Below are positions 1 through 64,000 of a DNA stretch of 64,000 nt, piece after piece. The notes beneath the pieces are model-generated. The model made no database searches. It had not been told where the DNA came from and was given only the letters and a program-made list of their open reading frames with translations. The translations under genes were made by a program, and so were the position numbers. This DNA is from an uncultured Clostridia bacterium (GTDB taxonomy: Bacteria; Bacillota; Clostridia; TANB77; CAG-508), in the NCBI GenBank assembly GCA_934180065.1, contig CAKPRA010000004.1, positions 4,786 to 68,785 of the forward strand. Direction: 5' to 3'. Numbering within the stretch: the first letter of the stretch is position 1; every line of letters begins with the position of its first letter.

Positions 1-887
1 CAAGTATCAACTGGTACCCAGGCCACATGGCCAAAACCAAAAGACAAATAATAGAGGACTTAAAATTAGTAGACCTAGTAGTAGAAGTATTAGATGCAAG
101 AATACCAATTTCAAGTCAAAATCCAGATATCCAAGAATACATAAAAAACAAAAATAAAATAGAAGTACTAAACAAAGCAGATTTAGCAGATGATACACAA
201 ACAGCAAACTGGGTAAAATACTTTGAAAAGAATAATATTCCAGCTGTAATAACAGATTCAAACTCTGGCAAAGGAATACGAGAAGTAATTAAAAAAATCC
301 ATACTGTATCTGCCGAAACAAAGGAGAAATCTGCACAAAAGGGAAGAGCTGGAAGAAGTATAAGAGTATTAGTGCTTGGAATTCCAAATGTAGGAAAATC
401 ATCATTTATAAACAGAATTTCAAAGAAAACATCTGCAAAAGTTGGAAATAAACCAGGTGTTACTCGTCAAAAACAATGGATTCGTGTAGATGAGGGGATA
501 GAGCTAATGGACACTCCAGGTGTATTATGGCCAAAACTAGGAAGCGAAGAAGTTGCAACAAATTTAGCATTTACTGGAACAATAAAAGATGATATTTTAG
601 AAAAAACAGAAATAGCATTTTCACTATTAAAATATCTGGTAAAAAATTATAAACAAAATCTTTCTGAAAGATATAAATTAGATAATAAAATTGATGAAAT
701 AATGAATCAACCAGATGACATAGATGAAAATGACAAATATTTAGAAATATTTGAGCTAATTGGTACAAAAAGAGGTGCAATAATATCTGGTGGACGAGTT
801 GATTATGAAAAAGTTTCAGGAATATTATTGGACGAGTTTAGAAGCGGAAAATTAGGCAAAATAACACTTGAAACAGTTAAAATTTAA
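1..887 (+). CDS. rbgA: ribosome biogenesis GTPase A (YlqF/RbgA), 5' end lies upstream of the window
   Basis: In-frame translation from position 3 reads SINWYPGHMAKTKRQ, which matches the RbgA N-terminus. G-motifs are present (DARIP, GIPNVGKSS, DTPG). Confidence 0.85.
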   Translation, partial: SINWYPGHMAKTKRQIIEDLKLVDLVVEVLDARIPISSQNPDIQEYIKNKNKIEVLNKADLADDTQTANWVKYFEKNNIPAVITDSNSGKGIREVIKKIHTVSAETKEKSAQKGRAGRSIRVLVLGIPNVGKSSFINRISKKTSAKVGNKPGVTRQKQWIRVDEGIELMDTPGVLWPKLGSEEVATNLAFTGTIKDDILEKTEIAFSLLKYLVKNYKQNLSERYKLDNKIDEIMNQPDDIDENDKYLEIFELIGTKRGAIISGGRVDYEKVSGILLDEFRSGKLGKITLETVKI

Positions 888-1296
888 GGAGGAACTATTG
901 GAAGATTTAATAGAAAGAGCAAAATCTCCAGAAGAAATAAATATGTTATCACCATTAACATGGGCATATGTTGGAGATTGTATTTATGAATTATATATAA
1001 GAACAGATTTAGTAAATAAAACAAAATTAAAACCACATAAACTACATATTGAAACAATTAAATATGTAAAGGCAAAAGCACAAGCCGATATATTAAAAAG
1101 AATAGAAAAAAATCTAACAGAAAAAGAGCTAGAAATTGTGCGAAGAGGAAGAAATGCAGAAAATCATCATTTACCTAAGAATGCAGATCCAGCAGACTAT
1201 ATGTATTCAACAGCTTTTGAAGGTTTAATAGGTTATTTGTATTTAACAAAACAAGATGAAAGATTAAAGGAAATTTTTAAAATGTGTAAAGAATAG
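868..1296 (+). CDS. mrnC: mini-ribonuclease 3 (Mini-III)
   Basis: 142 aa. The LTWAYVGDCIYELY motif is the RNase III signature of Mini-III. Sitting next to rbgA fits the expected synteny. Confidence 0.8.
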   Translation: MKQLKFKEELLEDLIERAKSPEEINMLSPLTWAYVGDCIYELYIRTDLVNKTKLKPHKLHIETIKYVKAKAQADILKRIEKNLTEKELEIVRRGRNAENHHLPKNADPADYMYSTAFEGLIGYLYLTKQDERLKEIFKMCKE

Positions 1297-1404
1297 TATT
1301 TTTGTTTGAAATAGAAAATATCAAATAATTAAGAAGATAAATGATGTTTTAAACTAATCATTTATGAAAAACAATAATTAAACTTTGTATGAGAGGAAAA
1401 ATAA

Positions 1405-1995
1405 ATGAAAGAAATATTAATAATATGTGCAATGGAAAAAGAATCAAAAACAATAGCACAAGAGCTAAAATTAGAAAAAGTTACAGAAACTATATTTAGA
1501 AAAAATAATATATCACTACTTATATCAGGAATAGGAAAACAAAAAACAGCAATAAATTTAACAAAATATTTATGTGAAAATATCAGACCAGATTTAATAG
1601 TAAATATAGGATATGCAGGTTCAACAGACATAAAAATAGGAACTTGGGTAAATATAACTAAATCATATAATTACGAATGGAATATACCAGGAGAAGAAAA
1701 ATACAGTTTCTTAGACTATGGAAATCAAGAGCTAGAGCTAATAAAAAATACAGAAATACAAAAAGTAGAATGCTATTCAGCAGAAAGTTTTGTAACTAAA
1801 ACTGACTTAACAGGGCACTTAGCATTTGATATGGAACTTCATTCAGTAGCAGTAATAGGTGATATGTTCAAAATACCAGTAATGTCTTTAAAAAAGATAA
1901 GTGATAATTTAAGTTTAGAAGATTATTACGATAATACAGAGGATAATGAAAATGTATTTGAATTAAGTAGTTCATTAAAATTATTAGATTTGTAA
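1405..1995 (+). CDS. PNP/UDP-family nucleosidase (MTA/SAH nucleosidase-like)
   Basis: The N-terminal IICAMEKE motif resembles the MtnN IIGAMEEE motif. At 196 aa it is shorter than canonical MtnN. Confidence 0.5.
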   Translation: MKEILIICAMEKESKTIAQELKLEKVTETIFRKNNISLLISGIGKQKTAINLTKYLCENIRPDLIVNIGYAGSTDIKIGTWVNITKSYNYEWNIPGEEKYSFLDYGNQELELIKNTEIQKVECYSAESFVTKTDLTGHLAFDMELHSVAVIGDMFKIPVMSLKKISDNLSLEDYYDNTEDNENVFELSSSLKLLDL

Positions 1996-2007
1996 ATAAA
2001 AATTATG

Positions 2008-2040
2008 TGTCAAAGGGTTGACAACCTTCCCCATTGACAA
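2008..2040. repeat. degenerate REP-like element (gtgtcaaagggttgacaaccttccccattgacaa)
   Basis: Shares the CCCCATTGACAA end and the GTCAA...TTGAC arrangement with the dispersed repeat family. Confidence 0.4.
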
Positions 2041-2214
2041 AATTGGATTGTTTTATAGTTATTTAATAATACTAGAACAGATAGATAGAAAATGAATATG
2101 ATAAAATGAGTTTTATTAGTTGACAAGTGTTTTGTACTTTTGATATATTTTATTTATATAATTTTTATAAAAATTTAAAAACAAAAGCAAAAATTAAAAA
2201 GGAGGAATTTTATA

Positions 2215-2925
2215 ATGAAAAAAGCAGGAAAGATTATATTAATATTAGTGATTGTACTACTAATAGGAGGAATCATATGTGGAGTATATTTTTTATATAA
2301 AAATAATGAAGAATCAAACAAGAAAATTGCTGAACTAGAAAATAAAATTGCTACTATTAATAATGAAGATAAAAGCAATTCTTCAAACGAAGTAATAAAT
2401 GATAAAAAAAATAATAAAACGAATAATGAAATTAATAATAAAAAAATAACAGTAAAAGAATTTTCAGATAATGATGTAGTAGCAAGTAATGGATTAAAAC
2501 TTGGTATGTTTGGAGAAGACGTTATTAAGATTATAAAAGATGAACCATCAGATCATAAAACAATAAATGAAGATGCAACAGGAGATATTGTAAATCAAAG
2601 TAAATATGACAATTTAGGACTAGAATTAGAATACCGTAGTGAAGATGGAGAAGGAACACTAAGTAGTATAACATGGACAAAAAATAGCATAAAAACAGCA
2701 AGAGGTATAACAATAGGATCAACAGAATCTGAAGTATTATCTGCATATACAAAAGATTCAATACTTGCAATTGATAATGAGCAATCAGATGGTACTAAAA
2801 TAGTTACAATTGGATATAAAGGTGACGATCCAGTTTATAATGTAAATAACAAAAGTAAAATATTTATAACTATTTCGTCAGGAAAAGTTACTAAAATAGT
2901 TATAAGTTATGGACATTTAAATTAA
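2215..2925 (+). CDS. membrane-anchored hypothetical protein (N-terminal TM helix, Asn/Lys-rich linker, C-terminal GLKLG..FEDV domain)
   Basis: An RBS (aaggagg) lies upstream. The protein has a TM helix. Its C-terminal domain is paralogous to the lipoprotein at 3615..4280. Confidence 0.6.
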   Translation: MKKAGKIILILVIVLLIGGIICGVYFLYKNNEESNKKIAELENKIATINNEDKSNSSNEVINDKKNNKTNNEINNKKITVKEFSDNDVVASNGLKLGMFGEDVIKIIKDEPSDHKTINEDATGDIVNQSKYDNLGLELEYRSEDGEGTLSSITWTKNSIKTARGITIGSTESEVLSAYTKDSILAIDNEQSDGTKIVTIGYKGDDPVYNVNNKSKIFITISSGKVTKIVISYGHLN

Positions 2926-2951
2926 TACAATTTATAAGAGTAATTAATTAT

Positions 2952-2978
2952 AAAGAGAGAAGTTTAAATTCTCTCTTT
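2952..2978 (+). terminator. rho-independent terminator (aaagagagaagtttaaattctctcttt + T-run)
   Basis: Perfect hairpin followed by ttttgtttt. Confidence 0.6.
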
Positions 2979-3331
2979 TGTTTTATGTGTCAATATAGAT
3001 AAAGCCTTTGACAAATTTTAGCATGTTTCTTTTTTGGGATTTTGAGATTATCAAAAAGCTTCATTGATATTGACATTTTTTGAAAAATAAAAAAATGTTG
3101 ACTCATAAAAGTAATTAATATAGAATCAAGTAAAAGAGGAGGAAACAAAAAAGCAATGTTGAAAGTTAATGAAAATAAAATTAAGAAAGAATATAGTATA
3201 AAAGTAATTAGGCAAAAGAATAGAGCACTAAAAAAAGTGAAAAAATATATTTTTTGCGTTTTTTAAAGCCTACTGTTACAAAAGAAGAAAGTTGGTATGT
3301 AAAATAAAAAAATAAATAAAGGAGGATATTT

Positions 3332-3504
3332 ATGAAAAAGAAAAATTTTTTAATAGTTTTATCAATGATAATGTTATCGTTGATTTTATTTGGAAGTGTA
3401 GTAGATGCTGATAAAAAACAGCCAGCTAATTTATCGATTTCTGTTAATTCAACTGCAGTAAAAAAAGGTGACGAAGTAGAACTTAGTATTAGTGGAACAA
3501 ATAT
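3332..3504 (+). pseudogene. 5' fragment of a secreted Ig-like-domain protein, truncated by a REP pair
   Basis: A signal peptide is followed by NLSISVNSTAVKKGDEVELSISG. The ORF then reads into the REP (MGTELFDSF) and stops at 3556. Confidence 0.45.
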
Positions 3505-3587
3505 GTCAATGGGGACGGAGCTTTTTGACAGCTTTGGACATTTTAAAGCTGTTTAAAAGTTGTCAAAGAGAATCGTCCCCATTGACT
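3505..3587. repeat. inverted REP pair (BIME-like hairpin)
   Basis: gtcaatggggacggagctttttgacagc ... ttgtcaaagagaatcgtccccattgac. The two halves are reverse complements. Confidence 0.85.
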
Positions 3588-3614
3588 CGCATAATATTTT
3601 TAAGGAGGAGAAAA

Positions 3615-4280
3615 ATGAAAAAAACTATTTCAATTTTAGGTATAATTTTAATATTGACAGTCAGTTTTCTTGGTTTTTCAGGCTGTGGAAGCAAAGATGA
3701 AAACAAGGAAAAAAATGAAGATCAAAATGGTACTGCAATAGCAGGTAAAAAAGAAGAATCAAAAGATCCAATAAATGATAACGATTCATATTATTTTATA
3801 TATGATGGAAAGAAATTTAAAGCAGGAGATAAAGTTTCTAGTATAGAAGAAAAAACAGAATTGGTTTTAAGAGAAAAAGAAAAAACAGAAGATGTTCCAG
3901 CTAATAAATATATGATTGGTGCAGGATATATACAAACAGCAGAAAAGAAGACTTCTTTTTATGTAACACCATATAATACAGAAAATTCAGCAGTAAAAAT
4001 TCCAGATACATACATAGGCGGTTTTGATTTAAATTCAACTAATCTAAAAAATGATAGCAAATTAGCCGATGTTGAAGTTGTTGGAGGATTAAAATTAGGA
4101 TCTTCATTTGAAGATGTAAAAAAAGTATTCGGAGAAACTGAAGATATATATGAAGGAACAAATTATGATCAATATACATATAAATCAAAAGAAGTATATA
4201 GATCTTATGTATTCAAATTCAGTAAAGATGAGAAGAAAGTTATAGAAATTACTTGGAAAAACTTAGTTTTTAATAAATAA
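3615..4280 (+). CDS. lipoprotein (lipobox LGFSGC), paralogous C-terminal domain to 2215..2925
   Basis: An RBS (aggagg) lies upstream. Signal peptide plus Cys lipobox. The GGLKLGSSFEDVKKVF motif is shared with the upstream gene. Confidence 0.7.
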   Translation: MKKTISILGIILILTVSFLGFSGCGSKDENKEKNEDQNGTAIAGKKEESKDPINDNDSYYFIYDGKKFKAGDKVSSIEEKTELVLREKEKTEDVPANKYMIGAGYIQTAEKKTSFYVTPYNTENSAVKIPDTYIGGFDLNSTNLKNDSKLADVEVVGGLKLGSSFEDVKKVFGETEDIYEGTNYDQYTYKSKEVYRSYVFKFSKDEKKVIEITWKNLVFNK

Positions 4281-4308
4281 GTCAATGGGGACGGTTCTTT
4301 TTGACAAC
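4281..4308 (+). repeat. REP-like element
   Basis: gtcaatggggacggttctttttgacaac, starting immediately after the lipoprotein stop codon. Confidence 0.85.
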
Positions 4309-4335
4309 TTTAAAACTAACTTCTTCAGGCTCTTA

Positions 4336-4450
4336 GTCAAGAGTCTTGGTTAAGAAGTTAAAAATATGACTTTTGGTCAAGAGCTGGGATAAATGAGTTG
4401 AAAAATATGGCTCTTATTTAAGAGCTGGGGTGAATGAGTTGAAAAATACT
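4336..4450. repeat. three degenerate ~35-40 bp tandem repeats (aagagctggg.t.aatgagttgaaaaata)
   Basis: Direct visual alignment of three units in the convergent intergenic region. Confidence 0.6.
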
Positions 4451-4664
4451 TATTCGCTCTTTTTTTTTACCATTTTTAAAATTGTAAGCGAAATTAATGA
4501 TATTTTATTATAAGTATGCATTTTATAATACCTCCTTAGTGTTAGGTTTTGTTGCTTAAATTCTATAAGGTAATTTAAATAAGTGCATATTTGGGGCAAA
4601 AAACATGTTGGAGTTTTATCACCTAAACACTTATTATGTAAATCGTCTTAAAAATTCCTGAAGT

Positions 4665-4738
4665 TGTCAAAGAGAACCGTCCCCATTGACAAACTTGTCA
4701 AAGAGAACCGTCCCCATTGACTGCCCATTGACCGCCAT
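4665..4738 (-). repeat. two tandem REP-like elements in reverse orientation plus a CCATTGAC mini-array
   Basis: ttgtcaaagagaaccgtccccattgac occurs twice (4665-4690 and 4695-4721). It is followed by tgcccattgaccgccattg. Confidence 0.85.
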
Positions 4739-4741
4739 TGC

Positions 4742-6010
4742 CTAAATTCTGAGCAAACTAATCCATCTTTTAAATAAATAAGAACTCATATTTGCAAAAC
4801 TGTTTTTCTTTACAGTTTTATCTGAAACTATATCAACACTACATAACTGTTTTCCATCAAGAAAATAATTAATCTCTCCAATTTTTTCTCCTTTTGAGAT
4901 AGGAGCTGCTATAGTATCAGGAATATTTACTTCTTGCACTATTTTTGATTCCTGACCTTTTGGAATTAAAATGGATTTTGTATTTGAAAATGTAGCATTT
5001 ATTCTGCTCTCAACGCCCCTTTGTACAGATACAGTTTTTAATATATCATTGCTTGTTGATAATTGGCTAGATGTATAGTTTTTAAATCCATAATCTAGTA
5101 ATGTTTTTGCCTCTGAAAATCTAAGAGCTGTTGATGGAGCCTTCATTATAACAGCAATTAAATTCAAGTTATCTCTAGTAGCACTTGCAGATAAGTTATA
5201 TAATGCAAGACTTGTAGATCCTGTCTTTAAACCGGTGCAACCTTCATAATTTCTAACTAATTTATTTGTATTAACAAGTTGAGATTTTCCATCACGAATT
5301 GAATCCATCCAAATAGTGGTATAATTTTTTATTGAAGGGTGATTATTTAATAATTCTCTAGACATTATTGCAATATCATGAGCACTTGTAACATGACCAT
5401 CTTCATCAATACCATGGCAATTTTTAAAATGAGTATCATTCATTCCAAGCTCTTTAGCTCTAGCATTCATTTTTTCGACAAAATTTTCTGTACTTCCACA
5501 TAAATATTCAGCCATAGCAACAGTACAGTCATTTGCAGAAACAACACACATACATTTTAACATTTCATTAACAGAAAGATTTTCTGTTGTCGTAAGCCAA
5601 ATCTGTGAACCTCCCATAGAGCTTGCGTTTTCACTACATGGAACTTTATCATCAAGTTTGATTTTGCCAGAATCAAGCTCTTCCATAATTAGTAATATAG
5701 ACATTATTTTCGTCACACTTGCTGGGCGTAATTGCTCATGAATATTGTGCTCATATAAAATTTGACCAGAATCTTGGTCAATTAAAATAGCTGATCCAGA
5801 CTGTAAATTTAGAGGATTCTCTTTTGATGTATTATTTTCATTATTATCTGTATTTTGTGTATCTGTTTCACCTGTTGAAGTTTCTAATGTATCTTCATAA
5901 TTAGACCAAGCATATGAGTCTAAAGCCAAAGCAGTAGTATTTATGCTTGTTATAATTGATAAAATGAACAAAACAGATAATGTTTTTATAATTAAAGATT
6001 TATAGTTCAT
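4742..6010 (-). CDS. dacB: D-alanyl-D-alanine carboxypeptidase (serine-type, PBP5/6 family)
   Basis: Signal peptide. SxxK (ASVTK), SxN (SAN) and KTG motifs are present. The C-terminal domain is typical of PBP5. Confidence 0.8.
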   Translation of the reverse strand: MNYKSLIIKTLSVLFILSIITSINTTALALDSYAWSNYEDTLETSTGETDTQNTDNNENNTSKENPLNLQSGSAILIDQDSGQILYEHNIHEQLRPASVTKIMSILLIMEELDSGKIKLDDKVPCSENASSMGGSQIWLTTTENLSVNEMLKCMCVVSANDCTVAMAEYLCGSTENFVEKMNARAKELGMNDTHFKNCHGIDEDGHVTSAHDIAIMSRELLNNHPSIKNYTTIWMDSIRDGKSQLVNTNKLVRNYEGCTGLKTGSTSLALYNLSASATRDNLNLIAVIMKAPSTALRFSEAKTLLDYGFKNYTSSQLSTSNDILKTVSVQRGVESRINATFSNTKSILIPKGQESKIVQEVNIPDTIAAPISKGEKIGEINYFLDGKQLCSVDIVSDKTVKKNSFANMSSYLFKRWISLLRI

Positions 6011-6085
6011 AAAAGCCTCCGATTTTAATTAATTTATTAAAGTATATTAAAAATAAATAAAAAAATGAGTATTTACTGTTACTTT

Positions 6086-6814
6086 TTAGCCTAAGAAAAC
6101 TAATTTTATATATACTGTTTTTCCATCTGATGTAGCATAAATTTTTAGGTCTTTTGTGGAATTATTTTTAAATTTAAAATCCTTATTTCCGTGAGCAATT
6201 GCGGCATCTTTTCCTTCAGGAACATAATTTACTTTTTTACCATGAGGGTGACGCTCTGTAACTTCCAAATCAGGTACAGCAAGAACAGCATTATATAAAG
6301 TTGAACTAACTTGGCAATTTCCACCGCCAAGAGCCTGAATTACTTTCTCGCCAACAATAACATCAGCTTTTTTATATCCATCAGCTTCTGTAGATTTTCC
6401 GGTTGTTTCGCAAAAGGAGAATGTTTCACCTGCTTTTACAACAACATCATTTATTTTAGAGCATGTTAATTGAATATTATTCGCTCTATTACTTGATTTA
6501 GTTTTTATTTGTGTAGTAAATTCTGAAGCGACAGATTCTGTCTGAGCAGGTGGATTAGCAGGAGGTTGATTAACATCAGTATTATTATCTTGTGTAGGAT
6601 TATTGTTTTCATTTGTATTAGATGGATTTTCTAATGTATTTGGAGTTGAATTTTCAATAGGATTTTGATTATCTATAATGTTATTATTTGTAATTGAAGT
6701 ACTGGTTCGATTTACAGAAACATTTGAGTTTGTGTCAGGTGTTTTTTTATTTTCACACCCAGTAAAAGCCAGTAAAGTCAAAAAAACAGTAAATGTAATA
6801 CATATTTTTTTCAT
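6086..6814 (-). CDS. VanW-family lipoprotein
   Basis: Lipobox (AFTGC). The C-terminal GGGNCQVSSTLYNAV motif is the VanW domain signature. The linker is Asn/Thr-rich. Confidence 0.65.
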   Translation of the reverse strand: MKKICITFTVFLTLLAFTGCENKKTPDTNSNVSVNRTSTSITNNNIIDNQNPIENSTPNTLENPSNTNENNNPTQDNNTDVNQPPANPPAQTESVASEFTTQIKTKSSNRANNIQLTCSKINDVVVKAGETFSFCETTGKSTEADGYKKADVIVGEKVIQALGGGNCQVSSTLYNAVLAVPDLEVTERHPHGKKVNYVPEGKDAAIAHGNKDFKFKNNSTKDLKIYATSDGKTVYIKLVFLG

Positions 6815-6953
6815 AAAATTTTAATCCTTTCTTTTATAGGTATTTTTTTTATTATTTTCAATTGAGAGAAAAAATATTCAAAATTTAAAAAATGAAATTG
6901 TAATAAAAACTTAAAGATGATATTATATAAATGCAAAAGATAAGGAGGAAAAA

Positions 6954-9900
6954 ATGGCAGACGTTAAGTGGACAAATGAACAAAAAGATGCAATATTTGA
7001 CAAAGGTTCAAACATATTAGTAGCAGCAGCTGCTGGAAGTGGTAAAACTGCGGTATTAGTAGAGCGTATTATTAACAAGGTTATAAATGAAAATGTTGAT
7101 ATAGATAAAATTCTAGTAGTTACTTTTACAAATGCTGCAGCAAGTGAAATGAGAGAGCGTATACTAGAAGCTATTTATAAAAAAATGGAAGAGCTTCCTG
7201 ATAATAAAAACTTACAAAAACAAGTTATTTTAATTAATAAAGCAAGCATTTGTACAATAGATTCATTTTGCTTAGATGTTATAAGAAACAACTTTTTTGA
7301 AATAGATGTATCTGCAAATTTCAGAGTAGCAGATACAACCGAAATAGAGCTATTAAAACAAGAAGTGATTGATGATATTTTTGAGGAAAAATATATATCA
7401 AATGATAAAAAATTCTTAAAATTAATAAACACATATACAACATACAGAGATGATGAACCCCTAAAAGAGCTGTTATTGAATATTTTTCGATATATCCAAA
7501 GCAACCCATTTCCAAATCAATGGCTTCATGAAAAAATTGAAATGTTTAATTTAAATAAATCTGATGATTTTTCAAATACTTTATGGGGAAAGATTTTATT
7601 AGAAAATTTAAACCAAGAGCTTTCAGATTATGTTATAAATTTAAAGAAAATAGAGCGTGATTTAGCAAGATTTGAAGAGCTAGAAAAATACAGATTAGTA
7701 ATTAGTGAAGATATAATAAATTTAGAATATGTGCAAGAAAATCTTGGCTCATGGGACAATGCCTATGAAAAAGCTTCAAATATAAAATGGACAAATTGGC
7801 CAAAAGATTCAAAAATTACATTAGAGCTAAAAGAAACAGCAAAAAGCTTAAGAGATTCTATAAAAAATAAATACAAAAAAACTATTTCTAAAGTTTTATT
7901 ATATAATTCTAAAGAGGCTAATGAAAACATTTATAATATGTATGAAATATTAAAAGATGTAGAAACATTGGTATTAGAGTTCTCAGAGCAGTTTGCTTTA
8001 AGAAAAAAAGAAAAAAATATGGTAGATTTTAATGATATAGAGCATTTTGCGTTAAATATTTTAGTAAAAAGAAATGATGATGGAACAATTGAAGAAACCG
8101 ATATTGCTAAAAAATATAAGGAAAAATTTACCGAAATAGCAATAGATGAATATCAAGACAGTAACTATGTGCAGGAATATATATTAACAAGTGTATCTAA
8201 AGGAAATAATGTTTTCATGGTAGGGGACGTAAAACAAAGTATTTATAAATTTAGACAAGCATGTCCAGATTTGTTTTTAGAGAAATATAATAAATATAAT
8301 CTGAAAAATGAAAATATAGTTAATGGTCAAAAAATTCAATTGTTTAAGAATTTCAGAAGTAGGTCAAATATTTTAGATGTTACAAATATAATATTTGAAA
8401 ATATTATGAGCGAAAAACTTGGAGATATAAAATATGATAAAACCGAATTTTTAAATTTAGGTGCAGATTATAAAGAACCATCAGATTCTGAAATAAAAAA
8501 TTTTGCAGGGAAAACTGAGCTTCATGTAATTGATTTAAAAGAGCCGGAAATTAATGTTTTTAAAGACATTCAAGAAGATGAAGAGGAAGAAGATAATTCT
8601 AATCAAGAAAGAATAGAAGATGTTGTATTAGAAGCAAGGTTTGTTGCTAGAGAAATCAAAAAATTAATTGATAGTGACTATATGGTTTTTGATAAAAAAA
8701 CAAAAGAATATAGACACATTACATACAAAGATATAGCCCTTTTGTTAAGAGCAACATCAGTAACAGCTCCTATATATGAAAATGAAATAGCTAAATTGAA
8801 TATGCCAGTTTTTAGTGATGTATCTTCTGAATATCTTGAATCAATGGAAATTCAGACCATAATGGCAACATTAAAAATCATAGATAATCCAATGCAAGAC
8901 ATTCCACTTGTAACAGTTTTAAGGTCTGTAATTGGAGGGTTTACAGATAATGAATTAGTAAAGATTCGTTTAAAAAATAAAAAGCAATCATTTTATAAAT
9001 CACTAGAAGAATATGATGGTGATGATAATTTAAAATCAAAGATTGATGTTTTTTTACTTAGTATAAAAAAGTGGCAAGAGCAAGAAAAATACATGGCTCT
9101 TGATGAGCTTATTTGGCAAATATATATAGATACACAATTTTATAATTATGTAACATTAATGCCAAATGGAGCATTAAGACAAGCTAATTTGAAAATGCTT
9201 TTTGAAAGAGCAAAACAGTATGAAAGCGCTAGTTTTAAAGGGTTATTTAATTTTATAAGTTTTATAGATAAACTTCATACAAGCAGTGGTGACCTATCCT
9301 CTGCAAAATTAATTGGAGAAAATGAAAATGTAATTAGAATAATGAGTATTCATAAAAGTAAAGGTCTAGAATTTCCAGTTGTCTACTTATGTGGAACAGG
9401 AAAACAGTTTAATATGCAAGATTTAAATAAAAATATTTTATTACATCAAGATTTGGGAATAGGACCTAAATATATAAATAACGAGAGAAACATTGAGTAT
9501 AATACTTTGGCAAAAGAAGCCATAAAAATACAAACAAAATTAGAATCTTTATCTGAAGAAATGAGAGTATTATATGTGGCTCTAACAAGAGCAAAAGAAA
9601 AGCTTATAATAACAGGAATTTGTAAGGATGCAGATAAATCATTTAAGGAAAAGCAAGACTTAATTAGCACTTATAAAGCTGTATCAAATAACAATGAAAT
9701 AAGTGCATCAATTATAAAACAATATAAAACATATTTGGATTGGATTACATTAGTTTATTTTAATAATATAAATATTATAAAAGATTATATAGATTTAGAA
9801 ATACATAAAAAAACTGATTTAATAAAAGAATTTGAAAAAAGTAAAGAGCAAGTTCTAGAGCGTGATATTTTCAAAGAGCTTAAACAAAAATCTAAAAATG

Positions 9901-10703
9901 TAAAAAGTGAAGATATTGAACAATTGAAAGATAAAATATTGTGGTCATATAAATATGCAGACTCTGTTGAGATTCCAACTAAGACATCTGTTACAAAAAT
10001 AAAGGAGCTTTCAAATGAAGAAAATATTGTAAGTATAGAAGAGCTAGAGGAACAGAAAGAATTCAAAAAGGAAATGGCAAAACCTAAATTTTTAAATGAA
10101 GAAGAGAAACTTTCAGCAGCACAAAAAGGTACATTAATGCATTTATGTTTTCAAAGGCTTGATCATACTAGAGATTATACAAAAGCACAGATACAGGACT
10201 TTGTGCAAGATTTGGTAAATAGAAATATAATAACAAAATTAGAAGCAGATAGCATTAATATAAATAAGCTTTTTGATTATACTAATTCAAGCTTATGGAA
10301 AGAGCTTAAATTGGCTAAGAAAGTTTATAAAGAGCAACCATTTTATATTAATTTAAAATCAAAAGATATTTATAATAATAATTCAAATGAAAATATTCTA
10401 GTTCAAGGAATTATAGATTTATATTATATAAATAAAAATGATGAAATAATTTTAGTTGATTATAAAACTGATTGGATTGAAGAAGGAGAAGAGCTTAAGC
10501 TGGTTGAGAAATATGCCAAACAGCTAGAAATATATAAAAATGCATTAGAGCAAGCATTAGGTAAAAAAGTAAACAAAAAATATATTTATTCTGTGTCAAT
10601 GGGGACGGTTCTCCTTGACACGTCTTGTCAAAAAGTGTCAATAGGGACGGTTCTCCCTGACACGTCTTGTCAAAAAGAACCGTCCCCATTGACCGCCAAT
10701 TGA
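6954..10703 (+). CDS. addA: ATP-dependent helicase/nuclease subunit A (AddA/RexA-like: UvrD helicase plus C-terminal PD-(D/E)XK nuclease). The C-terminal 35 aa are encoded by REP repeats
   Basis: The Walker A motif is GSGKTAVLVERI and the UvrD motifs are present. The nuclease motif is IDLYY...VDYKTD. The tail VSMGTVLLDTSCQK... is a translated REP. Confidence 0.8.
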   Translation: MADVKWTNEQKDAIFDKGSNILVAAAAGSGKTAVLVERIINKVINENVDIDKILVVTFTNAAASEMRERILEAIYKKMEELPDNKNLQKQVILINKASICTIDSFCLDVIRNNFFEIDVSANFRVADTTEIELLKQEVIDDIFEEKYISNDKKFLKLINTYTTYRDDEPLKELLLNIFRYIQSNPFPNQWLHEKIEMFNLNKSDDFSNTLWGKILLENLNQELSDYVINLKKIERDLARFEELEKYRLVISEDIINLEYVQENLGSWDNAYEKASNIKWTNWPKDSKITLELKETAKSLRDSIKNKYKKTISKVLLYNSKEANENIYNMYEILKDVETLVLEFSEQFALRKKEKNMVDFNDIEHFALNILVKRNDDGTIEETDIAKKYKEKFTEIAIDEYQDSNYVQEYILTSVSKGNNVFMVGDVKQSIYKFRQACPDLFLEKYNKYNLKNENIVNGQKIQLFKNFRSRSNILDVTNIIFENIMSEKLGDIKYDKTEFLNLGADYKEPSDSEIKNFAGKTELHVIDLKEPEINVFKDIQEDEEEEDNSNQERIEDVVLEARFVAREIKKLIDSDYMVFDKKTKEYRHITYKDIALLLRATSVTAPIYENEIAKLNMPVFSDVSSEYLESMEIQTIMATLKIIDNPMQDIPLVTVLRSVIGGFTDNELVKIRLKNKKQSFYKSLEEYDGDDNLKSKIDVFLLSIKKWQEQEKYMALDELIWQIYIDTQFYNYVTLMPNGALRQANLKMLFERAKQYESASFKGLFNFISFIDKLHTSSGDLSSAKLIGENENVIRIMSIHKSKGLEFPVVYLCGTGKQFNMQDLNKNILLHQDLGIGPKYINNERNIEYNTLAKEAIKIQTKLESLSEEMRVLYVALTRAKEKLIITGICKDADKSFKEKQDLISTYKAVSNNNEISASIIKQYKTYLDWITLVYFNNINIIKDYIDLEIHKKTDLIKEFEKSKEQVLERDIFKELKQKSKNVKSEDIEQLKDKILWSYKYADSVEIPTKTSVTKIKELSNEENIVSIEELEEQKEFKKEMAKPKFLNEEEKLSAAQKGTLMHLCFQRLDHTRDYTKAQIQDFVQDLVNRNIITKLEADSININKLFDYTNSSLWKELKLAKKVYKEQPFYINLKSKDIYNNNSNENILVQGIIDLYYINKNDEIILVDYKTDWIEEGEELKLVEKYAKQLEIYKNALEQALGKKVNKKYIYSVSMGTVLLDTSCQKVSIGTVLPDTSCQKEPSPLTAN

Positions 10704-10730
10704 CCACCAATTGACCGGCCAGATTGACAC
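10595..10730. repeat. REP cluster: two direct copies, one inverted copy, then a CCAATTGAC array
   Basis: gtcaatggggacggttctccttgaca, then gtcaatagggacggttctccctgaca, then ttgtcaaaaagaaccgtccccattgac. These are followed by cgccaattgaccaccaattgaccggccagattgacac with a period of about 10-11 bp. Confidence 0.85.
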
Positions 10731-10746
10731 ATGAAAGGAGTTTTTT

Positions 10747-10983
10747 ATGAGGTTAGATAAATTTCTTAAAATATCAAGAGTTATAAAAAGAAGAACTGTA
10801 GCTAATGAGGCTGCAGATAATGGAAGAGTTTCTGTTAACGGAAAAGTTGTAAAACCAAGCTATGAAGTGAAGATTGGTGATATTGTAGAAATACAATTTG
10901 GAGATAAAATTAGTAAGTTTGAAATTATTGAAATTCCAAAAGTTCAAGGGAAAAATATGGGAGAGCTTATTAAAATCTTGTAA
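10747..10983 (+). CDS. S4-domain RNA-binding protein (YabO/Hsp15-like)
   Basis: 78 aa. S4 fold motif: MRLDKFLKISRVIKRRTVA...NGRVSVNGKVVKPS. Confidence 0.75.
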   Translation: MRLDKFLKISRVIKRRTVANEAADNGRVSVNGKVVKPSYEVKIGDIVEIQFGDKISKFEIIEIPKVQGKNMGELIKIL

Positions 10984-11039
10984 AATATGTTGACAAAGAA
11001 AAAATTTAATGCTAACATATAAAACAATTAAAATAACTA

Positions 11040-11250
11040 TGTTAAAAAGAAAATTAGTAGAAATCTATAATTCAAAATAAAGAGAGATAATGGTTGGTGT
11101 TAATTATCAGAATATAGATTCCGAATTACAATTCTTATAGTAGTTACGTTAAAGATTACGAAAATCTAAAATAAGGCAAAGTAAAATTTGTAAAAAAAGG
11201 TGGTACCACGAGCTAATTCGTCCTTTAGGATTAATTAGCTCTTTTTGTGT
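11040..11250 (+). promoter_or_regulatory. T-box riboswitch leader of tyrS
   Basis: The conserved T-box sequence aaaggtggtaccacgag (about 11195-11212) is followed by a terminator hairpin gctaattcgtcctttaggattaattagc and a T-run. Confidence 0.7.
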
Positions 11251-11382
11251 ATAATGGAATTTCTATTATAACATTATAAAAATTATAAAAAAAGCAATGC
11301 CACAAAAAGAGAAATAGTTTGAAAGAAATAAAAAGCTTTCATAGCTATATGTGCCTTTAGAAAGAAAGGAAGGGAATTTATT

Positions 11383-12546
11383 ATGAAAGAATTAGATTTA
11401 ATTAAAAGAAAAGCAGTTCAAATTATCTCCGAAGAGGATTTAGAGAAAAAGTTAAAATCAGGAAAAAAACTAGTCATTAAGCTAGGTGCTGATCCAAGTA
11501 GACCAGATTTACATTTAGGTCATACAGTTGTTTTAAAAGCACTAAAATCATTCCAAGATATGGGACATGAAGTTGTTTTTGTTATTGGAGATTATACAGC
11601 TATGATTGGAGATCCAACAGGTAAAAACAAAACAAGACCAGCATTAACATATGAACAAGCTCATTCCGCAGGTGAAAGCTATTTTAAACAAGTAACTAAA
11701 ATACTTGATCCTGAAAAAACAAGAATTGTCTTTAATTCTGATTGGTTAGCAAAACTAAATTTAAAAGATGTATTGAATTTAGCAAGTAAATATACTGTTG
11801 CAAGACTTCTAGAAAGAGATGACTTTAAAAATAGATATGAAAATAATTTACCATTAAGTATGCACGAAATGTTTTATCCATTAATGCAAGGTTATGATTC
11901 TGTAGCATTAAATGCAGATATAGAGATTGGTGGAACAGATCAAACATTTAATTTATTAGTTGGTAGAGAGCTACAAAAAAATTATGAGCAAGAGCCTCAA
12001 GTTGTTATTACTTTCCCATTATTAGTAGGGCTTGATGGAAAAGAAAAAATGAGTAAATCATTAGGAAACTATATTGGAATAGATGAAGCTCCAGAAGTAA
12101 TGTATGAAAAAGCTATGAAAATTCCTGATGATGTATTATTTGATTATTTTAAATTAACAACAGATGTTGATTTAGTAAAAGCACAAGAGCTAATATCTTC
12201 TGATATAATTTCAGCACACAAATTATATGCTGAACAAATAATTACAATGTACCATGGAGCTGAATTTGTAAAACAAGCAGAAGAGCGTTATACGCAAGTT
12301 GCCAAAGGTGGAATTCCTGAAGATATTAAAGAATTTAATTTAAGCTCTGAATGTACAGAAATTAAGCTTTGTGATGTTTTGGTAAAAGTAGGTTTCGCAA
12401 GCTCTAAAAGTGAAGCAAGAAGAATGATTCAAGGCAATGGTGTTAAAATTAATTCTGAAGTAGTAAATGATATAAATGCAGATATTAAACCATCTGAAGA
12501 GCCTGTTATTCAATTTGGAAAAAATAAATTTATAAAAATAAAATAA
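11383..12546 (+). CDS. tyrS: tyrosine--tRNA ligase
   Basis: HIGH-type motif (HLGH), KMSKS, and a C-terminal S4 domain. 387 aa. Confidence 0.9.
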
Positions 12547-12617
12547 AACATAACATAAATTTACAAGTAGATAATAAGATTTATAAAATAATAATCACGC
12601 AAAATTAGGAGGAAAAG

Positions 12618-13538
12618 ATGGATATAATTAAAGCAATTATTTTCGGTATTGTTGAAGGAATAACTGAATGGTTGCCTGTTAGTAGTACAGGACACTTAAT
12701 ATTGTTCAGAGCATTTTTAAAATTTGAGAATGTTTCTGATGGATTTTTTGAAATGTTTGAAGTTGTAATACAATTAGGAGCAATTTTGGCAGTTGTATTA
12801 ATATATTTCAAGGATATTTGGCCTTTTACAAATAAAAAGGACAGAGCTTTTAAAGCAATAAGATTGATTCCAAATCCAAATAAAAAAATTACAAAAGTTA
12901 TAGCAGGGATATTTAATCCAATATTAAAATTAGGATCACATTTAAATAAAAATATAACTAATTTATGGGGAAAAATACTAGTTGCATGTATACCAGCAGC
13001 TGTAATTGGTCTTATGTTTGATGAAAAATTTGAAGAGCTATTTTATAACCCAACATGTGTTGCAATAGCATTAATTACTTTTGGTGTGGCTTTTATTGTT
13101 ATAGAAAATTGGCATAAAGGCAGAAAGTCAAGAATCAATGACATATGCGGAATTACATATAAAGATGCTTTAATAATAGGATTATTTCAATTAATTGCAG
13201 CAATATTTCCAGGAGTATCACGCTCTGGTGCTACAATTATAGGAGCATTATTAATAGGAGTTTCTAGAACAGTATCAGCAGAATTTACATTTTATTTAGC
13301 AGTACCGGTAATGTTTGGTGCAAGTTTACTAAAACTTGTAAGATTTGGTTTGCATTTTACAGGGCTTGAAATTGCTGTTCTTTTAATAGGTATGATAGTA
13401 GCTTTTGCTGTGTCAATGTGGATTATCAAGTTCTTAATGAACTATATCAAAAAACATGATTTCAAGGTTTTTGGTGTATATAGAATTATACTTGGTATTA
13501 TTGTATTAATAATTGGTGCAACAGGAGTTCTAAAATAA
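12618..13538 (+). CDS. uppP: undecaprenyl-diphosphatase
   Basis: EWLPVSSTGHL signature. Polytopic membrane protein. A second conserved region reads PGVSRSGATI. Confidence 0.9.
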   Translation: MDIIKAIIFGIVEGITEWLPVSSTGHLILFRAFLKFENVSDGFFEMFEVVIQLGAILAVVLIYFKDIWPFTNKKDRAFKAIRLIPNPNKKITKVIAGIFNPILKLGSHLNKNITNLWGKILVACIPAAVIGLMFDEKFEELFYNPTCVAIALITFGVAFIVIENWHKGRKSRINDICGITYKDALIIGLFQLIAAIFPGVSRSGATIIGALLIGVSRTVSAEFTFYLAVPVMFGASLLKLVRFGLHFTGLEIAVLLIGMIVAFAVSMWIIKFLMNYIKKHDFKVFGVYRIILGIIVLIIGATGVLK

Positions 13539-13658
13539 AAATTTGTGAATATAATAATATTAGTTGTAATAAATATTATATTAATAATTCAGGCAATAGT
13601 AAAGCTTGAATAACTTCCAAAACTAATCTAAATACATTTTCAGGAGGTGAATTTTGAT

Positions 13659-13964
13659 ATGGCAATGAGTAAAGCATGGTTCAAGGCTAATACGGAGGAA
13701 ATTGTAAAAATAACAGTCAATTGCCGGAAATTAAACAAAGGCAAGGTTGTTGTTGTTCAGGGTGATAAGTCCAAAGAAATCAATTTACTTAGTCGTGAGA
13801 AGTCTGAACTCAAGATGGTTACTAGAAACTTAATTTGTTATGAAGATCTTAAAAATGCAGAAACTATTGAAGAGAGGATTTCTATCATATTAGACGCAGT
13901 CAGAGATTTTGATTTTCCTTTTTATTTCGATTACAGTGTTACTAAAATGATTTTCAACAAATAA
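13659..13964 (+). CDS. hypothetical protein
   Basis: ORF preceded by an RBS (aggagg). No recognisable family. Confidence 0.4.
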   Translation: MAMSKAWFKANTEEIVKITVNCRKLNKGKVVVVQGDKSKEINLLSREKSELKMVTRNLICYEDLKNAETIEERISIILDAVRDFDFPFYFDYSVTKMIFNK

Positions 13965-14240
13965 GAGAATTAGTATTAAAGCATTTGTCATAAGAAAAAA
14001 CATCTATTATCTATTGATATAGATGTTTTTTTGTTGAAACTTTAACTAAAGTATATATTTTGATGTGGATAGTAACAACCTAGTACAAAGGATATGGAAA
14101 ATAACTAAAAAGGCAGTTTACTTTTATTTTTTTAATGATATAATATGTTTGAAGAAAATTTTTAAAATTTATGAAAGGGTATGCTACTTATGAATTTATG
14201 ATTAAATAAATTTTATTAGAGCATAATGGTGATTTATATG

Positions 14241-14639
14241 AAAGATAGTTTAAAAGAAATTATATTATTAGGGCTTGGAGCTGTATCACTTACAGGAGAA
14301 AAAGCTTCTGAATTAAAAAAGGAGCTTTTGGAAAAAGGAGAAGCTCTTTACAAAGAAGGTGCTATAAAAAATGAAGAGCTTAAAAGAGATATAAAAGAAA
14401 AAATAAAAGAAGAGATAAAAGAAAATACAAATATTCAATATGCAAAGGTTACAAAAGATGATCTTGTAGATATTATAAATAGTCTAAGTGATGAGGAAAA
14501 AGAGGAAATTTCTAATTTACTAAAAAATAAATCTGATGATTGCAAATGTAATGAAAATTCTGATAATTGTAAATGTTCAGGAAATACAGAGAATTGCGAA
14601 TGCGAAGATAGCAGTAAAGAGGATAATAAAGAAGATTAA
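14241..14639 (+). CDS. phasin-like protein with a Cys-rich C-terminus
   Basis: The N-terminus LLGLGAVSLTGEKASEL is a phasin-type motif. The protein is charged and helical, with a C-terminal CKCNEN..CKCSG..CEC segment. Confidence 0.45.
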   Translation, partial: KDSLKEIILLGLGAVSLTGEKASELKKELLEKGEALYKEGAIKNEELKRDIKEKIKEEIKENTNIQYAKVTKDDLVDIINSLSDEEKEEISNLLKNKSDDCKCNENSDNCKCSGNTENCECEDSSKEDNKED

Positions 14640-14642
14640 TAG

Positions 14643-14765
14643 CATATTATTATAAATCAATTATGTTATTATAAGTTAATTGTATTATTATAAATTAATT
14701 ATATTATTATAAATTTAATAGTTATATTATTGTGAAAAATAATAATTATATTATTGTAAAAATGA
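14643..14765. repeat. AT-rich degenerate tandem repeat (ttattataaat.aatt, about 20 bp period, about 6 units)
   Basis: Visible directly in the sequence upstream of the UbiB-like gene. Confidence 0.5.
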
Positions 14766-14790
14766 TTTCAAAAGAAAAAGGATAGATAAT

Positions 14791-16335
14791 ATGAATGAAA
14801 AAACAAGATTTAAAGAAATTGTAACAATATTAAGAGAAAGTAATTTAATAACTGGAATTACTCCCGAAAAGGTATGTAATGCAATTTCAAAATTAGGTCC
14901 AACATTTATAAAAATAGGACAAATTATGTCTAGTAGATATGACCTATTACCTCAAGAATATTGCGAGGCTCTTGCAAAATTGAGATCAAATGTTGAACCT
15001 ATGAGTTTTGAAGATGTTTTGGATATTTTAAAAGAAGAGCTAGGAGATATAGATGAAATTTTTGAGAGCATATCCCCAGAAAGTATTGGCTCTGCATCAA
15101 TGGCTCAAGTTCATATTGCAAAATTAAAAAATGGTGAAAATGTAGCTGTAAAAGTTCAAAGAAAAAATATTTATGAAAAAATGACAATGGATGTAAAATT
15201 GCTAAAAAAGGCTATAAGTCTTCTACATCTAAATACAATTATTAAAATAATGGATTTAAATTTAGTATTAGATGAAATTTACAATGTTGCAAAAGAAGAA
15301 ATGGATTTTGAACTTGAAGCAAAACATTTAGAAGAATTTAAAGAAAATAATGTTGATGTTGCATATGTTACTGTTCCAAAGGTATATAAGAATTTCGTAA
15401 CAAAAAAAGCATTAGTTATGGAGTATATTCCAGGAGTAAGTTTAAATGAAAAGCAAAAATTAGAAGAGCTTGGATATGATGTAGAAGAAATAGGATTAAA
15501 ATTAGCAAATAACTATATAAAACAAGCTTTAGATGATGGATTTTTTCATGCAGACCCTCACCAAGACAATATTTTTATTTATGAAGGAAAAATTGTATTT
15601 TTAGATTTAGGCATGATGGGTAGGATAAGTGTAAGATCTAGAAAATTATTAAATGATGCAATGAAAGCGATTATTAATGATGATATAGTAGAGCTTGAAC
15701 ATATTTTGCTTAATTTTTCAACATCTACAAGTACAATAAATCACATGAAATTAAGAGCAGAAATTCAAAATGTATTAGATAAAAATGCTAATGAAGATAT
15801 ACAAAATATAGATATAATAGAATTTACTAATAGTGTAACATCTATTTTACGAAGTAATAACTTGAAACTTGACAATAATATTACACTTTTAATGAGAGGT
15901 ATTTGCGTTATTGAAGGCACATTAGAAAGTATTGCTCCAAACATCAATTTAACAATGGTTTTAAGTAATAAAGTAAAAGAGGATAGTTTTAAAGAGCTAT
16001 TCTCTAAAGAGATGTTAATAAATACGGGTAAAAATTTAGTAGGTGGAGTTAATAGTTTTAGTGAACTACCAACTGAATTGCTTAATTTTGTTAAGGATGT
16101 AAATCGTGGTGAAACAAAGTTTGATATAGAAATGGCAAATTCGGAAAAGCAGGTAGATAAATTAGAAAAAATGCTACACCAAATTGTTATTGGTTTATTA
16201 GATACAGCAGTTCTTTTAGGTGCAAGCATGGTAAATAACCATATACTTAGATGGATTTATTTGGTTTTTGCTTTTATTTTTACAGCATGGTTATTTATAC
16301 AAATGGCTAAAGATCACTTTCATAAAGGTTATTAA
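14791..16335 (+). CDS. ABC1/UbiB-family atypical protein kinase
   Basis: LGPTFIKIGQ motif and a kinase-like core. The C-terminal TM helix is typical of UbiB/AarF. Confidence 0.8.
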   Translation: MNEKTRFKEIVTILRESNLITGITPEKVCNAISKLGPTFIKIGQIMSSRYDLLPQEYCEALAKLRSNVEPMSFEDVLDILKEELGDIDEIFESISPESIGSASMAQVHIAKLKNGENVAVKVQRKNIYEKMTMDVKLLKKAISLLHLNTIIKIMDLNLVLDEIYNVAKEEMDFELEAKHLEEFKENNVDVAYVTVPKVYKNFVTKKALVMEYIPGVSLNEKQKLEELGYDVEEIGLKLANNYIKQALDDGFFHADPHQDNIFIYEGKIVFLDLGMMGRISVRSRKLLNDAMKAIINDDIVELEHILLNFSTSTSTINHMKLRAEIQNVLDKNANEDIQNIDIIEFTNSVTSILRSNNLKLDNNITLLMRGICVIEGTLESIAPNINLTMVLSNKVKEDSFKELFSKEMLINTGKNLVGGVNSFSELPTELLNFVKDVNRGETKFDIEMANSEKQVDKLEKMLHQIVIGLLDTAVLLGASMVNNHILRWIYLVFAFIFTAWLFIQMAKDHFHKGY

Positions 16336-16354
16336 TCAAATTGGAGGAAATTAA

Positions 16355-16879
16355 ATGATTGTTAATAAAGAATTTATAAATTTAGAAGATGCAGTGAATT
16401 ATATATATGAGAATGCGTCTAATTATGCAATAGAAGGTGTTAAGGAAAATATAGGAGGGCCTTTTGGAGCCGGAATAATAGAGAAAATAAATGTTGATAA
16501 TGATATAAAATATATTGTTTTAAATATTTCAAGAAATGAAGTTATAATCAATAAAAATCCTATAAAGCATGCAGAGGTTGTTGCTATTGAAGAAGCATGT
16601 AAAATCAAAGAAAGCTGTTTTTTAGAAAATTGTATCTTAGTGTCAACTGCTAAAAGTTGCCCAATGTGTTTATCTGCAAGTATTTGGGCAAAAATACCAG
16701 TAATATATTATTCTGAAGATTTTGCTCAAGCTTCAAAAAGCGGATTTAAAGATGATGATATATCAGAATATATTAAGGGGAATAATAAAACTTTGATAAA
16801 ACAGATAAATATGAGCAGTTCATTTTGCGCATTGCCTTTTGAAGCGTGGAATAATAAAGAAAAAAAGATACAATATTAG
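16355..16879 (+). CDS. CDA-fold nucleoside/nucleotide deaminase
   Basis: Zinc-binding motifs HAEVVAIEEA and SCPMC. Confidence 0.6.
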   Translation: MIVNKEFINLEDAVNYIYENASNYAIEGVKENIGGPFGAGIIEKINVDNDIKYIVLNISRNEVIINKNPIKHAEVVAIEEACKIKESCFLENCILVSTAKSCPMCLSASIWAKIPVIYYSEDFAQASKSGFKDDDISEYIKGNNKTLIKQINMSSSFCALPFEAWNNKEKKIQY

Positions 16880-16897
16880 GAAAAGAAAAAGGAAAAA

Positions 16898-17073
16898 GGA
16901 AAAGGGGACGGTTCTCTTTTCCCAGATTTGGGAAATAGGGACACAGTCCAAAGCAAATGAGATACGCTTTTTTTCTGTAAAGGGAGAAATAGGGACAGTC
17001 TAGATTAAATGAAATACGCTTTTTTTGGCAAAATGGAGAAAGAAAATGGAAAAGAGAGCCGTCCCCTTTTCCC
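16898..17073. repeat. 176-bp MITE-like element whose terminal inverted repeats carry the REP core
   Basis: The left end is ggaaaaggggacggttctcttttccc and the right end is ggaaaagagagccgtccccttttccc, which is its reverse complement. An internal direct repeat reads aaatga(g/a)atacgcttttttt. Confidence 0.8.
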
Positions 17074-17097
17074 TTTTTGGAGGTTTTGTTATTCAAT

Positions 17098-17499
17098 TTA
17101 TTCAATTATTGACTCAACTTCATGAAAAATAACGAATGACGAGGCAAATATTGGTCCTGAGAGAGCACTTAAAGCATAGGCATAAAATATTGCTCTAACA
17201 TCTGGAATTAATAGTATAATAGCAAATGGAGTAAATGCAACAAGTATCGAAAAAATTATTCTATCAACAATTACTTTGCATTCAAGATCAAGAGCATATT
17301 TTATTAATCCTGCTTTATAATAGCAAAAGATTATTACTGCGGATGATCCGCAACAGGTATTAAATACTACCTCTAAATTTGAATTATTATCGTCAATAAT
17401 TTCAAGGAATATGAGTGTTCCTCCAATAACACTTATTCCTAAGACGATGAAAGCTAATATCCGAAGAACGAATAGTAGCTTTGTGATGATTTTACTCAT
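17098..17499 (-). CDS. small integral membrane protein
   Basis: 133 aa with about 4 predicted TM helices. Confidence 0.5.
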   Translation of the reverse strand: MSKIITKLLFVLRILAFIVLGISVIGGTLIFLEIIDDNNSNLEVVFNTCCGSSAVIIFCYYKAGLIKYALDLECKVIVDRIIFSILVAFTPFAIILLIPDVRAIFYAYALSALSGPIFASSFVIFHEVESIIE

Positions 17500-17734
17500 C
17501 TACTTTCACTCCTTTAAAATATAGTAGGCATAGGAATATTATCCATATGTAACTTATAGTATATCACATTTTATGTAAATTCACAACGGAAATTATGTTA
17601 ACATTCGTAATATTTGTGACTTACAAGTCACAAAAAATTCTAAAAAAAATTTTTTAAGCTATTGCTAAAATGGAAAAAAGGTGGTAAAATGCAATCGATT
17701 TCATAAAATTAAAAAAGGAAAGGATGATTAATAT

Positions 17735-18322
17735 ATGAAAAAAATTACAAAAATTATGTTAGTATTAGTAATGTCAATAGTAGCTTTAACAATGTTTGTA
17801 ACAAAGTCAAATGCTATGACAGCAAGCGAGTTAAAAGCTTACATATGTAATGAAAAAGGAATAAACGGAACAAAATTGGTAATAAGAGATGGAGATAAAG
17901 TAAAGGTTGAAAAATTCTTTGCAAATAATGAAATGACAGATGACCAAGCAAATAAAATAAAAGCTATAATAGATAAAGGAGTAGCATTAATGAATGCAGA
18001 TGGTGCAACAGAGCCAAATCAATTAAGCTCTAAAGCCAAAAAACAAGAGCTATTATCATATGCTCAAGAAGCTGCAGCTGTTATGGGATTAACAGTATCT
18101 TATGATGCAACAGAAGAAAGATTAGACATATACAAAAATGGAGCATTATATGATTCATTAAATTGGGGAGTAACAAAATCAAGCAAAGGTTCAACAGAAT
18201 CAGCACTTGTTCAAACAGGAACAACAAATTATGTATATATATTAATGGCAGGAATAATGTTAATTGCCGGCATTATGCTAGTTGTATCAAGAAAGAAAAG
18301 ATTAAGTGCAGAAGCAAAATAA
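17735..18322 (+). CDS. secreted protein with a C-terminal sorting-signal-like tail (LVQTG, then a hydrophobic stretch, then RKKR)
   Basis: Signal peptide. The tripartite C-terminus resembles a sortase substrate. Sits next to the sortase gene. Confidence 0.55.
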   Translation: MKKITKIMLVLVMSIVALTMFVTKSNAMTASELKAYICNEKGINGTKLVIRDGDKVKVEKFFANNEMTDDQANKIKAIIDKGVALMNADGATEPNQLSSKAKKQELLSYAQEAAAVMGLTVSYDATEERLDIYKNGALYDSLNWGVTKSSKGSTESALVQTGTTNYVYILMAGIMLIAGIMLVVSRKKRLSAEAK

Positions 18323-18944
18323 TCAAATAGCTAAAAGATGGCAAACAATAGAAGCAACTATTATAGATGTAATAGTTGCTTTTATTATTGTTATAGCAAT
18401 AATTCTTACTACTAAAATATTATTTGGAAAACAAATAAAAAAGGCAATTGAGGTAGTAGATATGATATCCATAAAAACAGATAATAGCATAATACCAGAA
18501 ATAAAATTTGACCATGAAAAAAGCACAATAATAAATTATCCTGTATATGGAAGTAGATATGGAAATATAAAAATAGAATCACTAGATATAAGTTTACCAC
18601 TATACTATGGCGACAAATTATCTATATTAAGAAATGGAATAGGACAATCAAGCGGAAGCTATTTTCCTGGAGAAGGCGGATCTATAATATGTATGGGACA
18701 TAATACAAAAGCATTTTTGTATAAGCTTCCTCAAATCAAAAAAGGAGCTATAATCGAAGTAGAAACAACATATGGAACTTTTAGATATAAGGTTGATAAT
18801 ACTAAAGTAGTAAATATGTATAATGTTGATGAACTTCCAATACAAAAAGATGAAGAAATATTAATGTTATATACATGTTATCCTGTAAACGGATTAGGTC
18901 ACAAAACGGATAGATTTGTCGTTTATGCAAAAAAAGTCGAATAA
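18306..18944 (+). CDS. sortase family transpeptidase
   Basis: N-terminal TM anchor and catalytic TLxTC-like motif (LMLYTCYP). A His-containing loop (CMGHNTK) is present. Confidence 0.7.
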   Translation: MQKQNNQIAKRWQTIEATIIDVIVAFIIVIAIILTTKILFGKQIKKAIEVVDMISIKTDNSIIPEIKFDHEKSTIINYPVYGSRYGNIKIESLDISLPLYYGDKLSILRNGIGQSSGSYFPGEGGSIICMGHNTKAFLYKLPQIKKGAIIEVETTYGTFRYKVDNTKVVNMYNVDELPIQKDEEILMLYTCYPVNGLGHKTDRFVVYAKKVE

Positions 18945-19055
18945 ATATGTATATAATTCTAATTAGATATAAATATGGTTTATGGATGACCTTTTTAAAA
19001 TCCAAATATTGTATATAAGGAGAGCTCGTATAATAAAATTATACGATAAAATAAA

Positions 19056-19880
19056 ATGAAAATAGTACGAAAAATAATTTCTTATATTTTTTCAATATTA
19101 TTAGTCACACTAATGTTTGCAACAATAATATTATCAATGGTAAATGCAGTAATATTTAGCAAATCAAATATAAAAAATAAAATGCAAAAAGTGGACTATT
19201 ATTCAGAAATAAGTAATATAATAAAAGATTCAGCAAACAACTATATAATGCAATCTGGATTTGATGAGTCAATAATGGATAGTGTAATACCAAAAGAAAA
19301 AATAAATAATGACATAGATAAAGTTATAGATGCTATATATGATGGTAAAGAAATAGATATATCAACAGAAGAAATAAGAGCAGGCTTAGATGAAAATGTA
19401 CAAAAATACATACAACAGAATAATTATAAGGTAGATGCTCAAGCTCAAAAAGACATAGCAAAATTTGAAGAAAAAATAGAATCAATATATGCAAATAGTA
19501 TAACATATTCAAAAAATGCGATAAAAGAAGTCGTAAAATACTTTAAAATGGCTAAAAGAATTACAAGATTAATGCTAATTGTAATTTCAATTTTATTAAT
19601 AATATTAGCATTCATAACATATAAAATAAATAGAGCATCATTTGGAATCTCATTAGTAGCAACAGGGATAATATGCATATTTATAAAATGTTATTCAAGT
19701 TTAAATATAGCTGTAAATAATATTTTAATGGTAAATAAAACTTTTTCAAACTTAATGATAAGTTTAATAAACCAAGTAGTACAATATATATTTATATGTG
19801 GTATTATATTGACTATTTTGGGAATAGCATTAATTATACTTTTTGAAAGAAAATCAGCAAGCGAAAAATATGAAAATTGA
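19056..19880 (+). CDS. membrane protein, unknown function
   Basis: N-terminal and C-terminal TM segments. Confidence 0.45.
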   Translation: MKIVRKIISYIFSILLVTLMFATIILSMVNAVIFSKSNIKNKMQKVDYYSEISNIIKDSANNYIMQSGFDESIMDSVIPKEKINNDIDKVIDAIYDGKEIDISTEEIRAGLDENVQKYIQQNNYKVDAQAQKDIAKFEEKIESIYANSITYSKNAIKEVVKYFKMAKRITRLMLIVISILLIILAFITYKINRASFGISLVATGIICIFIKCYSSLNIAVNNILMVNKTFSNLMISLINQVVQYIFICGIILTILGIALIILFERKSASEKYEN

Positions 19881-19884
19881 GTAA

Positions 19885-19920
19885 AAGTAATAACTGCTTA
19901 ATAAAAAGCAGTTATTATTA
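19885..19920 (+). terminator. rho-independent terminator
   Basis: gtaataactgctt taataa aaagcagttattattatt. Confidence 0.6.
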
Positions 19921-20199
19921 TTGCAATTGAATTTTGACAAAAATGAATACTACATAACAAAATATAAGGCAGAAAAATGTCGAATAAAATGAAACAAACA
20001 AAAATGCCGGAATATATTGACAAATATACAAAAATATAGTTTAATAAATGTCGAAATTCAAATGAGAAAATTAACATAATTAGTGCATAATTAGAAAAGC
20101 AAGCCATTCTCTAATATGCGAAAAAAGTTCAAACATAAGAGAAAGATATTGTATAGGGCAATATTTAAAGGATGTAAAACAAAAAATGGGGGATGTTTT

Positions 20200-20962
20200 A
20201 TGGAAAAAGTAATGGCACAAATAAAGGAAGTAGAAAATAGACAGACTATATCTAAATCTGTAATAAAGAGCGAAATAAAATCAATGAAGAAAGTTTCTAA
20301 AGTGTTTAGAGCTTTGCAGATTTTGAGATATAATACTAAATTAGTTACATATAAATTTATAAAGAGAACTGTAGATATATGTGCAGGGTTAGTAGGAACT
20401 ATGCTATTATTGCCAATAATGGCTGTCGTAAAAATAGCATATTTAAAACAAGGAGACCATGCACCTATTTTGTTTAAGCAGAAGAGAATTGGAAAAGACG
20501 GGAAAGAGATTGAAATATATAAAATAAGAAGTATGGTATGTAATGCAGAAGAAGTATTAAAAAAATTGATGAAAGAAGATCCAAAGATTAGAGCGGAATA
20601 TAAGAAAAATAAGAAATTGGAACATGACCCCAGAGTTACAAAAATTGGAAAAATATTGCGTAAAACAAGTTTAGATGAATTTCGGACAATTTATCAATTT
20701 ATTAAAGGGCGATATGTCACTTATAGGTCCACGCCCATATTTGCCACGTGAAAAAGAAGATATGGGAGAATATTATGAAGATATTATAGCATGCAAACCA
20801 GCTCTAGGAGGAGTATGGCAAGCTAGAGGACGATCAAATGTTGGTTTTGAAAATAGATGTAGATTAGATAGATTTTATAATAAACATAAGGGATTATGGT
20901 TTGACTTTAAGATATTGATTTGGACTGTAGTATCAGTATTTCAAAGTAAAGGAGCAAGATAG
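20200..20962 (+). pseudogene. short-form polyprenyl-phosphate sugar phosphotransferase (bacterial sugar transferase), interrupted by a +1 frameshift near 20683
   Basis: Frame 1 reads KIRSM...DPRVTKIGKILRKTSLDEF and frame 2 continues as FGQFINLLKGDMSLIGPRPYLPRE. Together these form the conserved sugar-transferase core, but split across two frames. Confidence 0.7.
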
Positions 20963-20972
20963 GGGGAAAATA

Positions 20973-22616
20973 ATGGAATTTATAATATCAGCAGTGTTAG
21001 CATTGTTATTATGTAGTTTTGAATTATCAAAGTATATTATACTATTTATAATTTTCAGTATAACGTTTGCTATACTAAAAATGTTTTTTTCAAAAAGAAT
21101 AAAAAAAATGAGGAAAAGCGTAATATTACAAATAGGTCCATCTCTTGAGGATAAAGGTGGAATGGTAACTGTAATGGAGCAAATTGTTTCATCAAGATTA
21201 AAAAAAGAATATAACATAATTCATATACCAACATATATAGTAGGAGATAAATATAAATTATTTATAAAAGCTATATTCAAATTTGTTTTATATAAAATAC
21301 AATACAATGTAGAATTAGTACATATTCATACTGCATCAAATGGAAGTTTTTTTAGAAAGTCAATATTTGTAAGACTATGTAATTTGACAAAAACAAAGGT
21401 TATATTGCATGCACATGGGGCAGGCTTTAAAGAGTTTTATGAGAAAACAAATAAAAAAGAATATATAAAATCTACATTAAATAAAGTAGATAAACTAATA
21501 GTACTATCTGAAAGTTGGAAAGAATTTTATTCAACGCTAATGAACTCAGAAAAAATAGAGGTAATATATAATAGTATGGATATTCCAGAAAACATACAAA
21601 AAAGTAAAAATGAAGTAACACATGGGTTGTTTTTAGGAAGGCTAGGAAAAAGAAAAGGAACATATGATTTAATTGATGCTGTAGAAAAATTATCAAAAGA
21701 AAATGTAAAGTTAAAAATAACTCTAGCTGGTGATGGAGAAATAGAAAAAGTAAAAAATGTGATAAAAGAAAAAAAATTAGAGCAATATTTTGAAGTTGTT
21801 GGTTGGATTGGAAAAGAAAGAAAACAGGAATTATTAAAAAGTTCAGATTTTTTAGTACTACCATCATATAATGAAGGTTTGCCAATGGCAGTACTTGAAG
21901 CAATGAGCAGAAAACTATTAGTAATTTCTACATATGTTGGAGGGATTCCAGAAGTAATAAGAGACAAAGAAAATGGTTTGTTGATAGAACCTGGAAATAT
22001 AGAACAATTAACTAGTTCACTAAAAATAGCTATAAATGATAAATTGAAATGTGATGAGATGGCTGAAAAAGCATATCAGACAGTAAATTCTAAATTTAAT
22101 GAGAAAGATATGATAAATAACATAGAAATGATATATAAAGCATTAATATATAAAAATATTAAATTATGCTTAACTTCATCAGCAGGTGGACATTTTATGC
22201 AATTAAAACAGCTATTTAAAATGGCAAATAAATATGATTGGTTTATTGTAACAGAGAAAAACACAATATCAATGCAATTAAAAAATAAATATAAAATGAA
22301 ATTTCTAATACAACAGGAAAGAAAAAGTGTGGACTTCATATTTAAATTTGGATTAAATATTTTAAAATCAATATGGATAATATACTCACAAAATCCAGAT
22401 GTAATAATAAGTACAGGTGCAGGAGCAACATATGTTTTATGTAAGCTAGTGAAATTAACAGGTGGAAAAGTTATATTTTCAGAGAGTTTTGCAAAAATAA
22501 AATCTCCTACAGTAACAGGGCAGAAAGTATATAAATTTGCTGATGACTTTTATGTGCAGTGGCCGGAAATGTTAAAATTCTATCCAAATGCAAAATATAA
22601 AGGAGGCATATACTAA
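20973..22616 (+). CDS. fusion of a GT4 glycosyltransferase and an Alg14-like domain (CpsF/EpsE-type)
   Basis: The N-terminal half has GT4 features and an E-x7-E-like region (GLPMAVLEAMS). The C-terminal 150 aa reads LCLTSSAGGHFMQLKQL..., which matches Alg14/Cps14F. Confidence 0.7.
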   Translation: MEFIISAVLALLLCSFELSKYIILFIIFSITFAILKMFFSKRIKKMRKSVILQIGPSLEDKGGMVTVMEQIVSSRLKKEYNIIHIPTYIVGDKYKLFIKAIFKFVLYKIQYNVELVHIHTASNGSFFRKSIFVRLCNLTKTKVILHAHGAGFKEFYEKTNKKEYIKSTLNKVDKLIVLSESWKEFYSTLMNSEKIEVIYNSMDIPENIQKSKNEVTHGLFLGRLGKRKGTYDLIDAVEKLSKENVKLKITLAGDGEIEKVKNVIKEKKLEQYFEVVGWIGKERKQELLKSSDFLVLPSYNEGLPMAVLEAMSRKLLVISTYVGGIPEVIRDKENGLLIEPGNIEQLTSSLKIAINDKLKCDEMAEKAYQTVNSKFNEKDMINNIEMIYKALIYKNIKLCLTSSAGGHFMQLKQLFKMANKYDWFIVTEKNTISMQLKNKYKMKFLIQQERKSVDFIFKFGLNILKSIWIIYSQNPDVIISTGAGATYVLCKLVKLTGGKVIFSESFAKIKSPTVTGQKVYKFADDFYVQWPEMLKFYPNAKYKGGIY

Positions 22617-22617
22617 A

Positions 22618-23112
22618 ATGAGAATATTTGTAACATTAGGAACACAGAAATTCCAATTTGATAGACTATTAAAAAAATTAGATGAACTTGTAGATCAGAA
22701 TAAAATAAAATCTGAAGATTTAACTGTTCAATGCGTATATGCAGAGTATCAACCTAAAAATTTTACTATGTTTGCAATGAAACCGCAAAACGAAATAGAA
22801 GAAATAATGAAAAATGTAGACTTAGTTATAACACATTCTGGAACAGGAAGTATCATTACTTCATTAAAGTTAGAGAAAAAAATAATAATTGTTCCAAGAT
22901 TAAAAAAATATGGGGAACATGTTGATAATCATCAAGTTGAATTAGCAGAAGTATTTAAAGAGAAAGTAAATGTGATTGTAGTAGATGATATGAATGATTT
23001 AGAAAAAGCAATACAAGAAAGTATGACACATAAGTATGGAAAATGGAAATCCAATAATAAAGAGATGATTGAGAGCATTGATAGCGATGTTAAAGCTACT
23101 ATAAAATTTTAA
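22618..23112 (+). CDS. Alg13-like glycosyltransferase subunit (CpsG/EpsF-type, GT28 C-terminal domain)
   Basis: MRIFVTLGTQKF...ITHSGTGS. An RBS (ggagg) lies 12 nt upstream. It pairs with the upstream Alg14-like domain. Confidence 0.75.
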   Translation: MRIFVTLGTQKFQFDRLLKKLDELVDQNKIKSEDLTVQCVYAEYQPKNFTMFAMKPQNEIEEIMKNVDLVITHSGTGSIITSLKLEKKIIIVPRLKKYGEHVDNHQVELAEVFKEKVNVIVVDDMNDLEKAIQESMTHKYGKWKSNNKEMIESIDSDVKATIKF

Positions 23113-23135
23113 TTAGATAAAAGGAGTATAAAACA

Positions 23136-24008
23136 ATGTTAAGAGAAGTATACAGATGGATAATTGCCTTGGTATCTGGGATATCACCAAAATTAGCTAG
23201 TAAAATTTATTATAGAACAAAATTACATAAGAAATTAGATATTGTTCAGCCAAAGTTATTTAATGAGAAATTAATGTGGTTAAAACTAAATGAATATGAA
23301 AATAATAAGCTCATCACAAAATGTGTTGACAAATACAAAGTTAGAGAGTATGTAAAGCAATGCGGATGCAGTGAAATTCTAAATGAATTGATAGATGTTT
23401 ATGATAATGCAGATGAGATTAATTTTGAAAAATTACCTGACAAGTTTGTTCTTAAATGTAACCATGCGGCAGGATATAATATAATATGTAATGATAAAAG
23501 CAAATTAGACAAAGAAGAAACAAGAAAAAAATTGAAAAAATGGATGAAGATAGATTATTGGAAATTTGTTGCTGAGGTTCAATATAAAAATGTTGATAAG
23601 AAAATTGTATGTGAAAAATTTCTTGAATCAAAAGATGGTAATGCAATAGAAGACTATAAAATATATTGCTTTAATGGAGTACCTGAATTTTGTATGGTTT
23701 GTATTGGTAGAAATTTAGGAAAACCAACATACTACTTGTTTGATAAAAATTGGAAATTGATGAGAATAAATCCAGCAGGAATAAATGCACCAGAAGGTTT
23801 CACAATAGAAAAGCCAAAATGTATAGATCAAATGTATGAATATGCCAAAATTTTATCGAAACCATTTAAATTTGTAAGAGCTGATTTTTATGATTATAAT
23901 GGCAAACCAATATTTGGAGAATTAACTTTTACACCAGCTGGATGCATTGACAAAAATTATACAGATGAAGCGCAACTTAAGTTAGGAGAACTAATTAATC
24001 TAAAATAA
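23136..24008 (+). CDS. TupA-like ATP-grasp enzyme
   Basis: LKCNHAAGYNIIC and the CFNG....TFTPAGC layout match the TupA-like ATP-grasp family (teichuronic-acid/capsule context). Confidence 0.6.
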   Translation: MLREVYRWIIALVSGISPKLASKIYYRTKLHKKLDIVQPKLFNEKLMWLKLNEYENNKLITKCVDKYKVREYVKQCGCSEILNELIDVYDNADEINFEKLPDKFVLKCNHAAGYNIICNDKSKLDKEETRKKLKKWMKIDYWKFVAEVQYKNVDKKIVCEKFLESKDGNAIEDYKIYCFNGVPEFCMVCIGRNLGKPTYYLFDKNWKLMRINPAGINAPEGFTIEKPKCIDQMYEYAKILSKPFKFVRADFYDYNGKPIFGELTFTPAGCIDKNYTDEAQLKLGELINLK

Positions 24009-24023
24009 TAAGGATGGGAAAAT

Positions 24024-25013
24024 ATGAAGACAATAGGTTTCTTAAAAAGTGACAAAGAAAATGAAAAAAGAATATCATTATATCCGCGAGATATAAAAAA
24101 TATAAAAAATAAAGAATATATATATATAGAAGAAAATTATGGAGCAGATTGTAATATATTAGATGAGGAATATATGTTAGCAGGATGTAAAGTAGTACCA
24201 AGAAATGAAATATTAAAAAAAGATATAATCTGTGATGCCAAAATAGGTGATGCTGGCTATTTAAAAGATATAAAGAAAAAAACAATATTTGGTTGGATAC
24301 ATGCGGTACAAAACAAAGAAATTACAGATATTTTAATAAATAATAAATTAACTGCTTTTGCTTGGGAAGATATGTATGAGAAAAATAGACATGTGTTTTG
24401 GAGAAACAATGAAATAGCAGGAGAAACAGCAGTAATGCATGCGTTATTGTTACATGGAATTATGCCATATGATGCAAAAGTTGGAATATTGGGAAATGGA
24501 AATACAGCTAGAGGAGCATATAGAGTACTTACTCAATTAGGAGCAAGTGTAACAATGTATAATAGAAAAATGGAGGATTTATTCAAAGAGGAATTAAATC
24601 AATTTGATATAATTGTTAATGCAATTTTATGGAATGTAGATAGAAAAGACCACATAATAAATAAAGAAGATTTAAAAAAACTAAAAAGAGGTTCGTTAAT
24701 AATAGATGTAAGTTGTGATAAAAACGGAGCAATTGAAACTAGTATACCAACAACTATAGAGAATCCTATATATAATGTGAATGGAATAACTCATTATGTA
24801 GTAGATCATACACCTGCTTTAGTATATAAAACTGTATCAAATGAAATATCTAAGAATGTATCGAGATTTATAGATCAACTTATAGAAGAAAATGTATCTC
24901 AATGTTTAAAAAAAGCACAAATTACAAAAGATGGTATTATTTTGGATGAGAAGATTTTGAAATATCAAGGACGTGTTAATATAAATGAAAAAAGTTATAA
25001 AAAAGATTTATAA
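24024..25013 (+). CDS. AlaDH/PNT-fold dehydrogenase resembling N5-(1-carboxyethyl)-L-ornithine synthase (opine-type)
   Basis: Rossmann motif GILGNGNTARGA. The size (329 aa) and overall layout match the CEOS / alanine dehydrogenase N-terminal and C-terminal domains. Confidence 0.5.
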   Translation: MKTIGFLKSDKENEKRISLYPRDIKNIKNKEYIYIEENYGADCNILDEEYMLAGCKVVPRNEILKKDIICDAKIGDAGYLKDIKKKTIFGWIHAVQNKEITDILINNKLTAFAWEDMYEKNRHVFWRNNEIAGETAVMHALLLHGIMPYDAKVGILGNGNTARGAYRVLTQLGASVTMYNRKMEDLFKEELNQFDIIVNAILWNVDRKDHIINKEDLKKLKRGSLIIDVSCDKNGAIETSIPTTIENPIYNVNGITHYVVDHTPALVYKTVSNEISKNVSRFIDQLIEENVSQCLKKAQITKDGIILDEKILKYQGRVNINEKSYKKDL

Positions 25014-25851
25014 AAAGATGACTGGTGGATTATATAAAGTTTCGGCTGTAAAAAAAGCAAAAATAGATTATAGATTGGCTACTGGCAAGAAACTAAATTT
25101 GAAGAATCCGCAGAATCTAAATGAAAAATTACAATGGCTTAATTTATATACATATGATGAGAGAAAAGTGAAGTGTGCAGATAAATATTTTGCAAGAGAA
25201 TATATTATTAAACATGGATTAGAGGAATATTTGCCAAAATTAATAGGGGTATATGAAAATGTAGATGATATTGATTTTGAAAAATTACCTGAAAAGTTTG
25301 CACTAAAATGCACACATGGTGCAGGATTCAATATTATTTGTAAAAATAAATCCATTTTAGACATAGAAAAATCTAAAAAAGATTTAAATAAGTGGCTACA
25401 TACGGATTTTGGAATAAGTGCAGGAGAAATGCATTATTCTAAAATGAAACCAAGAATAATATGTGAGGAATTTTTAGATGGTCTTGACAATGATGTTCCT
25501 ATTGATTATAAATTTTTCTGTTTTAACGGCGTACCAAGATTTTTGGAAGTATGTACAGGAAGATTCAAAGCTTTGAAATTTTCATTCTATGACATGGATT
25601 GGAATTTTTTAGATTACCAGTCTAAAAAGTACAAGGGAAAATCAGAATTTATTGGTAAGCCAAAATCTTTTGACAAGATGAAAGAAATTGCGAAATCACT
25701 TTCAAACGGTTTCAATTTTGTGAGAGTTGATTTATTTGATATTAAAGGTAAACCTTATATTGGAGAAATGACATTTACACCTCATGCAGGTAGAATTACT
25801 TCAATGAGCGATGAGGCTTTAAAAAAGACAGGAGATATGTTAATGATATAA
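24985..25851 (+). CDS. TupA-like ATP-grasp enzyme (paralog of 23136..24008)
   Basis: LKCTHGAGFNIIC and CFNGVPRF...TFTPHAG. Clearly paralogous to the upstream ATP-grasp. Confidence 0.6.
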   Translation: MKKVIKKIYKKMTGGLYKVSAVKKAKIDYRLATGKKLNLKNPQNLNEKLQWLNLYTYDERKVKCADKYFAREYIIKHGLEEYLPKLIGVYENVDDIDFEKLPEKFALKCTHGAGFNIICKNKSILDIEKSKKDLNKWLHTDFGISAGEMHYSKMKPRIICEEFLDGLDNDVPIDYKFFCFNGVPRFLEVCTGRFKALKFSFYDMDWNFLDYQSKKYKGKSEFIGKPKSFDKMKEIAKSLSNGFNFVRVDLFDIKGKPYIGEMTFTPHAGRITSMSDEALKKTGDMLMI

Positions 25852-25995
25852 TAAAAACTGAAATATATAACTAAAAATAATGTTAAAGTAAAAAAGTGTA
25901 TGTATATACAAAGTATTATAAAATGTTTATATTATGTGTGTTAAAATTAACATAAATAAGGAAGTGAATAGTATAGTAGAAAGGAGGATATTATA

Positions 25996-27186
25996 ATGCT
26001 TAAATTAAAAAAAATTAATTTATATGATGTTCTTATAAAGATTATATTAATATATACTATGTCTACATTAGTATATAAGTTTTCAAATAAAATTCAATTA
26101 AATAATATATTAGGAATATTGTGTATTATTGATATTAGTGCAATTGCAATAAAAAAGTGTAAAATAAAAGATTTTTGTGTATTAGTATTTATAATATGTA
26201 CAAATCTTAGTGCTATTATTATGACACATGATTTTACAATAACATTAGATCATATATTACATTTTGATTCAACAATATTAACATTATATATAATATTAAA
26301 TAGAAGTTTTAGAGAAAATATACCTATTTTTTTAGAAAAAAATAATAGATTAATGAAATTTGTCATATATTTTTCAATGATAATTACAGCAGTTACTCTA
26401 TTTATACCACAATGTTATGCTAATAATACAGGTGAAATTGTATATGCTGGATTAAGTAATGGAAGTCATACTTTAGCAAGTTGCCTATGTTTAATAAACG
26501 TTGTTATTATGTGTTATTTAAAAAAACAAAAGTTTAAACCAAGTCAACTAATATTATTAGGAATATCAGTATTTGCGATATTTAAAAGTGGATCTAGAGT
26601 ATACTTATTAGCATTGTTGATATTGTTAATCTTATTTTACAAGGATAAAATTAAAAAGTGCTCTTTAAAGCCAATAATTCTTTTAGCGATGAGCTTTGTA
26701 ATTGTCAATCTATTCTTATCATCATCAATGTTTACAAGATTTGTATCAACTACAAATAATCAATACATATCTGAAAATCCAATAGAGGCAATGACAAGTG
26801 GACGAGTTATCTGGTGGAAATATGATATAGAGGCATTTAATGAGTTTAATGTAATTAACAAGCTTTTAGGAAATGGTTTTGATTGTGTATACAATATAAA
26901 TGAAAGCAGATATGGTATGAAAATCTGGGCTCATAACGATTTCATTCAATTACTATTAAGTATAGGGATATTTGGATTGTTAATATATATTTATATAATA
27001 ATAAAATGTACTATAACGATAAAAAAAGAAAGTAATGTAAAATATAATTCGATTTTATGGTTTATATATGTTATTGGTTCAGCATCATTTAATGGATTCT
27101 ATACTCAACAACATTATGTATTTAGTGCAATTTTATTAGCATATTTAATGATTAACAATAGAAAGGAAAATAGTGATGAAATGTGA
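25996..27186 (+). CDS. O-antigen/capsule polymerase (Wzy-like) polytopic membrane protein
   Basis: About 10 TM helices. Wzy_C-like loop (WAHNDFIQLL). Confidence 0.6.
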   Translation: MLKLKKINLYDVLIKIILIYTMSTLVYKFSNKIQLNNILGILCIIDISAIAIKKCKIKDFCVLVFIICTNLSAIIMTHDFTITLDHILHFDSTILTLYIILNRSFRENIPIFLEKNNRLMKFVIYFSMIITAVTLFIPQCYANNTGEIVYAGLSNGSHTLASCLCLINVVIMCYLKKQKFKPSQLILLGISVFAIFKSGSRVYLLALLILLILFYKDKIKKCSLKPIILLAMSFVIVNLFLSSSMFTRFVSTTNNQYISENPIEAMTSGRVIWWKYDIEAFNEFNVINKLLGNGFDCVYNINESRYGMKIWAHNDFIQLLLSIGIFGLLIYIYIIIKCTITIKKESNVKYNSILWFIYVIGSASFNGFYTQQHYVFSAILLAYLMINNRKENSDEM

Positions 27187-28264
27187 GGCAAAGGTTACAG
27201 TTATAATACCACTGTATAATAGTGAAAAGTATATAAAAAAATGTGTAGAATCTATAATTGAGCAAACATATAAAAATATTGAGATACTAGTAATAAATGA
27301 TGGTTCAACTGATAATTCTTTAGGCGTTTTAAATGAAATAAATGACTCTAGAATAAGGATTATAAATCAAAATAATCATGGGGTAAGTTATTCAAGGAAC
27401 ATGGGGATAAAGAGTAGTTTGGGAAAGTATATCTTTTTTATTGATGCAGATGATTGGATTCATTCTAAAACAATAGAAGATTTAGTAAACATTGCTGTAT
27501 GCAATAATGTAGATATTGTAAAATGCAATTTTTGTCGAGAGAATGAAAACAAAATGGTAAAAAATGATATTTCAAATTTAAATAATATATGTAAAAAAAA
27601 TATATTGAAATGTGATTATGAAAATCTAATATACGCAAAAATACCAATTACCAATTTTTTTAATGTTGTGTGGGGGCAATTAATTAAAAAAGATATAATA
27701 TCAGAACTATTTGATGAAAGGATTTGTTTTGGAGAAGATTTTTTATTTAATGTTAAATTATTAAAAAATAGCAAATCAATTTACATATATAATGAGGTAT
27801 TATACCATTATACAACAAGTAATAATGGAATAAATAGAAATAAAAGTATTGAAAAGACAAAAATAAAATGTGAAGACTTGATGAATGTATATGCTGAAAT
27901 TTTATCAATATTAAAAGATAATATAGATAAGGAAATTTTCAAAAAATTTCAGATAAAATTTTTAGAAGATATATTAAATAAAATTTTTGATGTGTTATCT
28001 ATTAATTTGAAAATTAAAGAAAAAGTGAAATTTATTGAAACGATATTTGAGGATAAAAAATATAATAATTGTATTGATGAACTAAAGCCAAATGAGTTAA
28101 AAATAAAAAAATCGAAAAATTCGTTATTATTAAGACAAATGGTTAAGAAAAGAAAATATACAATTTTTATTATATCATGTTTTGTGTATATTCCTATCAA
28201 GAGAATATTAAAATTCTTTTCTGAAAGGAGTAAATATTTTGAAAAAAGAAGATCTAATAGCTAG
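27173..28264 (+). CDS. family 2 glycosyltransferase
   Basis: VIIPLYNSEKYIKKCVESIIEQTY...NDGSTD, then DADD. Confidence 0.8.
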   Translation: MMKCEAKVTVIIPLYNSEKYIKKCVESIIEQTYKNIEILVINDGSTDNSLGVLNEINDSRIRIINQNNHGVSYSRNMGIKSSLGKYIFFIDADDWIHSKTIEDLVNIAVCNNVDIVKCNFCRENENKMVKNDISNLNNICKKNILKCDYENLIYAKIPITNFFNVVWGQLIKKDIISELFDERICFGEDFLFNVKLLKNSKSIYIYNEVLYHYTTSNNGINRNKSIEKTKIKCEDLMNVYAEILSILKDNIDKEIFKKFQIKFLEDILNKIFDVLSINLKIKEKVKFIETIFEDKKYNNCIDELKPNELKIKKSKNSLLLRQMVKKRKYTIFIISCFVYIPIKRILKFFSERSKYFEKRRSNS

Positions 28265-28778
28265 AATTAAAGAAGATAAAAAAAATTATAGAGATAATGA
28301 GCCCATTAGAGAAATTTATAAAAAAATAACAAATAATAAAGAAAAACAAATAGAAAAAAGTATAATTTGTGCGAGAAAATATAGATATTATAATGAGAAT
28401 AGAAGTAGTATGATTAATAAAATTAAATTTATATATTATGCAAAAAAAAATAATATATTATCAAATAGAAACCAAATAGAACTTTATGGTCGATTTGGAA
28501 AAAATCTAAAAATTTATCATTCAGGAATAATAGTTAATAAATCAGCTATTATTGGAGATAATGTTAAGATGCATGGATTAAACTGCATAGGTAATAATGG
28601 AGATAGCGGCTCACCAATAATTGGAAATAATGTAGATATAGGAGTTGGAGCAGTTATTATTGGAAACATTGAAATTGCTGATAATATAATAATTGGAGCT
28701 AATGCTGTTGTTAATAAATCCTTTAAGGAAGAAGGAATAACAATAGCAGGAGTACCAGCAAGAAAAATAAAAGGATAG
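28239..28778 (+). CDS. hexapeptide-repeat O-acetyltransferase (left-handed beta-helix)
   Basis: Repeating IGxxxxIGxxVxI hexapeptides in the C-terminal half. Confidence 0.7.
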   Translation: MKKEDLIARIKEDKKNYRDNEPIREIYKKITNNKEKQIEKSIICARKYRYYNENRSSMINKIKFIYYAKKNNILSNRNQIELYGRFGKNLKIYHSGIIVNKSAIIGDNVKMHGLNCIGNNGDSGSPIIGNNVDIGVGAVIIGNIEIADNIIIGANAVVNKSFKEEGITIAGVPARKIKG

Positions 28779-28783
28779 GTGCA

Positions 28784-29887
28784 ATGGAGAAAATGAAGGT
28801 ATATGTAAATGCATATTTAAAATATAATTTGGGAGATGATTTATTTGTAAAAATATTGTCAGATAGGTATAAGAATATTACTTTTTATTCTTATTCAGAT
28901 TATAATTATAAAAATGTGTTTAAATCTAGTAATTTAAAAATATATGGTGGAAATTTCTATAAAATGATAAATAGGATTATTAAGGGTGTAACATTAAAAA
29001 AATACAGATTAGCAGACTCTCTTGTAAAAAGGTATAAGTTTACAATTTTTATAGGTGGCAGTATGTTTATTCAAAATTCTAATAAAGTAGAAAAATCAAT
29101 ATTGGAAAAAGCAAAAGAGTATTATGTATTAGGAAGTAATTTTGGACCATATAATAATAAAGAATATTACAATTACTATAAAAATGTATTTGAAAAAGCA
29201 AATGATGTATGTTTTAGAGACAAAAATTCATATGAGAAATTTAAAGATTTAAAAAATGTTAGATGGGCACCAGATATTGTATTTACACTTGACACATCAA
29301 ACATTAGTATAAAAAACAATAAGAAAGTTGTTATATCTATTATTGATTGTTCAAGAAAGAATAATTGCGAATATAAAGACCGTTATGAGAAAAAAATTAT
29401 TGAAATTTCAGAATATTTTATTAGAAAAGGATATGAAGTTATAATGATGTCTTTTTGCAAATTTGAGGGAGATGAATTAGCAATTGAATCAATCTATAGT
29501 AAGTGCAATGATGATTTAAAACAAAAATTAAAGAAGTATTATTATAGAGGTAATATTGAAGAAGCATTGAATGTAATGGCTGATTGTCAGATTATTGTTG
29601 GCACTAGATTTCACGCTAACATTTTGGGGTTGTTATTAGGAAAAAAAATAATTCCAATTGCATATAGTGAAAAAACTATAAATGTACTAAAGGATATGAA
29701 TTTTGAGGGTAAAATAATCAAATTAAGAGAAATAGATAAGCTTAATGTTGATAATATACTCGATAATCAAGAATTTAAATATAAAAATAATGACATTTCA
29801 TTTCAAATAGAAAATGCAGAAAAACAATTTGTTATGGTGGATGAAATACTAAGGGAAGAGGTAAGAGATGGAAGAATCAAGAACTAA
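28784..29887 (+). CDS. polysaccharide pyruvyl transferase (CsaB/WcaK family)
   Basis: N-terminal YLKYNLGDDL, and a later GTRFHANI motif. Confidence 0.65.
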   Translation: MEKMKVYVNAYLKYNLGDDLFVKILSDRYKNITFYSYSDYNYKNVFKSSNLKIYGGNFYKMINRIIKGVTLKKYRLADSLVKRYKFTIFIGGSMFIQNSNKVEKSILEKAKEYYVLGSNFGPYNNKEYYNYYKNVFEKANDVCFRDKNSYEKFKDLKNVRWAPDIVFTLDTSNISIKNNKKVVISIIDCSRKNNCEYKDRYEKKIIEISEYFIRKGYEVIMMSFCKFEGDELAIESIYSKCNDDLKQKLKKYYYRGNIEEALNVMADCQIIVGTRFHANILGLLLGKKIIPIAYSEKTINVLKDMNFEGKIIKLREIDKLNVDNILDNQEFKYKNNDISFQIENAEKQFVMVDEILREEVRDGRIKN

Positions 29888-31448
29888 AAATGCAATTAGA
29901 AATATTCAAACTGGTGCAGTAGTTCAAATGGTAAATAAAATAATGGCATTTGTTGTAAGAACTGTATTTATAAGAGTTCTTAATTCTGAATATTTAGGTG
30001 TAAATGGTTTATTTACAAACGTATTAACAATATTATCATTTGCAGAGCTAGGAATTGGAACAGCAATTATCTTTAATATGTACAAACCTGTTGCTGAGAA
30101 CAATATTGAAAAAATTAAAAGTTTAATGCAATTATATAAAAAAGCTTATAATGCAATAGGAATTATAGTTTTTTTACTAGGTTTATGTATAATTCCATTC
30201 ATGAATTTTATAGTGAAGGATGCTCCTAATATAAAAGAAAATCTTATATTAATATATATATTATTTTTATTTAACACAGCATCGTCATACTTTTTTACAT
30301 ATAAAAAATCCATAATATCAGCGCATCAAAAACAAAGTGTAATAAACAATCTTGACAGTATTTTTTATTTATTAAAAAGTATAATAGAAATCATATTCTT
30401 ATTTTTGACAAAAAATTTTATAATTTATTTATTTATTGAAATACTAGCAACATTTTTTGAAAATATTATTTTATCAATAAAAGCTGACAGAATGTATCCA
30501 TATTTAAAGGAGAGAAAAATAAAAAAATTAAGTAATGATGAAAGCAAAGTAATTTTTGGAAACGTCAAATCTTTAATTATTTATAAATTTGGTGGAGTTA
30601 TAATGAATGGTACAGATAATATTTTAATATCTGCACTTGTTAATGTGAGTACAGTGGGATATTGTTCTAATTATGTTTTGATAATCAATTCAATAAAATC
30701 TATAATAACTTCGGCTTTAAATGGTATTACAGGAAGTGTAGGAAACCTTAATGCAGTAGGAGAACCTAAACAAAAAGAAAAAGTTTTTTATCAAATAACT
30801 TTTGCAAATTATATAGTATATTCTTTTTGCTCAATTGCCTTTATAACTTTGCTAAATCCATTTATCAGCTTATGGTTAGGACAGAATTATGTTTTGGAAA
30901 TTGCTGTTTCAATATCGTTAGCAATAAGTTTTTTTATAGAAGGTTTAAGAAATCCAGGATATACATATAGAACTACATTAGGTTTATTTCAGAAAGGTAG
31001 AACTACTCCATATATTGGAGCAATTACAAATATTATTTTGTCAATTTTATTATGTAAATTATTTGGAGTAGCTGGAATATTTATTGCAACAGGAATAGCT
31101 CAATTGGTATCATATTCATGGATTGACCCATATTTAATTCATAAATATGAATTTAAAACTCCAGTAAGTAAATATTTTAAAAAATATCTTTATTATGTAG
31201 TTATATTTATTATAAATTCTCTTATTACTTTTGAAATTTCAAATCTGATTTCTATTCCAGGAATTATAGGATTAGTATTTAAGGCAATAATTACTTGCGT
31301 TATATGCAACGCAATTAATTTAATTGCATTTTGTAAAACAGATGAATTTAAAGAGTTAAAGTTAAAATTATTTGATCCATTATTAAAGAAAATAGGTAAG
31401 AAATTATGTTATAAATCTAATAATGAAATTAAAAGGAAGTGTAAATAA
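29868..31448 (+). CDS. Wzx-type oligosaccharide flippase (MOP superfamily)
   Basis: 12 to 14 TM helices. The N-terminus [32 protein letters not shown] is typical of flippases. Confidence 0.75.
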
Positions 31449-31449
31449 A

Positions 31450-32616
31450 ATGAAAATTGCAGTAGCAGGAACAGGATATGTTGGTTTATCATTAGCAACA
31501 TTATTAAGCCCAAATAATGAGGTAATAGCATTAGATGTTATACCGGAAAAAGTAGAGAAAATAAATAACAGAATAAGTCCAATTAAAGACAAAGAAATTG
31601 AGGAATTTTTCAAAACAAAAGAATTAAATTTAAAGGCAACATTAGATTACAAAGAAGCATTTGAAGGTGCAAAATTCATAATAATAAGTACACCAACAAA
31701 TTATGACGATGAAAAAAATCATTTTGATACATCATCTGTAGAAGATATAATTCAAAAAGTAATCAGCATGAATATAAATACAACAATGGTGGTAAAATCA
31801 ACAATACCAGTTGGTTTTATAAAAGCAATGAAACAAAAATACAATATAGACAATATAATGTTCAGCCCAGAGTTCTTAAGAGAAGGAAAGGCCTTATATG
31901 ATAATCTATATCCATCAAGAATTATAGTGGGAGAAAAATCCGAAAGAGCACAAGAATTTGCTAACTTACTAAAAAATGCAAGTTTAAAAGATAATGTTGA
32001 AGTAAAATTCATGGATTCAACAGAAGCGGAAGCGGTTAAATTATTCGCAAATACATACTTAGCTCTAAGAGTAGCATATTTCAACGAATTAGATACATAT
32101 GCTGAAATTAAAGGCTTAAATACTAAAGACATAATTGAAGGAGTATGCCTAGATCCACGAATTGGAAGTCATTACAACAATCCTTCATTTGGTTATGGTG
32201 GATATTGTTTACCAAAAGACACTAAACAATTATTAGCAAATTATGACAATGTACCACAAAACTTAATAAGAGCTATAGTTAGATCAAACAGAACAAGAAA
32301 GAAACACATAACAGAAATGATAATGCGTAAAAATCCAGAAACAGTTGGAGTATACAGACTAACAATGAAAAGTGGTTCAGATAACTTCAGAGCAAGTGCA
32401 ATTCAAGAAATAATAGACAGATTAAAATTAGAAGGTGTTGATGTTATAATATACGAACCAACATTAAAAGCAGAGCAATTTAATAATTGCAAAGTTATAA
32501 ACAACTTTGAAGAATTTTCTAAAAAATCAGATGTAATTTTAGCAAACAGACTTGAAGAAGAGCTAAAGGTTGTGAAGGATAAAGTTTATACAAGGGATTT
32601 GTATAGTAGGGATTAG
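31450..32616 (+). CDS. ugd: UDP-glucose 6-dehydrogenase
   Basis: [14 protein letters not shown] Rossmann fold. Catalytic GGYCLPKD. Confidence 0.9.
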
Positions 32617-32645
32617 AAATTAATTTGAATATCAAAAATGAATAT

Positions 32646-32680
32646 AAAAACATGGGAATAAAAATCCATGTTTTTTATTT
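32646..32680 (+). terminator. rho-independent terminator ending the polysaccharide locus
   Basis: aaaaacatgggaataaaaatccatgttttttatttttttc. Confidence 0.65.
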
Positions 32681-32772
32681 TTTTCGATAAATTATGACAA
32701 ACTTTGCAAAAAATTAGTGCTATATATTAGTTGATAAGTTTTTACTAAATAAATATTTAAGGAGGAAAAAAT

Positions 32773-33045
32773 ATGAAAGCTACAAAGATTATGATGAAAT
32801 CAAGTAATTCATCAAATTCATTATTAGAAATTGATTCAATATATATAGATGAATTATGTAGACTTATAAAGAAAGAAAAATTATATGATAAAATTGAGTA
32901 TGAAAATTGGAAAGTAAATGTCGATATAGGACCATATTATCCTAAAGTGGAAGGTGTTATAAGTAATGGAGAAAAGTATGTTAAATCAGTACCAAATGAT
33001 AGTAATGTAGATAATTTATTGTGTTTGCCTAAAGTGAAAATATAA
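32773..33045 (+). CDS. hypothetical small protein
   Basis: ORF with an RBS (aaggagg). No recognisable family. Confidence 0.4.
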   Translation: MKATKIMMKSSNSSNSLLEIDSIYIDELCRLIKKEKLYDKIEYENWKVNVDIGPYYPKVEGVISNGEKYVKSVPNDSNVDNLLCLPKVKI

Positions 33046-33100
33046 TTATGTAAGAATAAAAAGTAAAAACTTATCAAATAATTTAAAAGGATGGCATTTT

Positions 33101-33523
33101 ATGGAAGAAATAAGAGAACAGCTATTAAGAAAAATACCAAACAATGTTGATGGTAGTATATATATATCATATGAGGAAAGTGAAAAAAGCCAAAGAGAAA
33201 TTGAAAAATTAAAAAATGAAAAGTGGGTTGATTATATAGAAAGTTCGGGAAAAGGTAAGATTAAGGTATTTGTGTTAAATCAATATTTAAATAATGAAAA
33301 ATTCGAACAGGATAAAACAGAAGTGATAAAGAAAATTACAAAAAAAATTGAAAATGGATATAAAGGAGATAAAATTTTTAATTTAGATATTGGAGTTATG
33401 GGAAATTATAGAATTGAGATATGCAATTATTTGGTAAATGCAGATTATATTGCGTCATATGAATTAGTAGGAAATAGTAAAATTTCATGTAAAATTAATA
33501 GAAAAAGAGTTGAAACGAAGTAA
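33101..33523 (+). CDS. hypothetical protein
   Basis: ORF with an RBS. No recognisable family. Confidence 0.4.
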   Translation: MEEIREQLLRKIPNNVDGSIYISYEESEKSQREIEKLKNEKWVDYIESSGKGKIKVFVLNQYLNNEKFEQDKTEVIKKITKKIENGYKGDKIFNLDIGVMGNYRIEICNYLVNADYIASYELVGNSKISCKINRKRVETK

Positions 33524-33949
33524 TAAACATATGACTGAAATCTTAATCTAAATAAAAATGTAGAAAAATGAAAAAATAGGTAGTATTATCTTGAAAAAAC
33601 ACAGAAAAAATGATAAAATACTTTCAATAAGTTTTTATAATTTTCTGTGTTTAATATATAAAATAATTCACACCTAATTTATAACATTAAACATTTTTTC
33701 AATCAATAGTTTTTAATAATTGTAATACAAATGAAATACAAATGTAACATCCATGTAACAATCAAAATAACATAAAAGCTTATTAATCAAAAGATGAGAG
33801 GAGTGATAAGTTTTATATTTATTTTGAATTGTATTGAAAATGATATGTTTTCAATTGGATGTTGAATATGAATTTGATAAAAGAATTTACTGCATATTAC
33901 ATGCGGTTTATTCTTTTTTTATTTTATCATTTTGTAGGAGGAAATTTGT

Positions 33950-35371
33950 ATGAATATATATGGAAGAAAAATTATTATTGATAGAAAAATGGGGAAAATA
34001 TTATGTGAAAGTGAAATTGTAAAAAATAAAGAATACAATTGGTTATTAAATCAATTATTATATACGGGAAATACCAAGAAAAATGAAAAATATGAATTAA
34101 ATATTCAAGATATTCAAAATTTAGATTACTCACAAAAATCATTTTTAGACTCGTCTGCATATGACGAATTATATAAAACAGCTTGTAACGAATGGTTTAT
34201 TTATGATATAGTAGATAATGAACAAGAGTCAGAATGCGCTTTGTGTGGAGAAAAGAAAAATAAAAAAAAGTACTACATTAAAAATATAAAAAACGGAAAA
34301 ATATTAAATATTGGTAGTACATGTATTGAAAATTTTAGAGATATAAGAGACAAAAATGGAAAAACAATAAAGCAACTTGATAAAGAGTTTTTGACAAGAG
34401 CAAGAGAGAAAAAATTAAATAATTTGTATCCTGGAATTATTAAAAGAATAGATTGCTTTTATAAAAGAGTAGATGACCTACCAACAATTGTAAATGAAAA
34501 TTTGGAAAAGAAATATAACGAAAAATATTCTAAAATCAAAACTATTTACGAGAAATATAAAAAGAATAAGAAACTTGATACAAGATTAGCATATGAGATA
34601 AATGATTTATTAAATAAAGGCGATGAAATATTTGAATTAATACATAAGGATATTGATGAGAAAAGAAAAGATGAATGGTATATATCTAAAGAAATAAAAG
34701 ATTGGTGCTATAGAAATTATGATGATAATGTTGATACAATAAATTTTCTAAAAAGAGATGGTGTAATAAAGTTAAGGTCTGCTTGGAGAATAACAGAAAG
34801 CAATTTAGTAAATAAAGTAGTCGAGAAATTTAATAGAATTTTTATACAATATAATACAAAAATTGTTCAGTATAATAATCAAAATAAAAAAGTTATACTT
34901 AATATAGAAACTAGAAATAAATATACTAAACAGATAAATTTAGAGCACTCATATAAAGACTTGTTGATAAATTATGGAGAAGAAATATTTGAGAAAAAAT
35001 CTGTAATAAATGAAACATCTATCGAGCAAATAATAAAAGATTCAAACATAAATGATGTTATATCTTTAAATAGAGCATTAGAGTGTATAAAAAATCTAAC
35101 AAATAATGTAGAGATAAAAAAATGTGACTTTGATTATAATGAGTTAATTATTAAGCTTTACCAAGATAACAAACATTATTATAAAATTAATGCCAAAAGG
35201 TGTATTAATAACTTTAAAGAAAATATATATAATAATAAATTTATTGAAAATGATAAGATTACGACATATTTAAATAAAAATGCTGAAATTATAAGTATTA
35301 TAGATTATGATAAGAAAGGAATTTCTAATGAAAGTATTGAACATTTAATTAGAAAAGGTTATGTACAATAA
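33950..35371 (+). CDS. large hypothetical protein with a CxxC...C cluster, immediately upstream of the RM system
   Basis: 473 aa. RBS (aggagg). Contains CALCGEKK...GSTCIENF. Unknown family. Confidence 0.45.
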   Translation: MNIYGRKIIIDRKMGKILCESEIVKNKEYNWLLNQLLYTGNTKKNEKYELNIQDIQNLDYSQKSFLDSSAYDELYKTACNEWFIYDIVDNEQESECALCGEKKNKKKYYIKNIKNGKILNIGSTCIENFRDIRDKNGKTIKQLDKEFLTRAREKKLNNLYPGIIKRIDCFYKRVDDLPTIVNENLEKKYNEKYSKIKTIYEKYKKNKKLDTRLAYEINDLLNKGDEIFELIHKDIDEKRKDEWYISKEIKDWCYRNYDDNVDTINFLKRDGVIKLRSAWRITESNLVNKVVEKFNRIFIQYNTKIVQYNNQNKKVILNIETRNKYTKQINLEHSYKDLLINYGEEIFEKKSVINETSIEQIIKDSNINDVISLNRALECIKNLTNNVEIKKCDFDYNELIIKLYQDNKHYYKINAKRCINNFKENIYNNKFIENDKITTYLNKNAEIISIIDYDKKGISNESIEHLIRKGYVQ

Positions 35372-35803
35372 CACGAAATATATATTGTTAATCGAAATAA
35401 TGAGGTATATAGAAAAATTTGTGTAAAGTTTAAAAATACACCTTCTTATGATAATATATAAATGTCATAAGGAGGTTTTTTATATGGCAAAAAGAGAAAA
35501 AATAGTTGTTGAAAAAGGACAAAAAGATATACTTGGATTTTACATAGGAGATTCAGAAAGTGCAAAATTATTGGATGAGTGTACTGAATGAATTTATAAA
35601 ATATTTTTTGTATACCAAATTTTGCTAATTGACTTGATTTATTAACTTTAAAGAGCGATAAATACAATTAAAAAATAAAGATGGCACAATATAACGAAAC
35701 ATATAATAAATATCAATAAATATAATAAAACCACTTGATGATTATTTGATTTAAATATATAATAGATATGTAAATTATAAGAAAGCATAGAGGTGGAATT
35801 TTT

Positions 35804-35998
35804 ATGATAAATAGATTAGATGACAATTATATAGGTATAGAAGAAGCTGCTGAATATTTAGGAATAAAGGTAGTAACTTTGAGGACTTGGATAAAAATAA
35901 AACCTGAATTGCCAGCACATAAAATAGGAAAGCAGTGGAAGTTCAAAAAAACAGAGCTTGATGAATGGGTAAAAAGTGGAGAAAGCGCAATTGGGTAG
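35804..35998 (+). CDS. excisionase-family HTH DNA-binding protein
   Basis: 64 aa. IEEAAEYLGIKVVTLRTWIK is an Xis/MerR-like HTH. Confidence 0.6.
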   Translation: MINRLDDNYIGIEEAAEYLGIKVVTLRTWIKIKPELPAHKIGKQWKFKKTELDEWVKSGESAIG

Positions 35999-36038
35999 TT
36001 TTATGCAAAAATGTGCATAGTACAGAAAGGAGATAAAC

Positions 36039-39000
36039 ATGATTGATACTAAGGTTGCAAAATTATGGTCTTCCTTAAACAAAAAAAGCAAAGACATCGA
36101 AAATAAAATTGATACTTTGGTAAGAAAAAGAACAGGAAGTTATTATACGGATATAGAACTTACTGATGTTATGATGAATGAGTTAATAGAACAATTAAGA
36201 AATTCAAATTCATCAAAGAAACTTTGTGATTATAAATTTTTAGAACCTTGCATAGGTACTGGAAATTTCGTGTTTTCATATATTAAGACTATAGCTAAAA
36301 CAGGGCTTAGTAAAGAAGATGCTAAATGTATGTTGAATAATATTTATGTTGCAGATATAAATAAAGAGGCACTTAAAGGGTATAAAGAATCATTAAGTGA
36401 AATTGCATGGTTGTTTTGGAAGATAAAATTAACAAATGAATATTTTGAAAAACATATAGGAACAGGATTATTAATTGATGTAACAAAAGGTGAATTAAAT
36501 TATATTTCAATTAATGATGTATTTCAAGAAGATGTTATAAATGGAGGATTTGATATTGTTGCAACAAATCCACCATATAAAAATTTGAAAGCTGAACAAG
36601 GACAGTATAAAAGTGATGATGAATATGATAAAGATAAAGATAAATATTCAGTAATCTCAAAAATAGTAAAAAGAAATTTTAAATATTCAACTGATGGGGT
36701 ATTAAATTTATATAAATTGTTTGTTGAAGAAATAATTGATAAATATGCAAACAAAAACGCTTTTATTAGTTTATTGATTCCTGCATCAATAATGTCTGAT
36801 AAAACCTGTATGAAATTAAGAACACATATATTAGAGGATAATAAACTGATATCTGTAAAGGTAATTGAAGAAAACAACAAATATATAGATGCTCAACAAG
36901 CGTTATGTTCCGTTCTTATAAAAAAGGGAGAAAAAACTGATAATGTAAATATAACAAAAGATTACTGTAATGCACCAGGAGATATAGCAAAAGTAAAAAT
37001 TAAAGATATTTTAAATGTCAATACAGGAAATGCTATTATAGCGATTTCATCAAAAGAATATAATGTTTTGAATAAATTAAGAAAGTTCCCTGTAGTTAAA
37101 GATTTACCTTTTATTATAAATTTAAGGGGAGAGCTAGACTTAACTGCTAATAAGAAATATATAACAGAGAAGGATACTGGTTATTCATTGATTAGAGGAA
37201 GAAATATTGGTTATTATAATTTGATGAGTACTCCAAATGTTGAATTTGTTTCTAGTGATTTTATGAATATAACAAAGAAAAAATGTTACATTGAAAAAGA
37301 AAGAATCATATGTCAACAAATAGCAAATATGAACAAAGAACGACGAGTTGCATTTGCTTTAATTTCAAAAAATTACATATTAGGAAATTCATGTAATTTC
37401 ATTTCAGTAGAAGAAAATTCATATGGAATAGATATATATGCTATTTTGGGATTATTCAATACTAAAATTATAAATTGGTTATTCAAATTAACAAGTAGTA
37501 ATAATCATGTAAATAATTATGAAATAGACTGTTTTCCTGTTCCAGTGAAAGCTAAAGAATTAAAAGAAATATCAATTCTAACTCAGAAATATTTAAAAGA
37601 ACAAGATGAAAAAATTATTGAAGAAATAGAAAAATTAGCTAATATAGCATATGGTATAGAGAAAAACACTGAAGAGTATGCTGTAAATAAAAATGATGAT
37701 TATCTTAATGAATTTTTAACTGCAATTAGATATATTATACCTAAAATAACAAAAGAGAAAGCACAGAGCATTCTTGACGGTAAAGAAAAAATAGATTATT
37801 GTTTAGAGGGATTAAATAAATTTGAAAGAAACGTAGCAAAAGGAATAGCAGAAAAATATACGTTATTATTTCAAGGTAAATTACTAAATCACACTACATT
37901 TAAATTAAGTGACCTAGATCTCGAGATGATAAAAAATGTACCACAAGGGGGAAATTGGAAAGATATTCCGATGGAAACTGTCGAAAAATCTCAAAGATTA
38001 AAGCGTATAACTCAAACAGGAGGAAGAACTACATTATACGGAAGGATTGATTATGAAAAGCCAAGCTATACAATAACAACCTATTTTAACAGACCAGGTA
38101 ATGGGACATATGTTCATCCTGTTCATGAAAGGGTTTTATCTGTTAGAGAAGCAGCGAGATTTCAAGGATTTAAAGATGATTATTACTTTTATGGTAATAA
38201 AACACAATATTTAAAACAAATTGGAAATGCTGTGCCAACATTACTTGCTTATCAAATAGGCAGAGAAATAAAAGAAAAAACGGGTTGCTATAAATCAATT
38301 GATTTATTTTGTGGAGCTGGTGGAATGACTGCTGGTTTTAAAGCTGCGGGAATAAAATCTTTATTAAGTAATGATATTGAAGAAAGTGCTTGTACTACAT
38401 TAAAAATTAATAATCCAGAAATAAATGTTTTATGTGGAGATATTACAGGAAAAGAAACAAAGGATATTATTGAAAAAGCGGCACTTGCAGGAGAAGCAGA
38501 TATTATATGTGGTGGTCCACCATGTCAAGGTTTTTCTATGGCAGGTTTTAGATTAGAGAATGACCCTAGAAATCAGTTGTTTCGAGAGTTTGTTGATATA
38601 GTTAAAAGAGTAAGTCCAAAAGTTATTGTGTTTGAAAATGTAGAAGGATTATTAAGCTACCAAGGTGGAAAAACATATCGTGAAGTTCATACATTGTTTG
38701 GAGAACTTGGATATAATACAGAAGGTAGAACTTTAATTGCAAGTGAATATGCTGTACCACAAAAGCGAAAAAGGGTAATTATTATTTGCACTAGAAAAGA
38801 TATGCCTTTTTTTCCGGCTGATTTATTTCCAAAGGCTATAACTACTGAGGAAAAAAATCAAGTTACAGCGCGAGAAACAATATCAGATTTAGAAAATGTT
38901 TTATGCGATGAAAATGCAAGATATGTAGATGTTAATGAATCAGAGATTCTTGAATTTTTTAAGGGAGAAATTACATATGAAGAGTATATTAATTCAAAAT

Positions 39001-39071
39001 CTCATGAAGAGCAAAATCTAAAGATAGCAGCAGGACAATATGAACAAATTAGTTGCATGAATTTACTATAA
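36039..39071 (+). CDS. bifunctional DNA methyltransferase: an N-terminal N6-adenine MTase (NPPY) fused to a C-terminal, circularly permuted C5-cytosine MTase
   Basis: The N-terminal domain carries DIVATNPPY. The C-terminal half has RVLSVREAARFQGF...GNAVP (motifs IX/X) placed before IDLFCGAGG (I), GGPPCQGFS (IV), ENV (VI) and QKRKRVIII (VIII). Confidence 0.85.
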   Translation: MIDTKVAKLWSSLNKKSKDIENKIDTLVRKRTGSYYTDIELTDVMMNELIEQLRNSNSSKKLCDYKFLEPCIGTGNFVFSYIKTIAKTGLSKEDAKCMLNNIYVADINKEALKGYKESLSEIAWLFWKIKLTNEYFEKHIGTGLLIDVTKGELNYISINDVFQEDVINGGFDIVATNPPYKNLKAEQGQYKSDDEYDKDKDKYSVISKIVKRNFKYSTDGVLNLYKLFVEEIIDKYANKNAFISLLIPASIMSDKTCMKLRTHILEDNKLISVKVIEENNKYIDAQQALCSVLIKKGEKTDNVNITKDYCNAPGDIAKVKIKDILNVNTGNAIIAISSKEYNVLNKLRKFPVVKDLPFIINLRGELDLTANKKYITEKDTGYSLIRGRNIGYYNLMSTPNVEFVSSDFMNITKKKCYIEKERIICQQIANMNKERRVAFALISKNYILGNSCNFISVEENSYGIDIYAILGLFNTKIINWLFKLTSSNNHVNNYEIDCFPVPVKAKELKEISILTQKYLKEQDEKIIEEIEKLANIAYGIEKNTEEYAVNKNDDYLNEFLTAIRYIIPKITKEKAQSILDGKEKIDYCLEGLNKFERNVAKGIAEKYTLLFQGKLLNHTTFKLSDLDLEMIKNVPQGGNWKDIPMETVEKSQRLKRITQTGGRTTLYGRIDYEKPSYTITTYFNRPGNGTYVHPVHERVLSVREAARFQGFKDDYYFYGNKTQYLKQIGNAVPTLLAYQIGREIKEKTGCYKSIDLFCGAGGMTAGFKAAGIKSLLSNDIEESACTTLKINNPEINVLCGDITGKETKDIIEKAALAGEADIICGGPPCQGFSMAGFRLENDPRNQLFREFVDIVKRVSPKVIVFENVEGLLSYQGGKTYREVHTLFGELGYNTEGRTLIASEYAVPQKRKRVIIICTRKDMPFFPADLFPKAITTEEKNQVTARETISDLENVLCDENARYVDVNESEILEFFKGEITYEEYINSKSHEEQNLKIAAGQYEQISCMNLL

Positions 39072-39075
39072 TTTA

Positions 39076-39112
39076 AAAGAATGATTATCGATTTTTATGA
39101 TAATCATTCTTT
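39076..39112. terminator. bidirectional terminator between the convergent M and R genes
   Basis: aaaagaatgattatcgatttttatgataatcattctttt is a perfect hairpin. Confidence 0.7.
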
Positions 39113-39116
39113 TAAA

Positions 39117-40526
39117 TTATAGTATGTTTATTATTCTTTTTTCTATTTTTTCTATTAAACTAATTAATTTCTTTTTACAATAATCGGTTGATTTTCCTTG
39201 TTCAATATCAGTACATAGAGAATTAAGAATTTTTAATTCCTCAGGGTTTAAATAGTGTTTTCTGTTACGATTATCTTTTTCATTGTAATCATATACAGCT
39301 TCTATAGCAATTCGTTTATATCTTTCTGTTTCATTTTGATTTCTGCCGGTATAATGTCTATTAGTTTTACTAATAATATTACCTTTTTTATCAAAAGTAT
39401 AAGAATATTTAAAATATTCATAATTTGGTTCTAAAAATGCAGAAACAAGAAAATTTTCACCATTATTTGGGCAGGTTTCTAATATTGTTAGTAAAACATA
39501 CATAAAATTTGCCATATTTTGTTTTAATGCATCACGATATAGTGATGGTACTTTGTCTGGATTTGAAGAATAATTCTTTTTTATAAATTCCCAGATAAGT
39601 CTTGATTGCCAAGACATTGGATATATTCCTGTTCTTTTTTCTGTTTTTAATATATTTTCAATATCTATGATTTGTAAACGATCACGTTTCGAAGAATTAT
39701 CACTACTAGACATGGGCTGTAAATAATGTGAATCATGAACAAATCCAAGAGAAATAGGACCAATGTGGTCAGCAGATATACCGTCAAAAAAACTACTACC
39801 CATAAATTGATTAGCAGCATGAATATTTCCGTCACTCCAATATTCATATGCTCTTCTGTCTTTTGTATATGATTTTAGATTTATTTTTGAACGTCCTTTA
39901 TCTTGAGTAGCTCTGCAACAACGATTATATGTATGAAATCCATCAAAACGGTCTGGAAAATTTGACATTGCTCCTGGACCTAAACATTTTTTATTTCCTT
40001 TGCGACAAGCATATTCTAAATTTTCGATTATTTCATCCTTATTGGAAGTAGACGCATTTAATTTTAACTGTCCTTTGTTAATAAGAAATTCCGCAATTTC
40101 TATTTTTTTAATTCCTTGGTTTATTAATTCATCCCATATATCATTTATATTATCACAGCTAGAAAATTCATAATTGAATTTTTTGTTTAGTGATTTTAAA
40201 AAATTAGCATTTGGATAATGATAATATAAAGACATCTCTTTTCCGCAAATTTGACATACTTTCCATTTGGTTGGGTGTATTTCTAGCATAACATCAGCAT
40301 ACATTCCTGGATAATCTTTATCATCAGATATAAAATTTAATTCTTTAGCTTTAGAAATACACCAATTTTTGCGTTGTTTACCAATTTCTGACTGAGCTGT
40401 TGCAATCCAATTATAAGTTCCATCTGCCTTTTGTGTGATTGGTAATCCTTTGTAATTAGGATGATTTATAATCATTTCCATATATTTTTGAAATCTATGA
40501 TGCCATATTTTTTCTTCTATTGCCAT
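39117..40526 (-). CDS. putative restriction endonuclease (probably type IIS, HNH/Cys-rich)
   Basis: Convergent with the fused MTase, and immediately downstream of the C-protein gene, with translational coupling. Cys pairs CQIC and RCC are present. The likely start is MAIEEK, which has an RBS. Confidence 0.55.
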   Translation of the reverse strand: MAIEEKIWHHRFQKYMEMIINHPNYKGLPITQKADGTYNWIATAQSEIGKQRKNWCISKAKELNFISDDKDYPGMYADVMLEIHPTKWKVCQICGKEMSLYYHYPNANFLKSLNKKFNYEFSSCDNINDIWDELINQGIKKIEIAEFLINKGQLKLNASTSNKDEIIENLEYACRKGNKKCLGPGAMSNFPDRFDGFHTYNRCCRATQDKGRSKINLKSYTKDRRAYEYWSDGNIHAANQFMGSSFFDGISADHIGPISLGFVHDSHYLQPMSSSDNSSKRDRLQIIDIENILKTEKRTGIYPMSWQSRLIWEFIKKNYSSNPDKVPSLYRDALKQNMANFMYVLLTILETCPNNGENFLVSAFLEPNYEYFKYSYTFDKKGNIISKTNRHYTGRNQNETERYKRIAIEAVYDYNEKDNRNRKHYLNPEELKILNSLCTDIEQGKSTDYCKKKLISLIEKIEKRIINIL

Positions 40527-40527
40527 A

Positions 40528-40722
40528 TTATTCATCTCCTTCATTTTTTACAGTTTCTATTATATCTTTAAGAATACAATTTAGTGCTTCACATATTTTT
40601 AGAAGAACATCAGTTGTTACATTTGCACCTTTTCCAAGCTTTGCTATGGATGCAGGACTGATGTTTGCAATTTTTCCTAAATCTTGTTTATTTATTCCTT
40701 TATCAATTAATAATTTTTTCAT
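40528..40722 (-). CDS. controller (C) protein, HTH XRE family
   Basis: 64 aa. KQDLGKIANISPASIAKLGKG is an HTH. It sits just upstream of the REase gene on the same strand. Confidence 0.7.
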   Translation of the reverse strand: MKKLLIDKGINKQDLGKIANISPASIAKLGKGANVTTDVLLKICEALNCILKDIIETVKNEGDE

Positions 40723-41022
40723 AAGTTGAAAGATATAGTTGTTAAATTGATAGAAAAATTATATCAGAAATTTATAAAAAATCTATATTATGGCAAAAAA
40801 AATATGCAATCGTGAAAAAAATGCAAGTATTATTATATAAAATATTCTGAATTTAGACCAGGAAGATATGGAAAATATCATTGGAAAAACAATTACTATA
40901 GAGCAATATGATAATGGTGTTGATAAAGAAGATAGAATAGCAAAGATAATGCAAAAACTTGACATGAAATAATGCTTAGAATATAATTTCATCAAGATAT
41001 AAATAGTAAAGGAGTGGTTTTT

Positions 41023-41895
41023 GTGTTAGATTTGCATATGCATACTAGATATTCTGATGGATCTGACGAAGTTAGTATGGTTTTAGAAAAGGCAGAAAAG
41101 TTAAAATTAAAGTGTATTTCAATTACCGATCACAATACTTGTTTAGAGTATAATGAGCTTAAAAATGCAGAAACAAGAGCTTTATTTTCTGGGAAAATTA
41201 TACCAGGAGTAGAGCTAAATACCAAAGTTTTAGGTATTCCAATCGAAATACTCGGATATAATGTTGACACAGATGTGTTACAAAAATATATTGATAAAAC
41301 ATATATTAGTAATGAAGAAAGATGTAAACTAGAAGTTGAAAGATTATATAAAAAATGTTTAATTGAAGGTATATTATTACCGAATGATTTTGTTGAAAAA
41401 TATGATAGCTCTATATATGCATCTAAATATCTTCATTCATTAATAACAAAAGATGAAAAAAATAAAGAATTGATAGATGAAGAATCATGGAATAATAGTA
41501 ATATATTTTATAGAAGATATATGTCAAATCCTAGCAGCAAGTTTTTTGTCAATATGGATGATATATTACCAAGTTTTGAAGAAGCTTCTGAAATAGTAAA
41601 AAAATCAGGAGGTCTTGTTTTTATACCACATATATTCGAATATGGCGAGAATTCAATTAAAATACTAAATTACATTCTAGAAAATTATAAATTTGATGGA
41701 ATTGAATGTTATTATAGAAACTTTACACAAGAAAAAACAGATTTTCTTTTAGATATATGCCAAAAACATAACTTATATAAATCAGGAGGAAGCGATTATC
41801 ACGGAAAAAATAAACCAGGTGTTGAAATAGGCGTAGGTGAAGGAAATTTGAATGTGCCAGATGATATTATAGTTTGGGCAAAAAATTTTGTATAA
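41023..41895 (+). CDS. PHP-domain metal-dependent phosphoesterase
   Basis: LDLHMHTRYSDGS...SITDHN is the PHP motif. The likely start is a GTG, 9 nt after aaaggag. Confidence 0.7.
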   Translation: MLDLHMHTRYSDGSDEVSMVLEKAEKLKLKCISITDHNTCLEYNELKNAETRALFSGKIIPGVELNTKVLGIPIEILGYNVDTDVLQKYIDKTYISNEERCKLEVERLYKKCLIEGILLPNDFVEKYDSSIYASKYLHSLITKDEKNKELIDEESWNNSNIFYRRYMSNPSSKFFVNMDDILPSFEEASEIVKKSGGLVFIPHIFEYGENSIKILNYILENYKFDGIECYYRNFTQEKTDFLLDICQKHNLYKSGGSDYHGKNKPGVEIGVGEGNLNVPDDIIVWAKNFV

Positions 41896-41991
41896 TATTT
41901 AAAAAATATATTGACAAAACAATAATAAGAAAATAAAATAAAAGCATCATAGGTAGAAGAAAACCATACCCTTAATTAAGGAGGAATGTTT

Positions 41992-42696
41992 ATGAAAGTA
42001 TTTTTACCGGATATTGTTGAGAAAAATGGCTCATTAAATTTGAGCTCATTGCCAATCGGACGTAACACAAGGTTTATTAGTGTTACAGGACAAGACGGCA
42101 GTGGAAAGACTAATCTTCGTGATGGTCTGGCAAAATATTTTTCAGAGCGGGAAAATGTTGTTATAACAGCTAAATCTCCATGTGATGCATATTTGGTAAA
42201 GTTGCTTAATAATGCAATTAGCCAAAACGGTTATGAAGATTGGTACACAGAGCAAATGTTGTTCAGCTTTGCAGATGGTTTGTTATCTAATTACATGAGA
42301 CAGTTAAACGGACATTGTGACTATTTCATTTGTCAGAGAGGTCCAATTGACCAGTATGCACATGGTGTAACTAGAAGCAGAAAGTCATATCAGACAATTT
42401 ACCAGTTTCAGAAGCCCGAAAGACTTGCAAAGTTTGATGTTTACATTCACATGAATTGTGAAGCAAAAGTTGCATGGGAAAGAGTTGCAAAAGATGAAGG
42501 TAAAGACAGGTATGAATACCCAGAGTACTTTGAACGTCAGGTAAAGAACACGGAGAAATTGTATCAAGATATTATGTCAGGGAAACATAAAGAGCTTGAC
42601 TTTTTAAGCGCAGCAAAACATATATATATTGATACAACAAATTTAACAATCGAGCAGACATTTGAAAAAGCCTTGACAGAATTGAAAATGACTTAA
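41992..42696 (+). CDS. P-loop nucleotide/nucleoside kinase-like protein (thymidylate-kinase fold); GC clearly higher than neighbours
   Basis: Walker A motif SVTGQDGSGKT. GC is visibly higher, at about 38% against about 25% in the flanks. Confidence 0.5.
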   Translation: MKVFLPDIVEKNGSLNLSSLPIGRNTRFISVTGQDGSGKTNLRDGLAKYFSERENVVITAKSPCDAYLVKLLNNAISQNGYEDWYTEQMLFSFADGLLSNYMRQLNGHCDYFICQRGPIDQYAHGVTRSRKSYQTIYQFQKPERLAKFDVYIHMNCEAKVAWERVAKDEGKDRYEYPEYFERQVKNTEKLYQDIMSGKHKELDFLSAAKHIYIDTTNLTIEQTFEKALTELKMT

Positions 42697-43056
42697 AAAA
42701 AATTGAGCTTCCATAAAATCAAAATTATGGTAGCTCTTTTTATATGTTAAATAAAGTAATAAGATTATAACACATAAAGAGAATAAATAATGTTCAGGAT
42801 AGTTTGATTGAATTTAGTGAAAACATATATTAAATGTTTAACTTTAACATGAGATGTATTTAAATCCGCTATATTCTACTTTTCCATTTTTAACTTGTAA
42901 AACTTATGTTTAAAATAAAAACAATGGTCAAAGCCATGCCGGTTGCTGAGATAAAAAGGTTGAAATAAATTCTGTTTTATAAATCATATCATTGATTTTG
43001 TAATCTTTTTAAGATATAATATCCGAATAAAATATAAGATACAGAAAGGGAATGAG

Positions 43057-44214
43057 ATGAATTATAAAGATATAATATTACCAAACTATGACTATTGTAT
43101 ACATAATACAATAACATCAATTTTAAAAAATTATGATGTAAAAACAAATAATAAATCATTAGAAACATTAGATGAAGTATTTAAGGCAAAAGATTACAAA
43201 AATGTTATTTTCTTAATTTTGGATGGTTTAGGAGAGCATATTTTAGAAAAAGTTTCTCCAGATGGATTCTTTTCTAAAAATAAGATAGATTGTGTTACCT
43301 CTGTATGCCCATCAACAACCACTGCAGCTCTTCCAGTATATTATTCAGGTAAGGTACCATATGAAACTGGATGGATAGGGTGGTCTCAATATTTTAAAGA
43401 ATATGGAAGATCATTAGATATGTTTACACATAAAGAATCTTACCTTGGAAACTATTTAAAAAATCCCATCAAAAATATGTTTGAAGAGGAGCTTAACTAT
43501 GAATCAATTTTTTATCAAATTGAAAAAGCTTCTCCAAATGTAAGAGCAATTGAGGTTCAGCCACAATATGCTGAGCAAATGGCGAAAAGAAGTGTGAGAG
43601 CAAATAATTTAGATGAGATTGAAACTGCAATTTATGATATATGCTCTATGCCGGGAAAGAATTTTATAGTCGCATATTCAGATAATCCAGATGGATTATT
43701 GCATAAATACGGAACAGATTCGCAAGAAGCCAAAGAATTCATAAAAGATGCCGAAAAAAGAATACAGAAAATTAGAGCAAATTTAGATGAAGAAACATTA
43801 ATAATTATTTCAGCAGATCATGGACATAAAAATATAGAAAAAGCATATTCAATAATTAATTATCCAGAAATAATGGAATGCCTTATAATTCCACCAACTC
43901 TAGAATCTAGAGCATTGAGTTTTTGGGTAAAAGATGAAATGAAAGATGAATTTGTAAAAAGATTTAATAAAGAATTTGAAAAAGAGTTTTGGTTAATGAG
44001 TAAAGATGAGTTCCTAAATAAATATAAAATGCTTGGAACTGGAGAAAAGCATAAAAAGATAGATGATTTCATTGGGAATTTTGTGGCTTTATCTGTTGGA
44101 AGTAGTATTATTAGAATTGAAACATTTTTAGCAGAAGGAAAACCTGTAAAAAAATCTACACATTGTGGTCTAACAAAAGACGAAATGGAAGTTCCGGTAA
44201 TAGTTTTAAAATAA
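43057..44214 (+). CDS. alkaline-phosphatase-superfamily metalloenzyme (phosphodiesterase / phosphomutase-like)
   Basis: FLILDGLG, the CPSTTT nucleophile region, and SADHGH metal-binding motifs. Confidence 0.55.
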   Translation: MNYKDIILPNYDYCIHNTITSILKNYDVKTNNKSLETLDEVFKAKDYKNVIFLILDGLGEHILEKVSPDGFFSKNKIDCVTSVCPSTTTAALPVYYSGKVPYETGWIGWSQYFKEYGRSLDMFTHKESYLGNYLKNPIKNMFEEELNYESIFYQIEKASPNVRAIEVQPQYAEQMAKRSVRANNLDEIETAIYDICSMPGKNFIVAYSDNPDGLLHKYGTDSQEAKEFIKDAEKRIQKIRANLDEETLIIISADHGHKNIEKAYSIINYPEIMECLIIPPTLESRALSFWVKDEMKDEFVKRFNKEFEKEFWLMSKDEFLNKYKMLGTGEKHKKIDDFIGNFVALSVGSSIIRIETFLAEGKPVKKSTHCGLTKDEMEVPVIVLK

Positions 44215-44576
44215 AAAATTTATTTAGTAATTACCTGAAAGGAGAGTATTAACTTCTATATGTAATAAACTAAATATAAATTTATATGATGCATTAAAGA
44301 AAAAAGAAGAAAAAAATATTAAGAGAAAATGGACAATAAATAAAAAAGATGATAGTGAAATATCATAAAGTGTATTTAATCATTGTGACATTTAAAATAA
44401 TTTAAATATATATGTCGAAAAGTGTCGAAAAAAGCAATACGATTATGATTGCGGATTTCGACATTTTTTGATATTGTTTAGGGAAAAGATATAAATCATA
44501 AGTTTATTTTATAAAAATTTATTTTAAAAAGATTTGTATATTTTAAATGTTAGTGCATAAATAAAGGGGGATACAT

Positions 44577-45539
44577 ATGAAAAATAAAATAAAAAGATTA
44601 TCTAAAATAATTGCTCTATTAGGTATACTATTAGCTTTTCCAACAACAATATTGGCTCATTCTGGAAAAACTGATAGCTCTGGTGGTCATAAAGACAAAA
44701 ATAATGTGAGTGGACTTGGAAGTTATCATTATCACTGTGGTGGGTATCCAGCTCATTTACACGATGGAGGAGTTTGTCCTTATAGTGGCAGTGCAAAATC
44801 TTCAACTACAACAAAATCAACAACTACAAACAATAGTAAAAAGTCAACAACAAATAATAGCAAAAGTTCAACAACTAAAGCTGAATCATCAACTGAAACT
44901 AAAAACGTTGAAGTTGAAAAAGTAACATTAAAAGCTTCAAAAAGTAAAATTGAAATTAATGAAGAGCTAACTATTGTTGCTACAGTTACTCCAATATCTG
45001 CAAATAATAAATCTTTAACTTGGAAAAGCTCTGATAATTCAATTGCTACAGTTTCAAGCTCCGGTGTAGTAAAAGCAATAAAAGATGGAACAGTTTCAAT
45101 AACTGCTACTTCTTCAAATGGAAAAAGCGATACTTTAAATATTACAGTGAATAAGCCTAAAATTGATGTAACAGAGCTTAATTTAGATGAAAGCGATATT
45201 ACATTAGAAACAGGCAATGAGAATAGAATAATGGCGAATGTTCTTCCATACAATGCTACTGATAAAACAATAAAATGGACATCTTCTAATAATGAAGTAG
45301 CAATAGTTGAAAATGGAAAAGTAAAAGCTTTAAATGCTGGAGAAGTAACTATTACAGCAGAAACATCTAGTGGAATAATAAAAACATGTCATGTAAAAGT
45401 GGCGGAGCCAGCTAAGTCATCAAAGGTAGAAAACACTTCAAATGGTGGGACTTCAGCAGCTTTTGGAGGAGCAATAGTAGGTGCTGGTATAGTTGGTGCA
45501 GGTGTTTTTGGTATGAAAAAACTTAAATGTAAAAAATGA
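44577..45539 (+). CDS. surface protein with a YHYH domain and two Big_2 (Ig-like) domains, plus a C-terminal membrane anchor
   Basis: Signal peptide. GSYHYHCGGYPAHLHDGGVCPY. Two repeats of about 80 aa match the Big_2 pattern. C-terminal hydrophobic segment followed by KKLKCKK. Confidence 0.65.
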   Translation: MKNKIKRLSKIIALLGILLAFPTTILAHSGKTDSSGGHKDKNNVSGLGSYHYHCGGYPAHLHDGGVCPYSGSAKSSTTTKSTTTNNSKKSTTNNSKSSTTKAESSTETKNVEVEKVTLKASKSKIEINEELTIVATVTPISANNKSLTWKSSDNSIATVSSSGVVKAIKDGTVSITATSSNGKSDTLNITVNKPKIDVTELNLDESDITLETGNENRIMANVLPYNATDKTIKWTSSNNEVAIVENGKVKALNAGEVTITAETSSGIIKTCHVKVAEPAKSSKVENTSNGGTSAAFGGAIVGAGIVGAGVFGMKKLKCKK

Positions 45540-45649
45540 TTGATAACGGTTTAATATTGTCAATTATCATAAATAAAATAAATTACTTAAATTTTTATCT
45601 CGTTCCCATTGACATATATCGAAAAAGTGATAGAATATTACCATAAAAT

Positions 45650-45896
45650 GCGATGAAAAAGAATGAATATAACTTCAATTTAAAGAGAGCTAATGGTTGG
45701 TGGAAATTGGTAATATGGATTATATGTGGAACTTTTGAGCATTGTAAAAAAGAGAGGATAGAATATTTCAACAAGAACTAAATATTAACAAATGAAAAAT
45801 TTAATATTTAAGCTAGTTGGAATTAGTACATCAATTAGGGTGGAACCGCGGAAAAATATTTCGTCCCTAGCTTTATAGGCTAGTGGGCGTTTTTTG
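45650..45896 (+). promoter_or_regulatory. T-box riboswitch leader of glyQS
   Basis: The T-box sequence aattagggtggaaccgcgg is followed by the terminator ccctagctttataggctagtgggcgtttttt. Confidence 0.7.
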
Positions 45897-45968
45897 TATT
45901 TAAAATAAAACAAAATCTACTAAAATACAACAATAACCACAGCCGAAAAAATAAAGGAGGTTTTTTAT

Positions 45969-47351
45969 ATGGTAGATTCAATGGAAAAAATTGTAAGTTT
46001 ATGCAAAAACAGAGGATTTATATATCCTGGTTCAGAAATTTATGGAGGTCTAGCTAATACTTGGGATTACGGTCCTTTAGGTTCAGAGCTTAAAAACAAC
46101 GTAAAAAAAGCATGGCAAAAGAAATTTATACAAGAATGTAAATACAATGTAGGATTAGATGCTGCAATATTTATGAATCCTGAAACTTGGGTTGCAACAG
46201 GACATGTTGGAGGTTTTAGTGATCCATTAATAGATTGTAAAGAATGTAAAACAAGACATAGAGCAGATAAATTAATAGAAGAATGGGCAACACAAAATGG
46301 TCAAGATTTAGTTGCTGATGGTTGGTCTGATGAAGAAATGATTAAATTTATGGATGATCACAATATAAATTGTCCGAACTGTGGAAAACACAATTTTACA
46401 GGAATTCGTAAATTCAATTTAATGTTCAAAACATTCCAAGGTGTAACAGAAGATTCAACATCACAAATATATTTAAGACCAGAAACAGCACAAGGTATAT
46501 TTGTAAATTTCAAAAATGTAATGAGAACTACAAGAAGAAAATTACCAACAGGTATAGCTCAAATTGGTAAGGCTTTCAGAAATGAAATAACACCAGGTAA
46601 CTTTACATTTAGAACTCGTGAGTTTGAACAAATGGAATTAGAATTTTTCTGTAAACCAGGTTCAGATGAAGAATGGTTCAAATATTGGGAAGAATTCTGC
46701 AAAAACTGGTTATTATCACTTGGAATGGACGAGAACAACATTCGTCTAAGACAACATAGTAAAGAGGAGCTTGTTTTCTATAGCAAAGGAACAACAGACA
46801 TAGAATTCAAATTCCCATTTGGTTGGGGAGAGCTATGGGGAATAGCTGATAGAACAAATTATGATTTATTAAGACATATGGAACATTCAAAACAAGATTT
46901 ATCATACTTAGATCCAGAAACAAATGAAAAATATATACCATATGTAATAGAGCCATCACTAGGATGCGATAGAGCTACACTTGCATTTTTATGTAACAGC
47001 TATGAAGAAGAAGAAATTGCAGAAGGTGACACAAGAACAGTATTACATTTACATCCAGCATTAGCACCATACAAAGTTGCTGTACTTCCACTATCTAAAA
47101 AATTAAGTGAAAAAGCTATAGAAGTATATGAAAAATTATCAAAAGACTTCATGTGTGACTATGACGAAGCGGGAAGTATCGGAAAAAGATATAGAAGAGA
47201 AGACGAAATAGGAACACCATATTGTGTAACAATAGACTTTGATACATTAGAAGACAACCAAGTTACTGTAAGAGATAGAGATACAATGGAACAAGTTAGA
47301 ATTTCTATTGATGAATTAAATAATTGGATAAAAAATAAAATAGAATTTTAA
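45969..47351 (+). CDS. glyQS: glycine--tRNA ligase (homodimeric class II type)
   Basis: [21 protein letters not shown], and [10 protein letters not shown] (motif 2). 460 aa. Confidence 0.9.
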
Positions 47352-47444
47352 TTTCAGTGAATATATATTTACTACGATATTAATATAGCCCAAAAGATAA
47401 AAAAGTACATTATATTCAGACTAATTTTAGGAGGAAATGTAGAA

Positions 47445-48308
47445 ATGAAGAGAAAATTTATACTAATAATAAGTGTAATAATAATTCTAATTATATCTGT
47501 ATGTGTTTTATTATTAAATAAAAGCAAAGAAGTTGCAAAAAATAGTGATGAAATATATATAAACGTTGAAAATGAGTTTATGGCTGAAAATACTAATAAT
47601 GTTACAAATAATATAATATCAGAAAAAAATGAAGAAAAAACGATTAGTACTGCAAGTAATGAGCAAAAAGTAGATAAAAATGTTAATCAAAATAACGTTG
47701 ATGTAAATAAAAAAGTAGAAAAAACAGAAAATAAAAATCAAACAAGCTCAAACAGCAATATTAGTAAAGAAAATAATGCACCAACTGGTAAAACTACATA
47801 TTATATCAAGGTAAATTATGGAGCTAATGCAGTTACTATATACAAAAAAGATGAAAACGGTTATTACACAGTTCCAGTAAAGGCAATGATTTGTTCATGT
47901 GGAACTGCAACACCGAAAAGTGGTGTTTATAAAACATCTAAGGGATATGAATGGGGAACTTTAGAAGGAGGAACATATGGTAGGTATTCTACTAGAATAA
48001 AGGGTGGCATTTTATTTCACTCTGTTCCATATGTGTCAGAAAGTGAGGATTCATTAGAATATTGGGAATATGATAAATTAGGAACGACAGCATCTTTAGG
48101 TTGTGTTAGACTTGCAGTGGCTGATTCAAAATGGATATTTGATAATTGTGAAGTTGGAACTCAAGTCGAGTTTTATTCAGATACAAATCCAGGACCACTA
48201 GGAAAACCAACTGCCCAAAAAATATCTGATAATGAGAAATGTAGAAATTGGGATCCAACAGATACTTCTCCAAATAGCCCATGGGTCAATGGGGACGGTT
48301 CTCTTTGA
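47445..48308 (+). CDS. L,D-transpeptidase (YkuD domain). The last 8 codons are encoded by a REP
   Basis: HSVPY....SLGCVRL catalytic motif. The tail WVNGDGSL comes from gggtcaatggggacggttctctttga. Confidence 0.75.
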   Translation: MKRKFILIISVIIILIISVCVLLLNKSKEVAKNSDEIYINVENEFMAENTNNVTNNIISEKNEEKTISTASNEQKVDKNVNQNNVDVNKKVEKTENKNQTSSNSNISKENNAPTGKTTYYIKVNYGANAVTIYKKDENGYYTVPVKAMICSCGTATPKSGVYKTSKGYEWGTLEGGTYGRYSTRIKGGILFHSVPYVSESEDSLEYWEYDKLGTTASLGCVRLAVADSKWIFDNCEVGTQVEFYSDTNPGPLGKPTAQKISDNEKCRNWDPTDTSPNSPWVNGDGSL

Positions 48309-48311
48309 CAA
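48285..48311 (+). repeat. REP-like element
   Basis: gtcaatggggacggttctctttgacaa. Confidence 0.85.
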
Positions 48312-48574
48312 CCACAAAAAAATACAGAATTTTTCTGTATTTTTTTTGCATGAAACGGAACATAAACAGTTGACACACTGAAAGTTATTTTGGAATTATG
48401 GAAAGTAAGTAAAAGGAAAAAAATAAGGAAGAAACGGGAAAGTGTTGAAGCAATTGACAATATTGAATTGGGAAAAATTACATAATTGTACTTGACATAA
48501 TTATTGATAATATGCTATACTTTATTCAGATGTTTCGAAAGAAACATACTTTGTACTAAGGAGGTCGAAAGACC

Positions 48575-48769
48575 ATGGGAATTAACATTGACACAACCGC
48601 AGCTCGCAAAGCTGCACAGGATGCTCACGCAAAAGCTGAAAAAGCAAATCAGACTGCACAGTCTGCTATCGAAGAAGCTAATGCTATTGCAGAGCGCATT
48701 AAAGCAATTCCTCATACTAATAGTATGGAAGAGCTTGACGTAGCCCTTGCAAAGGCTATCCGTGGTTAA
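48575..48769 (+). CDS. small helical protein (64 aa) with a strong RBS and unusually high GC
   Basis: aaggaggtcgaaagaccATG. The ORF is about 45% GC in a genome of about 27%. The repeated leader motif lies upstream. Confidence 0.55.
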   Translation: MGINIDTTAARKAAQDAHAKAEKANQTAQSAIEEANAIAERIKAIPHTNSMEELDVALAKAIRG

Positions 48770-48785
48770 AATTCCCCAAAGAAAA

Positions 48786-48822
48786 AGCCGATGAAGATTT
48801 TATTTCTTTCATCGGCTTTTGT
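48786..48822 (+). terminator. rho-independent terminator
   Basis: aaagccgatgaagattttatttctttcatcggctttt. Confidence 0.7.
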
Positions 48823-48853
48823 CGTTAACTTAAATGGTAAACCAGGATTATGG

Positions 48854-48880
48854 GTCAATGGGGACGGTTCTCTTTGACAA
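48854..48880 (+). repeat. REP-like element
   Basis: gtcaatggggacggttctctttgacaa. Identical to the copy at 48285. Confidence 0.85.
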
Positions 48881-49199
48881 CAATAAAAAAACTACAGAAT
48901 TTTCCTGTATTTTTTTGTTGCATGGAACAAAACATAAACAGTTGACGCACTGAAGATTATTTCCTTATTATGGAAAGTAAATAAAAAGAAAAGATGAAGG
49001 AAGAAACAGATACGGTTCTTGCAAGTGTTTGCAAGGAACCTTAAATCACTTAATAAATAAAAGAGTTGAAGCAATTGACTTTGAGCGATTAGAAGGAAAG
49101 TGCATAAAATTACTTGACATATACACAGTAAATGGTGATAGAATTATGATATATCAAACTGAAATGGTGCAATAAAATTTTATGAGGAGAATATAAATC

Positions 49200-50279
49200 A
49201 TGGAAAGTTTAAAGGAATATAGACCTAGTATAATTAATAAACTAAAATTATTTCTAAGCAGAATTGAACAAAGAAAAACAATTGAAAAAAATTTAGATAA
49301 ATTAGATATCAGTTTATTTTCTTCCAATAATATTGATTATATAATACAAAATAAAGAAAAATTTAAAAGTACAAGTGGTATGCCAGATCCACAAAAAGAA
49401 ATTATGACTATTGAAGATAAACTTGGAATAGTAATGGACTTTTTCAATGATTTAAATTCTAGTTTAGGGAAAAAAGTTAAAGATACATATTTAAAATATA
49501 AAACGCAAATTTATTTTGATGAGTGCAGTGATAAAAATAAAGAAATTGGTGATGGTTTCACTAGCGGACATAATAGAAGTACATCCATTATGTGTGGCGA
49601 TGGTATTGAAAGACCAAATCTTATAGCAAGAATTTGTACCAATAAAAATAATGCACTAGATATATATAATATAGCTCACGAATTCACACATATATTGCTA
49701 AACGAAAATACTAAAGAAAAAAACATTAGTGCTGAAAACCAAGAAATTGCAACTAGATTTACAGAAATCTTGTTGGGCGAATATATGGAAAAAAGAAAAA
49801 TTATCACAACAGAAGACAAAGAAAATCACAACATATGTATATCAGGCGAAATAGATAAAGCATATCAGCTCAATGAATATAGAATTTTAAGAAACCTAAT
49901 TAAAAACAATGGAAATAAATTTGATAAGAAATTAGAAAAAACATGTATTTCTAAATATTGCAAAGGAAATAAAAACTGGTATTACCAAATATTATCAAAC
50001 ATAGCATATAGATTAGAAAGAACCGGCAAAGTAGACGGTTTTCAAAATTACTTAAGATTTGTTAATTCAGCAGCAGAATGTGATAAATTAAAACAAGCAT
50101 ATATTGAAAATCCCGATTTAATAAAAAAAGCTTTTTCTCAATGTTTAATGAGTCAGCATAGTATTACGTACAATGATGTAGTGAAAAAGAGGTCAATGGG
50201 GACGGTTCTTTTTGACACAAAAAACATTGACGTTTTACAGCAAGTAAAGAAAAAAGATACATACGAAATTACTCATTAA
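49200..50279 (+). CDS. hypothetical protein with an HExxH motif (putative zinc metallopeptidase). An in-frame REP insertion lies near the C-terminus
   Basis: HEFTH motif. A REP at 50192-50219 is translated as RSMGTVLFDT. Confidence 0.45.
   Translation: MESLKEYRPSIINKLKLFLSRIEQRKTIEKNLDKLDISLFSSNNIDYIIQNKEKFKSTSGMPDPQKEIMTIEDKLGIVMDFFNDLNSSLGKKVKDTYLKYKTQIYFDECSDKNKEIGDGFTSGHNRSTSIMCGDGIERPNLIARICTNKNNALDIYNIAHEFTHILLNENTKEKNISAENQEIATRFTEILLGEYMEKRKIITTEDKENHNICISGEIDKAYQLNEYRILRNLIKNNGNKFDKKLEKTCISKYCKGNKNWYYQILSNIAYRLERTGKVDGFQNYLRFVNSAAECDKLKQAYIENPDLIKKAFSQCLMSQHSITYNDVVKKRSMGTVLFDTKNIDVLQQVKKKDTYEITH
50192..50219 (+). repeat. REP-like element inside a coding sequence
   Basis: gtcaatggggacggttctttttgacaca. 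Confidence 0.85.
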
Positions 50280-50503
50280 ATTGAATTAATTTTATAAAAG
50301 ATAAAAAATAATATTCTAAGTTATGTTAACTGCAAAGATACAAGAGTTAAGGGAAAATTACTGGAATTTTTATTACAGAATTGCATTGTTTTATATAATA
50401 TAATAAGTTCAGTAGATTTTTTTCTAATTTGAAAATCTTTCTACATCATTCGATATCCACCCACTTTGATAAATCCTCTTAGTAGAGGTAGAAAGGAAAA
50501 CAG

Positions 50504-50962
50504 ATGCTTAAAGACATTCAGGAAGCAATCGAAAGTTTGGAAGCGCGCATTGAAGCAGAAGAAAAACAGATTCGGCTCATGAAAAATGATTTGAGAGCTT
50601 TAAAAGAAAGACTTCCGCAGGGAACTGAAATTACAGGCGCAAAATCATTACCAGAATCTTTGGACGAATTGTTCAGACAATTTTTTATTCAGAATGATAC
50701 TCGTGGTTTAATTAAACGAGTAGATACTGTGTTAGCTAGAAATAATATATCTATTGATGATTTATACAATATCTCATTTATGAAGCTATCCTCATTATCG
50801 TGTGCCTCTGGACATGTAGTTTTTATTATTATCGCAGTTCTTGAACACTACGGCATAGAGATTGAGATTCCAGAATATAAAAGTTCAAATAAATCAAAAA
50901 TGATTGCAAAACAGGTAAAGGAACTTTTGCCTGGTTACAGAGAAAGAATTATCTTTAAGTAA
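50504..50962 (+). CDS. hypothetical protein
   Basis: 152-aa ORF with an RBS (aggaaaacag). A terminator hairpin follows at 50968-50997. Confidence 0.4.
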   Translation: MLKDIQEAIESLEARIEAEEKQIRLMKNDLRALKERLPQGTEITGAKSLPESLDELFRQFFIQNDTRGLIKRVDTVLARNNISIDDLYNISFMKLSSLSCASGHVVFIIIAVLEHYGIEIEIPEYKSSNKSKMIAKQVKELLPGYRERIIFK

Positions 50963-50994
50963 GCAAAAAGAACCTCCCATCACTGGGGGTTTTT

Positions 50995-51033
50995 GTCAAT
51001 AGGTGTCAATAGGGGACGGTTCTTTTTGACACA
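50995..51033 (+). repeat. REP-like element (partial copy plus full copy)
   Basis: gtcaataggtgtcaataggggacggttctttttgacaca. Confidence 0.8.
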
Positions 51034-51061
51034 AAAACATTGCCATTTTTACATCAAAAAT

Positions 51062-51322
51062 AAAGAAAAAGCTAAATACATACGTAAAAATTCAACCTAA
51101 AAGCTATTGTATATCCTTCTGATTGTTTCTCTTCCTATATTTAATTCTTTTGAAATTCATGGATGAAGCACCAATTTTTTTATACCTCGCTTTCAGTTTT
51201 TTTACATAGCGCTCTGAAAAATTCAACCTGTTTGCTGCAACTTTGATAGTCATAGTTCCAGTAATACAACTTTGTATTACTGCTTTTTTTAATTCTTCTT
51301 TTTTATTCATAACAGTTCTCAT
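51062..51322 (-). pseudogene. remnant of a REP-associated tyrosine transposase copy (3' end duplicated from 52131-52230 but frameshifted), with an HTH N-terminal part
   Basis: DNA 51066-51160 is about 95% identical to 52136-52230, which is the 3' end of the RAYT gene plus downstream sequence. The reading frame differs. An HTH-like segment VAANRLNFSERYVKKLKARY is present. Confidence 0.5.
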
Positions 51323-51526
51323 ACCTCCATTATATCATAGGGTGAACTTTTCATAAGTTAATTTTATAGGGTGATCATATCATAAATTAGGTTAAATTTA
51401 AGAAATAATTGCAATTTACATAAAATTATGTTATAATATTAGTATGATTGGGAATTCACCCATGAAACACACTTTTAGTGTGGTAACATTGACAACCTTA
51501 TATACAGGTATACAGGAGGAAAAAAT

Positions 51527-52003
51527 ATGGAGTATGGAAGAATCATGCATACTTTAGAATGTGACACTTTAACACCAGAGAAACTTCTTGAAGCCATCTT
51601 AAAAATGGTAAGAGAAAGTTACTTTCTTGTAAAAAAAGCCATCGAGGCAATTCCCGATAAGGAAATAGAAAACTTCTTGAATGAAGCTTTTCTTATTTCA
51701 AGAATTAGAGTTAATTTCTTTGAAAGAAATGTGTACTTTGAGGATTGTTTTACAAAAGAGCACATTTTTTCTTTTACACCAACAGAAAAAGATTTTTTCG
51801 AAGGAAATGCGTTCATTAAGATTGAGGTACTTCCTCTTAGAAAGGCAATTGAAATATGCTACGAAGACCTTGAATTCTCAGATTCATACATCCGAGAGAT
51901 GTTCGAAAATTTGGATTTCAAAGCGTATTTCGGTAAGTATTTTATCGGAGAAAATCTGGCAACAAGCGATATAATCGTCTCTGAGGAGTTCTTTGCTAAT
52001 TAA
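51527..52003 (+). CDS. hypothetical protein
   Basis: 158-aa ORF with an RBS (caggagg). A terminator lies at about 52038-52072. Confidence 0.4.
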   Translation: MEYGRIMHTLECDTLTPEKLLEAILKMVRESYFLVKKAIEAIPDKEIENFLNEAFLISRIRVNFFERNVYFEDCFTKEHIFSFTPTEKDFFEGNAFIKIEVLPLRKAIEICYEDLEFSDSYIREMFENLDFKAYFGKYFIGENLATSDIIVSEEFFAN

Positions 52004-52077
52004 TTAAAACCTACTGTCATCTACAGAAAAAGGTTGCAAAAAAAGTCCCTCTCATTTGGGGACTTTTTTGTTGCTCT

Positions 52078-52105
52078 GTCAATGGGGACGGTTCTTTTTG
52101 ACACA
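52078..52105 (+). repeat. REP-like element flanking the 3' side of the RAYT gene
   Basis: gtcaatggggacggttctttttgacaca. Confidence 0.85.
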
Positions 52106-52168
52106 AAAACATTGCCATTCTTACATCAAGAATAAATAAAAAGCTAAATACATACGTAAAAATTCAAC

Positions 52169-52873
52169 CTAAGAGCTATTGTATAGCCTTCTAATTGTTT
52201 CTCTTCCTATATTTAATTCTTTTGAAATATTTCTTAAAGAAATATGTTTTTTATCTTTCAATAATCTTATAAGATCCGATAAAATAATTTTATTATTTTT
52301 TAATTCTGAAGTATCTATATGATATTCCTCTAAAAATTTTCTAATAAAATCTTTGCACTCAGTATTATTATTTTTATCATCATCCACATCGATAAAGACA
52401 TATTCATCATCCAAATCTTTATTATTTAAATCCTTATTGAATTTTTTATAATTTGAATAAGGATAATCTTCGGCTTTTTGGCAAATACCAGCTTTTACAG
52501 GATTATTAAAGATATAATTTATGCAATTATATAAGTGTTTCTTACTGTAGATTCCTTCAGCCTTATATCTATCTCGAAAAACATAGCCTACTCTATTGTA
52601 TTTTTTATTATAGTACATACTATATCGTATGTTAAGACGTTGCATGTATTTGCTAAGATCTTTTAAACTATTGGATTCAATTAAAATATGTGTATGATTA
52701 TTCATAATACAATAAGCAATTATATTAATTTTATGTTCAGTAAGTAAATCATACATTATTTTTATATAATACTTAATATCTTGTGTTTCATCAAAAATAT
52801 AGCTTTTATTAATTCCTTGGGTAATAATATGAAAAAAAGATGTTTGAATAAAACTTCTTGGTTGTCTTGGCAT
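52169..52873 (-). mobile_element. REP-associated tyrosine transposase (RAYT, IS200/IS605 TnpA-like Y1 HUH enzyme) with a C-terminal HTH
   Basis: HuH motif HTHILIE. Catalytic Tyr region YIFNNPVKAG. The C-terminal part LRNISKELNIGRETIRRL is an HTH. The gene is bracketed by inverted REP copies at 52078-52105 and 52985-53013. Confidence 0.75.
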
Positions 52874-52984
52874 AAAATCTCCTAAATATTGTGAAATAAA
52901 ATTATATATATAATATCATAAGAATAATAAAAAAAATGTCGAAATGTGCTTTACTACATAATTTTTTGGAATTAATAGACAAAG

Positions 52985-53013
52985 TTGTCAAAAAGTTCCG
53001 TCCCCATTGACAT
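52985..53013 (-). repeat. REP-like element (reverse orientation) flanking the 5' side of the RAYT gene. It carries the TTGACA used as the ppdK -35
   Basis: ttgtcaaaaagttccgtccccattgacat. Confidence 0.85.
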
Positions 53014-53040
53014 ATTTTTTTGATTTTATGTTATAATAAT
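53006..53040 (+). promoter_or_regulatory. sigma-A-type promoter of ppdK (TTGACA-N18-TTATAAT), with the -35 contributed by the REP end
   Basis: ttgacatatttttttgattttatgttataat, followed by an RBS (aaggagg) and the ATG at 53083. Confidence 0.55.
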
Positions 53041-53082
53041 TACAAATTTACAAAAGAATATATTTAAGGAGGAAATAAACTT

Positions 53083-55707
53083 ATGAATAAAAAATATGTA
53101 TATCTTTTTAAAGAAGGTAATGCAAGTATGAAAGAGCTACTTGGCGGAAAAGGTGCCAATTTAGCTGAAATGACATCTTTAGGGATGCCAATACCTCAAG
53201 GTTTTACAATTACAACAGAGGCTTGTAACAAATATTATGATGATGATGAACAAATTTCTAAAGAAATTTTAGAGCAAATAGATTCTGCTCTTATATATTT
53301 GGAGGATCATACAGGTAAAAAGCTTGGAAGTAAAGAAAAACCTTTATTAGTATCTGTAAGATCAGGGGCTAGAGCTTCTATGCCGGGTATGATGGATACT
53401 GTTTTAAATTTAGGTATGAATGATGAAGTTGTTCAGACTTTTGCCGAGAAAAATAGAAGATTTGCTTTTGATAGTTATAGAAGATTTATACAAATGTATA
53501 GTGATGTTGTTAAGGAAATACCTAAAAAATTATTTGAAGATGCTATTGATACTAAAAAACAACAAAGAAATTTGAAATTAGATACTGATATGGATGCTAA
53601 TGACTTGGAAGATTTGGTAAAAGTATTTAAAGGGATTTATAGAGATTATCTACATGAAGAATTTCCACAAGATACTAAATTACAATTAATTGAATCTATT
53701 AAGGCTGTATTTAGATCTTGGAATAATCCAAGAGCAATCACATATAGAAAATTGAATGATATACCATCTGATTGGGGAACTGCTGTTAATATACAAGCGA
53801 TGGTATTTGGTAATATGGGAGAAGATTGTGGTACAGGTGTTGCTTTTTCTAGAAATCCAATTAATGGTAAAAAAGAGGTTTTTGGAGAATTTTTAATGAA
53901 TGCACAAGGTGAAGACGTTGTTGCTGGTATACGTACTCCTCAGTCTATTGATACTTTAAAATATATTAATAAACAAGCATATGATGAATTTGTTAAATTT
54001 GCTGATAGATTGGAAAAACATTATAAAGATATGCAAGATATGGAATTTACTATTGAGCATGGTAAATTATATATGTTACAAACAAGAAATGCTAAACGTA
54101 CAGCAGTTGCAGCTTTAAAAGTTGCTGTAGACTTAGTTTTAGAGGGAATGATTGATGAAAAAGAAGCTGTGCTAAGAGTTGAGCCAAACCAATTAGAGCA
54201 ATTGCTACACCCTAACTTTAATCAAGAAGCTCTTAAAAAGGCTAAACCTATAGCTAAAGGATTACCTGCATCTCCAGGTGCTGCTACAGGTAAAGTTGTT
54301 TTTACTGCAGATAAAGCTAAAGAGCTTAAAGAAGCGGGAGAAAAAGAGCTTGTATTGGTTAGACTTGAAACATCACCAGAAGATATTGAAGGTATGGTTG
54401 TTTGTAGTGGTGTTCTTACAGTTAGAGGTGGAATGACTTCTCATGCAGCAGTTGTTGCTCGTGGTATGGGAACTTGTTGTGTTGCTGGCTGTGGAGAGCT
54501 TATTGTTAATGAGGATGAAAAGGTATTTTATACTAAAGATGGTAAAGCATTCCACGAAGGTGATTATATTTCTTTAGATGGATCTAATGGTAATGTTTAT
54601 GGAGAAAGAATTGATACTGTAGATGCATCTATTTCAGGTGATTTTGCAACTCTAATGGGTTGGGCTGATAGTATAAGAAAATTGAAAGTTAGAGCTAATG
54701 CTGATAATGTTAGAGATGCTCAAAAAGCCTATAATTTTGGAGCTGAAGGTATAGGATTATGCAGAACAGAACACATGTTCTTTGAGCCAGATAGAATTGC
54801 AGCTATTAGAGAAATGATAGTATCTAAAACACATGAACAAAGAGCTTGTGCACTTTCAAAAATACTTCCTATGCAAAGAGCTGACTTTGAAGGTTTATAT
54901 AGATCTATGAGAGGATATCCAGTTGTAATAAGATTATTGGATCCACCTCTTCATGAGTTTTTACCACATGATGATGAGGAAATTAAAGCTTTATCACAAG
55001 ATATGGGATTAAGTTTTGATGAACTTAAAGATATTGTAACTGACTTACATGAGTTTAATCCTATGATGGGTCATAGAGGTTGTAGACTTGATGTAACATT
55101 CCCTGAAATCGCTGAAATGCAAACAAGAGCTATTATAGAAGCAGCTATTAATGTATATAAAGAAGGAGTAAAAATTGTTCCAGAAATAATGATTCCTTTA
55201 ATAGGTGATGAAAAAGAGCTTAAATTTGTTAAAAATATTATAGTAAAAACCGCTGACGAAATCATTGAGAAATCTAATATTGATTTGAAGTATCAAGTAG
55301 GAACAATGATTGAAATACCTAGAGCTTGTTTAATAGCAGATGAAATTGCAAAAGAAGCGGAATTCTTCTCTTTTGGTACAAATGATTTAACACAGTTAAC
55401 TTATGGATTTAGCCGTGATGATGCTGGAAAATTCTTAAAAACTTATTATGAGAAAAAGATTTTTGAAAGTGATCCATTCCAAAAAGTTGATCAAATTGGG
55501 GTTGGTAAACTTATGAAAATGGCAATAGAAGATGCTAAAAAAGTTAGACCTAATATAGAGCTTGGAATATGTGGAGAGCATGGAGGAAATCCACCAACTG
55601 TAGAATTTTGTCATAATATAGGATTAACATATGTATCATGTTCACCTTTCCGTGTGCCAATAGCACGTTTGGCAGCAGCACAAGCAGCAGTTAAATTTGA
55701 AAAATAA
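53083..55707 (+). CDS. ppdK: pyruvate, phosphate dikinase
   Basis: 874 aa. The phosphohistidine region GGMTSHAAVVARG and the PEP-utilising domains are present. Confidence 0.95.
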   Translation: MNKKYVYLFKEGNASMKELLGGKGANLAEMTSLGMPIPQGFTITTEACNKYYDDDEQISKEILEQIDSALIYLEDHTGKKLGSKEKPLLVSVRSGARASMPGMMDTVLNLGMNDEVVQTFAEKNRRFAFDSYRRFIQMYSDVVKEIPKKLFEDAIDTKKQQRNLKLDTDMDANDLEDLVKVFKGIYRDYLHEEFPQDTKLQLIESIKAVFRSWNNPRAITYRKLNDIPSDWGTAVNIQAMVFGNMGEDCGTGVAFSRNPINGKKEVFGEFLMNAQGEDVVAGIRTPQSIDTLKYINKQAYDEFVKFADRLEKHYKDMQDMEFTIEHGKLYMLQTRNAKRTAVAALKVAVDLVLEGMIDEKEAVLRVEPNQLEQLLHPNFNQEALKKAKPIAKGLPASPGAATGKVVFTADKAKELKEAGEKELVLVRLETSPEDIEGMVVCSGVLTVRGGMTSHAAVVARGMGTCCVAGCGELIVNEDEKVFYTKDGKAFHEGDYISLDGSNGNVYGERIDTVDASISGDFATLMGWADSIRKLKVRANADNVRDAQKAYNFGAEGIGLCRTEHMFFEPDRIAAIREMIVSKTHEQRACALSKILPMQRADFEGLYRSMRGYPVVIRLLDPPLHEFLPHDDEEIKALSQDMGLSFDELKDIVTDLHEFNPMMGHRGCRLDVTFPEIAEMQTRAIIEAAINVYKEGVKIVPEIMIPLIGDEKELKFVKNIIVKTADEIIEKSNIDLKYQVGTMIEIPRACLIADEIAKEAEFFSFGTNDLTQLTYGFSRDDAGKFLKTYYEKKIFESDPFQKVDQIGVGKLMKMAIEDAKKVRPNIELGICGEHGGNPPTVEFCHNIGLTYVSCSPFRVPIARLAAAQAAVKFEK

Positions 55708-55710
55708 GGG

Positions 55711-55920
55711 GAGAAAGAAGAGCAAAGAAGAAAAAAGAAAAGAAAGGAAAAGACGGAAAAAGGAAGAGAAAGAGGAGGGAAAGAGGAGGGAAAAGGGGAC
55801 GGTTCTCATTGACAACCTTAAAAAAAGGTTGTCAATGAGAACCGTCCCCTTTTCCCTCCTCTTTCCTCCTCTTTCTCCTTCTTCCGCTTTTCTCTTCCGC
55901 TCTTTCTTTCTTCTTTCTGG
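55711..55920. repeat. roughly 210-bp imperfect palindrome: polypurine arm, REP core, ttaaaaaaa, REP core (reverse complement), polypyrimidine arm
   Basis: ggaaaaggggacggttctcattgacaacc ttaaaaaaa ggttgtcaatgagaaccgtccccttttcc. The flanks are aag/agg repeats on the left and their reverse complement on the right. Confidence 0.9.
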
Positions 55921-56017
55921 CACCCTCCAATTTTCCCAAAAAGTTTCATCACCATTGACATATTTTTTTGAATTAAATATAGAATTAAATATAGAAAGGT
56001 TTGGTGATGATTTTATA

Positions 56018-57040
56018 ATGAATAAATATAGAGTTGCTTTAGTTGGAACTACAGGTGTAGTTGGCAGAATTACAAGAAAAGTTTTAGAAGAGCATAATTT
56101 ACCTATAAGTGAATATAAATTGTTTTCTTCAAGTAAATCAGCTGGCTCAAAAATTGTTTTTGATGGTAGAGAATATGTAGTGGAAGAATTAAACGAACAT
56201 TCTTTCGATAATAATAAATTTGATTATGCTATTTTTACAGCAGGAGGCAAAGTGTCCGAAAAATATGCACCTTTGGCAGCACAAAACAAATGTACGGTGA
56301 TTGATAATAGTAGTTTTTTTAGAATGAATAAAGATGTTCCATTAATAGTTCCTGAAGTAAATATTGATGATATAGATAATAATAATGGGATTATAGCAAA
56401 TCCAAATTGCTCTACAATACAAGCTGTTGTTGCTTTAAGTCCGTTAGATAAAAAATATAAAATAAAAAGAATTGTTTATTCTACATATCAGGCTGTTTCT
56501 GGAGCTGGTTTGGGTGGAATACAAGATTTAGAATCTGGAATTGAAAATTATGTAGGTAACACCAAACATGAATTAAAGAAATTTCCGTATGAGATATTTA
56601 ATAATTGTATACCTCAAATAGATGATTTTGTTGATGATAGATATACTAAAGAAGAGCATAAGATGATTAATGAAACAAGAAAAATACTAAAAAAATCAAA
56701 TTTACCTATTACAGCTACTACTGTTAGAGTTCCTGTTTTTAATTCACATGCAGAATCTATTAACATTGAGTTTGAGAAGGATTTTGAAATAAATGATTTA
56801 ATTGATACATTAAAATGTGCTCCTGGAATTGTTGTTAAAGATGATATAACTAATAACATATATCCTATGCAAATTGATACTAACAATCAAGATAAAGTTT
56901 TTGTAGGAAGAATAAGAAGAGATTATAGTGTGAAGTCTGGAATTAATTTATGGGTTGTTGCTGATAATACAAGAAAAGGTGCTGGAAGTAATGCTGTTCA
57001 GATATTAGAATATCTAGTTAATAGAAATAGTAAAAAGTAA
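56018..57040 (+). CDS. asd: aspartate-semialdehyde dehydrogenase
   Basis: MNKYRVALVGTTGVVG. The catalytic Cys lies in NPNCSTIQ. Confidence 0.9.
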   Translation: MNKYRVALVGTTGVVGRITRKVLEEHNLPISEYKLFSSSKSAGSKIVFDGREYVVEELNEHSFDNNKFDYAIFTAGGKVSEKYAPLAAQNKCTVIDNSSFFRMNKDVPLIVPEVNIDDIDNNNGIIANPNCSTIQAVVALSPLDKKYKIKRIVYSTYQAVSGAGLGGIQDLESGIENYVGNTKHELKKFPYEIFNNCIPQIDDFVDDRYTKEEHKMINETRKILKKSNLPITATTVRVPVFNSHAESINIEFEKDFEINDLIDTLKCAPGIVVKDDITNNIYPMQIDTNNQDKVFVGRIRRDYSVKSGINLWVVADNTRKGAGSNAVQILEYLVNRNSKK

Positions 57041-57208
57041 AATAATAAATGATAAAATAAAAAACGAACAAAAATTCGTTATATATAAATACTATGAAAA
57101 AAGATTGATTTATTACTTGAGTTAATATATAGTGTTACTAATCTATTATTAGATTTGATTTCTGGGAAATTAATAGTTGTAATTATTATTTAGAAAGGAT
57201 GGTTTTAT

Positions 57209-58084
57209 ATGAAGAAGATTATTTTTAAAGGATGTGGAACAGCTATTGCGACACCGTTTAATGAAAACGGAGTTAACTTTGAGGTTTTTAAACAGCTTAT
57301 TGATAATCAGATAAAAGAGGGAGTAGATAGTATTATTGTTTGTGGTACTACTGGAGAATCTGCTACAATGTCAGAAGCGGAAAGAAAAGATACTATTAAG
57401 TTTGTTGTTGATACTGTTAATAAAAGAGTTCCTGTTATAGCTGGTACGGGATCTAATAATACTAAATCAGCAATTGAAATGACTAAATATGCAGAGTCTA
57501 TCGGAGTAGATGGAGTATTAGTTGTAACTCCATATTACAATAAAGCTACTCAAAAAGGATTGATAGAGCATTTTACTAAAATTGCGAAAGAAACAACTTT
57601 ACCTATAATAATGTATAATGTTCCTGGTAGAACGGGAGTAAATATATTACCTGAAACATGTTATGAGTTATCAAAAATAGATAACATAGTTGCTATAAAA
57701 GAGGCTAGTGGTAATATATCTCAAGTTGCTAAGATTGCATCTTTATGTGGTGATGATTTAGCTATATATTCAGGTAATGATGACCAAATAATACCAGTAC
57801 TATCATTAGGTGGAATTGGAGTAATATCTGTGTTATCTAATATAAAACCTAAATTTACACATGATATGGTATATGATTTCTTTAATGGAGATGTAAAAGA
57901 AGCTTGTAAGAAACAATTGGATTCTATTGAGTTAATTGATTGCTTATTTTCTGAAGTAAATCCTATTCCTGTTAAATCTGCTTTAAATATATTAGGTTAT
58001 GATTATGGTATTCCAAGATTACCTTTGACTGAATTGAGTGAATCTAATAAAGATAAATTAAAAAAGACTATTTTTAAAATTTAA
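57209..58084 (+). CDS. dapA: 4-hydroxy-tetrahydrodipicolinate synthase
   Basis: GTTGES, YNVPGRTG, and a Schiff-base Lys region. Confidence 0.9.
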   Translation: MKKIIFKGCGTAIATPFNENGVNFEVFKQLIDNQIKEGVDSIIVCGTTGESATMSEAERKDTIKFVVDTVNKRVPVIAGTGSNNTKSAIEMTKYAESIGVDGVLVVTPYYNKATQKGLIEHFTKIAKETTLPIIMYNVPGRTGVNILPETCYELSKIDNIVAIKEASGNISQVAKIASLCGDDLAIYSGNDDQIIPVLSLGGIGVISVLSNIKPKFTHDMVYDFFNGDVKEACKKQLDSIELIDCLFSEVNPIPVKSALNILGYDYGIPRLPLTELSESNKDKLKKTIFKI

Positions 58085-58172
58085 AATAAATTAGTAATAT
58101 ATTAGGAAACTTTATAAAGTGGTTAATTGTAATTAATAAAGTTTCCTGATATATATTATGTAGGAGGTATAT

Positions 58173-58925
58173 ATGGTTAAAGTTCTTATAAATGGTTGTA
58201 ATGGTAAAATGGGACAAGAGCTTGCTAATCTTGTTAAAATTGATAATGATTGTGTTTTAGTTGGTGGATTGGATAAAGAGCAGACAGGAGAATTTACATT
58301 TCCTGTGTATACTGATTATAACAAGATTATAGAAGAAGCGGATGTTATTATTGATTTTTCTGTTCCAGTTGCTACAATGAATGTGCTAGAATATGCTAAA
58401 CAAAAACATATTCCAATAGTAATAGCAACAACTGGTTTTTCAAGTGAGCAAGAAGCGGAAATATTAAAATATAGTAAAGAAATACCTATTTTTAAATCTG
58501 CAAATATGTCTTTGGATATTAATTTAATGTGTAGAATAGTGGCAAATTTAGCACAAATTTTAAAAGGAAATGATATTGAGATAATTGAAACACATCACAA
58601 TCGAAAAATAGATAGCCCAAGTGGCACAGCTATGTTACTTGCTGATTCTATAAATAAAGCTTTGAATAATTCAATGTCATATGAATTTAATAGACATGAT
58701 AAACATGAAAAAAGATCTAAAAATGAAATTGGAATTAGCTCTGTTAGAGGTGGTAATATTGTAGGAGAGCATTCAGTAATATTCTTTAGCGAAAATGAAA
58801 GTTTTGAAATAAAACATACAGCATATTCAAGAAGCCTGTTCGCTGATGGAGCACTTAAAGCAGCTAAATTTATGGTCAATGGAAAGTTTTCTAATGGATT
58901 ATATGATATGAACGATATTTCTTGA
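58173..58925 (+). CDS. dapB: 4-hydroxy-tetrahydrodipicolinate reductase
   Basis: MVKVLINGCNGKMG Rossmann fold and the HHNRKIDSPSGTA signature. Confidence 0.9.
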   Translation: MVKVLINGCNGKMGQELANLVKIDNDCVLVGGLDKEQTGEFTFPVYTDYNKIIEEADVIIDFSVPVATMNVLEYAKQKHIPIVIATTGFSSEQEAEILKYSKEIPIFKSANMSLDINLMCRIVANLAQILKGNDIEIIETHHNRKIDSPSGTAMLLADSINKALNNSMSYEFNRHDKHEKRSKNEIGISSVRGGNIVGEHSVIFFSENESFEIKHTAYSRSLFADGALKAAKFMVNGKFSNGLYDMNDIS

Positions 58926-59003
58926 CTTTTGTACAATTTTTGTGTTATAAAAAATAGAATGATAAAATTAATATTATCAAATTTATTTGTGGAGGTATAA
59001 ATT

Positions 59004-59543
59004 ATGGAATTAAAAGGATCTAAAACAGAGCAAAATTTAATGACAGCTTTTGCAGGGGAATCTCAAGCTAGAAATAAATATACATATTTTGCAAGTAAGG
59101 CAAAAAAAGAAGGATATGAGCAAATTGCAGCTATTTTTGAAGAAACAGCTAATAATGAAAAAGAGCATGCTAAAATGTGGTTTAAGCTTTTAAATAATGG
59201 ACAAATTCCATCTACAGCTGAGAATTTAAAAGCTGCTGCTGAAGGTGAAAATTTTGAATGGACAGATATGTATGCAGAATTTGCAAAGACAGCTAAAGAA
59301 GAAGGTTTTGATAGAATTGCATATTTATTTGAAGAAGTTGGAAAAATTGAAAAAGAGCATGAGGAAAGATATTTAAAATTATTGGATAATGTAAATGGAG
59401 AATTAGTATTTAGCAAAGATGGAGAAAAAATATGGAAATGTAGAAATTGTGGTCATATATGTGTAGGAAAAGAAGCTCCCGATGTATGCCCAGTTTGCAA
59501 TCATCCTCAAGCATTTTTTGAAATAAAAGCTGAAAATTATTAA
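59004..59543 (+). CDS. rbr: rubrerythrin
   Basis: Ferritin-like di-iron E..H motifs, plus a C-terminal rubredoxin-type CxxC...CxxC. Confidence 0.9.
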
Positions 59544-59731
59544 AATGTAAAGCTAAGGTTTGTATAATGCAGATCTTAGCTTTTTTTGAATAAAAATCAT
59601 TTTACTGTTAATAATATTGACAACGAAATACATAATGCAAACAAAAAGTATATGAAGGTCAAGAAAACATTGACAAAGGTATACATATGATGTATAATAT
59701 GTATAAGGATGTCAAAAAAGAGGGTGATTTT

Positions 59732-60319
59732 ATGAATAATTATGAAAAAATAAAAGCCTTGTTAAAAGAAAATAATGGAATTTTATATGTAAAAGATTTG
59801 GAAAAACAAAATATACATAGACAATATCTTAAAAATCTAGAAGAAAGAGGAGAAGTTATTAGACTTATAAAAGGTTTGTATGTAAGCTCTGATAAAGATG
59901 TAAATGAATTCTTTGTCATGGGAGAGCGATATAAAACAGGAATCTTTTCACATAATACAGCATTGTATTTTTACAAATTAACAGATAGAACACCTTTTAA
60001 TTTAGATATGACTTTTCCAAGTAATGTGAGAGTGAATTTTGATTGTTTGGATGCACATTATATAAAACCAGAGCTTCATGATTTAGGGGCAACAGTAATG
60101 AATTTGGAAGATGGTACATCAATTAGAATCTATGATTTAGAGCGAACTATATGTGATATAATTCGTGATAGAAATAAGATTGATCCTCAAATTTTTAATA
60201 ATGCTATGAAAGAATATTTTAAATTATCAAATAAAAACTTGAATTTATTGTATAAATATGCTAAAAAATTATGTATAGACAAAATTTTAAAACATTATAT
60301 GGAAGTATTAGATAATTAG
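59732..60319 (+). CDS. AbiEi-family antitoxin / transcriptional regulator (type IV TA)
   Basis: GILYVKDLEKQNIHRQYLKNLEERGEVIRLIKGLY is an AbiEi wHTH. It pairs with the downstream AbiEii-like nucleotidyltransferase. Confidence 0.7.
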   Translation: MNNYEKIKALLKENNGILYVKDLEKQNIHRQYLKNLEERGEVIRLIKGLYVSSDKDVNEFFVMGERYKTGIFSHNTALYFYKLTDRTPFNLDMTFPSNVRVNFDCLDAHYIKPELHDLGATVMNLEDGTSIRIYDLERTICDIIRDRNKIDPQIFNNAMKEYFKLSNKNLNLLYKYAKKLCIDKILKHYMEVLDN

Positions 60320-60350
60320 TAAACTAAAGACGTAATTGGAGGAACAGAAT

Positions 60351-61247
60351 ATGAAGAAAAATACAATGAGTTTAAAAGCTACAATAAATAATATAGCTAA
60401 AGAAAATAAGGTGTCAGCTCAATCAGTATTACAAACATACATGTTAGAGCGATTATTAGAAAGAATATCAGTATCCCAATATAAAGATAACTTTATATTA
60501 AAAGGAGGGATGCTGATTTCTGCTATGTTGGGAATAGATAGTAGAACAACAATGGATATTGATACTACAATAAAGGGTTTTGAGTTAACAGAAGAGAATG
60601 TAAAAAAGATTATGGAAGATGTCTGTAAAATAGATTTACATGATGATATAACTTTGAAGATAAATAGGGTAGAGGAGATAAGAGAAAATGATGATTATAA
60701 TGGGTATAGATTGACTTTTGAAGCAAAATATATGAATAATATGCCTGTTATTATGAAAATTGATGTTACAACAGGTGATAAAATAACATATAGAGAGATT
60801 GAATATAGTTTTGAATTAATGTTAGAGAACAGGAAAATCAATATTTGGTCATATAATGTAGAAACAGTTTTGGCAGAAAAATTCGAGGCTATAATAAAAA
60901 GGGGAGTTTTAGGAACAAGAATAAGAGATTTTTATGATGTTCATATGTTATTGAAAACCCAAATAAAAAATGTTGATAAAAAAACATTAAGAGTTGCAAT
61001 AATGTATACAGCAGAGCATAGGGGGTCTTTAGACATTATGAAACAATGGAAAGAGATTGTTGAGGAATTAAAAGATGATGAAACAATGATAAGTCAATGG
61101 AAGAGATATAAGAAAAATAATTTTTACGCTGAAGGGATAGATTATAAAGATTTAATAGACAGTATAATTGTGATTGGCGAAATATGGGATGGAAACTTTG
61201 AAGGTGGAGAAGTAGAGCTAGATAATAGTAAACTTTGTTTAGTATAA
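60351..61247 (+). CDS. AbiEii/AbiGii-family nucleotidyltransferase toxin (DUF1814)
   Basis: The size, the position after abiEi, and a nucleotidyltransferase-type G[GS]...D.D pattern (KGGMLISAMLGIDSRTTMDIDTT). Confidence 0.65.
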   Translation: MKKNTMSLKATINNIAKENKVSAQSVLQTYMLERLLERISVSQYKDNFILKGGMLISAMLGIDSRTTMDIDTTIKGFELTEENVKKIMEDVCKIDLHDDITLKINRVEEIRENDDYNGYRLTFEAKYMNNMPVIMKIDVTTGDKITYREIEYSFELMLENRKINIWSYNVETVLAEKFEAIIKRGVLGTRIRDFYDVHMLLKTQIKNVDKKTLRVAIMYTAEHRGSLDIMKQWKEIVEELKDDETMISQWKRYKKNNFYAEGIDYKDLIDSIIVIGEIWDGNFEGGEVELDNSKLCLV

Positions 61248-61564
61248 AATAGCCAAGATAAATAATTGATTTATATGGTAGATGAATATATATAGGAAAA
61301 TAAAAAAAGGCAGTAAATACTGTCTTTTTTTGCATACAAATTTTGTTTTATAATTTGGCACATGAACTATATTTTAAACAAAATAAATGTTATTAATGTT
61401 TGTTTTGGCTCTAAAAAGAGCTAGCTTTTATACTAGTCAAAGAAACATAACAAGTTGACGCCTCGGAGATTATTTTGAAGTTATGTAAATAATTTGAGAA
61501 AATGTCAAAATCCTATAAGCAAAATTAACATAAAATCATAGTATATAATGAAGGGGGAATAGAT

Positions 61565-62143
61565 ATGGATTTGAGAAATAAAAAAATTGGTATTGTTATG
61601 ACTGGATCATTTTGCACATTTTCAAAAGTTATTGAACAAATAAAAGTGCTTGTTAAAATGGGGGCTGATGTTATACCAATTATGTCTTTTAATAGCTATA
61701 ATTTGGATACAAAATTTGGTAAAGCAGAGGAGATTATAAACGAAATAGAATACATAACAAATAAGAAAATATTAAATACAATTCAAGGAGTAGAGCCGAT
61801 AGGTCCTAAAAAGATGACTGATATAATGCTTGTTGCACCATGCTCTGGTAATACTTTAGCAAAATTGGCAAATGGCATTACTGATACTCCAGCTGTAATG
61901 GCGGTTAAATCTCATTTAAGAAATGGAAATCCTGTTGTTATAGCAGTATCTACTAATGATGGACTTTCTGGATCTGCGGAGAATATAGGTAAATTATTAA
62001 ATAGGGCAAATTACTTCTTTGTACCGATTAGGCAAGATAATCCAATTACCAAACCGAGATCTTTGGTTTTTGATGATAAGTATATAGTGAAAACTTTGGA
62101 AAGTGCTTTAGATAGGGAACAAATTCAACCAATATTACTTTAA
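61565..62143 (+). CDS. dpaB: dipicolinate synthase subunit B (SpoVFB-like flavoprotein)
   Basis: MTGSFCTF, VAPCSGNTLAKLANGITDTPAVMAVKS, STND, and QIQPIL. These match B. subtilis SpoVFB along its whole length. Confidence 0.8.
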   Translation: MDLRNKKIGIVMTGSFCTFSKVIEQIKVLVKMGADVIPIMSFNSYNLDTKFGKAEEIINEIEYITNKKILNTIQGVEPIGPKKMTDIMLVAPCSGNTLAKLANGITDTPAVMAVKSHLRNGNPVVIAVSTNDGLSGSAENIGKLLNRANYFFVPIRQDNPITKPRSLVFDDKYIVKTLESALDREQIQPILL

Positions 62144-62270
62144 AGATAAACATAACAAGTTGATGCCTTGGAGATTATTTTTAAAATATGTAAACTAATT
62201 TCTGCCAACATTCATGTTCTTATTTTTGTTACTATTTATTGTTATTTGTCTTTAGATAAATCGGATAAGA

Positions 62271-62625
62271 CTCCTAAGCTACACGTTAGTTTTTGTTCAA
62301 TTTTTTTTGGTCCGGAGATGTAGATATATATATTAAAATTCGTGACTTGCTGGTCGCCCATACAAAGTGGTGTGAGAATGGTAGTGCCCTCATTTAAATT
62401 GGGTGACATCATAAAAGCAACTAAATGCTCCCAAGCTGCACGTTAGTTTTTGTTCAATTTTTTTGGTCCGGAGATGTAGATATATATATTAAAATTTGTG
62501 ACTTGCTGGTCGCCCATACAAAGTAGTGTGAGAATGATAGTGCCCTCATTTAAATTGGGTGACATCATAAAAGCAACTAAATGCTCCCAAGCTGCGCGTC
62601 ACTTCTTTTTAATATATATATCTAC
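62271..62625. repeat. two direct copies of a roughly 158-bp unit, followed by a short inverted segment; GC is higher than the surroundings
   Basis: Unit 62281-62438 is about 97% identical to unit 62439-62594. It is followed by the reverse complement of ggagatgtagatatatatattaaaa at 62600-62625. Confidence 0.8.
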
Positions 62626-62871
62626 ATCTCCTACTCTACTAATTTTAATTGATTTATAATAGTAAATAGTAACATTTTTTACTTTATGTTAGTTAATAAG
62701 TGACATATTTTTTAGTATTTTTGGTTTTTAGTGTTGATTCTTAATAGTTTATTTGTTAAAATAAACTAGACATTTTGTCGAATTAAATAAACAGGAGGAA
62801 TTAATCAATCTAGATTATCTTGTAATTATAGATGTTTTTAGTGTTAAAAAGATTGGTTATATAAGTGTAGT

Positions 62872-63471
62872 ATGAATAAAACAAAAAGGAAAATTTTTGA
62901 AGCTTCTATGAAATTGTTTGCTGAAAAAGGTTATGATGCAACAAGTGTTGAGGAAATTACTTCTGTAGTTGGTGTGGCAAAGGGAACATTATATTATCAT
63001 TTTTCTAGTAAGGAAGAGATTTTCTACTTTTTGGTAGAAGAAGGTATGAAATTGTTACAAAACAGTATTATTATTAAAACATCTCAAAAAAGCAATTCTA
63101 TAGAAAAATTAAAATCTGTCGTTTTAATTCAATTAAAGATATTATATAAATATCAAGATTTTGTTACGATACTTTTAAGTCAAATGTGGGGGAATGAACC
63201 TAGAAATAAGAAATGTAGAGAATACATTAAACAATATTTGAATATTATTGAAGGTATTGTAAATGATGGAATAAAAAATAATGAACTTATAAATGCAAAT
63301 TCAGAAACAATTGCTATTCAAATATTTAGTACAACCTGTGTAAGTTTGCTATATAAATCAGATAAAGAATATGAAATAAATATAAATGATACTTATAAAG
63401 AATTGGAAAATATATTATTTAGAGGATTATTGAAAGATGAAAGGAAATTTTATAATGGAAAAAAAAGGTAA
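62872..63471 (+). CDS. TetR/AcrR-family transcriptional regulator
   Basis: N-terminal HTH: KRKIFEASMKLFAEKGYDATSVEEITSVVGVAKGTLYYHF. Confidence 0.85.
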   Translation: MNKTKRKIFEASMKLFAEKGYDATSVEEITSVVGVAKGTLYYHFSSKEEIFYFLVEEGMKLLQNSIIIKTSQKSNSIEKLKSVVLIQLKILYKYQDFVTILLSQMWGNEPRNKKCREYIKQYLNIIEGIVNDGIKNNELINANSETIAIQIFSTTCVSLLYKSDKEYEININDTYKELENILFRGLLKDERKFYNGKKR

Positions 63472-64000
63472 TGGTAAAAGATATATTCAAAATCAAATAT
63501 TAAATGATGATGTTAAATCTAAAAAGCATAAAAAGAAAAATGGAATTATTTCAAAAATGTTTAATGGGGTTTCAAACTTAATTATATTAGGAGCTGTTGT
63601 AGGATTATTTCTTTTATATGGTCCATTTACTGGATTTAGAGATTGGTACATAACAACAGCTATGACTACTATGACTCATCAATATTTGGCTACTTGGTTC
63701 TATAGTAGCGAAACAATAGAAGAAGTTTTAAATAGAAATAGAATAATAGAAATTAATTCTGTAACAGACCCATCACTTGTTTCAACTACAGTTGCAGCAT
63801 CAGCTCCTGTTGTTCAATCTTATACAGAATATGATAAAGAATTATTAGAATTAGATTCAAATCATCCGGAATATAAGATTATTAAAATAAATGAGAAAAA
63901 ATTTTCTGGGTATTTGGCAGCTGTATATGATCCTTCTGATTTACATGTATTAGTTACTGAAAAACTTGGAAAGTCTGGTCAATATATTACCACTATGGCA
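63455..64000 (+). CDS. membrane-anchored protein, 3' end lies beyond the window
   Basis: The ORF starts at ATG 63455 and overlaps the TetR stop codon. An N-terminal TM segment is present. It continues to the end of the window. Confidence 0.4.
   Translation, partial: MEKKGNGKRYIQNQILNDDVKSKKHKKKNGIISKMFNGVSNLIILGAVVGLFLLYGPFTGFRDWYITTAMTTMTHQYLATWFYSSETIEEVLNRNRIIEINSVTDPSLVSTTVAASAPVVQSYTEYDKELLELDSNHPEYKIIKINEKKFSGYLAAVYDPSDLHVLVTEKLGKSGQYITTMA

Follow-up and report, generated by a model that had tools for sequence, protein, structure and literature searches.

A compact Alw26I/Eco31I/Esp3I-family type IIS restriction-modification cassette, most probably recognizing GTCTC, in a gut Clostridia-type genome

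Several members of the Alw26I/Eco31I/Esp3I family of type IIS restriction-modification systems have been characterized. Alw26I, BsmAI, and BcoDI recognize GTCTC, Eco31I, EcoMI, and BsaI recognize GGTCTC, and Esp3I and BsmBI recognize CGTCTC, with cleavage at 1/5 in every case. Bitinaite and coworkers are said to have described M.Alw26I in 2002 as a single-chain enzyme. Eco31I and its family have been placed in the HNH superfamily on the basis of published mutagenesis. Circular permutation has been documented for M.Alw26I, M2.Eco31I, M.Esp3I, M.BsmAI, and M.BsmBI (PMC5944983), and the bases methylated in the Eco31I system are GAG(m6A)CC and GGT(m5C)TC (PMC4659465).

We analyzed a stretch of 64,000 nucleotides (the window) from a gut Clostridia-type organism with a G+C content of 27%. 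Positions 35593 to 40822 very probably hold a compact and intact cassette of this family, most probably recognizing GTCTC. It is an ordinary member of a well-known family with more than 1,400 homologues and is not new in kind; its value is mainly that of an example read correctly, not of a novelty. The four genes named by a sequence-only reading of this DNA are all present as ORFs where that reading had placed them, and chance ORFs are ruled out by the HMM matches of the methyltransferase (E = 1e-152) and the endonuclease (E = 6e-144). The same reading had proposed an Eco31I/Esp3I/Alw26I-like type IIS system, which is borne out by the scores of both proteins, above the NCBI curated cutoffs, by the permutation of the C5 domain, and by an alignment of the endonuclease that runs through the HNH motif. 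The convergent arrangement of the pair is kept in 37 of 41 related loci.

The methyltransferase (1010 amino acids; 36039 to 39071, plus strand) is bifunctional, joining m6A and m5C domains in a single ORF, as had been claimed, and the PADLOC profile MTase_II PDLC03237 covers its residues 25 to 957 (6e-225). The N6-adenine domain (residues 30 to 554; 36126 to 37700, plus strand) scores 508.9 bits with the NCBIfam model TIGR02987 met_A_Alw26 (cutoff 353.5). Its motif I is GTGNF (residue 73) and its motif IV NPPY (residue 177), and residues 384 to 501 form a target-recognition domain of the TaqI_C type. The C5 region, matched by TIGR00675 dcm with 194 bits, comes in two parts. The first (residues 615 to 752; 37881 to 38294, plus strand) contains motifs IX (REAARFQGF at 703) and X (GNAVP at 729) along with the variable/target-recognition region, and in DNMT1 it is the C-terminal end of the catalytic domain to which it aligns. 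The second (residues 751 to 975; 38289 to 38963, plus strand) holds motifs I (DLFCGAGG at 755), IV (PPCQGFS at 827, with the catalytic cysteine), VI (ENV at 866), and VIII (QKRKR at 908). This part corresponds to positions 1 to 216 of the 324 in the Pfam DNA_methylase profile; its PDB matches are the N-terminal halves of M.HaeIII and M.HhaI, and residues 751 to 930 match the start of C5 methyltransferase catalytic domains. The sequence-only reading had named the NPPY of the N6-adenine domain and a C5-cytosine domain, and both are confirmed here. As judged from its motif order and from the split PDB and Pfam matches, the C5 domain is circularly permuted, with motifs IX and X ahead of I to VIII, which is the family hallmark, and the permuted region is collinear with the E. 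coli Eco31I-type M2 from the N terminus of the latter onward (42% identity). Most of the 41 relatives also have m6A and m5C domains in one chain, and they are split in four loci (L004, L026, L030, and L038).

The restriction endonuclease (469 amino acids; 39117 to 40526, minus strand), convergent to the methyltransferase, matches TIGR02986 with 480.5 bits (cutoff 443.85; model positions 1 to 425), Pfam RE_Alw26IDE (PF09665) with 282 bits (1.7e-83; cutoff 23.1), and PADLOC REase_II (1e-154). Its frame is open to 40544 (475 amino acids), and the methionine of MA.EEK, at which 28 of 28 aligned homologues begin, supports a start at 40526. The GGAG Shine-Dalgarno sequence of the gene sits inside the last codons of the upstream HTH_26 gene. 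The protein is cysteine rich, as had been noticed (CQIC at 91, RCC at 202), and both cysteine pairs are kept, C91, C94, C203, and C204 being invariant in 94 homologues. A putative HNH (beta-beta-alpha-metal) catalytic motif spans residues 251 to 283 (SADHIGPISLGFVHDSHYLQPMSSSDNSSKRDR; 39678 to 39776, minus strand). Within it, D253, H254, N277, K280, and R281 are invariant across 94 homologues, an AlphaFold model (pLDDT 89.8) places strands at 251 to 254 and 269 to 272 and a helix at 274 to 279, that is, a beta-beta-alpha arrangement, and the segment aligns to ADHIGPISLGF...CKSCNSAKNNR of the E. coli Eco31I-type endonuclease. The DH...N...K motif agrees with the HNH-type enzyme suggested earlier. 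HMMER matched no Pfam HNH family to the motif segment, and sequence and Foldseek searches found no related solved structure; hence, the HNH assignment rests on the motif, the model, and the literature.

The specificity had been called unknown, but it can now be predicted from site avoidance, which points to the 5-bp GTCTC of the Alw26I/BsmAI type as the most probable recognition site. The window contains 7 copies of GTCTC/GAGAC where 24.2 are expected (ratio 0.29; P about 4e-5), and this word is the rarest among 30 of the same composition. Among the 512 pentamers it is the most depleted in the 41 related loci (118 versus 387), the next lowest ratio being 0.66, and the chromosome outside 32760 to 45600 has 4 sites against 28.6 expected. 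The locus of the closest relative (L001) showed no GTCTC depletion (7 versus 7.2). It follows from the depletion that GTCTC restriction has acted on the host lineage, the source of which restriction could be an isospecific system and not the present copy.

Both 5-bp and 6-bp specificities occur in the family, the fused methyltransferase is common to M.Esp3I, M.BsmBI, M.Alw26I, and M.BsmAI (PMC5944983), and individual hexamer counts in the window are small, all of which would be compatible with a longer site, be it GGTCTC (Eco31I/BsaI), CGTCTC (Esp3I/BsmBI), or another extension of GTCTC. However, a 6-bp specificity could remove only about one-quarter of the GTCTC sites, and the loss in the window is about 70 to 80%. 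The depletion is also even over every base flanking GTCTC on the 5' and 3' sides, the four NGTCTC and four GTCTCN words being depleted alike (ratios of 0.18 to 0.33 in the window and its relatives); CGTCTC does not stand out from the other NGTCTC words by a stronger depletion, which makes an Esp3I/BsmBI specificity unlikely. The identical test on E. coli EC958, which carries a system identical to Eco31I (PMC4659465), gave a hexamer-specific loss, with GGTCTC alone depleted (2 versus 19.0) and AGTCTC, CGTCTC, and TGTCTC at expectation. In addition, PMC10423294 assigns GTCTC, by homology, to the homologue from H. pylori, which is 61% identical. We regard a 6-bp site as very improbable and take GTCTC as the predicted site in what follows.

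The mobile unit is the 5.2-kb cassette at 35593 to 40822, to which the stretch in common with another genome (L001) is limited: the window is 93.9% identical to L001 over 5124 bp, and the homology covers exactly 35593 to 40716 plus 40717 to 40822. The left end (35593 to 35803, plus strand), where the L001 homology starts at 35593, includes the sequence preceding the HTH_17 gene, with a promoter-like site (TTGATG-17-TATAAT, 35735 to 35763) that is a consensus match only. At the right end (40723 to 40822, minus strand) lie the promoter and leader of the HTH_26 and endonuclease genes, an 84% match to L001 positions 3923 to 4031. A larger island from 32.7 to 45.6 kb had been suggested, which is borne out only in part. 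A metagenome contig with 99.75% identity keeps collinearity with the window between 32760 and 50518 and departs from it to the left of 32760, which supports a breakpoint at 32.7 kb but marks no right boundary at 45.6 kb. No tRNA gene was found between 28 and 52 kb.

The first gene of the cassette (35804 to 35998, plus strand) codes for a 64-amino-acid DNA-binding protein of the HTH_17/excisionase family (Pfam HTH_17, 6e-16; TIGR01764, 52.9 bits, cutoff 28.8). The label "excisionase-like" is right at the domain level (TIGR01764), but no integrase or recombinase gene was found beside it in the window. Since there is no adjacent recombinase and the gene travels with the methyltransferase gene, which a homologue adjoins in 12 of the 41 related loci, we rejected a role as excisionase; the protein is instead a candidate for regulating the methyltransferase gene. 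Its PADLOC hits (mad1 and MTase_II N-terminal) are weak.

At the other end, an Xre-type HTH_26 protein of 64 amino acids (40528 to 40722, minus strand; Pfam HTH_26, 4e-16) occupies the "controller" position, co-oriented with the endonuclease gene and with its stop 1 nucleotide before the endonuclease ATG. The gene is N-terminally truncated and chimeric with respect to its homologues, its first 8 codons or so having been lost. Five full-length homologues start with M.ISYNKLWK after an AGGAG(G) Shine-Dalgarno sequence, both of which are absent from the copy in the window. A 3.8-kb deletion-fusion has given this copy its 5' end, with the start codon, and its promoter: the window lacks the 3.8 kb that separates the L001 3923 to 4031 homology from codon 9 of the HTH gene. 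In L001, the 3923 to 4031 segment lies about 115 nucleotides upstream of a helicase operon (273 plus 917 amino acids), and in the window it provides an extended -10 element, TGATATAAT, at 40766 to 40758, about 36 nucleotides upstream of the HTH_26 ATG.

The loss of about 8 codons and of the AGGAGG ribosome-binding site, together with the junction to a foreign leader, would fit a decaying system in which the methyltransferase works and the endonuclease has become unexpressed or inactive after the deletion. Decay is indeed common in the family, as the copies of H. pylori (L038), L037, L040/L041, and E. coli (L045) are frameshifted or fragmented. However, both large ORFs in the window are full length and retain every family-invariant residue, the endonuclease has its own GGAG ribosome-binding site, and the extended -10 promoter precedes the HTH gene. 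An independent metagenome sample has the identical arrangement (99.75% identity), and the chromosome outside 32760 to 45600 is strongly depleted of GTCTC, as given above. A silent remnant is therefore improbable, and an intact cassette remains our preferred reading.

The HTH_26 protein had been called a C protein, a designation that is right as to its position upstream of the endonuclease gene, but its sequence is unlike those of characterized C proteins, and no C-box was found for it. Its best NCBIfam match is trans_reg_VanU, with 52.6 bits, below the equivalog cutoff of 150, and its best PDB match is 3tyr ("Transcriptional regulator"; 4e-11, residues 3 to 58), which is a VanU protein. As a true controller, it would time endonuclease expression through an operator in 40723 to 40822, and this is what a small Xre-type HTH gene in the same orientation, 1 nucleotide from the endonuclease start, would suggest. 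Homologues lie upstream of the endonuclease gene, or of a glycosylase gene plus the endonuclease gene, in L001, L002, L005, L011, L024, and L033, whatever gene precedes, and they follow another ORF by 16 to 47 nucleotides. Moreover, classical C proteins fill this slot in other members of the same endonuclease clade (L008, L009, L038, and, judged by sequence pattern, L030 and L032); that of L008 matches C.BclI, C.AhdI, and C.Esp1396I at about 1e-13 to 1e-10 (best 1.8e-13). The HTH_26 protein, however, has no meaningful similarity to them (E = 4.7 by BLASTP with the L008 protein; E = 0.13 with C.BclI). A search for a C-box or operator in 40700 to 41020 found only low-complexity AT-rich repeats, and neither a conserved motif nor a conserved inverted repeat was found upstream of the homologues. 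The window gene also has no ribosome-binding site, which casts doubt on a regulation of the endonuclease like that of classical C-dependent systems. A genuine controller function is thus possible but somewhat doubtful.

We also consider, as a rather unlikely scenario, that a VanU-like HTH_26 protein took over the controller slot in one GTCTC sub-lineage, as an undescribed class of restriction-modification regulator, and that here the deletion also rewired the HTH_26 and endonuclease genes to the promoter of the lost helicase operon. If so, the endonuclease would be expressed without a properly translated controller.

For the intact cassette, a mode of action can be proposed largely by analogy. 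As in Eco31I and EcoMI, one strand of the site would carry m6A and the other m5C: the N-terminal gamma-class adenine methyltransferase would mark the bottom-strand A, GAG(m6A)C, and the C-terminal permuted C5 methyltransferase the top-strand C, GT(m5C)TC. With one domain per strand of the asymmetric site, each strand would bear one methyl group. The endonuclease would bind unmethylated GTCTC and cut just outside it with a single HNH active site, probably 1 and 5 nucleotides downstream, as Alw26I/BsmAI do. Two small HTH genes flank the pair, HTH_17 by the methyltransferase and the VanU-like HTH_26 in the controller position, the latter fused in truncated form to the promoter of the lost upstream operon by the 3.8-kb deletion.

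Among known regulators, C.BclI, C.AhdI, and C.Esp1396I resemble the HTH_26 protein as products of small Xre-fold HTH genes directly upstream of an endonuclease gene on the same strand. Unlike these classical C proteins, with which it has no detectable kinship beyond the generic fold, the HTH_26 gene has no C-box that we could find and no ribosome-binding site, and its N-terminal part is chimeric. It also differs from VanU-type regulators, with a score far under the 150-bit cutoff and a context unrelated to glycopeptide resistance.

We know of no description of flanking HTH_17 and HTH_26 genes for Alw26I, BsmAI, or BcoDI. With regard to the enzymes, the Eco31I-type comparison is that of a single E. 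coli locus (L045), the endonuclease and M1 genes of which are fragmented in that assembly; its endonuclease is 36% identical to ours across 337 residues that take in the HNH motif, its permuted M2 is collinear with our C5 domain, and its R and M genes are also convergent. In contrast to the fused enzyme of the window, M1 and M2 are separate in Eco31I (PMC4659465). The HNH helix of the Eco31I-type endonuclease further contains a CxxC, and about 19 extra amino acids precede its DH, both features being absent here, and avoidance in the Eco31I host is specific to the hexamer, whereas it is pentamer-wide in the window. Esp3I and BsmBI belong to the same curated-model family and share a fused and permuted methyltransferase (PMC5944983). 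Alw26I, BsmAI, and BcoDI share with the window the endonuclease and m6A methyltransferase families, as defined by curated HMMs, M.Alw26I and M.BsmAI join m6A and circularly permuted m5C domains in one chain (PMC5944983), and the GTCTC site of Alw26I/BsmAI is the one predicted here by site avoidance.

An ORF scan reproduced exactly the four-gene layout proposed in an earlier, sequence-only reading of this DNA: a 64-aa HTH_17 gene (35804-35998, + strand), a 1010-aa methyltransferase (MTase; 36039-39071, +), a restriction endonuclease (REase) convergent with it (39117-40544, -) and a 64-aa HTH_26 gene (40528-40722, -). Read from its first ATG the REase ORF encodes 475 aa; an internal ATG at 40526 would give 469 aa, and the stop codon of the HTH_26 gene lies 1 nt upstream of this internal start. 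We consider the 469-aa product the real form, since the corresponding methionine (MA.EEK) is the start in 28 of 28 aligned REase homologues and a GGAG lies ca. 10 nt upstream. The motifs quoted in that reading were all found (NPPY in the MTase; CQIC and RCC in the REase), as were DLFCGAGG, PPCQGFS, and ENV in the MTase. A compositional island over 35-41 kb was rejected, as its G+C content (0.23-0.32) blends with the window mean (0.27).

The assignment of both enzymes to the Eco31I/Esp3I/Alw26I type IIS family had been a guess and proved right, since both exceed curated family cutoffs. The REase scores 480.5 bits (cutoff 443.85) against the NCBIfam model TIGR02986 ("Alw26I/Eco31I/Esp3I family type II restriction endonuclease"), and also matches Pfam RE_Alw26IDE (1.7e-83) and PADLOC REase_II (1e-154). 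Residues 30-554 of the MTase score 508.9 bits (cutoff 353.5) against TIGR02987 (NCBIfam; [quoted passage not shown]), while the full-length protein matches PADLOC MTase_II (6e-225) and contains the Pfam domains Eco57I, TaqI_C, and DNA_methylase.

The proposal that the REase is an HNH-type enzyme also held. Its segment SADHIGPISLGF...DNSSKRDR shows the HNH-nuclease pattern DH-...-N-..-K and aligns with ADHIGPISLGF...CKSCNSAKNNR of an Eco31I-type REase from Escherichia coli (36% identity over 337 residues). In an alignment of 94 homologues with 47-86% identity to the window protein, the invariant residues include C91, C94, H198, C203, C204, D253, H254, N277, K280, and R281, with CQIC located at residue 91 and RCC at 202. 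In an AlphaFold model built with a diverse alignment (mean pLDDT 89.8), strands 251-254 and 269-272 are followed by a helix at 274-279, the beta-beta-alpha placement of the motif; with only 29 close homologues the catalytic region had a pLDDT below 50, which was fixed by using 94 more diverse sequences. For Eco31I itself the HNH motif is known from sequence analysis and mutagenesis, and the enzyme is included, with mutagenesis evidence, in a listing of the HNH superfamily (PMC2441816). Searches of the PDB by sequence or by a profile of 29 homologues found no related solved structure at E values up to 10, the isolated motif segment matched no Pfam HNH family at E values up to 10 (only the family's own model was matched), and a Foldseek comparison of the model with the PDB gave nothing better than E = 1.9, so the overall fold is without a solved relative. 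Hence, the HNH site is well supported by the sequence motif, the AlphaFold model, and the literature on Eco31I, but not independently proven.

The MTase has the motifs of both an m6A and a C5 domain, as expected for the fused enzyme that had been proposed: NPPY at residue 177, GNAVP at 729, DLFCGAGG at 755, PPCQGFS at 827, and ENV at 866. Residues 615-752 match motifs IX-X, at the C-terminal end of DNMT1 catalytic domains, and residues 751-930 match motifs I-VIII, in the N-terminal part of DNMT1, M.HaeIII, and M.HhaI, with GNAVP placed before DLFCGAGG. Judged by this motif order, the C5 domain is circularly permuted, with motifs IX-X ahead of I-VIII. Natural C5 MTases with this order have been described (M.Alw26I, M2.Eco31I, M.Esp3I, M2.BsaI, M.BsmAI, M.BsmBI, and M2.BcoDI) (PMC5944983), and the separate 396-aa M2 of an Eco31I-type locus from E. 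coli is collinear with residues 617-983 of the window protein (42% identity).

The specificity of the system, left as unknown in the sequence-only reading, can now be predicted from site avoidance. GTCTC/GAGAC occurs 7 times in the 64-kb window versus 24.2 expected under a maximal-order Markov model (ratio 0.29, Poisson P ~4e-5; 35.3 expected under an order-2 model), being the third of 512 pentamers by z-score for under-representation and the rarest of 30 words of the same composition. No other pentamer is as depleted as GTCTC (118 versus 387, ratio 0.31; the next word has a ratio of 0.66) in a set of 41 related loci drawn from different genomes, and AGTCTC, CGTCTC, GGTCTC, TGTCTC, and all four 3' neighbors are depleted alike (ratios 0.18-0.33). 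As a positive control we used 70 kb of the ST131 chromosome of E. coli EC958, whose M1/M2.EcoMI match the Eco31I MTases, with the target GGTCTC, at 100% identity (PMC4659465). There, GGTCTC is strongly avoided (2 versus 19.0 expected), whereas AGTCTC (12 versus 12.5), CGTCTC (18 versus 17.2), and TGTCTC (19 versus 15.1) are at expectation. The control loses only GGTCTC; therefore, the test tells hexamer from pentamer specificity, and it assigns the clade of the window system, as a prediction, to plain GTCTC (Alw26I/BsmAI type). Two other observations agree with this: the Helicobacter pylori homologue (Nic47 locus L038, 61% identical) is part of a system for which GTCTC is listed by homology (PMC10423294), and, within the window, depletion is stronger outside 32760-45600 (4 versus 28.6) than inside (3 versus 6.7). 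The cassette (35593-40822) contains no GTCTC. By analogy with Eco31I, methylation is expected as GAG(m6A)C and GT(m5C)TC, which gives a testable prediction of the methylation motifs of the genome. Separately, the most under-represented pentamer of the window by z-score is GCTCC/GGAGC (44 versus 75.4, z = -5.0), and GGTTA/TAACC is also low (42 versus 67.9); possible causes are further restriction systems of the genome and codon or ribosome-binding-site effects.

Homologues of the REase are numerous (1,462 at E <= 1e-5; 2,019 with a 46%-identical member as the query), mostly from gut Clostridia metagenomes, and copies with 48-50% identity are carried by Enterococcus faecalis and Lactococcus plasmids. 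REase and MTase genes are paired in 37 of 41 genome loci, convergently in all of these except L010 and L015, and the MTase is fused in most loci, being split near residue 550 in L004, L026, L030, and the H. pylori locus. An Eco31I-type locus found by tblastn of a plasmid collection (L045, E. coli STO_Bone7) has fragmented REase and M1 genes (5878-7615 and 8811-10232), and the REase of the H. pylori locus is frameshifted (8001-9384). A decayed nuclease beside a retained C5 methyltransferase appears to be common in this R-M family; assembly errors could also explain these cases. Many relatives carry, directly upstream of the REase gene, a gene for an AlkA/Mag-type 3-methyladenine DNA glycosylase (e.g., L002, 7342-7989; also L011, L016, L017, L020, L024, and L027), identified by its HhH-GPD domain and a match to PDB 2h56 at 1e-34. 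Locus L030 has an OGG_N plus HhH-GPD protein (7119-7964), and a 683-aa database protein (P0185) is an HhH-GPD::RE_Alw26IDE fusion. A possible role of this glycosylase, which the window does not have, is to repair alkylation side-products of the methyltransferase.

The closest relative of the cassette is found in an uncultured Clostridia MAG (L001), with 93.9% DNA identity over window positions 35593-40716; the following 106 bp (40717-40822) match L001 3.8 kb away, and nothing further is common to both. Since homology is confined to these two segments, the transferable unit is 35593-40822. In L001 the cassette adjoins a 1159-aa Eco57I/PglX-like MTase, a sigma-factor-like gene, and a recombinase fragment, and GTCTC is undepleted over the whole 17.4-kb locus (7 versus 7.2 expected), which together suggest a recent arrival there in a defence or mobile island. 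For the window, an island from 32.7 to 45.6 kb had been proposed. Its left edge is supported by a metagenome contig of 99.75% identity (L044), which has the window arrangement over 32760-50518 and differs leftward. No right edge at 45.6 kb emerged, with L044 collinear on to 50518 and the unit shared with L001 limited to the cassette.

The window and L044 diverge exactly at 32760 (L044 17777), beyond which L044 has an esterase gene and the window the UDP-glucose dehydrogenase end of a polysaccharide locus, indicating that this locus was replaced at the strain level. Encoded in the stretch 32773-35592 are a DUF3892 protein (32773-33045) and two ORFs that match no family in Pfam, NCBIfam, or PADLOC, one of 140 aa and one of 473 aa that is rich in lysine and has a CxxC motif; immediately outside the left border of the cassette, a 35-aa ORF was called in L044. 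The window has all of these in common with L044 and not with L001. On the other side, three co-oriented genes (41014-44214) code for a PHP-domain phosphoesterase, weakly RNase RNM-like (an exact-protein database look-up gave no match, probably owing to a different start-codon call), a thymidylate-kinase-like P-loop protein with weak PADLOC matches to VakA, mad3, and mad8, and a protein of the type I phosphodiesterase/alkaline-phosphatase family. Two of the seven GTCTC sites of the window (42297 and 43383) fall within them.

The 64-aa protein preceding the REase had been called a C protein. Its position fits, and a controller role is plausible on that basis, but it belongs to a different HTH family from classical C proteins. 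It has an Xre-type HTH_26 domain (Pfam); its best PDB match (4e-11) is 3tyr, which has only the name "Transcriptional regulator", its best NCBIfam match, VanU, is below cutoff (52.6 bits versus 150), and it reaches only E = 0.13 with C.BclI. The classical C protein of L008 matches C.BclI, C.AhdI, and C.Esp1396I at 1.8e-13 to 1.7e-10, and BLASTP found no match between it and the window protein (E = 4.7). Classical C proteins precede the REase in L008 and L009 (both 7765-7986) and in L038 (7725-7937), and, by sequence pattern, appear to do so in L032 (7776-7991) and L030 (6898-7122). The HTH_26 type occupies this slot in the window, L001, L002, L005, L011, L024, and L033, so at least two unrelated HTH proteins fill the putative controller slot in the REase clade; L012 and L035 have further small Xre-like HTH genes. 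We found no convincing operator in the window or upstream of the homologues: near the window gene there were only AT-rich low-complexity repeats, and in a mismatch-tolerant search the promoter core was conserved only in L001.

Full-length HTH_26 homologues (L001, L002, L005, L011, and L033) have 67-72 aa, start with M.ISYNKLWK, and have an AGGAG(G) ribosome-binding site, with the preceding ORF 16-47 nt away. The window gene is without the first ca. 8 codons and this ribosome-binding site. Relative to L001, the window misses 3.8 kb containing a 273-aa ORF, a 917-aa RecD2/TraA-like SF1 helicase, and these codons. Upstream of codon 3, the window shows homology to L001 3923-4031, the promoter and leader of the 273-aa plus 917-aa operon, which in L001 is located before the HTH gene; in the window, this promoter and leader (40717-40822) are joined in frame to the HTH_26 gene. 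Its ATG (40722) is that of CAACTTATG in the helicase-operon leader, with no Shine-Dalgarno sequence, and an extended -10 element, TGATATAAT, lies at 40766-40758, ca. 36 nt upstream. Translation of this copy is doubtful. A perfect 8-nt inverted repeat (TATCAATT at 40701-40708 and AATTGATA at 40745-40752) flanks the start codon and could pair in the mRNA; it is probably due to chance in AT-rich DNA, since the leader arm is not kept in L001 (TATCAG there).

The small gene at the other end of the cassette had been described as an excisionase-like HTH, and its product does match an excisionase-family domain (NCBIfam). A function as the excisionase of an integrated element was rejected, since the window has no recombinase adjoining it and, in 12 related loci, a homologue is found together with the MTase gene; we infer that the protein is a candidate MTase-linked regulator. 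Between the HTH_17 homologue and the MTase gene, six of these 12 loci have a 154-aa ORF (MRTMLLSFKADVY...; L002, 12503-12967, - strand; also L005, L008, L012, L016, and L027) without a match in Pfam or NCBIfam, and three more (L004, L006, and L011) have fragments of it; the window and L001 lack it.

The practical value of the system is modest: one more GTCTC-type IIS enzyme and a fused MTase from a low-G+C gut anaerobe. It is also a predicted transformation barrier of the source organism, to be bypassed by removing GTCTC sites or pre-methylating the DNA. With the Eco31I control, the pentamer-versus-hexamer avoidance test shows that short stretches of host DNA can suffice to read specificity in this family. 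The window system is intact and ordinary for its type IIS family, which is well characterised: the R-M family itself, the HNH site, the fused MTase, and the MTase permutation were already known. To these we add the GTCTC prediction, the borders of the cassette, the permuted topology of the C5 domain in this enzyme, and a "C protein" of a different HTH family located on a deletion-fusion.

Follow-up and report, generated by a model that had tools for sequence, protein, structure and literature searches.

The window analyzed here, a 64-kb stretch of DNA from an uncultured gut Clostridia bacterium, contains a transposase-like gene at 52169..52873 (minus strand) that lies between two inverted copies of a short dispersed repeat. 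The locus raises the question of whether the enzyme and the repeat belong to one system and, if so, to which of the described classes. A first-pass annotation had read it as a REP-associated tyrosine transposase (RAYT) bracketed by REPs. The reading favored here, to which we give a probability of about 70%, is a TIRtron-type unit, formed by a gene for a Y1 HUH ssDNA endonuclease/transposase (TIRYT, subclass 2.1 or RAYT group 1) and its cognate hairpin element.

Transposase gene and catalytic core

The open reading frame at 52169..52873 (minus strand) was found as first annotated and encodes a protein of 234 amino acid residues. According to ORF, profile, structure and phmmer comparisons, it is predicted to be an HUH/Y1 single-strand DNA transposase-like gene of the TIRYT or RAYT group 1 type. 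Residues 1-145 form the catalytic core, residues 150-169 a disordered linker and residues 171-232 a C-terminal five-helix HTH. The HUH and tyrosine motifs recognized initially are both present: NNHTHILIE corresponds to H60-T-H62, whose His codons lie at 52688-52696, and YIFNNPVKAG to Y120-x3-N124-P125, with the Y120 codon at 52514-52516. H60, H62, Y120, N124 and P125 are invariant or nearly so and show the class 2 signature Y-x3-NP; conservation of the His and Tyr motifs, on which the first-pass annotation depended, extends across 37 homologues, in which the motif residues are invariant.

Searches with HMM profiles, proposed together with that annotation, gave 45.6 bits for the Pfam Y1_Tnp model (cut-off 23) and 78.4 bits (E=4.8e-22) for the NCBIfam model REP_Tyr_transpos, which was also matched by 60 of 60 diverse relatives. 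The AF2 model of the 234-aa protein has a pLDDT of 80.5. Its top fold match in the PDB is 4er8, the E. coli TnpAREP bound to a REP hairpin (E=2.9e-7, TM 0.68), followed by the TnpA proteins of ISDra2 and IS608. Fold comparison was needed for this assignment, as the sequence-only search of the PDB with phmmer gave a weak match alone, 4er8 at E=0.042.

Between the upstream repeat and the ATG there is a putative promoter, TCGACA-16 nt-TATGAT (52915..52942, minus strand), proposed from its match to the consensus; the same ATTTCGACA...TATGATATAAT arrangement recurs upstream of homologues. A 3' untranslated tail (52104..52168, minus strand) extends from the stop codon to the downstream repeat, and is duplicated with its unit at 51005 and partly at 50191.

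The Y1_Tnp fold and motifs are also those of the IS200/IS605 TnpA proteins (IS608, ISDra2), for which hairpin DNA is likewise the presumed substrate. The gene could thus be an active autonomous insertion sequence of this family, with the repeats as its ends or solo ends, a reading that fits the partial duplicate of the 3' end of the gene nearby, the different loci at which different species carry homologues, and the description of group 1 as the most IS-like RAYT group (PMC5581495). However, the NCBIfam IS200 model gave 17.9 bits (cut-off 55), no tnpB is found, and the 64-kb window contains one full-length copy of the gene against 19 repeats. Furthermore, in each strain contig shown ppdK lies on one side of the gene and the same 158-aa ORF on the other, and the hairpins of the gene lie on opposite strands, whereas those of IS608 and ISDra2 lie on one strand. 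We consider an active insertion sequence extremely improbable.

C-terminal HTH domain

The C-terminal HTH reported in the first-pass annotation is supported by weak Pfam matches (HTH_11, E=0.002) and by a confident five-helix model (pLDDT 86). The last 40 residues of the model superpose at 0.6-0.9 A on HTHs of DeoR, SorC and sigma region 4, with Foldseek E-values that are not significant. HTH_23 matches were found in four of 60 relatives, and the remaining HTH matches were generic. The domain showed no match to Bac_DnaA_C and did not align with the long TIRYT tail; assignment to DnaA domain IV, or to any single HTH family, was obtained neither by profile nor by fold comparison. A Y1 core with a C-terminal HTH, taken initially for the IS200/IS605 TnpA architecture, is instead the architecture of TIRYTs and subclass 2.1 (PMC6006769). 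An HTH suggests double-strand binding, which is a point against the TIRtron explanation.

Inverted repeats flanking the gene and its homologues

The repeats of opposite orientation around the gene were located at 52077-52103 (plus strand) and 52986-53012 (minus strand), 1-2 nt from the positions first given. The upstream hairpin repeat, TGTCAATGGGGACGGAACTTTTTGACA (52986..53012), is in the sense of the gene with its core 125 nt before the ATG, and the downstream hairpin repeat, TGTCAATGGGGACGGTTCTTTTTGACA (52077..52103), is antisense to it with its core 88 nt after the stop codon. An inverted bracket was found at seven of the seven first homologue loci and at 11 of 12 RAYT loci, and homologues of 31-82% identity at unrelated loci show it with the same polarity and similar distances. 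The upstream cores are located 125-184 nt before the ATG in most RAYT loci, and the downstream cores 21-26 nt after the stop codon in eight of 11. Among distant relatives, 32 of 53 show a flanking inverted repeat with a score of at least 14, compared with 0 of 156 controls, and in most of them this repeat contains GGGGAC(G/A)G. The bracketed relatives with 25-57% identity come from many habitats, and the sequence of the bracket changes along with the protein: the loop is GGGGACGG or GGGGACAG and the stems are different. Conservation of the bracket across homologues is the strongest evidence available that the enzyme and the repeat belong together.

Repeats could also spread or persist by host processes or by another enzyme, and the Y1 gene would then lie between them because they are preferred landing sites for mobile genes. 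The different locus of the gene in each species and the presence of a homologue in only eight of about 118 repeat-bearing stretches agree with this explanation, and REPs are cited as known insertion sequence targets (Tobes and Pareja 2006, as cited in PMC5581495). Chance landing, however, would give random orientation and distance, whereas 11 of the 12 loci agree in how the flanking copies are oriented and spaced relative to the gene; the persistence of the bracket in the 25-57% identity relatives, with a sequence that shifts with the protein, is a further point against it. Landing of the gene at pre-existing repeats is therefore very doubtful.

Hairpin structure of the repeat

The repeat forms a hairpin with a stem of 5-10 bp and a 15-nt loop, which consists of 1 nt, the invariant GGGGACGG and 6 nt. 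The stem is AT-rich and shows compensating changes while the loop stays fixed, and alternative complementary stems exist among copies. A single genome can contain arms of unrelated sequence (GTCAA, GGAAAA, GAGTCA) that are still complementary and keep the asymmetric loop. A stem of at least 5 bp is retained by 41 of 65 non-canonical copies, compared with 10 when partners are shuffled, and the stem covariation score is 0.374, against 0.147 for shuffled partners (0/500) and 0.11-0.15 for slid partners. An alternative small hairpin in the canonical copy, CTGTC/GACGG, was rejected because the stem variants cannot form it. On their own, the hairpins have little thermodynamic stability (-2.8 to -4.9 kcal/mol), in most cases no more than shuffled sequences; they would need protein or a doublet context to fold. 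Alternatively, complementary arms could be kept by a dimeric dsDNA-binding protein or made by a palindrome-forming process.

In another reading, the protein would be a domesticated factor that binds or nicks DNA, its HTH would read the repeats in double-stranded form, as inverted TGTCAA/TTGACA arms at a distance of 15 bp, and the repeats would be regulatory or architectural and not mobilized. The weak single hairpins are consistent with it, as are the confident HTH, with its similarity to the operator-binding DeoR/SorC and sigma region 4 domains, the identity of the canonical arms to the -35 hexamer TTGACA, and the fairly constant distance of the upstream copy from the ATG, beside the conserved promoter-like site. 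The arms argue in the other direction: a sequence-specific dimer would not tolerate such unrelated, yet complementary, arm sequences around an asymmetric loop, and the catalytic HUH and tyrosine residues are invariant.

Distribution of the repeat

The flanking repeat (25-29 nt) belongs to a dispersed family with 19 elements in the window. Matches with up to three mismatches number 12, compared with 0.00 expected, and the most frequent 16-mer of the window comes from the repeat. Outside the bracket, a variant repeat with core GGGGAAGG is found at 2007..2040 (minus strand), a head-to-head doublet at 3504-3530 (plus) and 3562-3586 (minus), which folds at -24.5 kcal/mol as ssDNA, and three copies in 4281..4721, at 4281-4305 (plus), 4664-4692 (minus) and 4697-4721 (minus). 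A three-copy cluster at 10593..10728 (10593 plus, 10635 plus, 10669 minus), with an 11-nt stutter of the 5' arm, provides the final 36 codons and the stop of addA (6954-10703). The stem-variant pair GGAAAA-GGGGACGG-TTCTC-TTTTCC is located between convergent genes at 16898-16922 (plus) and 17048-17072 (minus). The repeat at 48285..48309 (plus) overlaps the stop of a YkuD-domain ORF (47445-48308) and is duplicated, with about 215 nt of its tail, at 48854; the repeat of this second repeat-plus-tail unit lies at 48854..48878 (plus). Another copy, at 50192..50216 (plus), lies within the 3' end of a 359-aa ORF (49200-50279), and the next 55-80 nt or so resemble the tail at 52104. Downstream of ppdK, a head-to-head doublet at 55780..55863 (cores 55795 plus and 55842 minus) forms an 84-nt near-perfect palindrome, with -50.8 kcal/mol as ssDNA.

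At least 118 repeat-bearing stretches were found, spread over many Clostridia genomes, and a 20-nt core pattern is common to many families of this class. Copies are located mostly at gene 3' ends and not at promoters, which is also at odds with a regulatory role. The core of singletons lies on the G-rich strand in 73 cases and on the other strand in 37 (p=8e-4), a bias that is confounded with transcription direction; this preference for the leading-strand-composition strand fits the lagging-strand template use of IS200/IS605 TnpA. The repeat matched no RNA family in an Rfam gathering scan, and a full-text search of the literature for its sequence gave no relevant paper. A scan of viral contigs gave four repeat stretches only, therefore the repeat is not mainly a phage element.

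Duplicated segment adjacent to the transposase gene

A decayed second copy of the transposase gene, reduced to a frameshifted 3' remnant at 51062-51322, had been proposed next to it. The duplication itself is real: 51012-51156 shows 96% identity to 52084-52228, with similarity from the repeat onwards (51004/52077). The duplicated segment, 51003..51157 (plus strand), consists of a repeat copy with 1 nt inserted (51003-51032), followed by the tail and the final 18 codons of the transposase gene. Its identity to 52077-52230 is 96%, and the homology begins where the repeat does, at the 5' edge. The coding part copied is limited to residues 216-233 (51103-51156). No RAYT-like sequence was found at 51160-51322, and a relaxed-threshold search for a second RAYT found nothing beyond the 18 codons. 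The rest of the supposed remnant belongs to a 72-aa ORF at 51104..51322 (minus strand), which has an HTH_29/HTH_28 domain according to profile matches; its N-terminal part resembles the N-terminus of ISNCY/IS481-type transposases, and the shared DNA is read in another frame. At most, this site holds a remnant of 18 codons fused to a fragment of an unrelated IS-type HTH gene, and the second copy was overcalled.

Doublets, junctions and strain differences

Neighboring copies are arranged +- in 46 cases and -+ in two, with a spacing peak at 46-53 nt, and the doublets fold at -24 to -51 kcal/mol. They have the features of REPINs: inverted repeats, short spacing, a long hairpin and a polarity that matches the bracket of the transposase gene.

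Duplications, truncated copies and strain differences repeatedly have their junction at the 5' foot of the hairpin. Homology between duplicated segments starts at the repeat edge, a 2335-bp strain-specific segment has its right junction at the 5' edge of the repeat copy at 4280, and a 42-nt unit plus 18 nt of stutter in the 10593..10728 cluster are missing from other strains. Truncated GTCAAT... copies abut repeats in 41 cases across 183 repeats, with 0-2 in control windows, and truncated GTCAATGGGT copies adjoin full repeats in many genomes. Among five strain contigs (99.3-100% identity), repeats were neither gained nor lost over 42-62 kb of the window, therefore recent mobility is low. This lack of recent insertion polymorphism in 20 kb is in agreement with the regulatory explanation; in contrast, the polar doublets, the copies truncated at the 5' edge and the edge-anchored duplications resemble products of DNA breakage and joining. 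Taking these points with the variable arms, the 3'-end locations and the invariant catalytic residues, we regard a regulatory or architectural factor as unlikely.

The 4.8 kb from glyS to the transposase gene contain five same-strand repeats, each of which ends a small accessory gene block, and the closest relative (L007) does not have these 4.8 kb. The accessory ORFs (YkuD; 64, 359, 152, 72 and 158 aa) gave no match in tblastn against the fetched loci. One extension of the TIRtron reading would have the enzyme capture or exchange whole segments, besides copying repeats, by site-specific breaking and joining at the 5' foot of the hairpin, so that repeat-delimited cassettes gather beside its gene. 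The five-repeat block, the edge-starting homology, the 2335-bp segment and the truncated GTCAATGGGT copies are compatible with this idea, which we consider quite unlikely. Same-orientation arrays are not a general trait, as at spacings of 250-3000 bp 17 neighbor pairs are same-strand and 34 opposite; the run of five repeats beside the gene may therefore be local history.

Comparison with known systems

TIRtrons and TIRYTs were described by Di Nocera, De Gregorio and Rocco 2013 (PMC3733652); TIRYTs correspond to the TnpA-Y1 subclass 2.1 (Quentin, Siguier, Chandler and Fichant 2018, PMC6006769) and to RAYT group 1 (Bertels, Gallie and Rainey 2017, PMC5581495). The TIRYT and RAYT sequences of Additional file 5 of PMC3733652 were used as the phmmer comparison set. 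The protein scored 72-91 bits against the published long TIRYTs (gbm_2474 90.8, swd_1484 87.6 and dau_2153 82.8) and 7-39 bits against the classical RAYTs (E. coli b228 16.9). Furthermore, the classical RAYT equivalog of NCBIfam, NF047646, was a near miss, with 78.4 bits for a curated cut-off of 80, therefore the protein is a relative and not an equivalog.

Like the TIRYTs, the protein has more than 200 aa, its gene is flanked at set distances by inverted repeats with a GGGG(A/T)(C/G)A(C/G)-like motif, and the flanking repeat comes from a dispersed family of singles, dimers and clusters. Its HTH-type extension beyond the Y1 core may correspond to that of the TIRYTs, which is of the Bac_DnaA_C, HTH_23 or HTH_28 type. 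The flanking repeats of TIRYTs share GGGGWSAS, which is matched at seven of eight positions by the core GGGGACGG, a point against the assignment, and at eight of eight by GGGGACAG of the relatives. Four differences were found: the C-terminal domain is a short HTH, which showed no alignment to the long TIRYT tail; the repeat has a hairpin structure, its stem compensatory and its loop fixed, whereas subclass 2.1 was reported without REP-like structures; the window has 19 copies in 64 kb, compared with about 12 per replicon for the 16-mers that flank group 1 genes; and one 20-nt core pattern extends over many Clostridia families.

The E. coli TnpAREP (YafM) with its REP/BIME elements and the RAYT-REPIN systems of Pseudomonas belong to RAYT groups 2 and 3, subclasses 2.2 and 2.5. 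They share with this locus a Y1 HUH gene, single in the DNA examined, between inverted dispersed extragenic hairpins, as well as head-to-head doublets that give long hairpins, the Y-x3-NP signature and the best fold match, 4er8. However, the flanking repeats are not typical REPs, with neither a GTAG or CGTC head nor a tight imperfect palindrome, and the recognition information would lie in a large loop. Sequence similarity of the proteins is low (the 7-39 bits above), the extra HTH is missing from those RAYTs, and the repeat is conserved across families instead of being species-specific. The RAYT/REP reading of the first-pass annotation thus holds for a RAYT-side Y1 HUH enzyme (REP_Tyr_transpos, 4er8) embedded between inverted dispersed repeats, and not for the classical type, given the absence of a GTAG head and of a tight GC-rich palindrome and the scores against classical RAYTs. 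Its suggestion of novelty in a low-GC Firmicute is weak, as RAYT group 1 was already reported as "also found in the Clostridia" (PMC5581495).

As judged from these sequence comparisons, the gene is a domesticated tyrosine transposase and a new example of the described, little-studied TIRYT or "group 1 RAYT" class, and not a new kind of system. Earlier descriptions are extended by the hairpin covariation, by repeat copies truncated at the 5' edge and by strains that differ in structure at the edges of repeats.

Proposed mechanism and significance

In the TIRtron-type unit proposed here, the enzyme would bind the folded hairpin on single-stranded DNA by reading the GGGGACGG loop, and would cleave and rejoin at the 5' foot of the hairpin through Y120 and an HUH-bound metal. 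Singlets and doublets would thereby be copied or moved, while the transposase gene itself, with its two hairpins on opposite strands, would for that reason stay in place. The C-terminal HTH may add DNA targeting or autoregulation. The enzyme may thus be the source and maintenance enzyme of the repeat family, as was first suggested.

Subclass 2.1 or group 1 is the largest branch of RAYT-like enzymes, found in about 15% of strains (PMC6006769). It was reported without REP-like structures and as weakly linked to repeated sequences, and is also the least understood RAYT-like branch. The locus reveals no new type of system; together with its relatives, it gives a clean and testable substrate model: a hairpin in which the GGGGAC(G/A)G loop is fixed, the stem is free to vary and the 5' junction is defined. 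Dense populations of repeats, polar doublets among them, accompany the branch in gut and rumen Clostridia, which would carry the REPIN-RAYT picture beyond Proteobacteria. For uncultured gut Firmicutes, the repeats also provide short, conserved markers, and structural variation is likely to be concentrated at them.

The transposase and its gene

The ORF at 52169..52873, on the minus strand, encodes a 234-aa product which carries the HUH histidines (H60 and H62, within NNHTHILIE) and the tyrosine motif (Y120-x3-N124-P125, within YIFNNPVKAG) described in the first-pass annotation. None of H60, H62, Y120, N124 and P125 varies among 37 close homologues, and across 60 distant ones these residues are invariant or almost so. 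The proposed Y1 transposase identity was borne out by Pfam Y1_Tnp (45.6 bits, cut-off 23), while NCBIfam REP_Tyr_transpos gave 78.4 bits (E=4.8e-22), just below its curated cut-off of 80, and the NCBIfam IS200 model only 17.9 bits (cut-off 55).

In the AlphaFold model of the whole protein (pLDDT 80.5), a disordered linker (residues 150-169) joins an alpha/beta core at the N-terminus to a helical domain at the C-terminus. Of the solved structures, 4er8 (E=2.9e-7, TM 0.68), the E. coli TnpAREP with bound REP hairpin, matches it best, followed by the ISDra2 and IS608 transposases. A C-terminal HTH had also been proposed: the last 70 residues, modeled separately, form a confident five-helix domain (pLDDT 86) whose final 40 residues superpose at 0.6-0.9 A on HTHs of the DeoR/SorC and sigma region 4 types, although with non-significant E-values. 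Weak sigma-70 region 4 matches were seen among relatives of this HTH.

The source organism is an uncultured member of the Clostridia with 27% GC; of the named relatives represented among the fetched loci, Clostridium sp. CAG:492 is the nearest, with 80-83% nucleotide identity. An identical protein is encoded on contigs of several human gut metagenomes, and in every place shown the gene is flanked by ppdK and the same 158-aa ORF.

Inverted repeats flank the gene across the family

Two copies of a dispersed repeat bracket the gene in inverted orientation, within 1-2 nt of where they had been placed initially: the upstream copy (52986-53012, minus strand) in gene sense, and the downstream copy (52077-52103, plus strand) antisense to the gene. 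Homologues with 82, 60, and 56% identity lie in unrelated loci, and in each case this motif flanks the gene on both sides with unchanged polarity. The inverted bracket was found at 11 of 12 loci, a set which includes a homologue of 31% identity; the core of the upstream sense copy lies 125-184 nt before the ATG in most loci, and that of the downstream antisense copy 21-26 nt past the stop codon in 8 of 11. A metagenome scan with a diverse alignment yielded 80 relatives (25-57% identity), 53 of them with both flanks. Of these 53, 32 had an inverted repeat in the flanks with a score of 14 or more, vs. none of 156 mismatched-flank controls, and most of the flanking-repeat arms of those 32 contain GGGGAC(G/A)G. 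The bracket in homologues and distant relatives thus indicates that the enzyme-repeat association is a family trait and not a one-locus coincidence, and the central reading of the first-pass annotation, that a RAYT-like enzyme sits within a repeat family of its own, was right in substance.

Relationship to TIRYTs

The enzyme had been assigned to the wrong branch. Against the sequences of Additional file 5 of Di Nocera et al. (PMC3733652), the protein scores 72-91 bits with long TIRYTs and 7-39 bits with classical RAYTs (16.9 with E. coli YafM). The TIRYT alignment ends before the C-terminal domain, which is a short HTH, unlike the tail of long TIRYTs, and this domain does not match Bac_DnaA_C. 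TnpA-Y1 subclass 2.1 comprises long proteins with a C-terminal HTH, encoded by genes without a nearby REP-like structure; it probably corresponds to the TIRYTs, for which Di Nocera et al. 2013 described flanking inverted repeats with GGGGWSAS in common, and is equated with RAYT group 1 of Bertels et al. 2017 (Quentin et al. 2018, PMC6006769). Some TIRYT-flanking repeats are self-complementary, and some form moderately abundant families, as dimers or clusters (PMC3733652). [quoted passage not shown] The feature is real, and the locus belongs to the TIRtron/TIRYT kind.

Repeat copies in the window

With up to three mismatches allowed, the window contains 12 occurrences of the 27-nt sequence TGTCAATGGGGACGGTTCTTTTTGACA, where none is expected by chance; counting cores in repeat context, there are 19 elements per 64 kb, and the most frequent 16-mers of the window are those of the repeat. 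The elements lie mostly at gene 3' ends. The helicase-nuclease gene addA (6954-10703), a YkuD-domain ORF (47445-48308) and a 359-aa ORF (49200-50279) run into repeat copies, which supply their last 8-36 codons and the stop. Peptides such as SMGTVL(F/L)DT recur from repeat-encoded ORF ends, and in two strains the PNP_UDP_1 gene gained its C-terminus from the repeat (L218 and L220; 211 vs. 196 aa). Tandem repeats are found directly beside or between copies (41 nt x2.9 at 4330-4448; 52 nt x2.1 at 16932-17041).

Elsewhere in the window, an intergenic 156-nt unit is present in 2.1 tandem copies (62271-62599, 95% identity), and neighboring ORFs of 210 and 303 aa (59687-61247) are the counterparts of a toxin-antitoxin or abortive infection pair annotated on contig L001 as AbiEi_4 and AbiEii. 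A lone Rfam CRISPR-DR3 match on the minus strand (42836-42865; 44.7 bits, gathering score 41, E=0.022), with no array around it, is either an orphan repeat or a chance match.

The repeat as a hairpin

All GGGGACGG cores were collected from about 1 Mb of fetched DNA, ignoring the flanks. These flanks are self-complementary even where unrelated to GTCAA/TTGAC, with alternative stems such as GAGTCA/TGACTC, GTGCCAAA/TTTGGCAC, GGAAAA/TTTTCC and GAAACA/TGTTTC. Among 65 non-canonical copies, 41 had a perfect stem of 5 bp or longer (shuffled partners: mean 10, maximum 19). When 144 distinct copies were aligned without gaps, 75.4% of cells paired, vs. 59.7% when shuffled, and the covariation score was 0.374, vs. 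0.147 for shuffled partners (0 of 500 reach it) and 0.11-0.15 for slid ones. By flank complementarity and stem covariation, the element is therefore a hairpin whose stem is free to vary and whose 15-nt loop is fixed. Single hairpins are weak alone (-2.8 to -4.9 kcal/mol), and folding probably needs protein or a doublet. The sigma-70 -35 hexamer TTGACA appears in the stem arms of 52077-52103 and of all canonical copies, on both strands; this likeness may be coincidence, because stem variants lack it.

Scanning one genome per species for GTCAATGGGGACGG-N5-TTTGAC found at least 118 stretches, in many Lachnospiraceae, Oscillospiraceae, Clostridiaceae and other Clostridia, and in one Collinsella contig. 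This 71% GC actinobacterial contig (Collinsella massiliensis CAPI01000014.1, 16001-24000) holds three stem-variant copies of the form GAGTCATT-GGGGACGG-GTTCAAxTGACTC, which means that either the element has spread between phyla or the contig is mis-binned. On three IMG/VR predicted viral contigs (L134, L135 and L136) the repeat directly follows an apparent tRNA 3' end (...GGTTCGATTCC...ACCCGCTCCA), a position resembling a prophage attachment site.

Doublets and strand bias

Copies less than 250 bp apart are arranged +- in 46 cases and -+ in two, with a spacing peak at 46-53 nt, and such doublets form long hairpins (-24 to -51 kcal/mol). Their polarity is that of the pair around the transposase gene; polar doublets of this kind are the REPIN pattern. 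Singleton cores lie on the G-rich strand, which in the window is the plus strand, in 73 cases vs. 37 on the other (p=8e-4), a bias confounded with transcription direction. IS608 and ISDra2 are established to act on the lagging-strand template, and the bias here is consistent with such action.

Junctions at the 5' foot of the repeat

The segments 51012-51156 and 52084-52228 are 96% identical, and their similarity starts exactly at the repeat. The shared DNA comprises the repeat, the 3' untranslated tail of 65 nt and, of the gene itself, no more than the final 18 codons (51103-51156); searches for a second copy at relaxed thresholds found no further RAYT-like sequence. ORF 51104..51322 reads through the shared DNA in a different frame, and the part unique to it gives matches to HTH_29/HTH_28 and to the N-terminal region of ISNCY/IS481 transposases. 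The duplication at the repeat thus stands, but the "decayed second copy" of the transposase was overstated. Repeat plus tail recur in a third, weaker copy at 50191, and a separate repeat-plus-tail unit of about 215 nt is present twice (48285 and 48854).

Local duplications start at the first base of the repeat. The segment 1945-4279 (2335 bp, with three repeats and three ORFs of 236, 74, and 221 aa) is absent from strains of 98.4% identity, which show a 39-nt degenerate repeat in its place (L218, 11755-11793); its right junction is the exact 5' edge of the copy at 4280, and the other falls within the PNP_UDP_1 gene, at its 3' end. At the addA end, these strains are also short of one 42-nt repeat unit and of 18 nt from an 11-nt stutter. 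The closest relative (L007) has glyS next to the downstream repeat of the transposase gene; in the window, the two are 4.8 kb apart, with another four same-strand repeats and accessory ORFs in between.

Truncated arms of 6-14 nt (GTCAATGGGT, GGTCAATTGG and similar) are stacked directly upstream of full repeats, e.g., at 4722-4745 and 10688-10728, and their number varies between strains. In the 30 nt preceding 183 canonical copies, 41 truncated 5'-arm copies were counted (control windows: 0 and 2), the commonest form, GTCAATGGGT|GTCAATGGGGACGG, occurring in many unrelated genomes. The duplications, strain differences and truncated copies are signs of breakage and joining at the hairpin 5' foot.

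Catalysis, the substrate strand and mobility are what we infer. Beyond what has been published, covariation among the collected sequences gives evidence that the "terminal inverted repeat" is a hairpin with a fixed GGGGACGG loop; further additions are the polar doublets, how dense the family is in gut and rumen Clostridia, and the recurrent junction at the hairpin 5' foot.

Follow-up and report, generated by a model that had tools for sequence, protein, structure and literature searches.

REP ends beside the putative promoters of ppdK and asd in an uncultured Clostridia bacterium: promoters that appear to predate the repeat

Can the end of a REP repeat provide half of a promoter? The question is raised by two genes, ppdK and asd, in a 64,000-nucleotide stretch of DNA from an uncultured Clostridia bacterium (we call the whole stretch the window). 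Upstream of both genes there is a hexamer TTGACA which terminates a REP. The initial annotation had proposed that these REP ends are the -35 boxes of ppdK and asd, and that the mobile repeat may in this way be moving -35 elements around the genome. We favour a different joint reading, to which we give a probability of roughly 0.6: the REP is linked to a RAYT gene, the promoters of ppdK and asd are older than the repeat, the REP serves at most as an accessory -35, and asd acquired its copy by local duplication.

The consensus of the REP is a hairpin of about 28 nt with the stem TTGTCAA/TTGACAA and the conserved loop AGAGAACCGTCCCCA, that is, a short imperfect palindrome (in the range of 20-40 nt) which is found in many intergenic copies. 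The copy upstream of ppdK (52984-53012, plus strand, GTTGTCAAAAAGTTCCGTCCCCATTGACA) is intact and has the stem TGTCAA/TTGACA and a loop of 15 nt. The REP folds into a hairpin (z about -5) with TTGACA as the 3' strand of the stem; we take the hexamer to be there as half of a hairpin stem and not as a promoter element. In variant REPs the stem has been exchanged for GGGAAAA/TTTTCCC while the loop has been kept, and TTGACA is therefore missing. It had been claimed that every REP ends in TTGACA, and this does not hold: only 7 of the 17 REP cores in the 64-kb window do so, the rest having ATTGACT or ATTGACC ends or the TTTTCC variant. A wider sample, taken from related contigs with a total length of 923 kb, gave 220 unique core sites, of which 145 end in ATTGACA (position 7 is an A in 95% of 146 canonical copies). 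In a position profile of the related contigs, conservation stops about 3 nt past the end of the REP, and the same profile has no conserved -10 downstream of it; no -10 travels with the repeat. Head-to-head, REPIN-like doublets are found at 55778-55866, 3503-3586 and 10593-10693.

The REP upstream of ppdK is one of a pair, and the gene between the two copies has the properties of a transposase gene:

52077-52103, minus strand: REP which flanks the RAYT gene on its 3' side and pairs, in inverted orientation, with the one at 52986-53012
52169-52873, minus strand: RAYT gene (REP-associated tyrosine transposase, 234 aa), identified by profile matches, divergent from ppdK, with a C-terminal HTH-like tail
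52915-52942, minus strand: candidate RAYT promoter TCGACA-16-TATGAT between the REP and the RAYT start (10/12 in a consensus scan, a pattern match only)

The open reading frame matches the Pfam model Y1_Tnp with 45.6 bits (cut-off 23) and the NCBIfam model NF047646 (REP_Tyr_transpos) with 78.4 bits and E=4.8e-22, just below the cut-off of 80; a match to HTH_11 is weak. Its translation contains NNHTHIL and YIFNNPVKAG, which we take to be the RAYT motifs with the HUH residues (His-Thr-His) and the catalytic tyrosine, respectively. The arms 52077-52103 and 52986-53012, with the gene between them, are 93% complementary over 27 nt, and RAYT homologues with 60-63% identity (L213, L216) likewise lie between inverted, related REPs. 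This arrangement indicates that the REP family belongs to the RAYT encoded at 52169-52873; the REP on the ppdK side is one of the two that flank it. There are 1530 RAYT homologues, and among the best 120 of these the sole source name is "transposase". A phmmer search of PDB sequences with the RAYT gave no chain at E<=0.01, and a literature search for RAYT in Firmicutes returned unrelated word matches only.

On the other side of this REP is the upstream region of ppdK:

53007-53012, plus strand: TTGACA, candidate -35 of ppdK and 3' strand of the REP stem, separated from the downstream TATAAT by 19 nt
53013-53031, plus strand: T-rich 19-nt spacer TATTTTTTTGATTTTATGT, ancestral ppdK promoter DNA and not REP, kept in the REP-free lineages L210, L212 and L102
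53027-53037, plus strand: extended -10 of ppdK, TATGtTATAAT (TRTGnTATAAT type), identical in the four related lineages compared
53083-55707, plus strand: ppdK (pyruvate, phosphate dikinase, 874 aa; TIGR01828 with 1392 bits, cut-off 843)

The TTGACA and the -10 (TATAAT at 53032-53037) are indeed found where the initial annotation had seen them, but its spacer of 18 nt is counted to the heptamer TTATAAT, and between the canonical hexamers there are 19 nt. Its distance of 45 nt to the ribosome binding site is also inexact: the -10 ends 28 nt and the TTGACA 53 nt before AAGGAGG (53066-53072). A comparison with related lineages is more informative. The core promoter and the 5' UTR of ppdK are identical or nearly identical in L204/L186, L102, L210 and L212. 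In L204 and L186 a REP lies 53 nt from the -10 of ppdK, L102 has no REP upstream of ppdK, and L210 and L212 lack REP cores altogether. Since the promoter of L210 reads AAACATATTTTTTTTGTTTTTATGTTATAAT, the "extension" ATATTTTTTTGA past the TTGACA is ancestral ppdK DNA; and since the promoter is intact in relatives in which the REP is missing or 53 nt away, the REP is not needed for it. In a genome scan, the best matches among species representatives were MAGs of uncultured Clostridia, in which the identity of PpdK is only 74-77% and this REP is absent; Fusobacterium, which a GC content of 27% had suggested, was thereby rejected. Closer lineages have PpdK identities of 87% and 89%. No variation upstream of ppdK or asd was seen among nine contigs of this species (L001-L009, of which L003 and L004 derive from Hadza samples), and the REP at 52984-53012 is the same in all of them, so that there is no test of its presence and absence within the species.

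The region between ppdK and asd contains the following features:

55932-55960, plus strand: decayed REP copy TTTTCCCAAAAAGTTTCATCACCATTGACA with mutations in the left stem half and the core, which has the rare variant AAAAAGTT in common with the ppdK REP
55952-55971, plus strand: 20-mer CCATTGACATATTTTTTTGA, in which the REP end is followed by 12 nt of the spacer seen at ppdK, identical to 53004-53023
55980-55985, plus strand: TAGAAT, candidate -10 of asd, 19 nt past TTGACA; TATAGAAT...ATATAGAAAGG is kept upstream of asd in two other lineages
56018-57040, plus strand: asd (aspartate-semialdehyde dehydrogenase, 340 aa; NF011456 with 428 bits)
57209-58084: dapA, downstream of asd (TIGR00674)
58173-58925: dapB, after dapA (TIGR00036)

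The partial REP that had been noted upstream of asd is a real, degenerate copy; it ends with TTGACA at 55955-55960, and it folds no better than shuffled sequence, the hairpin having been lost. The 20-mer CCATTGACATATTTTTTTGA occurs exactly twice (0.06 occurrences expected from shuffles) and, among the loci examined, in this species only. The observation of an extension shared by the two sites is thus correct, but 12 nt of it are not REP and are found before ppdK in REP-free relatives; the tail ATATTTTTTTGA was seen in none of the other REP copies among the loci fetched. Because the asd copy carries ancestral ppdK promoter DNA, it most likely stems from the ppdK upstream region, which was copied or rearranged locally, and not from a transposition of the REP; the idea of a mobile repeat that moves -35 boxes would then not apply to asd. 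It would be a decayed duplicate of the REP end and the ppdK spacer, probably left behind by a local rearrangement which brought asd directly behind ppdK. In L212, ppdK and asd are separated by two genes, which have presumably been lost here.

Two other origins of this copy were considered. We rejected an extended REP subfamily with a 12-nt tail, as this tail is absent from the other REP copies fetched and present in REP-free ppdK promoters. Orthology with the intact REP that the sister species has before asd is unlikely, as the copy shares both AAAAAGTT and the spacer with the ppdK copy.

The TAGAAT, which had been put forward as a plausible -10 of asd, is conserved across species. A 12-nt tandem duplication GAATTAAATATA (55970-55981 and 55982-55993) has its junction within this hexamer, and the region of the TAGAAT is kept in sister lineages regardless of whether a REP lies 44-45 nt upstream, about 89 nt upstream or nowhere. 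No recognisable -35 was found at asd in the REP-free relatives. Given their conservation across species, the -10 elements of ppdK and asd are probably real, and as both exist in relatives without a REP at these sites, the two promoters appear to predate the repeat. We propose that both genes are transcribed from these older promoters, which would be set by the conserved -10 elements (TAGAAT in the case of asd), and that the extended -10 of ppdK would need no -35. In this species the REP borders directly on the ancestral T-rich spacer of ppdK, so that TTGACA lies 19 bp upstream of the -10. As this exceeds the optimum by 2 bp, the REP could be at most an accessory, weak -35; at most, it may add to promoters which seem to work without it in related bacteria.

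How unusual is a spacer of 19 nt? A standard promoter scan covers spacers of 16-18 nt, and for this reason neither site was reported by it. The terminal, outward-facing hexamer is a perfect 6/6 match at both 53007-53012 and 55955-55960; the resident -10, on the other hand, is not at the functional spacing of 16-18 bp but at 19 nt in both genes. Non-REP pairs of TTGACA and a -10 in about 923 kb of this lineage have a spacer of 17 nt in 31 cases, 18 nt in 13 cases and 19 nt in 13 cases. One such site, TTGACA-19-TAGAAT with a TG extension at 49114, lies upstream of a gene, which means that such spacers may be tolerated here. Note that a single base pair of spacer can shift promoter activity about 20-fold (PMC9330008). 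Over the whole family, there is no excess of -10 hexamers at spacers of 16-18 nt from REP ends (7 observed, 5.4 expected, p=0.30). At spacers of 18-19 nt there is a small excess, with 12 -10-like hexamers for 3.6 expected, and 9 (p=0.012) when the cases inside REP doublets are subtracted. Of the 52 REP ends which point towards the start of a gene close by, only 6 are followed by a -10-like hexamer at a spacer of 16-20 nt; in many of the other gene-proximal cases, the DNA from the REP to the gene contains a promoter-like pair that is complete in itself. That REP ends place a consensus TTGACA upstream of the -10 is correct for ppdK and asd, but it is not a general rule; from these patterns, a -35 function of the REP is possible in individual cases.

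Potentially, the two REP ends could have a larger role. The TTGACA could be the -35 of both genes, forming hybrid promoters with the resident -10 across the 19-bp spacer and kept by selection, with asd having recruited the REP end and the spacer as a ready-made upstream half. We consider this doubtful, but several observations speak for it, some of which count directly against our preferred reading. If the TTGACA were inert, it would be an odd coincidence that one 20-mer puts a 6/6 hexamer at the same 19 nt from two different -10s, each conserved across species. The asd copy has decayed everywhere but in the TTGACA and the spacer: over 44 positions aligned with the ppdK copy, all 7 mismatches are among the first 24 and the last 20 match perfectly. 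This looks like selective retention, with p=0.009 in a directional test and p=0.07 when any stretch of 20 or more matches is counted. Furthermore, the TAGAAT of asd has no TG extension and would be weak alone, so that a -35 would help, and REP-free relatives offer no recognisable one. To this we can add the family-wide bump at spacers of 18-19 nt, and a cluster of loci from a sister species (L110/L115/L133/L142/L156/L161) in which TTGACA-18-TATAAT is found about 30 nt before a ribosome binding site and an ATG; the gene behind this site was not found in the window. Precedents are known, as IS elements can have -35 hexamers that face outward and MITEs can contain promoters (PMC9330008, PMC10969869). 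Against the hybrid promoters stand the distance from the 17-nt peak of the lineage, the extended -10 of ppdK with the same promoter in relatives whose REP is missing or distant, the low fraction of gene-proximal REP ends with a suitably placed hexamer, and the existence of a variant REP stem wholly without TTGACA; the identity of all strains in these regions leaves no contrast within the species. One may go further and assume that a REP stem half was co-opted as a -35 over the 19-bp spacer, that some 44 nt, with the REP end and the ppdK spacer as one module, were then copied before asd to give a chimeric promoter when a rearrangement put asd behind ppdK, and that REP/RAYT repeats are portable -35 donors outside Proteobacteria. 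This scenario seems unlikely to us.

A reading without any promoter function starts from the long hairpin behind ppdK:

55707-55920, no strand assigned: hairpin of about 210 nt directly past the ppdK stop codon, with a perfect head-to-head REP pair in its centre

The arms of the central pair (55778-55819 and 55825-55866) are 100% complementary over 42 nt; one of the outer arms is purine-rich (GA) and the other pyrimidine-rich (CT). As RNA, the hairpin folds with -141.4 kcal/mol (z=-13.3), and between strains it differs in arm length and loop orientation. A scan of 52000-56200 against Rfam gave no riboswitch or leader; sub-threshold matches of the hairpin to microRNA precursors were dismissed as generic hairpin matches. 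The REPs and this hairpin might then have only a structural or insulating role, in that they would form the 3' ends of the upstream transcripts (the ppdK mRNA and the RAYT unit) or stabilise them, whereas their adjacency to promoters would reflect insertion into intergenic DNA, and the 20-mer a recent, short gene-conversion tract between copies 2.9 kb apart. Such a role fits with the position of the hairpin and its stability, with the REP positions as compared by eye with the ORF list (in the window, the 3' ends of genes and the gaps between convergent genes contain most of the REPs), and with the literature, which ties REPs to termination and mRNA stabilisation (PMC3733652). On the other hand, the hairpin lacks the T-run of intrinsic terminators, 20 nt is very short for a conversion tract, and the equal distance of both copies from a -10 is left without an explanation. 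We regard this reading as very improbable.

If the TTGACA does work as a -35, it would be a REP, and not an IS or a MITE, that rewires central metabolic genes (ppdK and asd-dapAB) in an abundant uncultured bacterium of the human gut, and the locus would be an example of a promoter half that is reused locally. For the moment, more can be drawn from three other results: the occurrence of a REP/RAYT system in low-GC Clostridia, the large size of the RAYT family, and two promoters that both seem to be older than the repeat.

The combination of REP and promoter fits known kinds of system. Correia elements (CREE) of Neisseria and other promoter-bearing MITEs are likewise small non-autonomous repeats upstream of genes with sigma-70-like promoter sequence inside (PMC10969869); their promoters are complete and experimentally tested, whereas the REP contains a -35-like hexamer only and no -10. 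The hybrid (fusion) promoters of IS1, IS2, IS256, IS257 and others, which have an outward-facing -35 at their ends, are similar in that a -35-like hexamer at the terminus of the element adjoins a resident -10 before a host gene. However, functional IS cases have spacers of 16-18 bp (PMC9330008) and not 19 bp, and the resident ppdK promoter already has an extended -10.

A close system is REP/RAYT (REPtrons, REPINs) of Proteobacteria, such as the E. coli REP with TnpA-REP or the Pseudomonas REPINs. The shared properties are a short imperfect palindrome in many intergenic copies, often in head-to-head doublets which form long hairpins, a single HUH/Y1 transposase gene between two inverted copies, and a location of most copies at gene 3' ends. 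The host, however, belongs to a lineage of uncultured gut Clostridia with a low GC content (27%), and a survey of REPs lists 8 phyla and nowhere mentions Firmicutes or Clostridia (PMC3733652). The palindromes of the GTAG and CGTC superfamilies (Di Nocera et al.) have the respective tetranucleotide, unpaired, at one end, and in CGTC families the stem has 8-9 bp and the loop 4-5 nt (PMC3733652). The REP described here matches neither: its hairpin has a short stem of about 7 bp and a large, conserved 15-nt loop, with CGTC inside the loop and no terminal tag. Its RAYT differs from those of Proteobacteria by the C-terminal HTH-like tail of about 90 aa, and, unlike in the Proteobacteria REPs, one half of the stem happens to be the -35 consensus of sigma-70/sigma-A.

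The window, with a GC content of about 27%, contains 17 recognisable cores of (G)TTGTCAAAGAGAACCGTCCCCATTGAC(N), a repeated element about 28 nt long that represents a REP/RAYT system of an uncultured Clostridia lineage from the gut. The REP copies and genes under consideration are the following.

52169-52873, minus strand: RAYT (REP-associated tyrosine transposase), 234 aa, directly upstream of ppdK, in divergent orientation
52984-53012: intact REP, GTTGTCAAAAAGTTCCGTCCCCATTGACA, 70 nt upstream of ppdK
53083-55707: ppdK, pyruvate, phosphate dikinase (TIGR01828, 1392 bits)
55932-55960: decayed REP copy, TTTTCCCAAAAAGTTTCATCACCATTGACA, upstream of asd
56018-57040: asd, aspartate-semialdehyde dehydrogenase (NF011456, 428 bits)

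According to the initial annotation, every REP ends in TTGACA. This holds for 7 of the 17 cores, which end in ATTGACA, but the remaining 10 differ (ATTGACT and ATTGACC three times each, a TTTTCC variant four times). In a wider set (the window and 120 further contigs with the pattern TGTCAAARAGAACCGTCCCCATTGAC, 923 kb in total), ATTGACA ends 145 of 220 unique core sites, and an A is found at position 7 in 95% of 146 canonical copies. The family consensus is GTTGTCAAAAAGAACCGTCCCCATTGACA(A/C)CC; downstream of it we were not able to find, in the 923 kb, any conserved sequence or any -10 travelling with the repeat. Single-stranded REP DNA folds as a hairpin with the stem (AAG)TTGTCAA/TTGACAA(CTT) and a 15-nt loop with a conserved core, so TTGACA is the 3' half of the REP stem. 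The other strand likewise ends in TTGACA, and each side of a REP therefore carries an outward-facing -35-like hexamer. Copies at 16904 and 17059, like the outer side of the doublet at 55787-55866, have GGGAAAA/TTTTCCC as the stem and keep the loop; the TTTTCCC end occurs at 12 sites in the wider set. What is conserved in the REP is pairing and loop, not TTGACA itself.

By inspection against the ORF list, the REPs in the window are mostly located at the 3' ends of genes or in the gap separating a convergent pair. Several ORFs (47445-48308, 49200-50279, 6954-10703) have 3' ends that reach into a REP or pass through one, and the stop codon of the first is the TGA within the TTGACA of its REP. At 16896-17078, the GGGAAAA/TTTTCCC subtype sits between convergent genes, with purine-rich and pyrimidine-rich DNA on its flanks. 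After some REPs, the REP end recurs in short tandem reiterations (CCATTGACC, CCAATTGACC, GCCATTGCC; 10688-10730, 4715-4740), with similar CCCATTGACA reiterations in related contigs; these may be RAYT-related target or cleavage-site repeats.

The RAYT translation contains NNHTHIL (HUH motif) and YIFNNPVKAG. It matches Pfam Y1_Tnp with 45.6 bits (cut-off 23), has a weak C-terminal HTH_11 match, and scores 78.4 bits against NCBIfam NF047646 (E=4.8e-22, cut-off 80). The family is large: a search gave 1530 homologues of 225-239 aa, and for the best 120 of them the sole source name is 'transposase [Clostridia bacterium]'. Inverted REPs at 52077-52103 and 52986-53012, 93% complementary, flank the gene, and the ppdK REP is therefore one arm of the RAYT unit. 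Two homologues with 60-63% identity, on the contigs L213 and L216, show the same flanking by related REPs, which retain the TGTCAA...GGGGACGG and CCGTCCCCATTGACA features. In these homologous RAYT units, a palindromic segment with TGATATAAT is located between the RAYT start codon and the REP upstream of it (window 52905-52945, L213 1389-1483, L216 1437-1487); it is probably an operator or the extended -10 promoter of RAYT itself. A 145-nt direct repeat (51012-51156 and 52084-52228, 96% identical) spans a REP and the RAYT 3' end; its upstream copy is part of a truncated RAYT remnant (ORF 51104-51322, minus strand, 72 aa, HTH_28/HTH_29 matches). The same-species contig L008 lacks the approximately 1.07 kb between the two copies, as expected of recombination between them.

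Upstream of ppdK, 19 nt separate TTGACA from TATAAT, a -10-like hexamer at 53032-53037; upstream of asd, the same distance separates it from TAGAAT at 55980-55985. The 18-nt spacer proposed earlier for ppdK is obtained by counting to the 7-mer TTATAAT, whereas the canonical hexamers give 19 nt, and because of this spacer neither site appears in a 16-18 nt consensus scan. The ppdK -10 is preceded by TATGt, and we take it to be an extended -10 of the TRTGnTATAAT type known from Gram-positive promoters. An exact 20-mer, CCATTGACATATTTTTTTGA, is common to the ppdK REP and the asd copy (53004-53023 and 55952-55971; shuffle expectation 0.06 matches). The observation of a REP TTGACA upstream of both -10-like hexamers is thus real, but its description needed correction with respect to REP ends, spacer and tail.

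A PpdK search gave three close groups: the same species (99-100% identity), an 89% group and a very abundant 87% group. PpdK identical to that of the window is found on human-gut metagenome contigs, Hadza samples included. Species-representative genomes, labelled uncultured Clostridia MAGs, reach 74-77% PpdK identity at best, and in these best ones this REP is absent.

Two 87%-group contigs, L204 and L186, carry a REP in the orthologous position, next to the same left flank and 34 nt farther from the ppdK promoter (TTGACA to TATAAT 53 nt); a third, L102, has no REP at ppdK, the 3' end of the upstream gene reaching the promoter instead. We found no REP cores within the 23 kb sampled from L210, L211 and L212 of the 89% group. 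The core promoter and 5'UTR are kept in all contigs compared: a T-run, TTTATGTTATAATAATTAC(G/A)AATTTAC(A/C)AAAGAATA, then AAGGAGGAAATAAAC. Its retention where the REP is absent or distant indicates that the ppdK promoter is ancestral and that in these relatives it would be active via its extended -10, with no REP-derived -35. REP-free L210 has AAACATATTTTTTTTGTTTTTATGTTATAAT where the window has TTGACATATTTTTTTGATTTTATGTTATAAT, which identifies the 12 nt following TTGACA (ATATTTTTTTGA) as ancestral DNA of the ppdK spacer. The extension reported as shared after TTGACA is indeed the same 20-mer at both genes, but its tail is not REP-derived. The 5'UTR stretch 53038-53065, AATTAC(A/G)AATTTAC(A/C)AAAGAATA, is near-invariant in four lineages (87-100% PpdK identity) and includes a direct repeat, TTACAAA/TTTACAAAA, a region that may be a regulator-binding site.

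The asd gene of the 87% group lies apart from ppdK, behind an unrelated gene and a terminator-like hairpin, and has an intact REP upstream. There ATATAGAATTAAATATAGAAAGGTT(G/T)GGTGAT, which includes the TAGAAT of the window, is conserved; the REP TTGACA lies 44-45 nt from this TAGAAT in L101, L150 and L204 and about 89 nt in L121, and the first three have a second TAGAAT 19-20 nt past the REP. L212, from the 89% group, has genes for a Mur ligase and a glycosyltransferase, in this order, between ppdK and asd; its asd upstream region retains TATAGAAT-ATATAGAAAGG and shows neither a REP nor a recognisable -35. The proposed TAGAAT thus stands as a candidate -10, conserved across three lineages, while the REP position is not. 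All three have two copies of TATAGAA in front of asd, 5 or 2 nt apart (window 55978-55996, L212 5620-5645); the pair could be a regulator-binding repeat instead of, or besides, a -10.

The asd copy contains ppdK-type spacer DNA and the rare AAAAAGTT variant, both common to the ppdK REP region, and this spacer was not found in the asd upstream regions of relatives. For these reasons its most likely source is the region upstream of ppdK, copied probably during the rearrangement in which the genes separating ppdK from asd would have been lost. Native asd DNA joins it at ...TTTGA|ATTAAATATAG, beside a 12-nt tandem duplication (55970-55993). The comparisons at ppdK and asd indicate that both promoters are older than the REP.

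A -35 function of the REP at ppdK and asd is possible, yet rather doubtful. In 923 kb of the lineage, non-REP TTGACA paired with -10 hexamers matching at least 5/6 positions peaks at a spacer of 17 nt, not 19 (31 pairs, vs 13 each at 18 and 19; background about 10), and spacer length is critical in hybrid promoters (PMC9330008). In favour of such a function, a non-REP TTGACA-19-TAGAAT occurs upstream of the gene at 49200, with a TG extension; the asd -10 lacks a TG extension; and the 19-nt geometry is the same at two different conserved -10 elements. Moreover, all 7 mismatches of the asd copy fall within the first 24 of 44 aligned positions, TTGACA and spacer being perfect (directional test p=0.009; any run of at least 20 matches p=0.07).

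At 245 independent REP ends with TTGACA, -10-like hexamers at spacers 16-20 number 1, 1, 5, 7 and 3 (background 1.8 per spacer), with no excess at 16-18 (p=0.30) and a slight peak at 18-19 (raw p=4e-4; p=0.012 without three cases inside REP doublets). In a set of 219 REP ends with enough flank, 52 are followed by a plausible gene start at a distance of 25-160 nt; a -10-like hexamer at spacer 16-20 is present at only 6 of these, vs 9 of the 167 others, and many of the rest have their own complete promoter-like pair between REP and gene (TTGCAT-17-TATAAT in L132 and L156, TTGACT-17-TATAAT in L154). The cleanest candidate for a REP-hybrid promoter in the family is in a sister species, where REP-TTGACA-18-TATAAT lies about 30 nt upstream of an RBS and ATG, with AAGAAGGAGGAACGGAAATG about 24 nt after TATAAT (L110, L115, L133, L142, L156 and L161, all one locus; e.g. 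L115 1310-1390); the gene behind it is not in the window. A REP-supplied -35 is neither required nor general. Of the idea that the REP moves -35 elements around, the possible -35 function remains, but the asd copy is most likely a local one.

The DNA between the two genes contains a hairpin of about 210 nt (55707-55920; -141 kcal/mol, z=-13), starting from the stop codon of ppdK. Two REPs (55778-55819 and 55825-55866) make up its centre as a perfect inverted repeat of 42 nt, with a purine-rich (GA) outer arm on one side and a pyrimidine-rich (CT) one on the other. Arm length is strain-dependent, the loop is inverted in L002, and several contigs end inside the hairpin, where metagenome assemblies often break. 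An open frame through it leads gene callers to lengthen asd to 401-447 aa. Lacking a T-run, it does not qualify as a classical intrinsic terminator; its effect would probably be to block read-through or stabilise the ppdK 3' end, a role consistent with asd having its own promoter.

Other repeats were seen in the window: a direct repeat (48308-48435 and 48880-49007, 572-nt spacing), a 47-nt motif, AAACATAAACAGTTGACRC...TTATGGAAA, four times in intergenic DNA (61443-61489 and 62148-62194 included), and two tandem copies of a 156-nt unit (62291-62602, 93% identical). Rfam has no family for the first two. An isolated Rfam CRISPR-DR3 match (42836-42865, minus strand; 44.7 bits vs gathering score 41, E=0.022), with no CRISPR array evident around it, probably reflects chance or an orphan repeat.

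A survey of REPs (PMC3733652) does not mention the host group of the window. The findings fit what is described for REP/RAYT systems and for hybrid promoters formed with mobile elements (PMC10969869, PMC9330008).

Follow-up and report, generated by a model that had tools for sequence, protein, structure and literature searches.

The long palindrome between ppdK and asd in an uncultured low-GC gut Clostridia lineage is probably an inverted doublet of REP-type repeats, that is, a REPIN- or TIR-dimer-type non-autonomous element or the relic of one, belonging to a RAYT/TIRYT-type transposase encoded 2.8 kb upstream. It was found in a 64-kb stretch of DNA (the whole stretch analysed, hereafter the window) that carries a dense REP/RAYT-type system. 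Parasitic DNA hairpins of this kind are known; the palindrome is an unusually long one that changes fast, and no dedicated cellular function would be expected for it. For this locus the outcome is mainly clarifying, in that the palindrome reflects the architecture of selfish repeats and not a bespoke regulator.

The palindrome between ppdK and asd

Direct reading of the sequence agreed with the layout described in an earlier note on this DNA. The palindrome occupies 55708-55920, with the ppdK stop codon (TAA, 55705-55707) directly upstream and asd downstream. Its parts and flanks are the following:

53083..55707, plus strand: ppdK, pyruvate, phosphate dikinase (TIGR01828, 1392 bits), the upstream flank
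55708-55799: purine tract, 97% purine, with pure runs of 30 and 45 nt
55708..55794, plus strand: left outer arm, homopurine, made of decayed 10-11-nt units (AAAGGAAAAG x6, GGAAAGAGGAG x3.5)
55778..55819, plus strand: left perfect arm, containing the REP core GGGGACGGTTCTCATTGACAACC at 55795-55817
55788: polymorphic position (G/T), with its pairing partner at 55856 (C/A), both 34 nt from the centre
55820..55824, no strand: centre or loop, AAAAA in the window
55825..55866, minus strand: right perfect arm; REP core at 55827-55849, likewise on the minus strand
55867..55920, plus strand: right outer arm, homopyrimidine (CCTCCTCTTT x2.6, TCTTCCGCTCTTTC x2.1)
56018..57040, plus strand: asd, aspartate-semialdehyde dehydrogenase (NF011456, 428 bits from residue 2), the downstream flank

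The genes asd-dapA-dapB lie downstream of the palindrome. The left outer arm is interrupted only by two C (GAG-C-AAA and AGA-C-GGA), and the pyrimidine tract up to 55920 is 94% pyrimidine, with a longest run of 41 nt. Between the cores there is an AT-only centre (CCTT-AAAAA-AAGG). In a repeat search, the perfect arms (42 nt each, 5 nt apart) were 100% complementary, and complementarity reaches ~60 nt per arm when one 1-nt indel is allowed. The outer ~50-70 nt aligned with 45 matches in 53 columns, plus gaps, giving a score of 42 versus 28.9 ± 5.2 in composition-matched shuffles (z = 2.5, some shuffles scoring higher); much of the outer pairing is therefore a purine tract facing a pyrimidine tract. 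With the right arm of a strain contig, L206, the same test was not significant (46 versus 42 ± 6). The two arms had been described as near-perfect reverse complements, which is accurate within the inner ~60 nt on each side, but not for the outer part, lying only 2.5 s.d. above shuffles. Because of this weak outer homology, a true 100-nt inverted duplication is not claimed.

Folding confirmed the very stable hairpin that had been expected. The RNA of 55700-55930 folds at −141.4 kcal/mol versus −70.6 ± 4.8 for shuffled sequences (z = −14.6; 0 of 200 shuffles as good), and the corresponding DNA at −87.2 kcal/mol (z = −14.4). As single-stranded DNA, one half of the palindrome has no fold (−0.7 kcal/mol, z = +1.1), while the doublet forms a 42-bp perfect stem of −53.7 kcal/mol. 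A REPIN-type structure is thus present, consisting of two inverted REPs, a short spacer and one joint hairpin.

The repeat family and its transposase

The REP core was matched eight times in the 64-kb window at ≤3 mismatches (0.00 expected), and a 28-nt consensus, GTCAATGGGGACGGTTCTCTTTGACAAC, 18 times at ≤8 mismatches, which amounts to one REP per 3.5 kb. Copies sit between genes or at the 3′ ends of ORFs, and canonical terminators (48313-48345 and 48882-48915) separately follow gene-downstream REPs in the window. These 18 copies, and a cognate Y1/HUH (RAYT-type) transposase gene flanked by copies, bear out the proposal that the cores are REP-type repeats. The members of the family needed for the argument are listed here:

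~4706-4745: second partial tandem duplication of a REP stem half
10683..10722, plus strand: partial tandem duplication of a REP stem half beside a type-A REP (ATTGACCGCCA / ATTGACCACCA / ATTGACCGGCC)
16878..16922, plus strand: left member of an inverted REP pair, a purine run (31 nt) abutting a GGAAAAG-type REP
17048..17077, minus strand: right member of the same inverted type-B pair
52078..52105, plus strand: REP copy downstream of the transposase gene and inverted relative to it
52169..52873, minus strand: Y1/HUH tyrosine transposase, RAYT/TIRYT type, 234 aa (Pfam, NCBIfam and alignment)
52984..53011, minus strand: REP copy on the upstream side of the transposase gene, the ATTGACA end falling in the ppdK upstream region

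The repeats behave as stems. Complementarity in register is 0.80-0.97 at stem positions 3-7 and mostly <0.2 when the register is shifted, and three distinct co-varying stems were seen (GTCAATG/CTTTGAC, GGAAAAG/CTTTTCC and GGCCGAAAAGG/CCTTTTCGGCC): the basal stem is lineage-specific and co-varies, whereas the apical part, GGGGA-CGGT-TCTC(C), is conserved. The REP in the left arm of the palindrome is a chimera, with a 5′ half of type B (GGAAAAG) and a 3′ half of type A (CATTGAC). As a singlet, the type-A REP of the window is a weak hairpin (−2.7 kcal/mol, z = −0.45), which counts against the REP-doublet explanation; type-B and actinobacterial REP units fold at z = −5.3 and −6.9, respectively.

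Inverted REP doublets are common in these genomes, with arms of 23-35 nt. The type-B pair at 16878-17077 has 30-nt arms, 93% complementary and 125 nt apart. No second copy of the long-armed doublet was found in the window and about 220 loci. Replication as a unit is a hallmark of an active REPIN, and the uniqueness of the doublet in this searched set counts against our explanation.

The transposase has the HUH motif at H60-x-H62, a conserved Tyr120 in Y-I-x-N-N-P-V-K-A-G and a putative HTH-like C-terminal tail; H60, H62, Y120 and N124 are invariant in an alignment of its homologues. It scores 45.6 bits against Pfam Y1_Tnp (PF01797, cutoff 23), 17.9 bits against the IS200 model and 78.4 bits against NCBIfam REP_Tyr_transpos (NF047646), the last just below the cutoff of 80 and counted against the REP-doublet explanation. 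HTH matches, at residues 199-232, are sub-threshold only (Pfam HTH_11, E = 0.0019, below the gathering score), and the homologues from Clostridia, L124 and Actinobacteria MAGs keep this segment, whereas it is not conserved in the one from Planctomycetales. Relative to the gene, the flanking repeats are a REP(+) upstream and a REP(−) downstream. The exact protein was found at one and the same locus in all the listed contigs carrying it (23 contigs read). A 155-nt duplicate, containing a REP and the 3′ end of the transposase gene, lies 1 kb from the gene. ORF 51104-51322 (minus strand) was considered as a transposase fragment and rejected, BLASTP not being significant and the similarity being at the DNA level only (a REP plus the last ~60 nt of the gene). 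Homologues 65-80% identical adjoin different genes in other species; the enzyme may therefore act more as an insertion sequence than as a domesticated RAYT, a further point against the REP-doublet explanation.

The association of motif and enzyme extends to other lineages. By tblastn, transposase homologues were found in 7 of 116 motif-centred loci, against roughly 0.3 expected by our own estimate. The motif lies on both sides of the transposase gene in L025, L091, L095 and L124, as well as in L217 (protein 80% identical) and L219 (65% identical), where the REP variant GGGGACGGAGA changes together with the protein. Related transposases with a two-sided motif come from Clostridia and Actinobacteria MAGs of 27-72% GC. 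In MAGs labelled Clostridia, Actinobacteria, Aminicenantes and Planctomycetes the apical motif is conserved; the basal stem may follow the GC content of the host. Related elements contain a second nearby motif, GGGACAGTC. A scan of genome contigs for GAAAAGGGGACGGYTCTC gave L039 as the closest among the matches listed (79% DNA identity), the window's own species not being among those. A full-text literature search for the motif string found no paper.

Several observations link the purine/pyrimidine arms to the repeats. Of the window's five purine or pyrimidine runs that reach 20 nt, four abut a GGAAAAG-type REP, and in low-GC relatives 11% of REPs of this type have at least 80% purine in the 30 nt to their 5′ side, versus 1.7% of background windows (p = 2 × 10−7). 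Partial tandem duplicates of the REP 5′ half, with the breakpoint after GGGGACGGT, occur in L012, L116 and L219; as the pattern search was too permissive in high-GC loci, only visually unambiguous cases were used. The units of the palindrome arms have a 10-13-nt period and the partial duplications beside other REPs, in the window and in relatives, one of 10-16 nt; the duplication at 10683..10722 has an 11-nt period, equal to that of the arm units. Three of the four non-purine interruptions in the arms are a C followed by GGA, resembling the C-GG of the motif GGGGA-C-GGT, in which the next base is T. This pattern suggests that the arms arose as arrays of partial tandem copies of the purine-rich 5′ half of the REP (GGAAAAGGGGACGG) and have since decayed; the statistically weak outer-arm homology is counted against such an origin.

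Strain variation and the origin of the palindrome

Strains with 0-14 nt differences in 2,625 nt of ppdK differ in the loop orientation, in one pair of partner positions and by 21-49-nt indels in the arms of the palindrome, in keeping with the recombination hotspot and length polymorphism proposed earlier, all of these comparisons being between short-read metagenome assemblies, possibly chimeric at inverted repeats. The loop is flipped (TTTTT) in L002 and one base shorter in L006, L008 and L206, which makes the centre fully palindromic, CCTTTTAAAAGG. Positions 55788/55856 occur as G:C, T:A, G/A and T/C. L008 lacks 21 nt (55753-55773) of the left outer arm, and the right outer arm has gained 21 nt in L206/L207, whereas L006 has an arm shorter by about 49 nt.

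Where the window has 55696-55976, a sister species has an extra 2.1 kb, which contains a 73-aa ORF, a 402-aa gene and two REPs separated by 98 nt. In this species, the single REP(−) that precedes asd by about 95 nt corresponds in position to the right perfect arm. In L132 and L138, which represent the sister state, a REP(+)/REP(−) pair is found at the palindrome site, and a canonical terminator hairpin lies at the equivalent place, between the two REPs. A metagenome scan with Asd found no same-species contig (best match, 84% identity) and informs the sister-species state only.

The palindrome may thus have formed at a site where the sister species keeps two spaced REPs and an additional 2.1 kb, a REP and its tract having presumably turned palindromic through inverted duplication or arm-to-arm conversion. 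It would persist as a hairpin- or cruciform-prone and slippage-prone locus, a property that would explain its rapid change from strain to strain.

A serious, though doubtful, alternative for this origin is a single repair event, in which a break or deletion near the lone REP(−) upstream of asd would have been healed by fold-back (snap-back) priming, copying the REP and the pyrimidine tract into an inverted duplicate, with the transposase uninvolved and the element never mobile. The replacement of the sister-species 2.1 kb by window 55696-55976 places the palindrome at a rearrangement junction, some strains have the spacer-less perfect centre that fold-back products predict (CCTTTTAAAAGG), the arms run well past the REP and the doublet is unique in the loci searched. 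However, inverted REP doublets are systematic in these genomes, so that a process specific to the family is more economical than a one-off repair; moreover, the outer arms are not clearly homologous, although a single fold-back should leave uniform likeness, and the sister state already has the REP(+)/REP(−) pair at the site. This alternative bears only on how the palindrome arose, and does not conflict with a REP/RAYT identity of the cores.

It is unlikely that the palindrome is a selected regulatory element, either a terminator or insulator that splits ppdK from asd-dapA-dapB or a 3′ hairpin that stabilises mRNA. Its place directly after the ppdK stop codon would suit such a role, as would the −141 kcal/mol of the RNA hairpin, and no other terminator-like site was found from ppdK to asd. 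The canonical terminator at the equivalent place in the sister species indicates that termination is needed hereabouts, and REP/BIME elements of E. coli are known to attenuate transcription and to stabilise upstream mRNA. The palindrome, however, is not a canonical terminator: a consensus scan makes no call, no U-tract follows the stem and what does follow is a mixed C/U tract, itself paired in the predicted fold. The suggestion of a strong terminator is thus not supported. In addition, a duplex of 42-100 bp greatly exceeds the length required of any terminator and would be open to RNase III; the arms, far from being conserved, are hypervariable among near-identical strains; and gene-downstream REPs elsewhere in the window have canonical terminators of their own, which implies that termination does not depend on the REP itself. 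If transcription from ppdK does enter the hairpin, this would be expected to pause or attenuate RNA polymerase and to protect the 3′ end of ppdK, as with the REPs of E. coli.

The promoter/terminator scan is of no use for or against a function of the palindrome; promoter-like sites were fewer than in shuffles (25 versus 30.9). The tracts (30, 45 and 41 nt) reach the length required for H-DNA. Their mirror symmetry does not exceed that given by composition, 18% (left) and 36% (right) of matched shuffles equalling the best mirror repeat, and the idea that they form H-DNA was not sustained. A whole-window Rfam search at the gathering threshold returned no match at the locus, with neither an L-box nor a lysine riboswitch upstream of asd and no known REP-type family at the locus. 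At a permissive E-value, 55600-56100 gave sub-threshold eukaryotic miRNA-precursor and snoRNA models on both strands, which were discarded as generic long-hairpin noise.

That the structure is a collapsed or chimeric hairpin made by the assembler is very improbable. The window does match a MEGAHIT metagenome contig (L001, identical over ppdK, spacer and asd), and at least five contigs from other samples begin or end inside the palindrome (L007, L008, L009, L206 and L207). Such breaks are, however, expected at a long inverted repeat with strain heterogeneity, and six contigs (L001-L006), which differ in sample, study and style of assembler (names in k141_ or NODE_), span the spacer with the same architecture and the correct flanking genes; L001 is possibly the source of the window, so that the independent spanning contigs may be five. 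The differences between contigs are structured, consisting of partner positions, a loop flip and unit-sized indels. Since MEGAHIT and SPAdes-style assemblies made independently in several studies all show the palindrome, we do not consider it an artefact, the outcome that the earlier note had named as a refutation.

A coding role, either in a longer N-terminus of Asd or in a 93-aa protein on the minus strand, is negligibly probable: frames are open (55697..57040, plus strand; 55642..55923, minus strand) and public annotations give Asd 401 or 417 aa, but Asd family models align from residue 2 of the 340-aa form, strain indels of 21, 1 and about 49 nt include frame-shifting ones, and the sequence is low-complexity purine/pyrimidine and absent from the sister species. 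ORF callers do read across the palindrome, as had been remarked, with a 93-aa frame on the minus strand and, on the plus strand, a 447-aa frame that enters asd in frame, and public annotations share this error. The true start of asd is the ATG at 56018, where the NCBIfam alignment begins at residue 2, and not the read-through TTG at 55697. Asd was called as 340 aa in L006, L206 and L207, and miscalled as 401 or 417 aa in public metagenome annotations. The palindrome explains these mis-called N-termini, together with the contig breaks, in gut metagenome assemblies.

Relation to known elements

REPINs are REP doublets that form hairpins and are mobilised by RAYTs (Bertels & Rainey 2011, PMC3116915; PMC3337134). 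As in REPINs, two inverted REPs with a short spacer give one long hairpin here, a Y1 transposase, at one locus in the contigs read, is flanked by its REPs, the repeats are extragenic and abundant, and differences between the arms are paired (compensatory). Classical REPINs, however, are built from the GTAG-tagged REPs found in Proteobacteria, and their doublets are numerous and nearly identical. In the present family no copy has GTAG adjoining the stem, the conserved block, GGGGACGGTTCTC, is at the hairpin apex and the host belongs to a gut Clostridia lineage of 27% GC; the doublet is unique among the loci searched, its halves are chimeric REPs and its arms are lengthened by about 50-70 nt of purine/pyrimidine tracts. 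CGTC-tagged REPs have an unpaired CGTC at one end, a 4-5-nt loop and a CCA tail, with no associated transposase (PMC3733652), whereas here CGTC is confined to the apical block, read on the complementary strand (GAACCGTCCCC), and is not terminal, and a transposase is associated.

TIRYT/TIRtrons have a GGGGWSAS motif in their TIRs and form TIR dimers (Di Nocera et al. 2013, PMC3733652). They appear to share with the present system a longer RAYT-like protein with a putative HTH-like C-terminal extension, flanking inverted repeats with a GGGG-motif (7 of 8 positions agree between the published GGGGWSAS and GGGGACGG, with G for A at position 7) and moderately abundant repeat families that occur as singles, dimers and clusters. 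Published cases are mostly from Proteobacteria and Acidobacteria, and differ from the flanking repeats described here, which are REP-like hairpins with co-varying stems, one per 3.5 kb.

Subclass 2.1 of TnpA_REP, the second-largest, with which TIRYT are equated, combines Y1 with a C-terminal HTH, the extensions being Bac_DnaA_C, HTH_23 or HTH_28-like, and REP-like sequences were not found near its genes (Quentin et al. 2018, PMC6006769). Judged by its architecture, the transposase of the window appears to be of the subclass 2.1/TIRYT type. The candidate recognition motif, common to a low-GC Clostridia lineage, high-GC Actinobacteria MAGs and others, would then accompany a transposase of a class for which no REP-like partner has been reported so far. 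We put forward, as a speculation that is rather unlikely to hold, that the GGGGA-CGGT-TCTC(C) mini-hairpin is the missing DNA partner of TnpA_REP subclass 2.1/TIRYT, that the enzyme cuts the apex after GGGGACGGT, and that the half-REP duplications that built the polypurine arms are footprints of abortive strand transfer. The apical cut is proposed because the partial duplicates of three lineages (L012, L116 and L219) have this breakpoint in common. If true, an HUH enzyme would be a generator of microsatellite-like tracts and long palindromes. The GGGGACGGTTCTC hairpin, the 234-aa protein and the candidate cut site offer a concrete biochemical substrate.

In E. coli, REP/BIME sequences form alternating-orientation clusters 3′ of genes and influence mRNA stability and termination, and the HUH/Y1 TnpA_REP (RayT) is reported to recognise them as folded single-stranded DNA. 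An HUH/Y1 enzyme (here predicted) and short imperfect-palindrome repeats are common to both systems. The candidate recognition motif is different here, and a PDB sequence search with the transposase found no relative of solved structure, which is also counted against the REP-doublet explanation.

Long DNA palindromes in bacteria undergo SbcCD-dependent cleavage and give rise to centre-asymmetric derivatives and arm-to-arm conversion. The present locus is likewise a near-perfect palindrome with a tiny spacer, and its strain variants are those that long palindromes predict, namely changes or flips at the centre, loss of arm sequence between short direct repeats, and changes at partner positions; unlike in the palindromes studied, the instability is inferred from metagenome assemblies only. 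As a natural polymorphic long palindrome, it provides material for the study of hairpin instability in an anaerobe.

The palindrome and its folding

The locus comprises the following features.

Features of the transposase–ppdK–asd region (window coordinates)
52078-52105, inverted REP downstream of the transposase gene (flank inspection)
52169-52873, minus strand, Y1/HUH transposase of 234 aa, 2.8 kb upstream of the palindrome
52984-53011, REP upstream of the transposase gene (flank inspection)
53083-55707, plus strand, ppdK (TIGR01828, 1392 bits; stop codon TAA)
55708-55799, purine tract directly 3' of ppdK, 97% purine with unbroken stretches of 30 and 45 nt
55795-55817, plus strand, left REP core GGGGACGGTTCTCATTGACAACC (sequence reading)
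between both cores, palindrome centre CCTT-AAAAA-AAGG (sequence reading)
55827-55849, minus strand, right REP core, reverse complement (sequence reading)
right core to 55920, pyrimidine tract, longest run 41 nt
56018 (start), plus strand, asd, NCBIfam match beginning at residue 2

As the earlier note described, the sequence from 55708 to 55920 runs from a purine tract through a core, an AT centre and an inverted core to a pyrimidine tract. The very stable RNA hairpin proposed there was borne out by folding: 55700-55930 reached −141.4 kcal/mol as RNA versus −70.6 ± 4.8 for dinucleotide shuffles (z = −14.6), and −87.2 kcal/mol as ssDNA (z = −14.4). The description of the arms as near-perfect reverse complements holds for the inner ~60 nt, where a repeat search found 42 nt of 100% complementarity (55778-55819 / 55825-55866, gap of 5 nt), but not for the outer part. 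Further out than ~60 nt, the arms agree at 45 of 53 columns, with gaps in addition, and this scores just 2.5 s.d. above composition-matched shuffles, so that outer pairing owes much to a purine tract lying opposite a pyrimidine tract.

Each half of the palindrome reads GGAAAAG-GGGACGGTTCT-CATTGAC, joining the 5' stem half of a type-B REP (stem GGAAAAG/CTTTTCC) to the 3' stem half of a type-A REP (stem GTCAATG/CTTTGAC). A single half has no fold (−0.7 kcal/mol, z = +1.1); both halves joined form a 42-bp perfect stem (−53.7 kcal/mol as ssDNA, z = −18.5). The architecture is that of a REPIN-like inverted doublet. Related genomes commonly have inverted REP doublets, with arms of 23-35 nt and spacers of 0-100 nt; among all those inspected in the window and related loci, the palindrome has the longest arms and no second copy of it was found. 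We consider it probable that the palindrome is a hypervariable inverted doublet of the REP/RAYT type without a dedicated function.

A REP family and its transposase

The cores, previously read as REP-type repeats, do belong to a genuine repeat family that has a transposase of its own. Allowing three mismatches, the window contains eight matches to the core (0.00 expected), and scanning by Hamming distance with the 28-nt consensus GTCAATGGGGACGGTTCTCTTTGACAAC returned 18 copies in 64 kb, some standing singly and others arranged as listed below.

REPs in tandem or inverted arrangement (Hamming scan)
4663-4721, tandem
10595-10693, tandem
3505/3559, inverted pair
16898/17045, inverted pair
55789/55828, inverted pair

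The best NCBIfam model for the transposase is 'REP-associated tyrosine transposase' (78.4 bits, cutoff 80), with 45.6 bits for Pfam Y1_Tnp and 17.9 bits for the IS200 model. Seven aligned homologues keep H60-x-H62, Y120 and N124, and six of them carry a C-terminal HTH-like segment, which the Planctomycetales homologue lacks. All listed public contigs encoding exactly this protein carry it at the same locus (23 contigs inspected), beside ppdK if the contig extends so far.

A search for GAAAAGGGGACGGYTCTC in one genome per species gave at least 116 loci, in Clostridia MAGs of 25-30% GC, in Actinobacteria and Propionibacteriaceae MAGs of 70% GC, and in Aminicenantes, Planctomycetes, candidate-phyla-radiation (CPR) and other lineages. 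Transposase homologues were found in 7 of the 116 motif-centred loci listed (tblastn, window transposase as query). The motif stands on either side of the transposase gene in four loci (L025, L095, L091 and L124), and likewise in two closer relatives retrieved via the protein, L217 (80% identical) and L219 (65% identical); in L219 the REP variant GGGGACGGAGA changes together with the protein. Folding places the conserved block at the hairpin top (GGGGA-CGGT-TCTCC). Sequences flanking it show in-register complementarity of 0.80-0.97 at stem positions 3-7, mostly <0.2 when shifted. The stem is GTCAATG/CTTTGAC in the window, GGAAAAG/CTTTTCC in many Clostridia, and GGCCGAAAAGG/CCTTTTCGGCC or GGACG.../...CGTCC in Actinobacteria; as read from these sequences, the lineage-specific differences are co-variation preserving the hairpin.

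Published REPINs and RAYTs (PMC3116915, PMC2817692, PMC5581495) follow the same logic but, unlike the window system, are GTAG-tagged and mostly proteobacterial. Firmicutes, Clostridia and Actinobacteria are unmentioned in Nunvar et al. (PMC2817692) and Di Nocera et al. (PMC3733652), and Bertels et al. 2017 (PMC5581495) report Group 1 RAYTs in Clostridia, with flanking 16-mers just modestly abundant. The best match is the TIRYT/TIRtron class of Di Nocera (PMC3733652), longer RAYT-like proteins flanked by inverted repeats with GGGGWSAS, in families occurring as dimers and clusters; GGGGACGG of the window agrees with GGGGWSAS at 7 of 8 positions. Quentin et al. 2018 (PMC6006769) treat this class and TnpA_REP subclass 2.1 (a Y1 domain with a C-terminal HTH) as equivalent and found no REP-like sequences near subclass 2.1 genes. 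Modestly new here are hairpin REPs with a conserved apex for the TIRYT / subclass 2.1 class, and half-REP arrays that would build long purine/pyrimidine palindrome arms.

Several further observations concern the family. A ~155-nt duplicate of ~95% identity (51003-51157 versus 52075-52230) contains REP(+), a 60-nt spacer and the final ~60 nt of the transposase gene, and looks like a trace left when the transposase unit was once duplicated or rearranged; an overlapping ORF of 72 aa (51104-51322, minus strand) otherwise has no similarity to the transposase. In L217, the closest other species, the unit directly adjoins the glycyl-tRNA synthetase gene, which in the window (45969-47351) lies 5 kb from the transposase, and L219 has an unrelated neighbourhood; given these differing neighbours, the unit is mobile over longer timescales.

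Long ORFs seem to have had their stop codons or C-termini reshaped by inserted REPs: the stop of ORF 47445..48308 (YkuD-domain protein) lies inside REP 48285-48312, ORF 6954..10703 reads across three REPs and part of an 11-nt repeat array (10595-10722), and ORF 49200..50279 across one (50192-50219). At 48270-48480 and 48839-49075 the REP belongs to a larger repeated unit, followed by a canonical terminator hairpin (tacagaa...ctgta, then a T-run) and ~100 nt with the purine-rich stretch ggaaagtaagtaaaaggaaaaaaataaggaagaaac. A composite element (16893-17077) has 125 nt enclosed by an inverted GGAAAAG-type pair, with two direct repeats each carrying a second motif, GGGAAATAGGGACA(C)AGTC, closer to the published TIRYT consensus GGGGWSAS than the REP itself. 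The order REP then GGGACAGTCT is also seen at many loci of related Clostridia, among them L024, L097, L099, L102 and L106. Long tandem arrays (10 to >20 units) of the 15-16-nt unit GGGGACGGAGATTTTC in related Clostridia MAGs (L022 397-600; L038, contig end; L100 2232-2419 and beyond) are a minisatellite of an apical REP motif variant. An identical 18-mer, ATTGACATATTTTTTTGA, lies 5' of both ppdK (53006-53023) and asd (55954-55971; 0.00 expected), the ATTGAC of the ppdK-side copy being the end of the REP flanking the transposase gene. Because it holds a TTGACA −35-like hexamer, at non-canonical distance to −10-like sequences, REP ends may donate promoter elements.

Origin and variation of the arms

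The window has five purine/pyrimidine runs of 20 nt or more; three lie within the palindrome, and another (16878-16908) abuts the sole other GGAAAAG-type REP pair. In low-GC relatives, the 30 nt on the 5' side of GGAAAAG-type REPs reach a purine content of at least 80% in 11% of cases, compared with 1.7% for background windows (p = 2e-7). Several lineages show clear-cut cases in which the REP 5' half forms partial tandem duplicates: (GGAAAAGGGGACGGTC)x3, GGCCGAAAAGGGGACGGT and GTCAATGGGGACGGT precede full REPs in L012, L116 and L219, respectively, and 11-nt units ATTGACCRCCA stand beside type-A REPs at ~10683-10722 and ~4706-4745 of the window. The palindrome arms are composed of 10-13-nt units, and of the four non-purine bases that interrupt them, three are C then GGA, which fits the C-GG of GGGGA-C-GGT, the motif's next base being T. 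Together, these features suggest that the arms are decayed arrays of the REP 5' half. This purine-rich half would have been duplicated in tandem, the arrays would later have turned palindromic, and slippage in the arms would be continuing.

The sister species (Asd 84% identical) has a single REP(−) ~95 nt upstream of asd, in the equivalent place; its strains L132 and L138 have a REP(+) 98 nt further upstream and a canonical terminator hairpin between both. By blastn, window 55696-55976 stands where L132 has 2.1 kb containing a terminator-like hairpin of ppdK itself, an ORF of 73 aa, a gene of 402 aa that by eye looks like an HD-domain dGTPase, and the REP pair. The palindrome thus sits at a rearrangement junction, and fold-back repair is a live alternative as the step that made the locus palindromic.

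PpdK is identical in contigs drawn from several studies and assemblers. Six of them (L001-L006) cross the spacer, so the palindrome is not the assembly artefact that the earlier note had named as its refuter; one of the six, L001, is possibly the contig from which the window derives. A further five or more begin or stop inside the palindrome. The length polymorphism anticipated in the earlier note was found amid ppdK genes differing by 0-14 nt in 2625.

Variation of the palindrome among public contigs
Loop: A5 in the window; T5 in L002; one base shorter and fully palindromic in L006, L008 and L206
Exact pairing partners 55788 (G/T) and 55856 (C/A): paired G:C; paired T:A in L002 and L007; both unpaired combinations, in L004 and L006
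Left arm: 21 nt missing in L008
Right arm: 21 nt added in L206 and L207; about 49 nt missing in L006

This pattern fits centre inversion via inter-arm recombination, arm-to-arm conversion and slippage, with the caution that short-read metagenome assemblies can be chimeric.

Function, annotation and other features

A role as a strong terminator finds no support, as a consensus scan did not call the palindrome and no U-tract follows the stem; other REPs downstream of genes in the window are followed by separate canonical terminators. H-DNA likewise finds no support, the mirror symmetry it requires being at chance level in the tracts, and an Rfam search gave no match at the palindrome. From these results we conclude that any effect on ppdK mRNA, such as pausing or 3' protection, would be incidental.

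The spurious read-through ORFs noted across the palindrome are real open frames in the window. Gene calls in public metagenomes (L001-L005) give an Asd of 401 or 417 aa instead of 340, adding 61-77 residues via the pyrimidine arm, and several public assemblies end within the palindrome, so that it poses a practical problem for annotating and assembling this species.

Elsewhere in the window, a solitary Rfam CRISPR-DR3 match (42836-42865, minus strand; 44.7 bits, gathering score 41) lies between a thymidylate-kinase-like gene and a phosphodiesterase gene; with no array or second repeat visible in 42680-43070, it looks like an orphan CRISPR repeat. A restriction-modification pair (36039-40544) comprises a gene for a 1010-aa protein that fuses an Eco57I-type N6-adenine methyltransferase domain to a C5-cytosine one and, convergent with it, a gene for a 475-aa Alw26I-family type II endonuclease.
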